Assembly: GCA_022616235.1 (NCBI GenBank) | Contig: JAKEFC010000025.1 | Coordinates: forward strand, 1 to 16,935 | Length of the DNA stretch: 16,935 nucleotides | Reading direction: 5' to 3' | Source of the DNA: Planctomycetota bacterium | Lineage (GTDB): Bacteria; Planctomycetota; UBA8108; UBA1146; JAKEFC01 | Shown: one piece after another, positions 1 to 16,935 of the stretch | Position numbering within the stretch: the first letter of the stretch is position 1 | How the letters are laid out: each line of letters starts with the position of its first letter | Notes under the pieces: generated by a model | Seen by the model: the letters and a program-made list of their open reading frames with translations, nothing else | Told to the model about the DNA's origin: nothing | Database searches by the model: none | Made by a program: the position numbers and the translations under genes

Positions 1-108
1 GCTACGATAGGCTTCCTCATGTGCATGAGGCATTTCTCACATTGGCTTGCGCCCTTGTGTGTTTCAGGCAGCTCCACCCTTCATTTTGAAACGTGCTCTA
101 ATTCACGA

Positions 109-399
109 ATGAGCGAAGTGCCCGATCTTGCCGCGTACCCCGGCGGCGATCTCGTTGCGCAAGGCATCAAAGACCTCGAGCGCGGCATCGAGTCGGTGCC
201 CGTGTACTTGGTCGCGATGGCGCGCACGCGGCTTCGCTCCCTTGGCTTCCAAGTTCCAGAGAGTCCCTGGGGGCCGACGGAGCTGCGACTCTACGAGCTT
301 CTCGCCGCGGAACTCGGCGACGGCGCTCACTCTCGCTACAACGCGCTTCGCCGCCGCCTCTCGAGCTTCATCCGCGCGGTAGGATGCGCGCGCCCGTAG
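109..399 (+). CDS. hypothetical small protein (96 aa). Start at ATG 109 is preferred over the ORF-track start at 19.
   Basis: Third-position GC rises sharply from codon 109 onward (~75%). The 1..108 stretch is AT-richer with low GC3 and is intergenic-like. I recognise no family and found no Cys-His-Asp transglutaminase core. Confidence 0.35.
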   Translation: MSEVPDLAAYPGGDLVAQGIKDLERGIESVPVYLVAMARTRLRSLGFQVPESPWGPTELRLYELLAAELGDGAHSRYNALRRRLSSFIRAVGCARP

Positions 400-756
400 A
401 CCGTACGCGCGCCGAAGCGCTCATGTCTACCGTGGGGAGTCGCGCATCTTCGGAGGAGTTCCTTCGACATTTCGGGGAAGAACGCTCGGCGAAATGCCGC
501 CGCTGGCGCTTCGCGTGGCGTCAAGCGCCAGGCGCGGAGTGCTTTGCGCGCGGCGAAGCCTCGCTCCGGGGGCCGAATTGCCTTTCCGACCTGCTTTAGC
601 TAAAACGGCGCCTGTAATTATGACTCATGCGGCCATTCGGCGCTCCGCGCTGCTCGAATTGGCAGGAAACTTGCCCGGGCAAGTCGATTCGGCGCATCGA
701 TTCGCAGTGAGCGTCGGGAAGGGGGGCTCCTGAGCGACGTAATCACCCTACACAAC

Positions 757-1299
757 ATGTTCCTCGCCTGCGCCGCGATCGGCATGGTGCTGCTCGTCGT
801 GCAAGTCGTGATGATGGTCATCGGCCTCGACAACGTCGATGACCCGAGCGACACGGCGTTCTCCGTGGACGATGCCGCCGGCGGCGACGCCTTCTTCGGC
901 TACCTCTCGCTGAAGACCGTGGTCGCGTTCCTCGCGTTCTTCGGACTCACCGGCCTCGCGGTCGAGAATGCCGCCTGGGCGTCTGCCACGTGGGTGAAGC
1001 TCGCGGTCGCCTCCGCCGCCGGATTGCTCGCGTTCCTCGGCGTCGCCTACCTCATGAAGAGCTTCATGAAGCTGCAATCGCAGGGGAACGTGGAGCTGAA
1101 GAACGCCGTAGGCCAGCAGGGGATCGTCTATCTCACGATCCCGGCCTATCGCGCGGGGATGGGACAAGTCACGGTCGTGGTGCAGCAGCGCACCATGCAA
1201 ATCAAAGCGATCACACAAGGGACAGAATTGAAGACCGGCGTTCCGATTCGCGTCGTGGGCCAACATGGCGCCGACGTCGTCGAAGTCGCCGCCGTGTAG
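757..1299 (+). CDS. NfeD/YqiJ-like membrane protein (partner of SPFH/flotillin proteins)
   Basis: Hydrophobic N-terminal TM segment, an acidic stretch (DNVDDPSD), further TM helices, and a C-terminal soluble beta-rich tail (GQVTVVVQQRTMQIKAI...GVPIRVVGQHGADVVEV) typical of the NfeD OB-fold. Sits immediately upstream of a flotillin gene, as in E. coli yqiJ-yqiK. Confidence 0.7.
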   Translation: MFLACAAIGMVLLVVQVVMMVIGLDNVDDPSDTAFSVDDAAGGDAFFGYLSLKTVVAFLAFFGLTGLAVENAAWASATWVKLAVASAAGLLAFLGVAYLMKSFMKLQSQGNVELKNAVGQQGIVYLTIPAYRAGMGQVTVVVQQRTMQIKAITQGTELKTGVPIRVVGQHGADVVEVAAV

Positions 1300-1384
1300 G
1301 CTCCGCATCCTTTCCTGGACAATTCGCTTTCGGGTTCGAGTGCGCATCGCCGCGAGGGCGGCATCGCGCCTGAAGGAGTGAGAG

Positions 1385-3118
1385 ATGGAAGCTGTCGGTT
1401 TTTTCCTGGCCCAAATGAACTCACAGGCGCTTGGCGCCATGGTCATCGCGCTCGTTCTTTTTGGCGCCTTGTTCCTGTTCTTCCTCGCGAAACGCTACAA
1501 GCGCTGCCCGCCGAACCGCGTGCTCGTGATCTACGGCAAGGTCCGCGCCGGCACCTCGGCGCGCTGTCTCCACGGCGGCGGCGCGTTCGTCTGGCCGCTG
1601 ATCCAGAACTATTCCTATCTCAGCCTCGACCCCCTGCAGATCGAGATCCCGCTGAGCGGCGCGCTCTCCGCCGAGAACATCCGCATCAACGTACCGAGCG
1701 TCTTCACCGTGGCGGTCGGCACGACGGATGAACTGATGCAGAGCGCCGCGCAGCGCTTGCAGGGGCTCTCCCCCACGGAGATTTCCCAGCAGGGCCGCGA
1801 CATCATCTTCGGGCAGCTCCGGCAAGTGATCGCGTCGATGGGGATCGAGGACATCAACCGCGACCGCGACAAATTCCTGAGCAAGGTCCAATCGTCGCTC
1901 GAGCCGGAGCTGAACAAGATCGGTCTCGTGCTCATCAACGTGAACATCACGGACATCACGGATGAGTCGGGATACATCGAGGCGATCGGGCGCAAGGCTG
2001 CGTCCGAGGCGGTGCAATCCGCCGCGATCGACGTCGCGCTGCAAGAGAAGCGCGGCGCGATCGGCGTCGCCGCCGCGAAGCGCGACCAGGACATCAGCGT
2101 CGCGCAGGCCGAGCGTGACCTGCAAGTCGGGACGACGACCGCGCAGCGCGAGCAGGCGGTCGAGGTCGCCCGCCTCGCGAAAGAGCGCGCGGTCGGCGAG
2201 CAGCAGGCCGCCTTCGAGCGCGATTCGCAGATCAAGGTGGCGGAGCGGGAGATGAGGGTCGCGGTCGCGAACGCGAATGCCTCGGCCGTCTCCGGCGAGA
2301 ACGAAGCGAAGGCCGTCATCGCGAACGCGAACGCGCAGCTCCGCATCAAGGAAGCGGAAGCGTACCAGGTCTCCGAGGTGCGGAAGCGCGAAGCCGAGGC
2401 CGCGGTCCTCGAAGCGCAGTACAAGGCGCAGGCGCGCCAGGCGCTCGCCGAGTCCACGAAGATCGAGGCGGAGCAGCGGGCGCAGCTCGAGGCCGCCGCG
2501 CGCGCGATCAAAGCGAAGATCACCGTCGACGCCGAGGCGGAGGCGGATGCGCGCCGCATCCACGCGCAAGGGCAGGCGGACGCGCGGCGCATCGAGGCGG
2601 AAGCGCAAGCGCAGGCGACCTTCGTCAATCTCGAGGCTCAGGCGCGCGGCCAGTTCGAAATCCTGCGCCGGAAGGCGGAGGGCCTGCGCGAGCTGGTGGC
2701 GAGCTGCGGCGGCGCGCAGAACGCCTTTCAGTTGATGATGCTCGAGCACCTCGACCACCTCGCGGAAACCGCCGCCTCCGCGATCTCGAACGTCAAGTTC
2801 GACAAGATCGTCGTGTGGGACGGCGGCGCGGAGAACGGCGGCGCCGCTGGATTCGTGAAGCGCATGGGCTCCATGCTGCCGCCCATGATGAATCTCATGA
2901 AGGACATAGGCGGCGTGCAGATGCCGGAATTCCTCGGGAAGATGGTGGAAGGAGAGGGCGCGGGCCCGGGCGCCGGGCCGAGCGCCGGCGCCGGCGCCGG
3001 CACGGGCGCCGCACCGCCGCATGCGGGACCGCCGCCGGCCGCGCCGCCGCCGCAAGCGCCGCCTGCATCCACGGGCACGGCCCCTGGCGGCGCGAAGCCC
3101 GGCGGCAAGGGGCACTAG
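1385..3118 (+). CDS. flotillin-like SPFH/band-7 protein (YqiK/FloT family) with an Ala/Gly/Pro-rich C-terminal tail
   Basis: GAAGGAG RBS 6 nt before ATG 1385. N-terminal TM anchor, then an SPFH core (RVLVIYGKVRAG...FVWPLIQNYSYLSLDPLQIEIPL...), then a long EA-rich coiled-coil with flotillin-type repeats (ADARRIHAQGQADARRIEAEAQAQA). The tail GAGPGAGPSAGAGAGTGAAPPHAGPPPAAPPPQAPP is low-complexity. Confidence 0.85.
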   Translation: MEAVGFFLAQMNSQALGAMVIALVLFGALFLFFLAKRYKRCPPNRVLVIYGKVRAGTSARCLHGGGAFVWPLIQNYSYLSLDPLQIEIPLSGALSAENIRINVPSVFTVAVGTTDELMQSAAQRLQGLSPTEISQQGRDIIFGQLRQVIASMGIEDINRDRDKFLSKVQSSLEPELNKIGLVLINVNITDITDESGYIEAIGRKAASEAVQSAAIDVALQEKRGAIGVAAAKRDQDISVAQAERDLQVGTTTAQREQAVEVARLAKERAVGEQQAAFERDSQIKVAEREMRVAVANANASAVSGENEAKAVIANANAQLRIKEAEAYQVSEVRKREAEAAVLEAQYKAQARQALAESTKIEAEQRAQLEAAARAIKAKITVDAEAEADARRIHAQGQADARRIEAEAQAQATFVNLEAQARGQFEILRRKAEGLRELVASCGGAQNAFQLMMLEHLDHLAETAASAISNVKFDKIVVWDGGAENGGAAGFVKRMGSMLPPMMNLMKDIGGVQMPEFLGKMVEGEGAGPGAGPSAGAGAGTGAAPPHAGPPPAAPPPQAPPASTGTAPGGAKPGGKGH

Positions 3119-3161
3119 CTCGAGGTCGAGCGCGTTCACTGTGGGGGCGCGCCGTGGCAGC

Positions 3162-4163
3162 ATGAAGATGCATGACGATGGAGGAATCGCCACGCCGAAC
3201 AACGAAGGGCACCGCTCCAACGGCGGGGCAACGCACTATCGCGCCTACGGCATCACGATCGCTTCCGAGATCGATCTGCCGGAGTTGCCGCGCGCCCCCG
3301 CCGGCGCCGGGAGCGTCGCGGATCTCACGATCCGCCTCGGCACCGTCGATGCGAGCGACGCGGCGCCGGCCGCGGCGGGGAGCCGCTTCTGGATCCGCGG
3401 CGGCGATGCGTGCCACGCTTACAAGGGCGCCGGAGCATTCCTCGCCCGCGCAGGCGCGGAGATCATCGTGGATCCGCTCCCCGGCGTCGCCGCGGAGGTC
3501 ATCCGCCTCTCGCTCCTCGGCCCCGTGCTCGCGCTCGCGCTCCATCAGCGCGGCCTTTTCCTCCTCCACGCGAGCGCCGTCGCGGCTCCGCGCGGAACCG
3601 GCGCGATCGTCCTCGCGGGAGCGTCGGGGGCAGGCAAGTCGACCGCCGCGGCGCTCCTCTGCCGGAACGGCTACGCGCTCGTGGCGGACGATGTGACGGC
3701 GCTCGCTCCGAGCCCCGCGGGCGTGCAGGTCCTGCCGGGCTATCCGCAGTGCAAGCTCTGGCGCGATGCCTACGAGGCGCTCGGCTATGCGGAGGAGGAA
3801 CTCGCGCCGATGAATCCGGCGTACGACAAGCGCGCGCTCCGCACCGCGAGTCACTTCTGCGCGCAACCGCTCCCGCTCGGCGGGATCTGCATCCTCGACG
3901 TCGGGGAGCAGCTCGCGTACGAAGCGGTGCCGCCGCAACAGGGTTTCGCCGAGGTCATGCGCAACTGGTACGGCGCCCGCTTCGGAAGCGGTCTCTTCCA
4001 GGCGCTCGATCGCGAGCTGCACCTCCGCCACGCCGCCGCGGTCGCCGCGAGCGCGCCGATCGTCCGCCTCACGCGCCCGCGCCTCGGCCTCGCCGACCCC
4101 GCCTTCGGCGGCCGCTTCGCCGCCGCCATCGCGCGCGCCTTCGCCGCTGGGCGTCCCGCCTGA
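3162..4163 (+). CDS. HPr kinase/phosphorylase C-terminal-domain-like kinase; predicted lasso peptide C-terminal Ser kinase
   Basis: P-loop GASGAGKSTAAALLCRNGYALVADDV matches the HprK C-domain (GxSGxGKS...lvaDD). The N-terminal ...YRAYGITIASEIDLPELP resembles lasso-associated HprK homologues. Both downstream precursors end in Ser. Start ATG 3162 (or 3168); the upstream in-frame ORF extension is Arg-rich junk. Confidence 0.8.
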   Translation: MKMHDDGGIATPNNEGHRSNGGATHYRAYGITIASEIDLPELPRAPAGAGSVADLTIRLGTVDASDAAPAAAGSRFWIRGGDACHAYKGAGAFLARAGAEIIVDPLPGVAAEVIRLSLLGPVLALALHQRGLFLLHASAVAAPRGTGAIVLAGASGAGKSTAAALLCRNGYALVADDVTALAPSPAGVQVLPGYPQCKLWRDAYEALGYAEEELAPMNPAYDKRALRTASHFCAQPLPLGGICILDVGEQLAYEAVPPQQGFAEVMRNWYGARFGSGLFQALDRELHLRHAAAVAASAPIVRLTRPRLGLADPAFGGRFAAAIARAFAAGRPA

Positions 4164-4253
4164 CGCGTTCCCCCCGCCGTGATAGATTATCGTCGCAGAG
4201 CGCCTGGCCGCACTTCACGCCTCGCATCGAGACGGGAGCGAAACACGCACGCC

Positions 4254-4547
4254 ATGAGTGAAAGCCTTTCGCGAAACAGCGTCGTGACGAAGCTGCGCGA
4301 GCAGATCGCCGCGAGTCTCGGCGCCGAGGCCGTGATCCTGCACCTCGAGAGCGGGATCTACTACGGGCTCAACGAAGTCGGCGCGCGCATCTGGAGCCTC
4401 GTGGAGGAGCCGCGCACGGTGCAGGCGCTCATCGATGCCATCGTGGCAGAGTACGACGTGGAGCCCGAGCAATGCGCGCGCGACGTGGAGACGCTGCTCG
4501 GCCGCCTCGTAGAGAAGCGGCTCATCTCGATCTCGCCCCCCAAGTGA
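4254..4547 (+). CDS. PqqD-family RiPP recognition element (lasso B1 protein)
   Basis: 97 aa with the PqqD-like signature (AVILHLESGIYYGLNEVGARIWSLVEEPRTVQALIDAIVAEYDV). The size is typical of B1/RRE proteins. The GTG 4179 extension would only add an Arg-rich N-terminus. Confidence 0.8.
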   Translation: MSESLSRNSVVTKLREQIAASLGAEAVILHLESGIYYGLNEVGARIWSLVEEPRTVQALIDAIVAEYDVEPEQCARDVETLLGRLVEKRLISISPPK

Positions 4548-4631
4548 TCCTAGAGCCCATTTCAAAACCTGGCCGTGGGCCAGAGGTCGAGCGAGAGGCG
4601 CGCGCGCAAGGAGAGCCGAAGAGTCGTATTA

Positions 4632-6605
4632 ATGGAGAAATACGGCGATGAGGTTCGACGCAGCGCGCGTGCCTCGCAGCCGACCGAAGCCAGGCCAGGT
4701 ATTGAAATTGGCTCGCAGAAATCGCTCCGAAAGTCGGCGCCCTTGATCGGGATCGCAGGCATCGTCCGCCGCGGCGGCCCCCCACTCGATCCCGCGGATG
4801 AAGAGCGCCTGCTCGCGGCGATCGCGCGCGGCGCGCGGCGCGAAGCGCCGGCGTTTCGCGGCACCGATGCGTTCCTGTGCGGCGGGGAGCGCGCCCCCGA
4901 GCCCGGCGTCATCTTCTTCTCCGGCCGCCTCGACGATCTCGCGGGTTTGCAGAGGAGTCTCGGTGAGGGCGCGCCGCCGGTCGCCGGCCCGGCGAATGAC
5001 GCGGCGTTCGCGGGCGCCGCGTTCGCAAAGTGGGGGGAACGGACCCCGGAATTCCTCCTCGGCGACTTCGCGCTCGCCGCGTTCGATGCGAGCGAGCGGC
5101 GCCTCTTTCTCGCGCGCGATGCGATCGGCGTCATCCCCGTGTACTACCATCTCACGCCGGCGCGCTTCGCGTTCGCGACGGAGTTGGGAGCGCTCCTCGC
5201 GCTTCCTTGGATCCCGCGCGAGCCCGACGAGCTTCGCATCGCGGACTACGTCGCCGTCTACTTCGACGACCGAGAAGCGACCTTCTATCGCGCGATCCGC
5301 CGCCTGCCGCCCGCGCACGCGCTCGCCGTCCAGCCGGCGGCCGCCCGCACGCGCCGCTACTGGGCGCTGGATCCCGCGCGCGAGATCGTGCCCGCCTCCG
5401 ACGAAGAAGCCGCCGAGCGCTTTCGCGCGCTCTTCTGCGACGCGGTGGGGGCGCGCTTGCGGCGGGCGGCGCACCCCGCGCTGCTCTTGAGCGGCGGGCT
5501 CGATTCCGCATCGATACTCTGCGCGGCCCAGGGGTTCTCTCCGAGCGCGGCGCCGCTCGCGACCTTCAGCGCCGTGTTTCCATCGCAATCGCGCGCCGAC
5601 GAGACGCGCGACCTCGATCTTCTGCTCGCCGAAGTGCGCGCGGCGCCCACGATCGTGCGCGCCGATCTGCTGAGTCCGCTCGGCGCTTCCCGCGAGATGC
5701 TCCGCCACCTGCGCCAGCCGTATCACGCGCCGAATCTCTTCGTGTATTGGAGCCTCGCGCGCGCGGCGCACGAGGCGGGAGTGACGGCGCTCCTCGACGG
5801 CGTGGACGGCGACACGACCGTGAGCCACGGATTCGAGTACCTGGCGGAATTGTTCCGCGGCGCGCGCTGGCTCGCGTGGCTTCGCGAGACGCGAAGCCTC
5901 GCAAGGCGGCTCGGCACCGCGACGCTCCCTTTCCTCTGGCGCTTCGGCGTGCTGCCCTCCCTGACGCGCTTCGCCGGCGAGCGCTATGGCGCTTTCGGCG
6001 CGGGCGCGCCGGGGACGCCGCCTCCGCTCCTCGACCGCGACTGCGCGGAGCGCGTGGAGTGGCGCGCGAAGCGCGAGGATGCGATCGCCGCGCTCGGCGC
6101 CGCGCCGCCGACCTTGCGCGCCGCTCATCATCGCCAGCTCGCGAGCGGCCTCATCCCGTTCTACCTCGAAGTGAATCACCTGCTCTCGGCGCCGCTCGGG
6201 ATCGAGGCGCGGCATCCGTATTACGACCGGCGCTTGATCGAATACTGCCTCGCGCTACCGCCCGCGCTCCGCCTCCAGGATGGATGGGACCGGCGCGTGC
6301 AGCGGCTCGCCATGGCGGGCATGGTGCCAGAACGGGTCCGCTTGCGCTTGCGCAAGGCGCACTGGGGAAGGAACTTCGAAGAGAGCTTTCTGGTTCGCGA
6401 CCGCGGCCTGATCGAGGAGACCCTCGAGGTTTCGGCGCCGAGGCTCCGCCAATTCCTCGATTTGGGGCGGCTCCAAGCGGCGATGCACCGAACCGCAGCA
6501 GGGGGGCGCCGCGCGGACGACGTCATGGACCTCTGGGTTGCGACGACGCTGGGCCTCTGGCTCGTGTCCGAAGAGCGTGCGAGCGCTTCCACTGCCGTCG
6601 GGTAG
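4632..6605 (+). CDS. asparagine synthetase-like lasso peptide cyclase (C protein)
   Basis: N-terminal LIGIAGIV resembles the AsnB MCGIAGI motif but carries Leu in place of the nucleophilic Cys. An SGGLDS PP-loop ATP-pyrophosphatase motif is present (ALLLSGGLDSASILCAAQ). Length ~620-657 aa. Start is uncertain: ATG 4632 or TTG 4743. Confidence 0.85.
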   Translation: MEKYGDEVRRSARASQPTEARPGIEIGSQKSLRKSAPLIGIAGIVRRGGPPLDPADEERLLAAIARGARREAPAFRGTDAFLCGGERAPEPGVIFFSGRLDDLAGLQRSLGEGAPPVAGPANDAAFAGAAFAKWGERTPEFLLGDFALAAFDASERRLFLARDAIGVIPVYYHLTPARFAFATELGALLALPWIPREPDELRIADYVAVYFDDREATFYRAIRRLPPAHALAVQPAAARTRRYWALDPAREIVPASDEEAAERFRALFCDAVGARLRRAAHPALLLSGGLDSASILCAAQGFSPSAAPLATFSAVFPSQSRADETRDLDLLLAEVRAAPTIVRADLLSPLGASREMLRHLRQPYHAPNLFVYWSLARAAHEAGVTALLDGVDGDTTVSHGFEYLAELFRGARWLAWLRETRSLARRLGTATLPFLWRFGVLPSLTRFAGERYGAFGAGAPGTPPPLLDRDCAERVEWRAKREDAIAALGAAPPTLRAAHHRQLASGLIPFYLEVNHLLSAPLGIEARHPYYDRRLIEYCLALPPALRLQDGWDRRVQRLAMAGMVPERVRLRLRKAHWGRNFEESFLVRDRGLIEETLEVSAPRLRQFLDLGRLQAAMHRTAAGGRRADDVMDLWVATTLGLWLVSEERASASTAVG

Positions 6606-6737
6606 TCACCGCGCCGCCAAGCCCGGCTCCGGCAACCGAGATTCCGGCGCGCAAGTTGGGCGAGCCCTTTGCTAGGTTCCGCGCAGACGCATGGCGCCGC
6701 CACTACGCCGCGAACGACACCGAAGGGAGCCTGCCTC

Positions 6738-6929
6738 ATGACCTCCGACTTCACGAACCTACCGGCCTCCCAGAACAAGCGCCGCCCTTACCGCACTCCG
6801 GAGTTGGTCGTCCACGGGAGCATGGAAAAACTCACCGGTTGGATCGGCGGCACTTGGGGCGAATTCTTCGGCGGCACGAACGGCCTCGACCCGTTGGGAG
6901 ATGACCCCTTGGGCGGCACGGGGAGCTGA
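6738..6929 (+). CDS. lasso peptide precursor A1 (63 aa): MTSDFTNLPASQNKRRPYRTPELVVHGSMEKLT-GWIGGTWGEFFGGTNGLDPLGDDPLGGTGS
   Basis: AAGGGAG RBS 8 nt upstream. The leader carries the RRE-binding motif YxxPxLx3G (YRTPELVVHG). The core has Glu at position 9 (8 if the core starts at Trp) for isopeptide ring closure, is Gly-rich, and ends in Ser (the kinase target). It is a paralogue of the next ORF and sits right after the cyclase gene. Confidence 0.75.
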   Translation: MTSDFTNLPASQNKRRPYRTPELVVHGSMEKLTGWIGGTWGEFFGGTNGLDPLGDDPLGGTGS

Positions 6930-7183
6930 CTCTACCGTTCGACGCACCACCCTCGCGCCGAGTCGAAGTCGCGGACTTCCGCGTCGCGACAACTCCCGTG
7001 CTGCGGCTCATTTCCGAGGATCTACCTCAGCAGTTCCACAGCCGGCGGGTAGCCAGAGAGCCACCCGGCCGGTATCCTTCTTCGACCCGGACGCCCGGAG
7101 TGCGTGCGCGGCTTCGCAAACGGCCGTGCGCACCCCACTCGGCGCAATCACTACGCCGCAAACGACGAGGAATCGACTCCATC

Positions 7184-7381
7184 ATGACCACCGCCTTCAC
7201 GAGCCGTGCGAATTCCCAATGCCCGCGCCGCCCCTACCTTGCTCCGGAGCTGATCGTCCACGGGAGCATAGAGAAGCTCACCGGTTGGGTCGGTGGCCCT
7301 TGGGGCGAATTCCTCGGCGGCACGAACACCGGCTACAATCCTTGGGACGGCGATGGGCCCTGGGCCGTCACGGGCAGCTAG
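7184..7381 (+). CDS. lasso peptide precursor A2 (65 aa): MTTAFTSRANSQCPRRPYLAPELIVHGSIEKLT-GWVGGPWGEFLGGTNTGYNPWDGDGPWAVTGS
   Basis: Same leader architecture (RRPY..PEL[VI]VHGS[MI]EKLT) and same ring region (GW[IV]GG[TP]WGEF) as A1. The tail differs and is rich in bulky Tyr/Trp. It also ends in Ser. The conserved upstream element CACTACGCCGC[AG]AACGAC is shared with A1. Confidence 0.75.
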   Translation: MTTAFTSRANSQCPRRPYLAPELIVHGSIEKLTGWVGGPWGEFLGGTNTGYNPWDGDGPWAVTGS

Positions 7382-7475
7382 CAACTTCTTTCCGCGCTCG
7401 TTCCCAATCTAAGTGCAAAGACTCGACACTCCCATCGACGAGAGTCGAAACACAGCGCCAGAATCGTTGCAACCG

Positions 7476-8714
7476 ATGAATTTCGCCGCGCCGGGACTTC
7501 GCGCGGATGCGAAGTGGCTATTGGCAATCGTTTCCGTTGGGTCGGCCGCCGGCCGCATCGAGCGCTTGCGCGCGCTCGACGTGCGCGCGCTCGACGCGAC
7601 TCGCCTGCACGCGCTCGCCATGCGCCACCGCGTCGAGTCGCAGGTCGCGCGCGCGCTGGAATCTCTCCCCTGCGACCCTTCCGAAATCGCTCCCGCGGGG
7701 CTCTTGCCGGCGATTCGCGCCGCGGCGCGCGCCGAGTGCATCCACTCTTTGCGATTGACGCGCGAGCTGCTCGAGGTCGTCGCCCTCCTCGAGCAGAACT
7801 CGATCCCCGTGCTCGCTTACAAGGGGCCCGTCCTCGCCGCCGCGCTCTATGGCGCCGCCGCCGCGCGCCACTCGTGGGACCTCGACGTCCTCGTGCGGCG
7901 CGCGGACCTCGAGCGCGCGCGCGGCCTACTCCACGAGCGCGGCTACGTGCCGGAGCCGCAGCCGCCATCGCAAGCGGAGCGGGACCTGCTCGCGCTGGAT
8001 TGCGAGTGCAACCTCGACCACCCGCGCCTCGGGGTCCACCTCGAATTGCACTGGGACCTCTTCGATGAAGAGAACCGCCGCGGCCTCGATGCGGAATTCT
8101 TGTGGAAGAATGCGACGCGCGTCGAGTTTGCCGGCAGCACGGTCCTCGCGCCTTCGCCCGCGGCGATGTTCATCGTCGCTTGCGCCCACGGCGGCGAGAA
8201 GCATCGCTGGGGGCGCCTGAAATGGGTGCTGGACATCGCGCGCTTTCCCGCGGCGTATCCCGCGCTCGATTGGCCCGCGGCGCTCGCGCTCGCGGAGAGC
8301 GTGGGGCGGCGCCAAGCCGTGCTCGAAGGCATCTATCTCGCCACGCACTTGCTCGGCGCCGAATTTCCTCCCGCGCTCGCGGCAGCCGCGGAGCGGGACG
8401 AGTGGGTGGCGGCGAACGCGGCGCACACGCGCGGGCGCCTCTTCCGGGATGACGCCGACTTTCCCGGCTTCGGCGAGTGGCGCGCCTACCTGCACGCCGC
8501 GCGCGCGGAAGCGGAAGCTGATGCAGGCAAGAACGCCGGGCTCCGCGAGAAGCTTCGCACGCTCGCGCTCTATCTGCGCACGGTGTTCACGCCCGATTGG
8601 GCGGACCGCCGCCGCCATCGCGTGCCGCGGCGCCTCGGTTTCCTGCGCTACTTGCTCCGCGCGAGAGAACTCGCGCACACCTACCGCGCGGACCTCACCG
8701 CGCGCCTCAAGTAG
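7476..8714 (+). CDS. nucleotidyltransferase-family protein (Pol-beta superfamily; lasso-cluster-associated 'N' protein)
   Basis: Pol-beta NTase signature G-x(n)-DhD is present (YKGPVLAAALYGAAAARHSWDLDVLV), followed by a helical C-terminal region. Proteins of this kind co-occur with HprK-like kinases in phosphorylated-lasso clusters. Start is ATG 7476 or GTG 7413. Confidence 0.7.
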   Translation: MNFAAPGLRADAKWLLAIVSVGSAAGRIERLRALDVRALDATRLHALAMRHRVESQVARALESLPCDPSEIAPAGLLPAIRAAARAECIHSLRLTRELLEVVALLEQNSIPVLAYKGPVLAAALYGAAAARHSWDLDVLVRRADLERARGLLHERGYVPEPQPPSQAERDLLALDCECNLDHPRLGVHLELHWDLFDEENRRGLDAEFLWKNATRVEFAGSTVLAPSPAAMFIVACAHGGEKHRWGRLKWVLDIARFPAAYPALDWPAALALAESVGRRQAVLEGIYLATHLLGAEFPPALAAAAERDEWVAANAAHTRGRLFRDDADFPGFGEWRAYLHAARAEAEADAGKNAGLREKLRTLALYLRTVFTPDWADRRRHRVPRRLGFLRYLLRARELAHTYRADLTARLK

Positions 8715-9342
8715 TCCGCTCACCACGCTCGCCACCATCCTCTCGGGCGGCGGCGGGTTTCTCCCAGACCGCGAGCGCCGTCGAGCCGTAGGTGCGCGCG
8801 GCGGCGCTGAGGCACGGCGCGGGGGGCGCGGGGGGCGCGAATTCCGCGGGATGCTCGAAAGCGAGGAGGCCGCCCGCGGCGAGCGCGGCGCCGGCGGCGA
8901 GGCGCGCCGCGAGAGCGCAAGGATCGCGCGCGGGATCCGCGTAGTCCGCGAAGGGCGGGTCGAGCAGGATCAAGTCGAAAACTGCGGCAACCGGCAGTTT
9001 CAGTTCGTACGCGTCCGCGGAGCGAACCTCCGCCACGGGCTCGAGCCCAAGCTCTGCGATGTTCCTGCGCAAGATTGCGAGCACGGCGGGATTCTTCTCG
9101 ACGACGAGCGCGCGCACCGCTCCGCGCGACATGGCTTCGCACGCGAGCGCGCCGGAACCCGCGAAGAGGTCGAGCACGCGCGCGCCGCGGACGCGATCCC
9201 CGAGCATCGCGAAAAGCGCCTCGCGGATCCGCTCGCGCATCGGCCGCACCGTAGTCCCCGGCGGCACCTCGAGCATGCGCCCGCGCAGATGCCCCGCGAC
9301 GATTCGGATCCGTTCCGGCCGCGGCCGCGCCCTCGCGTTCAC
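8707..9342 (-). CDS. rsmD: 16S rRNA (guanine966-N2)-methyltransferase RsmD
   Basis: RIVAGHLRGRMLEVPPGTTVRPMRERIREALFAMLGD...VLDLFAGSGALACEAMSRGA...LILLDPPF is the RsmD motif set: the SAM-binding Gly-rich loop and DPPF. The GTG start overlaps the upstream stop by 4 nt (GTGA). Confidence 0.85.
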   Translation of the reverse strand: MNARARPRPERIRIVAGHLRGRMLEVPPGTTVRPMRERIREALFAMLGDRVRGARVLDLFAGSGALACEAMSRGAVRALVVEKNPAVLAILRRNIAELGLEPVAEVRSADAYELKLPVAAVFDLILLDPPFADYADPARDPCALAARLAAGAALAAGGLLAFEHPAEFAPPAPPAPCLSAAARTYGSTALAVWEKPAAAREDGGERGERTT

Positions 9343-10580
9343 CGCGCGCGAATCTCGAGCGGAATCTCCGCGGTCGCCGTCTGCTTCCCGTGGAGGTCGC
9401 CGACTTCGACGGCGAGGCGGTATGCGCCCGGGTCCAACCCAACTGGAACCGTGAACTCGTAGCAGAGGTAATGCTCCGACTGCGCGCTGTCGCGCGCGAG
9501 GAGGTCGCCCCCCGGCCTGCTGAGCGCGAGGCGCCGAACCTCCGCGCCGCCATCGCGATACACGCGCGCGGTCGCCTCGACGCGGAACTCGTAGACATCG
9601 CGCTCGATGCGGGGCTGCAAGTTCGCAAGCTCGCCGTAGAGCTTGAACTTGTCGCCGGCCCGCACCGCGCCGCGCGGCGCCGGGTCGAAGTCGCGAAAGC
9701 CGCCGATCCGCTTGCAGACTTGCAGGGAGCGGAGCGCGAGCGAGCCCGTGCTCGCCGGAGCCGGAACCGCCGGCGGCGCGCCCCCGTCGAGCCGCGCGAG
9801 CGCGGCGTCGCGCAGCTCCGCGAGGTCGAGATCGTGATAGAAGCTCGCCACCATCAGGAGATGCGCCTTCGCGCCGGAGCCGCCGGCGCCTTCCAGCGAG
9901 CGTAGGAGGGGCTGGAGATAGACCGATTGCGCGGCGCGCGGCAGCAGAAAGTGAAGCGCGATGAGCTGCATCTGAATCCGCTGCTTCTGGAAGCGTTCCG
10001 CCTGGGCGAGATCGGCGTCCGCCTTGCCTTCGAAGGCGGCAAGCTCGCGGAGCAATTCCTCCATGCGGCGCTCCAGTTCGCCTCCCGCGCGCGCGCGCGC
10101 GCCGGATTCGTTCGCGGGCGCCGCGGGCACGACCGCCGCCGCGCTTCCCGTTGTCGTCGCTCCGGATCTCGCGGCGGCGGCGCGCTCCGCGCCGGGATCG
10201 CGGCCGGCGCCCCATTTCACCTCGACCGCCGCGCTCGCGGCCGCGGCCGCCTCCAACTCCTCGGCACGCTCCAGCCGCGCCTCGGCGACGGCGGGGGAGG
10301 GAACCCCGATCTCCTCGAAGAGGGGCTCCCTCGCGAGCGCCGGCAGTGCGGCACCGGGTGCGGCGGCATCGTGCGGTGCCGCGGTCGTTGCTGCTGCGGC
10401 AGCCGGCGGCTCGGTGTCTTCGAGCGGCGCGCTGCGGCAGCCGGTTGCGGCGGCGGCGAAGAGCGCAGCGGCGGCCAGAAGGGCCTGAGCAAGCGCGATG
10501 TGCGATGGAGTATTCCCGGAGCGGGGAGCGACGCCGCGGAGGAGAGCGGAGTGAAAGCGCGACATGAGTCTCGTTCGCAT
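9339..10580 (-). CDS. Ala-rich lipoprotein of unknown function
   Basis: N-terminus MRTRLMSRFHSALLRGVAPRSGNTPSHIALAQALLAAAALFAAAATGC has a positively charged n-region, a hydrophobic core and an AATGC lipobox. The central part is Ala/Glu-rich. Start is ATG 10580 or 10565. Confidence 0.55.
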   Translation of the reverse strand: MRTRLMSRFHSALLRGVAPRSGNTPSHIALAQALLAAAALFAAAATGCRSAPLEDTEPPAAAAATTAAPHDAAAPGAALPALAREPLFEEIGVPSPAVAEARLERAEELEAAAAASAAVEVKWGAGRDPGAERAAAARSGATTTGSAAAVVPAAPANESGARARAGGELERRMEELLRELAAFEGKADADLAQAERFQKQRIQMQLIALHFLLPRAAQSVYLQPLLRSLEGAGGSGAKAHLLMVASFYHDLDLAELRDAALARLDGGAPPAVPAPASTGSLALRSLQVCKRIGGFRDFDPAPRGAVRAGDKFKLYGELANLQPRIERDVYEFRVEATARVYRDGGAEVRRLALSRPGGDLLARDSAQSEHYLCYEFTVPVGLDPGAYRLAVEVGDLHGKQTATAEIPLEIRAR

Positions 10581-10687
10581 GCGAGCGCCGCGGCGCGGGC
10601 GCAGCGCGAAGTTTCCGCCGGCCGGGGCCAGAGGACAAGGGGATTTTGGAGCGAGTCGTGCAAACAGGCGGGGACGCCGGAGGGGCG

Positions 10688-12460
10688 CTACTCCTCTTTC
10701 AGCTCGGATTCGAGGGCGCGGTAGGTCGCGAGCAGCGTGCGGTAGTCCTCGCTCGCGTAGATGTCGCGGCGCGACACGGACGCGAAGAGGTCGCGCGCGG
10801 CATCGAAGTGCTCGCGCGGATGGTTCGCCTCGGAGCGGTGCAGGTTCAGGTGCCCCTGTACCGTGCTCATCTTGAATCCCAGGTCGCCGGGAGTGCGCCG
10901 CGCCGCTTCGAGGTAGTCCGCGAGCGCGAGGGCGTGGTCGCCGAGCATCGTGTACAGCACGCCGCGATCGTGCCAAGCCGCGGCGTTCCGCTCGTCGTAT
11001 TGGATGGCGACGTCCAGCTTTTCGATGGCGAGCGCGAGCGACTCGGAGTCGCCGCGGCCGGCGAGCGCGAGGGCGCGGGCGTGCAGCTCCGCGGAAGTCG
11101 ACTTCGCCTCGGCGGCGGGATTCAAGAGGACGAAGCGCGTGCGCGACGTGATCGCCGTCGCGTTGGCGGCGAGGTCGCGCGCCGTGAGGCGGAAGAGAAG
11201 CCTCTCCACTTCAATGAGCGGCGGGCGCCAGGTGAAGACTCCACGCCCGTCCCGGGAAGGGAGGCCATCCTGCAAGAGGAGCCACGTCGCGCCATCATCG
11301 ATCGACACTTCGAGGCGGCAGCCGCCGGGAGCGAGGTGCTCCTCCGTGATGATCCACGAGATCGGAATCGGCTCCCCCGCGCGATGGAACAACTCCGGCG
11401 CGCCGTTCCCCACGACCAGTTCGCCATCCGGGGAGTGCGTATCGACGAGCACGCGGGCGTCGAACGGCGTATCGGGGCCGGGCTCGGGGCGATCGCCCTT
11501 GCCGTTACGGTCCACGGCGCGAAGGTAGAAGCAATACACGCCGTCGCGCTCGGCTTCGAAGATGAAGGGCGAGCGCTGGTCGGGGTCCTCGGTGACCTCC
11601 CATTCCCCCAGCTCCTTTTGAAACCAGATCTCGACCACGCCAATCTCGATCGGAGAGTAGCTCTGGACGCGATAGAAGAGCGGGAACTTGCGGAAGGACG
11701 AGCAAGGCTCCGCCGCCATCCCGCGCGAGCCGCGGAAGTCCGCGAAGGGAGTAACGGCGATCGGCGCATCGAGGACCCACTCCGCCGCGTTGCCGGCGAG
11801 GTCGCGCGCCTCGAAGCGCACTTCGATCGCGCCTTCCACGAACGGCGAGAACCATTGGACGCGCCCGTGCGGCGCAGTGCATTCCGCGAGATCGATCTTG
11901 CTCCACGGCTCTTCCGCCGAGCGCCGATACTCGATCGCGACGGGGCGGTCGCCGAGATGCTCGTCGTCGGCTTCCCAGTGTAGGACGATCGCCGTGCCGG
12001 CGTAGATCTGCGCGCCGGGGAGCGGCGCGTGCACCGCGATCGCTGGGGCGCGCGTGTCGATCACGCAAGAGTAGTCCGGCGCATCGCCGGGTTGCGGAGG
12101 CGTCTGCCGCATGCCGGCGCCGTCTACGGCGACCGCGCGAAAGCCGAAGCGGCCATCGTGCGGGGCCTCGAACGAAATTGCGGCCGTCGCGTCGAAGACT
12201 TGCTCGATCGCCTGCCACGTCTGGCCGCCGTCGGTGGAGTACCAGAGCTGCACGCCGCGGACCGGAGCTGCGCCTGCCGCGACAGGGGCGAGATCCAGCT
12301 CGATCGAGCGCGTGTTGAAGTGGCGCGTCTCGCTCGCGGCGCCGACCTCCGGCGCGGCGGCGGACTCGGCGGCGACAAGCGCCGAGGTAGTGACAATGGC
12401 GGCGATGGCGATGGCGGCGAGGAGGCCGGATGCGCTCGCGGCGCGTGAACGATACGACAT
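10688..12460 (-). CDS. secreted BNR/Asp-box repeat protein with C-terminal TPR repeats
   Basis: Signal peptide (MSYRSRAASASGLLAAIAIAAIVTTSALVAAES). BNR motifs SxDxGxTW occur at least twice (YSTDGGQTW, SIDDGATW). The C-terminus is TPR-like (AAWHDRGVLYTMLGDHALALADYLEAARRTP...). The upstream in-frame extension is discarded. Confidence 0.65.
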   Translation of the reverse strand: MSYRSRAASASGLLAAIAIAAIVTTSALVAAESAAAPEVGAASETRHFNTRSIELDLAPVAAGAAPVRGVQLWYSTDGGQTWQAIEQVFDATAAISFEAPHDGRFGFRAVAVDGAGMRQTPPQPGDAPDYSCVIDTRAPAIAVHAPLPGAQIYAGTAIVLHWEADDEHLGDRPVAIEYRRSAEEPWSKIDLAECTAPHGRVQWFSPFVEGAIEVRFEARDLAGNAAEWVLDAPIAVTPFADFRGSRGMAAEPCSSFRKFPLFYRVQSYSPIEIGVVEIWFQKELGEWEVTEDPDQRSPFIFEAERDGVYCFYLRAVDRNGKGDRPEPGPDTPFDARVLVDTHSPDGELVVGNGAPELFHRAGEPIPISWIITEEHLAPGGCRLEVSIDDGATWLLLQDGLPSRDGRGVFTWRPPLIEVERLLFRLTARDLAANATAITSRTRFVLLNPAAEAKSTSAELHARALALAGRGDSESLALAIEKLDVAIQYDERNAAAWHDRGVLYTMLGDHALALADYLEAARRTPGDLGFKMSTVQGHLNLHRSEANHPREHFDAARDLFASVSRRDIYASEDYRTLLATYRALESELKEE

Positions 12461-12528
12461 ATTCGAAGGATCGGGCGTTTCGATCCGCGCCTTTACGGCG
12501 GGTCCGATAATTTCGGAGCGAGACTCGT

Positions 12529-12702
12529 CTAGAAGATCTCGAGCTGCTTCGGGCGCTGCTCCGTCTGTCCCCAATGAAACCAGCGGCGAAAGCCCTCCCA
12601 ACACTCCTTGCAGAGGTAGTGGACGTGGAGATCGAACTTCACGAACTGGTGCGTCGGTATCTTCTCTTCGAGATAGCAGCGCTGGCAGGTTTCCCGCTCC
12701 AT
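12529..12702 (-). CDS. small zinc-ribbon protein (57 aa), first gene of the minus-strand operon
   Basis: AAGGAG RBS 6 nt upstream of ATG 12702. Two CxxC pairs (TCQRC...CKEC) separated by ~17 aa. Lower, coding-like GC. Confidence 0.45.
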   Translation of the reverse strand: MERETCQRCYLEEKIPTHQFVKFDLHVHYLCKECWEGFRRWFHWGQTEQRPKQLEIF

Positions 12703-12901
12703 CGCACGCTCCTTCTTGCCGGCCGGCGGTCCCCAGCAAGATCGGCAGGAGGCGGCACGGGTCTTGAACGGCCGCGCTTGGAGTCCATAAGGCGGTCTCG
12801 CGCGGCCGCGGCGGGCGGTGATGCGGGAGCCGGCCCATCCGGGCCCTTTCCCCCGCTTTTCCCCATGACGTTGCGCGCGCCGCGGAACCCAGAGCGGTCG
12901 C

Positions 12902-12930
12902 TTGACCCGATATAAGATTATGACTATAAT
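12902..12930 (+). promoter_or_regulatory. sigma70-type promoter TTGACC-17nt-TATAAT driving a leaderless tetR transcript; the inverted repeat ATTAT-GACT-ATAAT overlaps the -10
   Basis: Consensus-like -35 (12902-12907) and a perfect -10 (12925-12930) with a 17-nt spacer. The ATG of the TetR gene is 7 nt downstream of the -10 at the expected TSS. The region is locally AT-rich in a 70% GC background. Confidence 0.5.
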
Positions 12931-12936
12931 CCCAAC

Positions 12937-13524
12937 ATGCGCTATCCGGCGGAGCACAAAGATCGCATGCGCAAGAAGATCGTTCGCGCGGCAGCGCGCC
13001 GCTTTCGCGGCGCGGGCAGCGAGGGCGTTCCGATCGCGGATCTCATGCGGGATCTCGACCTCACCCACGGCGGCTTCTATCGCCACTTCCAAGGAAAGGA
13101 AGAGCTGTTCGACGAAGCGCTCGCCGAGAGCATGGCACAGGTCGAAGCGCTGATGACGGCGACGGCGAATGCCGCACCGCGCGGCAAGGAGCTGGAAGCG
13201 ATCATCGACTTGTACTTGAGCCCGGCGCACTGCGCGAACGTTGCGGAAGGGTGCCCGCTCGCGGCGCTAGTGACGGAGGTGGCGCGCCATCCGAAGAGCA
13301 CCCGCGTTACGTTGAGCAATGCCGTCAAGCGCCATGCCGCCGCGGTGGCGCGGTTCATGCCGGGAGAGACGGAAGCCGAGCGCCAGGGCACGGCGATGGT
13401 GCTCTTCTCCGGCATGGCGGGGGCGCTGAACCTCGCGCGCGCGGTGTCGGATGATGCGCTTCGAAGGAAGATCCTCGCGCGCGCGCGCGACTTTTACGCC
13501 GGCGCGGTTCGCGGGAAGCCATGA
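12937..13524 (+). CDS. TetR/AcrR-family transcriptional regulator
   Basis: N-terminal HTH (RKKIVRAAARRFRGAGSEGVPIADLMRDLDLTHGGFYRHFQGKEELF) is the TetR signature. ~195 aa. Sits upstream of an efflux operon. Confidence 0.85.
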   Translation: MRYPAEHKDRMRKKIVRAAARRFRGAGSEGVPIADLMRDLDLTHGGFYRHFQGKEELFDEALAESMAQVEALMTATANAAPRGKELEAIIDLYLSPAHCANVAEGCPLAALVTEVARHPKSTRVTLSNAVKRHAAAVARFMPGETEAERQGTAMVLFSGMAGALNLARAVSDDALRRKILARARDFYAGAVRGKP

Positions 13525-13602
13525 GGCGTTTTTTTTGGCGCAGATGGGATTTCGATCATCATCTCATCGGGAGCGCCGGCGCCGCCGAGAGGACGCGGAC
13601 CG

Positions 13603-14739
13603 ATGAACTTCGTCGCCCTGCGAATGCTCACGGGCGATCGCGCCAAGTACTTCGGCCTGGTGTTCGCGATCGCGTTCTGCACGTTCCTGCTCGAGAACCA
13701 GACCACGATCTTCGCGAGCATCCTGAAGCGTACCGCCAGCCAGATCCTCGATGTCACGGACGCCGAGGTCTGGGTCATGGATCAGAAGACCGAATACTGG
13801 GAGCAGACGAAGGCCCTGAAGGACACCGACCTCACCCGCGTCCGCGGAGTGCCGGGGGTGCTCTGGGCCGTGCGGCTCTTCAAGGGCAACCCCGTCGCGC
13901 GCACGCGCTCCGGCAAGTTCGCGGTGTCGTTCCTGATCGGCCTCGACGACGCCACGCTCGCCGGCGCGCCCCGGAAAATGCTGCTCGGGTCGTGGGAGCG
14001 CCTGCGCGAACCCGACTCGGTGATCATCGACGAGGCGGGCTACGTCCTCCTCTATCCCGGCGAGCCGCTCGAGCTGGGGCGTACCCTGGAGATGAACGAC
14101 CACCTGGTCACCATCGTCGGGATCTCCGATGCCTCTGCGCCTTTCGTGAGCCTGCCCGTGATGCACGCGCGCTACAGCAAGGCGATCGACTTTCTCGGCC
14201 GCGAGCGCACGCAGCTTTCCTTCGTCATCGCGCGCCCGGAGCCGGGGGTGACACCCGCGGCGCTCACCGAGCGGATCCAAGCGACGACTGGACTAAAAGC
14301 GCGCACGACCGGCGAGTTCATGTGGGACTGCGTGCGCTACTACCTCCGCAACACCGGCATTCCCGTGAATTTCGGGATCACGATCGCCGTGGCCCTGATC
14401 GTCGGCGCCGTCGTCGGCGGGCAGACCTTCTATCTCTTCACGATCGAGAACCTGAAGCAATTCGGAGCGCTGAAGGCGATCGGCGTCACGAATCCCCGCC
14501 TCATCGGCATGATCCTCTTGCAGGCGTTCAGCGCGGGGATCCTGGGCTTCGCGCTCGGAACCGGGATGGCGGCGACCTTCTTCGAGATCACGAGTCACAT
14601 GCTCGCCACGCGTGGCATCGCGCTCCTCTGGCAGTGCGTCGCGTTGACCGGCGCGGCGATCCTCGGCGTCGTGATCGTCGCCAGCATCCTCAGCATCCGG
14701 CGCGTCCTCGTGCTCGAGCCGGCGGCGGTGTTCCGATGA
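13603..14739 (+). CDS. ABC transporter permease, FtsX/MacB/DevC family
   Basis: N-terminal TM helix, a large periplasmic domain, then three C-terminal TM helices with the FtsX-like pattern (GALKAIGVTNPRLIGMILLQAF...). Its stop overlaps the ATPase start (ATGA). Confidence 0.85.
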   Translation: MNFVALRMLTGDRAKYFGLVFAIAFCTFLLENQTTIFASILKRTASQILDVTDAEVWVMDQKTEYWEQTKALKDTDLTRVRGVPGVLWAVRLFKGNPVARTRSGKFAVSFLIGLDDATLAGAPRKMLLGSWERLREPDSVIIDEAGYVLLYPGEPLELGRTLEMNDHLVTIVGISDASAPFVSLPVMHARYSKAIDFLGRERTQLSFVIARPEPGVTPAALTERIQATTGLKARTTGEFMWDCVRYYLRNTGIPVNFGITIAVALIVGAVVGGQTFYLFTIENLKQFGALKAIGVTNPRLIGMILLQAFSAGILGFALGTGMAATFFEITSHMLATRGIALLWQCVALTGAAILGVVIVASILSIRRVLVLEPAAVFR

Positions 14740-15500
14740 TCGGCGCGGCGAACGGCCACGATTTCGCGGTGTCGTGCGCGGGCGTCCGGAAGTCCTTCGG
14801 CGCGGGGGAGACCAAGACCGAGGCGCTCCGCGGCGTCGACTTCGACGCCCGCTTCGGCCAGCTCACGTTCCTCGTCGGGCCGAGCGGCTGCGGCAAGACG
14901 ACCCTCATCTCGATCATCGCGGGGCTCCTCGATCGCTCGAGCGGGGAATTGGCTGTGCTCGGCCTACGCCCCGACGAGTTGTCGGGCGGGGAGCGCGTGC
15001 GGTTTCGGCGCCGGAATCTGGGATTCATCTTCCAGCAGTACAACCTGCTGCCGTCGCTCACGGCGGCCGAGAACGTCGCCGTGCCGCTCCTCGCCGCCGG
15101 CGTGCCGCGCAGGCAGGCGGTGCGGCGCGCGACGGACCTGTTGGCGCGGCTCGGGCTCGAGAATCGCGCCGCGGCGCGTCCCGCCACGCTCTCCGGCGGC
15201 CAACAGCAGCGGGTCGCGATCGCGCGCGCCCTCGTCCACGAGCCGCGCCTCATCGTGTGCGACGAGCCCACCGCCGCGCTCGATCACGAGAATGGAGAGG
15301 CGGTGCTCCAGTTGCTCGCCTCGACCGCGGTGAATCCGGATCGCGCGGTGATCGTGGTCACGCACGATTCCCGCGTATTCCACCACGCGCACCGAATCGC
15401 GCGCATGGACGACGGACGGATCGTCGATGTCGCGAAGCAGGCGCGCGCCTCGCTGTCGCCTGCGGCAAACGGCGCCGAGACCCACGAGGAGGACCGATGA
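14736..15500 (+). CDS. ABC transporter ATP-binding protein (MacB/LolD/DevA-like)
   Basis: Walker A GPSGCGKTT, Q-loop, ABC signature LSGGQQQRVAIARAL, Walker B LIVCDEPT, H-loop VTHD. Confidence 0.9.
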   Translation: MIGAANGHDFAVSCAGVRKSFGAGETKTEALRGVDFDARFGQLTFLVGPSGCGKTTLISIIAGLLDRSSGELAVLGLRPDELSGGERVRFRRRNLGFIFQQYNLLPSLTAAENVAVPLLAAGVPRRQAVRRATDLLARLGLENRAAARPATLSGGQQQRVAIARALVHEPRLIVCDEPTAALDHENGEAVLQLLASTAVNPDRAVIVVTHDSRVFHHAHRIARMDDGRIVDVAKQARASLSPAANGAETHEEDR

Positions 15501-16447
15501 TGAAGCGTAGCGTGTTGCCGTTCCTTGGAATACTCGCCGCCGCTTGGGCGACCTTCGCGATCATCCGGTCGAAGCCGGCGCGCGTCGAAACCGACCCTCC
15601 GAGCCCGCCGCCGGTCTCGGAGTACGGCCATACCGTCGCGGCGGTCGGCCTGATCGAAGCGAACACCGAGAACATCTCCATCGGAACGCCGCTCGGCGGA
15701 GTCGTGGCGCGCGTCTACGTAACGGCGGGGCGCACGGTGAACGAAAACGAGCCGCTCTTCGAACTCGATACGCGGCATCTCCGCGCGGAGCTGGCGGTGC
15801 GCGAGGATGCGTGTGCCGTCGCACGCGCGCGCGTGGCGGTCGCGGCGGCGCAGCTCGCGGACCTCGAGCGGCAGCTCGAGTTCTTCGAGCAGATCAGCGA
15901 CAAGCGCGCGGTGTCCGTCGAGGAGCTGACGCGCCGTCGCTCCGCGGTCGAGACGGCCGCGGCGTCGCTCGAGCAGGCGCGCGCGGAGGCCCTGGCGGCG
16001 AATTCCTCGCGCGACGCCGTGGGCGTCGAAATAGAACGCAGCACGGTGCGCGCGCCGATGGACGCGGAGGTGCTCCAGGTGAAGGTGCGCCCCGGCGAGT
16101 ACGCCCCAGCGGCCGCGATGCCGGCTCCGCTCCTCCTGCTCGGCCGCGCGAAGCCGCTCCATGTCCGCGTCGACGTGGACGAGCACGAAGGGTGGCGCGT
16201 GCGCGCCGGCGCCGCCGCCACCGGGCACGTGCGCGGCAACGCGGATCTAAAGACGTCGCTCCGCTTCGTGCGCATGGAGCCGTTCGTCGTGCCCAAGCGT
16301 TCGCTCACGGGCGACAGCACGGAACGCGTCGACACGCGCGTCCTCCAGATCATCTACCTCATCGAGCGCGACGACCTCCCGCTCTTCGTCGGCCAGCAGA
16401 TGGACGTCTTCATCGACGGCGCCCCCCCCAACGGCCGCGCACATTGA
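15497..16447 (+). CDS. HlyD-family periplasmic adaptor / membrane-fusion protein (DevB/MacA-like)
   Basis: N-terminal TM anchor (VLPFLGILAAAWATFAII), a coiled-coil hairpin (ELAVREDACAVARARVAVAAAQLADLERQLEFFEQ...), and C-terminal beta domains. GAGGAGGA RBS. Start overlaps the ATPase stop. Confidence 0.8.
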   Translation: MMKRSVLPFLGILAAAWATFAIIRSKPARVETDPPSPPPVSEYGHTVAAVGLIEANTENISIGTPLGGVVARVYVTAGRTVNENEPLFELDTRHLRAELAVREDACAVARARVAVAAAQLADLERQLEFFEQISDKRAVSVEELTRRRSAVETAAASLEQARAEALAANSSRDAVGVEIERSTVRAPMDAEVLQVKVRPGEYAPAAAMPAPLLLLGRAKPLHVRVDVDEHEGWRVRAGAAATGHVRGNADLKTSLRFVRMEPFVVPKRSLTGDSTERVDTRVLQIIYLIERDDLPLFVGQQMDVFIDGAPPNGRAH

Positions 16448-16460
16448 GACGCGGCGCGGC

Positions 16461-16727
16461 TCACGATTTCACAGCCGCGAGCCGGATCTGCACGCGGTGC
16501 TCGAGTGCCTTCGCGATGCGCTGAATCGTGCCAAGCTTGATGGTGCGATCGGCTTCCTCGAGTCGAGATACGGCGCTCTGAGTAGTGCCAACGAGCTTTG
16601 CGAGTTCTGCCTGTGTAAGTCCTTGTCGCTCGCGAGCTTCGCGAAGAATATCGCCGACGGTTCGCGCGGCTCGAACTTCATCGACCAGTTCGAGGAACCC
16701 GGACTCGTTGCCCCAGGCATGCAGCAT
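16461..16727 (-). CDS. HigA-like XRE-family HTH antitoxin
   Basis: HTH motif LTQAELAKLVGTTQSAVSRLE. ~88 aa. Lies immediately downstream of a Gp49/HigB-like toxin fragment. Alternative GTG starts at 16760 or 16793. Confidence 0.65.
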   Translation of the reverse strand: MLHAWGNESGFLELVDEVRAARTVGDILREARERQGLTQAELAKLVGTTQSAVSRLEEADRTIKLGTIQRIAKALEHRVQIRLAAVKS

Positions 16728-16806
16728 GATCTTGGAAGCCGCCCGCGGCTTCCTGGTCACCGGCGGCGCGCCAGCCTTGCGTTTCTTGGTCACGATCGTG
16801 CGGTTT

Positions 16807-16935
16807 CTACGACTTCGTGTGCCTGCGTGGGTTCGCCTCGAAGTTCGCTTTGCGCGTGATGGCCCGTGCGAGATCGGCACTTGGGATCTTTGCTTCCTTT
16901 GTCAGCGCATGCAGCAGCACCGCGACGCTCGCACC
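16807..16935 (-). CDS. RelE/ParE-superfamily toxin (Gp49/HigB-like), C-terminal 42 aa only; the gene continues beyond the window edge
   Basis: The translated C-terminus GASVAVLLHALTKEAKIPSADLARAITRKANFEANP matches the Gp49/HigB signature ...VLLHGFiKKtqKTPxxEieLAxxR.... Toxin-upstream-of-antitoxin order is typical for HigBA. Confidence 0.55.
   Translation of the reverse strand, partial: GASVAVLLHALTKEAKIPSADLARAITRKANFEANPRRHTKS

Follow-up and report, generated by a model that had tools for sequence, protein, structure and literature searches.

Lasso peptides are prized as very stable scaffolds. To our knowledge, B2, a transglutaminase-like cysteine protease, is regarded as common to the biosynthesis of all of them, and the sole evidence for a bypass is from heterologous deletion experiments. 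A conserved natural cluster type with a RiPP recognition element (RRE) and a canonical leader, but no B2, offers a direct test of B2-free maturation against scattered genes. If B2-free maturation is true, such a cluster type would be the first natural counterpart to the laboratory finding with pseudomycoidin. If the genes are scattered, mining tools that require adjacent B and C genes under-count the lasso clusters of Planctomycetota.

What is known of the closest described systems? In Paenibacillus dendritiformis C454, the paeninodin cluster (pade) has a precursor with a C-terminal Ser, B1 (PqqD) split from B2, an Asn-synthetase-like cyclase, an adjacent ABC exporter and an HprK-like kinase, whose His/Lys/Asp/Asp set recurs in ThcoK and in SyanK of Sphingobium yanoikuyae. 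The psm cluster of Bacillus pseudomycoides DSM 12442 (psmCAKB1B2ND) pairs its kinase with PsmN, an NTP_transf_5-type enzyme without which the phosphoserine does not receive its one or two hexoses. Its psmB1 and psmB2 work in vitro, but E. coli and B. subtilis hosts can do without them (PMC6993621). The initial annotation had taken the psm cluster to lack B2; since it has B1 and B2, the locus described here matches no characterised architecture as to B2.

How does this locus compare? The window, that is, the whole 16.9-kb contig of a fragmented planctomycete MAG, holds six co-directional genes between 3162 and 8714 on the plus strand: a kinase, PqqD, a cyclase, two precursors and a nucleotidyltransferase (NTase). 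It has the kinase residues, terminal Ser, split B1 and cyclase type of the paeninodin system, and the kinase and NTP_transf_5-type enzyme of the psm cluster. The paeninodin/pseudomycoidin-type architecture first proposed for it thus stands as regards the kinase/NTase decoration, but not as regards B2 and the adjacent ABC exporter; unlike pade and psm, the window natively lacks both, while retaining B1. In contrast to paeninodin, moreover, its kinase gene lies upstream of B1, it has two precursors, its predicted ring is Trp1–Glu8 instead of Ala1–Asp9, and it comes from a different phylum (Planctomycetota) with a contig GC of 69%. Its proteins are 26–35% identical to those of the Bacillota paeninodin-type locus L071 (Neobacillus cucumis, order C-K-B1-B2-N).

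Three further systems share single features with the window. Fusilassin/fuscanodin and cellulassin (Thermobifida) form their macrolactam from an N-terminal Trp (Trp1–Glu9). These are actinobacterial, with B2 and without kinase or NTase, and differ from the window in their 9-membered ring (the window's is predicted to be 8-membered) and in cores without sequence similarity. The putative cluster of Stanieria cyanosphaera PCC 7437 (Zyubko et al. 2019), which like the window is uncharacterised and comparable by genes alone, also has a cyclase, a precursor and an HprK-like kinase but no B2; it reportedly has no B protein at all and a classical glycosyltransferase, whereas the window has an RRE (B1) and NTP_transf_5. 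Finally, the LPP RiPP family of Bacillota (SpI-like peptidase, RRE, HprK kinase, NTP transferase, MsbA-like pump) has the RRE/kinase/NTase module in common with the window, and there the module can function with a leader peptidase other than B2 (PMC13381572). LPP needs no cyclase and uses a signal-peptidase-I-like enzyme; the window has a cyclase, and profile scans detected no S24/S26-type peptidase in it.

Gene content of the cluster

Are the six genes real? All six open reading frames are intact, their GC3 of 0.80–0.87 shows a bias typical of real genes, and alignment to family members shows that each family-invariant catalytic residue is kept. The profile matches agree, although several scores fall under the curated NCBIfam cut-offs. 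Both the six-gene layout and the kinase/NTase-decorated, paeninodin-like type named in the initial annotation are therefore borne out. We conclude from the sequence that 3162–8714 is a real lasso-peptide cluster of this type in an uncultured planctomycete. It adds a new relative to the known clusters and stands out by the absence of the usual precursor-trimming protease. A promoter and terminator scan of 2900–9400 gave sites no more numerous than in shuffled sequence, and an Rfam scan of the window gave zero matches.

Table 1. Coordinates of the cluster genes and of the repeated element in the window.
Feature	Position	Strand	Remarks
HprK-like lasso-tailoring Ser kinase	3162..4163	+	333 aa; NCBI MCI0650479.1, locus tag L0Z55_01200; exact protein in NCBI
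PqqD-family RiPP recognition element (B1)	4251..4547	+	alternative GTG start at 4179
Lasso macrolactam synthetase (C), Asn-synthetase-like	4743..6605	+	620 aa; MCI0650481.1; open frame reaches upstream to 4575
18-nt element CACTACGCCGCGAACGAC	6701..6718	+	upstream of A1; from DNA alignment of precursor regions
Precursor A1	6738..6929	+	63 aa; leader residues 1–34, end ...EKLTG; predicted core WIGGTWGEFFGGTNGLDPLGDDPLGGTGS
Second copy of 18-nt element, one change	7149–7166		upstream of A2; alignment and pattern search
Precursor A2	7184..7381	+	65 aa; predicted core WVGGPWGEFLGGTNTGYNPWDGDGPWAVTGS
PsmN-like NTP_transf_5 nucleotidyltransferase-fold enzyme	7476..8714	+	412 aa per NCBI; open frame from 7413

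The kinase matches Pfam Hpr_kinase_C (7.7e-5) and TIGR04352 HprK_rel_A (1.2e-7), both under the curated cut-offs, and an HMM built from the lasso-linked kinases of 80 loci at 2e-100. The motif defined in the literature comprises a conserved His, a P-loop Lys and Asp-Asp (PMC9266682). The corresponding His, GASGAGKST (GxxGxGKST) and ADD of the window kinase align to columns conserved in 72–73 of 74 lasso-linked kinases. Could it instead be a housekeeping HprK beside ptsH/crh, the contrary case considered at the outset? That case did not arise: the housekeeping model TIGR00679 (hpr-ser) gives 21.7 bits against a cut-off of 240, and profile scans of the window genes found no PTS genes.

PqqD, which probably starts at the ATG at 4251, matches PF05402 at 1.2e-23 and NF033536 (lasso_PqqD_Bac) at 1.7e-21, the latter with 76 bits against a cut-off of 80, and it keeps the Tyr, Gly and Trp conserved in its family. 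The cyclase matches the lasso cyclase model NF033535 at 1.2e-132 (444 bits, short of the curated cut-off of 525) and PF00733 at 5.8e-37. The AsnB models trail the lasso model by over 80 orders of magnitude (TIGR01536, 3e-51), and the invariant ATP-binding motif SGGLDS is present. NCBI places the start at the TTG at 4743, not at 4632, so of the coordinates first given, 4632..6605, the end and the lasso cyclase assignment hold and the start does not. With Ile following the initiator Met (M-I-G-I-A-G), the enzyme has no N-terminal Cys nucleophile; it was rightly held not to be a housekeeping AsnB. The NTase matches PF14907 (NTP_transf_5) at 4.4e-52 and keeps the DxD pair corresponding to D134/D136 of the PsmN mutagenesis.

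The missing B2 and exporter

Where, then, is B2? In Pfam scans PF13471 was absent from every plausible window gene. An unfiltered search of all six-frame open reading frames of at least 35 aa, using a B2 HMM made from 64 family sequences, likewise found none, so the absence of B2 initially reported is confirmed for the 16.9-kb contig of this fragmented MAG. The best score was 15.7 bits at 4336–4509, where true B2s score 80–195 bits; a hidden B2 in the window was rejected, this match being the out-of-frame 3′ end of PqqD, an artefact present also in loci with a real B2. A B2 profile search gave 506 matches, none assignable to the MAG of the window; unnamed NCBI matches came without accessions. 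There is also no ABC exporter beside the cluster. The nearest transporter, of MacB type (13603–16447), begins 4.9 kb past the NTase gene, beyond three unrelated minus-strand genes and one plus-strand TetR gene.

Eighty related loci place the window in a large, multi-phylum, uncharacterised family with the usual order PqqD-B2-C-A-HprK-NT5-ABC. Examples are L085, L089, L003/L005 (a Planctomycetota chromosome), L040–L044 from Mesorhizobium and many cyanobacterial loci. They have the same five protein families and leader motif as the window; those with B2 have a single precursor and, as a rule, an ABC2-type exporter, compared with which the window is rearranged and reduced. B2 is present in 48 of the 59 well-flanked loci and absent in 11 (about 19%), from several phyla. 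A small planctomycete-type group (the window, L001, L086 and L087) has PqqD-C-A-NT5 in common, with no B2 within 8–10 kb. These four loci cluster together in a neighbour-joining tree of the cyclases, drawn without support values. Their cyclases are just 43–64% identical, yet leader motif and ring are conserved.

The best explanation, to which we give a moderate degree of confidence, is a functional, reduced paeninodin-like lasso cluster whose B2 and exporter are most likely coded elsewhere in the genome. The leader would then be removed by a B2-type peptidase from outside the cluster, a location made likely by the visible scattering of kinase and NTase genes in related genomes. NT5 is 7 kb from the cluster in L003, with five unrelated genes in between, and DUF1800/DUF1501 genes stand between the L086 cluster and its HprK gene, 5.4 kb upstream. 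L001 and L087 show no HprK within 8–10 kb, although they have NT5 and cores with a terminal Ser, and this local absence favours scattering over loss. The B2-containing L085 and L089 have an LTG|W junction identical to that of the window, so a B2-type enzyme does process such a junction elsewhere. The four independent B2-less loci, on the other hand, fit equally well with a B2 that is dispensable in the lineage, which we count against this explanation.

Might maturation proceed without B2? A housekeeping protease could trim the RRE-bound precursor where its LTG|W junction is exposed, leaving a freed core for the cyclase to accept; this we consider rather unlikely. The four B2-less loci are deeply diverged, and the 11 B2-less loci of the wider family point the same way. 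Pseudomycoidin was matured in both E. coli and B. subtilis after deletion of psmB1/B2, and the Stanieria cluster without B proteins was remarked on in the same paper (PMC6993621); in LPP the kinase/RRE/NTase module works with a SpI-like peptidase (PMC13381572). Against this, the leader retains its Thr at −2 and its complete RRE-binding motif as in B2-containing relatives, which is expected if a B1/B2 pair still acts. No replacement peptidase gene is common to B2-less loci: an all-against-all BLAST of the window, L001, L033, L050 and L055 showed only ABC ATPases to be shared. Moreover, the kinase is also locally missing in two of the B2-less loci, which speaks for scattering. We think it doubtful, if by no means far-fetched, that the lineage of the window, L001, L086 and L087 has permanently lost B2, with the RRE and canonical leader kept and a housekeeping or unrecognised peptidase maturing the lasso.

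Precursors and predicted products

Both precursors match the precursor-family HMM (A1 4e-17, A2 3e-18) and, weakly, NF033528 (lasso_cyano; 4e-4 and 8e-4). A1 has a GC3 of 0.83 and is preceded by a Shine–Dalgarno-like sequence, GAAGGGAG. The two are 65% identical, with conserved leader and ring and divergent tails, and in translation both terminate in ...TGS, the C-terminal Ser read in the initial annotation. Since the 18-nt element stands before both A1 and A2, the tandem duplication took in the 5′ untranslated region.

Through the leader motif YxxPxLxxxGxxxxxT (Y18, P21, L23, G27 and T33 in A1; the same in A2), both precursors may bind the PqqD-type RRE. Comparison with relatives suggests cleavage after the LTG, that is, after Gly34 with Thr at −2, so that the cores would begin at Trp1. 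As W35...E42 puts Glu at position 8 in A1, and likewise in A2, the cyclase would condense the Trp1 α-amine with the Glu8 side chain to form lassos of 29 and 31 residues with an 8-membered ring. Among 82 family precursors, Asp/Glu occupies core position 8 or 9 in 69 and the C-terminal residue is Ser in 39.

Does the core instead begin one residue earlier, at Gly34, with Thr at −1 and a Gly1–Glu9 ring? Lasso cores begin with Gly more often than with any other residue (25 of the 82 family precursors do so), and a 9-membered ring is permitted. However, that position is variable, being Gly in the window, L001 and L085, Gln in L003, P0139, P0142 and P0143, and Ala in P0158, whereas the following Trp is conserved, as is the Glu seven residues on; family-wide, Thr stands at −2, and 43 of the 82 precursors have Gln at −1. 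Lassos beginning with Trp1 are known, moreover (fusilassin, cellulassin). On the precursor comparison the Gly1–Glu9 ring, which we judge improbable, was set aside for Trp1–Glu8. The computed lasso [M+H]+ values are 2862.30 and 3219.42 if the cores begin at Trp1 and 2919.32 and 3276.44 if at Gly1.

The predicted products are two lasso peptides that should carry a phosphate on the last Ser, adding 79.966 Da to 2862.30 and 3219.42, and probably a sugar there too. By homology, the PsmN-like NTase-fold enzyme would place this further group on the phosphoserine, as with the hexose of pseudomycoidin. Is the product family new? The W[IV]GGxWGEF...GS core type, found also in L085, L089 and L003, has about 15 representatives in a library of 1.84 billion proteins, and we found no characterised member. 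To call the family undescribed was thus fair; novelty on the ground of Trp1 was rejected, fusilassin and cellulassin being already known. On offer is an uncharacterised core family with a predicted Trp1–Glu8 ring, a conserved GWNPW-type tail and a predicted C-terminal phosphoserine.

Integrity of the cluster

Has the cluster decayed, so that with the loss of B2 and exporter no mature lasso peptide is made any longer? Both B2 and an adjacent ABC exporter are missing, unlike in the nearest complete relatives L085 and L089. Yet the six intact frames with their catalytic residues, the retention of both copies of the duplicated precursor gene and the persistence of the B2-less layout among cyclases so diverged make a remnant very improbable.

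That the NTP_transf_5 enzyme or the kinase N-terminal domain doubles as leader peptidase is scarcely credible and largely refuted by the predicted fold: a review (PMC8498205) describes NTase–B2 fusions in several clusters, such fusions are reported from some Firmicutes, and NT5 directly follows or overlaps the precursor gene in B2-less loci, but the window enzyme has no PF13471 match, is of the same length (412 aa) as in B2-containing loci, and in a confident AF2 model consists only of an NTase core with flanking all-helical domains. The window NTase gives a second case in which the chemistry of PsmN-type NTase-fold enzymes can be studied.

Gene content and boundaries of the cluster

The window is the entire 16,935-bp contig of 'MAG: Planctomycetes bacterium', whose locus tags carry the prefix L0Z55 and whose cluster proteins are numbered around MCI0650479-81. 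Since its GC content is 69%, the majority of the listed ORFs are spurious, and the gene map (see table) was built from GC3 frame analysis combined with profile searches. Both methods bear out the initial annotation, which had read six genes as a lasso-peptide cluster without a leader peptidase: all six are real and co-directional. The gene set stands as proposed, while the starts of the cyclase and of the nucleotidyltransferase (NTase) need small corrections according to the NCBI annotation.

Genes of the window
Feature	Position	Strand	Basis
Membrane protein, no Pfam match	757-1299	+	GC3 frame analysis, profile searches
Flotillin (Band_7), 577 aa, Pro/Ala/Gly-rich tail	1385-3118	+	Profile searches
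HprK-like kinase	3162-4163	+	GC3, profile searches
PqqD	4251-4547	+	GC3, profile searches
Asn-synthetase-like cyclase, MCI0650481.1, 620 aa, TTG start at 4743	4743-6605	+	NCBI annotation, profiles
Small ORF, precursor A1	6738-6929	+	
Small ORF, precursor A2	7184-7381	+	
NTP_transf_5, 412 aa at NCBI, start at 7476	7476-8714	+	NCBI annotation, profiles
RsmD		-	Profile searches
Two large proteins between cluster and ABC operon	9342-12838	-	Profile searches
Export operon: TetR, MacB/FtsX-type permease, ABC ATPase, HlyD adaptor	12937-16447	+	
HTH gene, final gene of the window		-	

The membrane protein and flotillin pair (757-3118) lies directly upstream of the cluster and marks its left boundary. 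Of the two large minus-strand proteins, one is up to 545 aa long and has no Pfam domain; the other, of 716 aa, gives weak BNR/Asp-box and TPR matches. The export operon starts 4.2 kb past the NTase gene, with three minus-strand genes between. This MacB-type operon might export the peptides, but no evidence ties it to the cluster, and the relatives use ABC2-type pumps.

The cyclase family and its partner enzymes

Is the putative cyclase a housekeeping asparagine synthetase? Against the NCBIfam lasso cyclase model it scores 1.2e-132, but only 3e-51 against glutamine-hydrolysing asparagine synthase. The protein begins M-I-G-I-A-G and thus lacks the nucleophilic Cys of AsnB; the answer is negative. 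The closest cyclases are only 41-45% identical to it. A scan of one genome per species placed it among 80 related loci, distributed over Cyanobacteria, Chloroflexota, Acidobacteriota, Gemmatimonadota, Proteobacteria, Planctomycetota, Archaea and others. Their usual order is PqqD, the transglutaminase-like leader peptidase B2, the cyclase (C), the precursor (A), HprK and, further on, the NTP_transf_5 NTase (NT5), often with an ABC exporter next.

The PqqD of the window, the B1-type RRE, is recognised by PF05402 (1.2e-23) and by the lasso PqqD model (1.7e-21). The public HprK models match the kinase in its P-loop region only (7.7e-5; TIGR04352, 1.2e-7); a custom HMM trained on the kinases adjoining related cyclases in 80 genomes matches it at 2e-100. 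The kinase has kept its His, GxxGxGKST and Asp-Asp; these positions are shared by 72-73 of the 74 members and match the His-Lys-Asp-Asp set of paeninodin-type kinases (PMC9266682). A true HprK beside ptsH was sought in the window with a negative result. The NTase matches PF14907 at 4.4e-52 and retains the KG...DxD...H...D positions.

Precursors and predicted cores

A precursor HMM yielded 88 precursors, 82 of which, in distinct loci, also fit the common leader motif (K)xYxxPxLxxxGxxxxxT-x. Asp or Glu stands at core position 8 or 9 in 69 of these 82, and 39 end in Ser. Position -1 is Gln in 43 and Gly in only four. Both window precursors belong to the Gly minority, their junction reading ...EKLTGW. 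In their relatives (L003, a related cyclase locus, and several matches from a large protein library) the residue after Thr is Gln (L003, P0139, P0142, P0143) or Ala (P0158), and the next Trp and the Glu seven residues on are conserved. With the core start set by the Thr at -2, as across the whole family, the predicted cores are WIGGTWGEFFGGTNGLDPLGDDPLGGTGS (A1) and WVGGPWGEFLGGTNTGYNPWDGDGPWAVTGS (A2), each with a putative Trp1-Glu8 ring. Such a Trp1 start is unusual but not new, since the Trp1 lassos fusilassin and cellulassin (Trp1-Glu9) have already been described.

A profile of A1 and A2 found 32 matches among 1.84 billion representative proteins, about 15 of them with the core type W[IV]GGxWGEF...GWNPW...GS. 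These cores form a small environmental family, in which we found no characterised member.

An 18-nt element, CACTACGCCGC(G/A)AACGAC, precedes each of the two precursor starts by about 20 nt (6701-6718 and 7149-7166). A pattern search did not find it upstream of the relatives' precursors. Possibly a regulatory or leader-RNA element was copied along with the gene.

Several relatives have unusual precursors. That of L001, the closest relative (genome GCA_050246115.1; 11915-12106), carries a run of ten glycines before LGS, and P0134 a similar run of seven; such a tail is unusually flexible for a lasso peptide that needs to stay threaded. P0144 (382 aa) contains five tandem lasso-leader-like repeats (KPYxxPxLxDHGxxxxxT plus a short acidic segment), joined at the C-terminus to a segment similar to the intramolecular-chaperone motif found in phage tail fibres. 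The same C-terminal motif occurs in two weak precursor-HMM matches (L065, 6684-7091; L069, 11853-12299). In P0148, 69 aa hold two leaders in tandem.

Absence of B2 from the window

No window gene matches PF13471. An HMM of B2, built from 64 family members and searched without any filter against all ORFs of 35 aa or more in the six frames, gave at best 15.7 bits in the window, against 80-195 bits for true members. That best match covers the 3' end of PqqD in another reading frame. Since B2 genes, where they exist, overlap this end, loci with a genuine B2 show an identical ghost there; we thus reject the match as an artefact. B2, reported absent in the initial annotation, is accordingly missing from this contig.

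A review reports NTases fused to B2 in some Firmicutes (PMC8498205), and the NTase itself was therefore checked for a hidden peptidase. It is as long as its counterparts in B2-containing loci. AlphaFold modelled it with confidence (pLDDT 89.4, pTM 0.90) as an NTase core flanked by all-helical N- and C-terminal parts; Foldseek returned FKRP, LnuA and ANT(2'')-Ia. Neither the model nor the Foldseek search revealed a protease fold. The LPP family, described in 2026, has the same RRE/kinase/NTase module together with a signal-peptidase-like leader peptidase (PMC13381572). The module is common to both systems, but profile searches found no such peptidase in the window.

The parallel originally drawn with pseudomycoidin, as a cluster lacking B2, was mistaken. 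That cluster has both psmB1 and psmB2, whose products are active in vitro (PMC6993621), whereas the window has B1 only. Pseudomycoidin is nevertheless still produced in E. coli and B. subtilis after deletion of psmB1/psmB2, or even from a leaderless core, and the authors mention an uncharacterised Stanieria cluster without any B proteins (PMC6993621).

B2-less loci among the relatives

Where, then, might B2 be? Of the 59 loci flanked on each side by 4.5 kb or more, 48 have B2 and 11 lack it; five of the 59 (the window, L001, L033, L050 and L055) keep PqqD without it. An all-against-all BLAST comparison of these five found no gene common to them that might replace B2.

Two gene layouts are seen around the closest precursors. 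Type I (L085, L089, the P0004 locus and, in rearranged form, L003) reads PqqD-B2-C-A-HprK-NT5-ABC-ABC2, followed by polysaccharide-export genes. Type II (L001/L002, L086, L087 and the window) reads PqqD-C-A-NT5 and lacks a B2 within 8-10 kb. The four cyclases of this second type, only 43-64% identical, cluster in a neighbour-joining tree calculated without support values, and their leaders (RKPYEAPxLxxHGSIEKLTG) and rings are conserved. The absence of B2 is thus not an accident of assembly. The type II layout has endured, and this speaks against simple decay.

Other parts of these clusters are scattered. L001 and L087 lack a nearby kinase, although their cores end in Ser and NT5 is present; the kinase of L086 is 5.4 kb off, behind unrelated genes, and the NTase of L003 lies 7 kb from its cluster. 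Moreover, an identical LTG|W junction is processed in L085 and L089, which bear B2. Taken together, these points make it the simplest reading that B2 and an exporter would be encoded elsewhere in the genome.

Proposed maturation

From the sequence one can read directly which genes are present, that B2 is lacking, that the catalytic residues are intact, and that the precursors carry the leader motif and a conserved junction. By homology, the leader would be bound by the RRE and the kinase would phosphorylate the C-terminal Ser of the linear precursor. A peptidase from outside the cluster would then cut after Gly34, the cyclase would make the Trp1-Glu8 lactam, and the NTase-fold enzyme would decorate the phosphoserine. 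For A1 and A2, the predicted monoisotopic [M+H]+ values are 2862.30 and 3219.42 as the lasso, 2942.27 and 3299.39 with phosphate, 3104.32 and 3461.44 with phosphate and one hexose, and 3266.37 and 3623.50 with phosphate and two hexoses; cores beginning with Gly would instead give lassos of 2919.32 and 3276.44. In pseudomycoidin, PsmK adds one to three phosphates to the C-terminal Ser; the phosphorylated forms gain +162 and +324 Da only with PsmN, whose D134A/D136A mutant is inactive (PMC6993621).

We conclude that this is a real lasso cluster, with paeninodin-like tailoring genes, in Planctomycetota. It is not categorically new; it combines two Trp1 cores of an uncharacterised family with a recurrent B2-less, RRE-retaining layout, and it makes natural B2-free lasso maturation a directly testable question.

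Two-cyclase loci and polysaccharide genes

In four loci (L029, L039, L064 and L082) a pair of cyclases and several precursors occur with no more than one B2 within 10 kb: L029 and L039 have one each, L064 has one and an 83-aa fragment, and L082 has none. Where present, B2 may therefore be shared between neighbouring lasso systems.

Polysaccharide-export and synthesis genes follow the B2-bearing loci with Trp cores (L085, 9288-13485; L089, 12943-16186; L003, 13251-16974; and the P0004 locus). Poly_export/SLBB lies downstream in all four, with a Wzz-like gene, a ParA-like ATPase and Bac_transf in some; L003 also has polysaccharide deacetylases and a glycosyltransferase. This association is seen repeatedly, in loci whose cyclases share only 41-57% identity.

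Follow-up and report, generated by a model that had tools for sequence, protein, structure and literature searches.

The window, which is the entire 16,935-bp MAG contig analysed here, carries a six-gene lasso-peptide operon that encodes neither a B2 leader peptidase nor a dedicated exporter. The absence of B2 is conserved in a clade of related clusters, and the junction between leader and core of the precursors is unchanged with respect to B2-bearing relatives. The reading that we tentatively favour is a functional K/N-tailored operon whose leader would be cut off in trans: the task would fall to a B2-type cysteine peptidase from another place in the genome, be it an orphan B2 or the one belonging to a second lasso cluster. 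Such a location of B2 seems to be the most likely explanation, and a housekeeping protease a less likely one.

Gene content of the operon and its flanks

According to ORF calls and Pfam, the six genes follow the order K-B1-C-A1-A2-N (Table 1). Judged by its sequence, the locus appears to be a single compact and intact operon of the phospho/glyco-tailored lasso-peptide family, kin to paeninodin, pseudomycoidin and bsf. K matched PF07475 with E = 6e-5, under the gathering score, and TIGR04352 (HprK_rel_A) with 1e-7; with the family HMM iterated over 86 loci the value was 6e-92. The predicted combination of an HprK-related kinase with precursors ending in Ser, together with an N that is a PF14907 nucleotidyltransferase (NTase), is that of the kinase/NTase-tailored class. 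B1 is a RiPP recognition element (RRE), with matches to PF05402 (1.2e-23) and to NF033536 lasso_PqqD_Bac (1.7e-21, 76.2 bits against a curated cut-off of 80). C was recognized as a lasso cyclase by NF033535 (1.2e-132, 443.7 bits against a curated cut-off of 525), PF00733 (5.8e-37) and PF13537, it contains the SGGLDS ATP motif, and NCBI gives its nearest homologues the name lasso cyclase. It is full length; in the long ORF, residues 112-209 carry the GATase_7/GATase_6 domains. The start of C was taken from the NCBI-called protein P0001 (620 aa), and N corresponds to the NCBI-called P0121 (412 aa). N matched PF14907 with 4.4e-52 and has the KG...DxD motif, and its conserved residues are D135, D137, H192, H238, H243, and D253. 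No PDB sequence was matched in a profile search with N.

Table 1. Features of the window.
Feature	Position	Strand	Annotation
NfeD-like gene	757-1299	+	putative NfeD-like membrane protein; GC3 periodicity; upstream flank, outside the cluster
Flotillin	1385-3118	+	PF01145 Band_7, 2.3e-27; upstream flank, outside the cluster
Operon	3162-8714	+	six genes
K	3162..4163	+	HprK-like lasso-tailoring kinase, P-loop GASGAGKST
B1	4254..4547	+	PqqD-type RiPP recognition element
C	4743..6605	+	lasso macrolactam cyclase, Asn-synthase-like
A1	6738..6929	+	precursor, 63 aa
A2	7184..7381	+	precursor, 65 aa
N	7476..8714	+	PF14907 nucleotidyltransferase-fold tailoring enzyme, PsmN/BsfN type
rsmD	8707-~9320	-	rsmD-type 16S rRNA methyltransferase, PF03602, 1.4e-41; 5' end approximate
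TetR	12937-13524	+	PF00440
Permease	13603-14739	+	FtsX/MacB, PF02687+PF12704
ABC ATPase	~14740-15500	+	PF00005
HlyD adaptor	~15500-16447	+	PF13437/PF16576

The flanks agree with the preliminary description of this DNA, which had placed a flotillin gene upstream and a convergent rsmD downstream; the latter overlaps the end of N by 8 nt. That description also reported that no ORF has a B2 core, which stands, but it did not mention the ORF preceding the flotillin gene, although GC3 periodicity marks it as a real gene. This ORF had no significant Pfam match (best E 0.023, PF24063/DUF7363), and its sequence and location suggest an NfeD-type membrane protein that partners the flotillin, not a B2. 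Rfam and tRNA scans gave no matches, and the promoter/terminator scan gave chance-level signals only.

Precursors and cleavage junction

A1 is MTSDFTNLPASQNKRRPYRTPELVVHGSMEKLTG / WIGGTWGEFFGGTNGLDPLGDDPLGGTGS and A2 is ...RRPYLAPELIVHGSIEKLTG / WVGGPWGEFLGGTNTGYNPWDGDGPWAVTGS, where the slash separates leader and core. The consensus of both is ...PY[RL][TA]PEL[VI]VHGS[MI]EKLTG / W[IV]GG[TP]WGE..., with a canonical leader of 34 aa. Both precursors have the pattern YxxPxLx3Gx5Tx in the leader, which in A1 was accompanied by weak NCBIfam lasso-leader matches, and an Asp/Glu at core position 7-9; the ring would be Trp1-Glu8. The two end in ...TGS, that is, in a C-terminal Ser. A2 is a tandem duplicate of A1 that includes ~35 nt of the 5' UTR.

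The junction reads ...EKLTG/W[IV]GG[PT]WGEF in the window and in the B2-less loci L001, L003, and L086, ...EK[LI]TG/W[IV]GGPWGEF in the B2-bearing L087, L088, and L089, and ...ELTQ/WIGGRWGEF in the B2-bearing L004. Thr(-2), a known processing determinant (PMC10368454), is thus kept in clusters with and without B2. Considering that the junction is unchanged and that this residue is kept across both groups, the same kind of peptidase is favoured for all of them.

Absence of B2 in cis

The preliminary description had proposed a cluster without B2, and every search bears this out. In the real ORFs of the contig there was no PF13471/B2 match (Pfam, E <= 0.1), and the 134 alternative-frame or unassigned stop-to-stop segments of at least 55 aa gave only three spurious Pfam families and no B2. 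A clade-specific B2 HMM run over the six frames of the contig had a best E of at least 11; the positive control, the B2 of L004, scored 1.5e-67 with this HMM and 1.1e-20 with Pfam. The signature C...[AGS]H[AVSTG]W was absent from every frame. A B2 mis-called in a shadow frame, the check proposed in the preliminary description, was therefore not found by the six-frame HMM or among the 134 segments. The gap between B1 and C is 196 nt, and so there is no room in it for a B2 gene of ~420-460 nt. The absence of B2 in cis is real.

Peptidase families of Pfam likewise matched no contig ORF or alternative-frame segment, for which reason the ORF at 19-399, the NfeD-like ORF, the 545-aa lipoprotein-like ORF (9339-10976) and the 716-aa TPR/BNR protein were rejected as hidden peptidases. 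We also rejected P0141, an NCBI B2 on a 1.4-kb contig, as the stray B2 of the same MAG, since it comes from assembly GCA_025491055.1 and adjoins its own PqqD gene. The orphan-B2 metagenome scan gave no more than three contigs, each ~2.5 kb long and uninformative.

Exporter

The contig encodes no dedicated exporter, neither a fused TMD-NBD protein nor an ABC2_membrane protein; such an exporter is common in canonical lasso clusters without being obligatory. The sole ABC system is the TetR-linked MacB-type pump ~4.9 kb downstream of the operon, of which the D-exporter HMM matched only the NBD. Pfam and this HMM thus agree with the preliminary description, according to which no McjD-type exporter is present and a TetR-linked MacAB-type pump lies ~5 kb off. 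Since three opposite-strand genes part the pump from the operon and its adjacency is not conserved at related clusters, an export role is unsupported, and the pump is probably not part of the lasso cluster. The fused McjD type was, however, the wrong expectation, as exporters in the nearest relatives are of the split ABC_tran + ABC2_membrane type; the telling absence is that of this split exporter, which is likewise missing here.

Related clusters

In the wider census B2 was present in 51 of 60 related loci and absent from nine, within visible flanks of ~4-10 kb; the nine include archaeal K-C-A loci on a 2.5-Mb contig (the Methanobacteriaceae contig of L037). In a neighbour-joining tree of the cyclases the window groups with L003 and L001, and the B2-bearing L004 is the sister of this clade. 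The order B1-C-A-N without B2 is found, as in the window, on the independent contigs of L001, L003, and L086 (for L001 and L003, on contigs of 208 kb and 96 kb, the visible flanks were +-10 kb), so the absence is no accident of one contig. Within this B2-less clade the identities are 41-57% for B1, 46-65% for C, and 38-67% for N, and all three genes are intact. Between the window and the other B2-less clusters, B1 shares 41-47% identity, a range into which C (46%) also falls, and because B1 is as conserved as C the operon does not seem to be decaying. No candidate protease is conserved beside the four B2-less clusters.

The B2-bearing sisters L004 and L087-L089, uncharacterised metagenomic loci, have precursors near-identical to those of the window, B1 and B2 as overlapping genes, and the split exporter. 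Their C is 41-44% identical to the window C, their B1 37-39% identical (L004 and L087; the B1 of L089 is cut by the contig end), and their N 36-37% identical in L087/L089 and 28% in L004, where N is a shorter 364-aa copy located 6 kb from the cluster.

Dispersal of pathway genes is seen elsewhere in the family. L001 has N and no K within +-10 kb, although PsmN needs a substrate phosphorylated by K. In L003, K is 6 kb away from the operon, and in L054 and L058 the B1-B2 pair lies 1-5 kb from C. L032 and L037 consist of K-C-A with canonical leaders kept and without B1/B2 within +-10 kb. In Calothrix PCC 7716 (L021) a B2-less B1-C-A-K-D unit stands directly upstream of a complete B1-B2-C-A-K-D-N-N unit.

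Comparison with known systems

The bsf cluster of Bradymonas sediminis FA350 (bsfA, B1, B2, C, D, K, N) has, as the window, a YxxPxL leader, a discrete B1, C, an HprK-type K, and a predicted N, but it also encodes B2 and the ABC transporter D, neither of which is in the window; it has Ile(-2) and a phosphorylated Ser3, in contrast to the Thr(-2) and terminal Ser of the window precursors (PMC10368454). BsfB1 speeds phosphorylation by BsfK, and because it assists the kinase in this way the retention of B1 without B2 has a precedent (PMC10368454). In the psm and pade systems of Bacillota, K phosphorylates the C-terminal Ser of the precursor, and both encode B1, B2, and D, whereas the window is natively without B2 and D (PMC6993621; PMC5067487). 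PsmN, of the same uncharacterised NTase family as the window N and with a fold like ANT(2''), adds a hexose to the phosphate and requires prior phosphorylation by K (PMC6993621). The core sequences are unrelated (Ala1-Glu9 in psm, predicted Trp1-Glu8 in the window). The psmK deletion result contradicts the possibility that N is an FKRP/LicD-like transferase adding hexose-phosphate independently of K.

Pseudomycoidin had been taken in the preliminary description for a B2-less system, which has to be corrected: its cluster encodes functional psmB1 and psmB2 that are merely dispensable in E. coli and B. subtilis, where psmCAD without them gives correctly processed and cyclised pseudomycoidin, leader removal then limiting the yield (PMC6993621). 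The same authors suggested that the universality of B proteins may reflect search bias and cited the C-A-K locus of Stanieria cyanosphaera PCC 7437, B2-less like the window but also without B1 (PMC6993621). The triculamin-type clusters are B2-less too, yet their precursors have a follower at the C-terminus and no leader, and their cyclase lacks the N-terminal domain, in contrast to the canonical leader, B1, and full-length cyclase of the window (bioRxiv 10.64898/2026.07.03.736388). An assignment of the window to this type was rejected, its 34-aa leader and the GATase-like domain of C being present.

Proposed maturation without B2 in the cluster

In the proposed pathway, B1 would bind the YxxPxL leader, K would phosphorylate the C-terminal Ser of the precursors, the leader would be cut after ...EKLT-G, C would close the Trp1-Glu8 macrolactam, and N would extend the phosphate with another group. 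Loss of the cis B2 would date back to the ancestor shared by the window, L001, L003, and L086, a small clade of Planctomycetota, and the split ABC-2 exporter, kept by relatives, would have been additionally lost on the window contig. Supply of B2 in trans is favoured by the inherited B2-less architecture with intact B1, C, and N, by the unchanged junction, by the BsfB1 precedent for retaining B1, and by the dispersal of pathway genes described above for L001, L003, L054, L058, L032, L037, and L021. Against it stand the four independent contigs without B2 in their visible flanks. For its activation B2 normally depends on its cognate B1 in the leader-bound state, and a foreign B2 would therefore have to suit the B1 of the window. 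It also speaks against a B2 in trans that pseudomycoidin, a lasso peptide of this family, matures without B1/B2 in two unrelated hosts (PMC6993621).

The three options of the preliminary description (B2 elsewhere, a housekeeping protease, altered enzymology) are upheld as a set, without the pseudomycoidin precedent and the McjD expectation that accompanied them. Native B2-independent maturation, where a non-dedicated cellular protease or aminopeptidase removes the leader and C cyclises the freed core, is in our view unlikely. The psmCAD result, the suggested search bias with the Stanieria locus, the nine census loci without B2, and the persistence of the B2-less state over ~46% cyclase divergence speak for it; however, the junction with its Thr(-2) is identical in B2-bearing sisters and gives no sign of re-tooling for another protease, leader removal limited the yield in psm, no protease is conserved beside the four clusters, and no contig ORF matches a peptidase family. 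A broader version is somewhat unlikely as well: a Planctomycetota lasso clade permanently without a dedicated leader peptidase, which keeps leader and RRE, relies for maturation on a general protease or on some as yet unrecognised activity of K, C, or N, and uses B1 for kinase and cyclase only. That N, C, or K took over the cleavage is highly improbable. N directly follows the precursor gene(s) in the B2-less clade, and in some Firmicutes an NTase is fused to B2, which indicates a functional association (PMC8498205). Nevertheless, hhalign against B2 gave a probability of 0.2% for N and 0.1% for C, and the only folds matched by the AF2 model of N (pLDDT 88.7) are those of nucleotidyltransferases (best in the PDB FKRP, LnuA, and ANT(2'')-Ia), so that N is, as modelled, an ordinary NTase fold without B2-like profile signal. 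Besides, the N proteins of the clade share no conserved Cys, the 410-aa N of the B2-bearing L087 has the length and C-terminal motif of the window N, and C lacks a Cys nucleophile at its N-terminus, which reads LIGIAG, or MIGIAG with the start codon taken as Met.

It is improbable that the operon is a remnant without function, left after the loss of B2 and exporter. Two normally co-encoded functions are absent from the contig and the cluster is wedged among housekeeping genes, but the six ORFs have unbroken frames and strong GC3 periodicity, C, K, and N retain their catalytic motifs, both copies of the duplicated precursor are intact, and three further lineages have the same B2-less order, B1 being no less conserved than C. 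Finally, a B2 deleted or split off by misassembly or binning is hardly credible: the contig is a short MAG contig of 16.9 kb, but B1 and C are contiguous across their short gap with coherent frames, the C-A1-A2-N stretch is found again in an independent Logan assembly of SRR16971108, and the same B1-C adjacency is found in L001/L002, L003, L086, L008, L057, and L042, each from different studies.

Mining tools require B2, which counts as one of the genes that define a lasso cluster; clusters without B genes are therefore hidden from such mining (bioRxiv 10.64898/2026.07.03.736388; PMC6993621). If B2 merely lies on another contig, the finding is an ordinary one. The four B2-less operons and their four B2-bearing sisters, with virtually the same precursors, form a natural test set, and they make it a testable question whether a native, leader-bearing, RRE-dependent lasso pathway works without a dedicated peptidase or B2 is shared in trans. 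For the K/N-tailored lasso family, these results suggest that cluster-boundary rules should tolerate dispersed B2, K, and exporter genes.

Gene content of the window

The gene map, built from GC3 periodicity, ORF calls and scans with Pfam and NCBIfam, is given in the table.

Features of the window, with coordinates and strand
Feature	Position	Strand
NfeD-like membrane protein	757-1299	+
Flotillin	1385-3118	+
HprK-like kinase (K)	3162-4163	+
PqqD/RRE protein (B1)	4254-4547	+
Lasso cyclase (C)	4743-6605	+
Precursor A1	6738-6929	+
Precursor A2	7184-7381	+
PF14907 nucleotidyltransferase (N)	7476-8714	+
rsmD, convergent with N	8707-~9320	-
Lipoprotein-like ORF (unassigned)	9339-10976	-
TPR/BNR ORF (unassigned)	10688-12838	-
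TetR	12937-13524	+
FtsX/MacB permease, ABC ATPase, HlyD adaptor	13603-16447	+
HTH protein	16461-16880	-

The window spans the entire 16,935-bp contig, and its cyclase and N match NCBI proteins of a Planctomycetes MAG at 100% identity. The six ORFs K, B1, C, A1, A2, and N are all intact and show strong GC3 bias. The cyclase retains the SGGLDS motif, the kinase its P-loop, and N the KG...DLDVLV motif with the invariant His and Asp residues; among PF14907 relatives, K116, G117, D135, D137, H192, H238, H243, and D253 do not vary. Among the window and the related loci L001, L003, and L086, which form a clade lacking the B2 leader peptidase, the identity was 41-57% for B1 and 46-65% for C; B1 is thus not decaying.

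The precursors form a tandem duplication (6640-7385) that takes in the 5′ UTR and reaches ~35 nt upstream of the ATG, with the conserved CACTACGCCGC[G/A]AACGAC. The two copies hardly differ in their leaders and in core residues 1-17; their tails are divergent (GLDPLGDDPLGGTGS versus TGYNPWDGDGPWAVTGS). Both carry the canonical leader YxxPxLx3Gx5T-x, a core starting with W[IV]GGxWGE and a C-terminal Ser.

Around the operon, N and the convergent rsmD share 8 nt at their 3′ termini (8707-8714), and no terminator-like hairpin was found between them. The NfeD-like ORF (180 aa, GC3 0.9) encodes a membrane protein whose C-terminal domain is beta-rich, and it lies directly 5′ of flotillin, a position like that of an NfeD partner; Pfam gave no significant match for it (best E 0.023, DUF7363). 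No family matched the ORF 19/109-399.

Search for the leader peptidase

The preliminary description had claimed that no B2 is encoded in or around the cluster, and this was borne out by Pfam, six-frame, clade-HMM and signature searches. PF13471 matched no window ORF at E ≤ 0.1, and 134 further stop-to-stop segments of at least 55 aa in the six frames yielded three spurious families, none of them PF13471. An HMM built on the B2 of the nearest relative that has this gene, together with homologues of that B2 (positive control 1.5e-67), gave a best E of 11 over the window; in the closest two relatives without B2, no match fell below E = 1. The invariant signature Cys...AHAW was found in no frame of the window, and the gap between B1 and C is 196 nt. 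The absence also stands against a mis-called or shadow-frame B2, since the six-frame checks found none.

Comparison with related loci

The comparison set comprised the contigs of the best cyclase homologues, only 40-45% identical to the window cyclase, as well as 80 genomic loci surrounding relatives of the cyclase; in all of them, B1, B2, C, K, N, and the ABC exporter D were annotated by iterated HMMs. The canonical order B1-B2-C-A-K-D-N was observed across Cyanobacteria, Acidobacteriota, Chloroflexota, Mesorhizobium, Methanobacteriaceae, and others. Among the loci in which C is flanked by 4 kb or more on each side, B2 was present in 51 of 60 and absent in 9.

In the neighbor-joining cyclase tree, the window clusters with L003 and L001, and their sister is L004, a 7.2-Mb Planctomycetota chromosome with B1-B2. 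L086 is another B2-less member, and the complete B1-B2-C-A-K-N-ABC_tran-ABC2_membrane set is present in L087, L088, and L089, which come next in relatedness. A single loss of B2 therefore took place in this clade, after which B1-C-A-N was retained as a core. The other B2-less loci (L008, L057, L042, L071, L016, L032, and L037) are scattered over the tree, so that loss or dispersal of B2 is recurrent.

Other genes are also displaced. L001, a 208-kb Planctomycetota contig, has N and a precursor ending in Ser and no HprK-like kinase within ±10 kb of C, although PsmN acts only after phosphorylation; either K acts in trans there or the N of this locus differs in its substrate requirement. In L003, the distance to K is 6 kb, and B1-B2 are separated from C in L054 and L058. 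L032 and L037 (the latter on a 2.5-Mb contig) hold only K-C-A within ±10 kb, their precursors retaining the YxxPxL...T leader. It was also observed that methanogenic archaea carry kinase-type lasso clusters (L032, L035, L037, L054, and L058; Methanobacteriaceae or Methanobacterium MAGs). In the complete genome of Calothrix sp. PCC 7716 (AP025018.1; L021, 2268-18744), two lasso units stand in tandem, B1-C-A-K-D without B2 and B1-B2-C-A-K-D-N-N; this may be a natural case of a single B2 serving two cyclases.

Regarding export, no fused TMD-NBD exporter is encoded in the window, in line with the preliminary description, and the exporter HMM had no match there beyond the NBD of the MacB-type ATPase. 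The exporter of this lineage is of the split ABC-2 type, kept in L001, L003, and L086 and missing from the window. TetR-regulated tripartite efflux pumps lie near three B2-less clusters: RND type (TetR-OEP-MFP-ACR_tran) adjoining the ABC-2 exporter genes in L001 (1-4315) and L086 (343-7067), and MacB type in the window (12937-16447), with TetR ~4.2 kb and the pump genes ~4.9 kb downstream of the operon. This association is weak, because the pumps belong to different families and L001 is closely related to L086.

Removal of the leader peptide

The characterised kinase/nucleotidyltransferase-type clusters of paeninodin, pseudomycoidin, and Bradymonas sediminis FA350 all encode B1, B2, and D (PMC5067487; PMC6993621; PMC10368454), unlike the window, which lacks B2 and D. 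The earlier interpretation is supported in part: its analogy with pseudomycoidin as a B2-less system was mis-stated, since that cluster has psmB1/psmB2 (PMC6993621), and the McjD-like exporter that it expected was the wrong type. B-less systems of the triculamin type take another route, in which the precursor has a follower peptide and no leader, and the cyclase is truncated (bioRxiv 10.64898/2026.07.03.736388). BsfK is also accelerated by BsfB1 (PMC10368454), so B1 has a role independent of B2; hexosylation by PsmN requires PsmK (PMC6993621).

The leading explanation, held tentatively, is that the leader would be removed in trans by a B2 encoded elsewhere. It is favoured by the cleavage junction, ...EK[LI]TG|W[IV]GGPWGEF, and Thr(-2), which are the same in B2-bearing sisters and B2-less clusters, by the dispersal of pathway genes in the family (L001, L003, L054, L058, L032, and L037), and by the B2-less unit adjoining a complete one in Calothrix. 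Its main rival, in which a housekeeping protease would process the precursor natively and independently of B2, is less probable but has experimental precedent: psmB1/psmB2 are functional, yet both E. coli and B. subtilis can do without them, the yield then being limited by leader removal (PMC6993621). That study also mentions a Stanieria C-A-K locus that has no B genes and suggests that B-less clusters escape notice.

Below it in probability comes a dead remnant, which seems unlikely, and then a cluster enzyme having taken over leader cleavage, which we consider quite improbable. In profile-profile comparison against B2, the probability was 0.2% for N and 0.1% for C, and C lacks an N-terminal Cys. 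The AlphaFold2 model of N (pLDDT 88.7) matched nucleotidyltransferase folds only (FKRP, LnuA, and ANT(2′′)-Ia; E ~2e-3), consistent with what was reported for PsmN (PMC6993621), and the N proteins of B2-bearing sisters share its length and C-terminal motif. Some Firmicutes have N and B2 fused (PMC8498205), which is not so in the window, and no other gene is common to the four B2-less loci. At the sequence level, the PDB contains no relative of N; FKRP, a CDP-ribitol phosphotransferase, is among its best structural neighbours beside the antibiotic nucleotidyltransferases LnuA and ANT(2′′). An assembly artefact ranks last and is very improbable. The best reading of the operon is that of a reduced yet functional lasso cluster in the phosphorylated/glycosylated family, with its leader peptidase acting in trans.

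Follow-up and report, generated by a model that had tools for sequence, protein, structure and literature searches.

Tandem paralogous precursor genes of a putative planctomycetal lasso peptide family, set beside candidate kinase and nucleotidyltransferase genes

Paeninodin, ThcoA, and SyanA are C-terminally (poly)phosphorylated lasso peptides, according to later accounts of the original work (Zhu et al. 2016, via PMC8498205, PMC9266682), and in lasso clusters it is the still-linear precursor that HPr-kinase homologues act on, placing phosphate on its C-terminal Ser, in some cases more than once (PMC8498205; PMC6993621). The site specificity of these kinases is not universal, as BsfK phosphorylates Ser3 and not the C terminus (PMC10368454). 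In the pseudomycoidin (psm) pathway, PsmN, an "uncharacterised NTP transferase," is required for adding one or two hexoses to the phosphate, and the authors of that study raised the possibility that the phospho-hexose cap serves as a lock (PMC6993621). Here, we describe a planctomycetal locus that resembles these systems in its gene content and carries two precursor genes, A1 and A2, in place of one. The locus lies in a 16,935-nucleotide stretch of DNA that was analyzed over its whole length (hereafter, the window). Our results make it probable that A1 and A2 are functional, tandem-duplicated precursor genes of class II-type lasso peptides within one co-directional set, K-B1-C-A1-A2-N.

All six genes lie on the + strand in that order, which was read from public gene calls and profile searches. 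The first, K (3162-4163, +; coordinates from the public gene call, offset +3010), encodes an HPr-kinase-like P-loop kinase and is the candidate C-terminal-Ser kinase. Its profile matches are sub-threshold, both to PF07475 Hpr_kinase_C (E 7.7e-5, 22.7 bits versus a cut-off of 33.3) and to TIGR04352 HprK_rel_A (E 1e-7, 31.2 bits versus a cut-off of 200), and its alignment with HPrK/P 1ko7, which spans Walker A and the VADD double-Asp motif (GASGAGKSTAAALLCRNGYALVADD), has an E value of 0.3. Closer to home, K shares 37% identity (E 3e-44) with the kinase adjoining the precursor in a related locus, L007, and the K orthologues of L003 and L007 do match PF07475. Walker A and the double Asp are intact in K, the latter corresponding to the D158/D159 metal site that was mutated in PsmK (PMC6993621). 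B1 (4254-4547, +) is a PqqD-family RRE, that is, a leader-binding chaperone (PF05402, 83.6 bits, cut-off 23.4); it also matches NF033536 lasso_PqqD_Bac (E 2e-21) at 76.2 bits, just below the cut-off of 80. C (4632-6605, +) is an Asn-synthetase homologue assigned as the lasso isopeptide-bond-forming cyclase. It matches NF033535 lass_lactam_cya at E 1.2e-132, with a score (443.7 bits) below the curated cut-off of 525, and it matches PF00733 (Asn_synthase, 128.6 bits) and PF13537 (GATase_7) above their cut-offs, being full length and including the N-terminal GATase-like domain.

Beyond the precursor genes lies N (7476-8714, +), an NTP_transf_5 "uncharacterised nucleotidyltransferase" (PF14907, 177.6 bits, cut-off 31.2) that carries a DxD motif (D-L-D) inside the PF14907 domain and is the candidate enzyme for glycosylating a phospho-Ser. 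A PDB search for relatives of N found none, and in L003, L007, L009, L012, and L013 an N orthologue comes after either the precursor gene or the kinase gene. The presence of K upstream and N downstream fits the invariant C-terminal Ser of the precursors. The wider neighborhood, which appears unrelated, comprises a flotillin gene upstream of the cluster and, downstream on the opposite strand, RsmD and two unknown proteins, as well as a TetR-MacB-type ABC-HlyD set at 12.9-16.4 kb.

A1 (6738-6929, +; 63 aa; MTSDFTNLPASQNKRRPYRTPELVVHGSMEKLTGWIGGTWGEFFGGTNGLDPLGDDPLGGTGS) and A2 (7184-7381, +; 65 aa; MTTAFTSRANSQCPRRPYLAPELIVHGSIEKLTGWVGGPWGEFLGGTNTGYNPWDGDGPWAVTGS) are intact open reading frames, lying between C and N on the same strand and separated by 254 nt. 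An earlier, sequence-only reading had described them as two tandem paralogues; its translations match ours exactly, and the proteins are 65% identical (reciprocal tblastn E ~1e-21). Both had independently been called as genes in a pair of public assemblies from this organism, where their deposited annotation is "hypothetical protein" only (L0Z55_01215 and L0Z55_01220; Planctomycetes bacterium MAG). The window has 69% GC and contains 86 open reading frames of at least 80 aa. Because open reading frames come cheaply at this GC content, intactness alone is little evidence. A1 shows sub-threshold matches over its leader/ring region to NF033528 lasso_cyano (E 4e-4) and NF033534 rhodolasso (E 2e-3), and A2 matches NF033528 at E 8e-4. 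That the two encode lasso precursors, as the sequence-only reading proposed, is further supported by the cyclase and the PqqD/RRE chaperone directly upstream on the same strand.

The comparison with other loci carries more weight. A profile made from A1 and A2 retrieved only seven further proteins among 5.8 billion, and scans of genomes and metagenomes added three more members with a Trp-first core (L012, L017, and L018), giving a W-core family of 12, comprising A1, A2, and ten members from other loci. Three additional relatives (L014, L015, and L016) have a similar leader and a different core, and all three end in Ser. The family is mostly planctomycetal, with Planctomycetota and Phycisphaerales as its named sources, and its consensus (n = 12) reads EK[LI]T-G/R before the predicted cut and W[VI]GG[PT]WGEF[FL]GG..G[WY]NP[WYT]...S after it. 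The ten members outside the window have W[VI]GGPWGEF[FL]GG..GWNPW...S in common. The C-terminal Ser that had been pointed out in A1 and A2 recurs in all ten other W-core members, and is thus present in 12/12. Wherever a locus extends far enough for a judgement, a lasso cyclase gene stands immediately before the precursor gene, and K and/or N come after it. This linkage of precursor and cyclase over independent samples is the strongest evidence that the peptides are substrates of the cyclase. A literature search returned no paper containing the core motif GGPWGEF, and we found no characterized lasso peptide from Planctomycetota. The locus defines a family of lasso precursors that is small and has no annotation, all of its members being deposited as "hypothetical protein," with an unusually conserved, Gly/Trp-rich, Trp-first core.

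The duplication itself is not shared. By tblastn and a six-frame motif scan, each locus outside the window has one precursor, and two copies occur in the window only, which answers in the negative the question of whether homologous clusters conserve the pair and indicates that the A1/A2 duplication is lineage-specific. A 53-aa gene on the minus strand of L004 and L005 was considered as a second precursor and rejected, as it encodes an unrelated small hydrophobic protein. Further, the leader N terminus, MT..FT...SQ..RRPY, is common to A1 and A2 and missing from every other member, making the two each other's closest relatives.

Both leaders contain Y18, P21, L23, G27, and T33 with the exact spacing YxxPxLx3Gx5Tx, which bears out the proposed fit to the RRE-binding motif YxxPxLx3G. 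In lasso leaders generally, the register is Y(-17), P(-14), L(-12), and T(-2) (PMC10368454; PMC12070363), and when this register is applied, Gly34 becomes position -1, Trp35 becomes core residue 1, and Glu42 becomes Glu8. The A1 leader would then span 6738-6839 (+) and its core, WIGGTWGEFFGGTNGLDPLGDDPLGGTGS, 6840-6926, with the Glu8 codon at 6861-6863 and the codon of the C-terminal Ser at 6924-6926; the A2 leader would span 7184-7285 (+) and its core, WVGGPWGEFLGGTNTGYNPWDGDGPWAVTGS, 7286-7378, with the Glu8 codon at 7307-7309. The relative in L018 has Arg at -1 (VVTR before WIGGPWGEF) and retains Thr(-2) and Trp1, which supports a cut after residue 34. The acidic ring residue, Glu, is invariant in 12/12 family members, at position 8 from Trp1, or at 9 if Gly34 belonged to the core. 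The sequence-only reading had recognized this Glu and left both countings standing; given the leader register and the Arg of L018, a Trp1-Glu8 ring is most likely and is preferred over Gly1-Glu9. Trp as the N-terminal, ring-forming residue has a precedent in fusilassin/fuscanodin, where the ring joins Trp1 to Glu9; fusilassin differs in being actinobacterial and unrelated in sequence, with a 9-residue ring and no tailoring. For the predicted lassos (-18 Da from the core), the calculated monoisotopic masses are 2861.293 for A1 and 3218.416 for A2. Carrying one phosphate, the two would have masses of 2941.260 and 3298.382, and carrying phosphate plus one hexose, 3103.312 and 3460.435; a core beginning at Gly would add 57.02 Da.

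From the genes, motifs, paralogy, family conservation, and neighborhoods that we observed, we infer a route whose chemical steps would be as follows. First, the PqqD-family B1 would bind the common Y(-17)xxP(-14)xL(-12) leader. Second, while the precursor is still linear, the HPr-kinase-like K would place a phosphate on the side chain of its invariant C-terminal Ser. Third, the leader would be cut after Thr(-2)-Gly(-1), and since no gene for the dedicated, transglutaminase-like leader peptidase, B2, lies in cis, this cut would fall to a host protease or to a B2 whose gene lies elsewhere. Fourth, the cyclase C would join the amine of Trp1 to the side chain of Glu8, closing an 8-residue macrolactam around the tail. 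Finally, by analogy with the hexoses of pseudomycoidin, N would decorate the phospho-Ser. A single enzyme set would thus yield a pair of products, alike in the ring but not in the tail, which is aromatic in A2 and acidic, with Leu for aromatic residues, in A1.

The third of these steps invites an alternative. No B2 (PF13471, Transglut_core3) was found in any of the six frames of the 16.9-kb contig by tblastn or with a B2 HMM, and B2 is likewise absent from L003 and L009 (tblastn and HMM, all frames) and from L012. The HMM, made from two sequences, recovers the B2 proteins of L004 and L007 at E 1e-87 to 1e-90. When the protein database was searched with the B2 profile at E<=1e-15, none of the best 120 of 1815 matches came from the L0Z55 MAG. 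Sister loci that contain B2 (L004, L007, L013, L014, L016, and L017) have the order B1-B2-C-A-K, and in the B2-less loci (the window, L003, L009, and L012), C comes directly after B1, with a gap of 0 to ~130 nt. The cyclases of the B2-less loci form one clade by neighbor-joining (200/200 bootstraps), and those of L003, L009, and L012 are only ~44% identical to that of the window, indicating a B2-less layout that has long been stable and goes back to a single old loss or relocation. It is conceivable, although we consider it unlikely, that this planctomycetal clade matures its peptides independently of B2, with a non-dedicated protease removing the leader and B1 retained solely for handing the precursor to K and C. 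Besides the age of the layout, this idea draws on the four loci themselves, where C adjoins B1 so closely that B2 would not fit between them and where 12-20 kb contain no open reading frame resembling B2, on the finding that E. coli and B. subtilis can produce pseudomycoidin without B1/B2 (PMC6993621), and on a possible second role of B1, given that B1 proteins can speed up phosphorylation (PMC10368454). However, the B2-less clade has kept Thr(-2), the classical peptidase recognition residue, without exception, in keeping with a possible trans-acting B2; MAG contigs are fragments, such that B2 could sit elsewhere in the genome; and K occurs at variable positions or outside the locus within the clade, so cluster genes do scatter.

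A bolder version holds that the clade formed by the window, L003, L009, and L012 is permanently without B2, that its leader, Thr(-2), and B1 have been kept, with B1 serving the kinase and cyclase instead of a peptidase, and that the plug-less A1 product is locked by a phospho-glycosyl group installed on Ser by K and N; we hold this to be doubtful. If true, triculamin would be joined by the B2-free clade as a second type of non-canonical lasso pathway, and A1 would put to the test the "third locking strategy" put forward for pseudomycoidin. The triculamin authors found no non-canonical clusters with other cores (PMC12070363), and hence a truly B2-independent clade here would be new. The B2-less clade would escape genome-mining tools for which a B2 gene is obligatory.

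Returning to the preferred reading, in which both precursors are functional, the two copies have not diverged evenly. A2 keeps the family tail motif GYNPW (consensus G[WY]NPW), with the tail aromatics Tyr17, Trp20, and Trp26. A1 is the outlier of the family, having replaced Pro5 by Thr, Tyr17 by Leu, Asn18 by Asp, and Trp20 by Leu at positions where the other eleven members show no variation or almost none; it has no aromatic residue after Phe10, its tail is acidic, and it has Leu24 where A2 has Trp26, both Trp/Leu differences being single TGG/TTG changes. By comparison with the family sequences, the A2 tail represents the ancestral consensus, and A1 represents the derived copy. The contrast between an acidic A1 tail and bulky aromatics in A2, drawn earlier from the two sequences by themselves, is thus borne out, and the further proposal that one cluster yields two products with different threaded tails is plausible for A2 and weaker for A1, which lacks aromatic plugs and might be unable to keep a threaded shape. 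The divergence is not recent, as judged from a dS of ~0.38, and both indels are 3 nt long. In the RRE-binding leader segment, dN/dS is 0.22 (5 synonymous versus 4 non-synonymous changes; Fisher p 0.036, on small counts), and the four non-synonymous changes are conservative or fall at x positions. The rings differ by three conservative changes, and the tails have a dN/dS of ~0.5. These patterns favor the maintenance of both copies as coding genes, short of proof for A1.

This leaves room for a reading in which only A2 works and A1 is a redundant duplicate drifting toward loss, whose peptide goes unprocessed or ends as an unthreaded, branched-cyclic by-product. We judge this rather improbable. 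A1 alone departs from the family at Pro5, [WY]17, Asn18, and Trp20, a second copy is found in no other locus, so two copies are dispensable, and pseudomycoidin, which likewise lacks bulky tail residues, is described as unthreaded when made without its tailoring enzymes (PMC6993621). Relative to the three closest outgroups, A1 has 7 unique changes versus 3 for A2, but this asymmetry is not significant (relative-rate test, p 0.34). Further, A1 has kept all of the leader recognition residues, Trp1, Glu8, its C-terminal Ser, as well as a Shine-Dalgarno-like site, and its frame is intact despite the dS of ~0.38. The replacement of all three tail aromatics by Leu, two of them through the same TGG to TTG change, also appears directional and not random. 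By analogy with pseudomycoidin, A1 may depend on a phospho-hexose lock, or it may be a drifting copy.

Over the A1/A2 unit, 151 nt align ungapped at 81% DNA identity with a spacing of 446 nt; no other direct repeat in the window is as large, and this one has two copies only. Aligning both genes together with their upstream sequence places the start of the similarity ~45 nt 5' of each ATG and its end at the stop codons, such that the homology covers the gene and a short 5' UTR, in a duplicated unit of ~240 bp. The 5' UTRs within the unit occupy 6693-6737 (A1, +) and 7141-7183 (A2, +). They have in common GGCGC plus an 18-nt block, CACTACGCCGC[G/A]AACGAC, which is identical at 17/18 positions and is located at 6701-6718 (+; ~-37 to -20 from the ATG of A1) and 7149-7166 (+; ~-35 to -18 from that of A2). 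A Shine-Dalgarno-like AAGGGAG follows at 6723-6729 in A1, and GAGGAA follows at 7167-7172 in A2. The earlier description of ~40 conserved nucleotides 5' of the ATG was, therefore, right in placing a 5' UTR within the duplicated unit and overstated in its reach, as the ~20 nt adjoining each ATG are poorly conserved. We considered the upstream block as a regulatory element and rejected it: no such block occurs 5' of the precursors in six related loci, from which it follows that it simply belongs to the duplicated unit.

Between A1 and A2, a GC-rich hairpin is predicted at 7041-7073 (+; -20.6 kcal/mol, z -2.5, with 0/200 shuffles equally stable), followed by UAUCCUUCUUC. Its U tract is weak, and the consensus terminator scan did not call it; the predicted structure might attenuate transcription between the two genes. 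The one terminator-like site returned by that scan lies on the wrong strand and is no better than chance, the promoter consensus scan gave no promoter-like site, the A1-A2 spacer as a whole has no significant fold (z -1.4 versus shuffles), and Rfam has no match at E<=1 within 6400-7700. That the repeat codes for no peptide at all, being instead a regulatory or RNA element that was duplicated, or two open reading frames arisen by chance in GC-rich DNA where spurious frames abound, is scarcely credible and effectively refuted by the comparative data, considering the lack of an Rfam match and of a significant intergenic fold, a pattern of conservation that lies in the protein, invariant motifs having synonymous changes within them, and the homologous peptides that adjoin lasso cyclases in 10 or more independent loci, which differ in sample and phylum.

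Set against known systems, the locus resembles the paeninodin type in having a putative HPr-kinase homologue, a Ser-ended precursor, a split B1 (PqqD), and an Asn-synthetase-type cyclase; in the paeninodin type, the kinase acts on the linear precursor. It differs in a core without sequence similarity, in its taxonomic placement (Planctomycetota versus Bacillota/Pseudomonadota), in the predicted Trp1-Glu8 ring versus their Ala1/Gly1-Asp, in the absence of B2 and of an adjacent ABC2-type exporter from the contig, and in the number of precursors, which is two; Ser phosphorylation is here a prediction. The pseudomycoidin cluster of Bacillus pseudomycoides (PMC6993621) combines K, an "uncharacterised nucleotidyltransferase" N, and a Ser-ended precursor, to which the candidate K and N and the precursors of the window would correspond, has few bulky tail residues, as does A1, and allows production without the leader peptidase. 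Unlike our locus, it encodes B1 and B2 (dispensable in the hosts tested) and a single precursor with an unrelated core. The N of the window is a clear PF14907 member and is likened to PsmN by description, not by sequence.

Tandem paralogous precursors served by one enzyme set, with conserved leaders and diverging cores, are reported for caulosegnins I-III (Hegemann et al. 2013, via PMC9266682). Those clusters are proteobacterial ABCD clusters with a fused B and no kinase/N tailoring, and their paralogues differ in the whole core, whereas the rings of A1 and A2 are nearly identical and the tail alone differs. The triculamin cluster (PMC12070363) likewise has no leader peptidase gene and works so, but it has no B1, a follower in place of a leader, and an N-terminally truncated cyclase, whereas the window has a leader, B1, and a full-length C.

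Our locus overturns none of this and instead extends both the multi-precursor clusters and the Ser-phosphorylated or phosphoglycosylated lasso peptides. A1 and A2 amount to a natural experiment, with the same leader and ring, aromatic plugs in one tail only, and Ser at both ends, which makes it testable whether a C-terminal phospho-glycosyl group can act as a steric lock. Beside the described systems, the locus is modestly unusual in three respects: the predicted Trp1 ring in a conserved planctomycetal core family, the plug-less paralogue, and a B2 gene that is missing from the loci of the whole clade.

The gene for the leader peptidase B2 is absent nearby in four loci: the window and three related loci from other genomes or metagenomes, where the gene for the PqqD-family RRE protein (B1) is followed directly by that for the lasso cyclase (window 4254-6605; L003 7774-9921; L009 7673-9894; L012 5516-7901). 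Six sister loci retain the gene order B1-B2-cyclase. With 200/200 bootstraps, the cyclases of the four B2-less loci form a monophyletic group; the precursor leaders of these loci keep a conserved Thr(-2).

The location of the gene for the HPr-kinase-like protein (K) is not fixed among the loci. In the window (3162-4163), it precedes B1; in L003 (1407-2351), it is 5.4 kb upstream with unrelated genes between; and in L007, it occupies 10233-11132. In all B2-containing loci, it sits directly 3' of the precursor gene, and it was not found inside the locus sequences examined for L009 and L012. The precursors of these last two loci (L009 10001-10189; L012 7971-8213) belong to the family and carry poly-Gly tails, with 7-10 Gly in a row followed by a terminal LGS (...KQPGGGGGGGGGGLGS). 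The Gly run would be an unusually long flexible spacer before the C-terminal Ser, the putative phosphorylation site.

Two relatives, in Anaerolineae and Caldilineaceae MAGs, encode precursors (L014 7905-8138; L016 7983-8147) with a leader homologous to the family leader (WNTPHLIVHGSVEKITG) and a core that differs from the family core and contains two Cys (GCNKMYGSADGFTFMGDSIVCASGS). Under the -17/-2 register, the leader spacing that sets the predicted cut site, the first acidic residue is Asp10; known ring sizes are 7-9. This spacing suggests either a shifted cut site (Cys1-Asp9) or an unusually large ring. A further cluster, in Planctomycetota MAG STL-PLA48 (L015 7189-8141), looks degenerate or rearranged: B1 and B2 matches are partial only, no cyclase was found at the locus, and the precursor-like ORF (...EKITGFIDRTKRGIGGAGQPSFQYS) has no Asp or Glu at core positions 7-9. 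This ORF keeps the C-terminal Ser, and K is next in gene order.

Between the tandem precursor genes A1 and A2 of the window lies a GC-rich hairpin (7041-7073; -20.6 kcal/mol, more stable than 200/200 shuffles), with UAUCCUUCUUC directly after it. It is not a consensus terminator and may be a transcriptional attenuator that fixes the A1:A2 ratio. Elsewhere in the window, a short GC-rich repeat with a 12-nt period (2956-3011) encodes the Gly/Ala/Pro-rich, low-complexity C-terminus of a flotillin-like protein (1385-3118) and is probably unrelated to the lasso cluster.

A possible exporter of the peptides is encoded 4 kb downstream of the window's cluster, beyond unrelated minus-strand genes (12937-16447): a MacB-type permease (FtsX/MacB_PCD) with an ABC ATPase region and an HlyD-family adaptor, in a set that also has a TetR regulator. 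In the relatives, an ABC2-type transporter pair adjoins the cluster instead.
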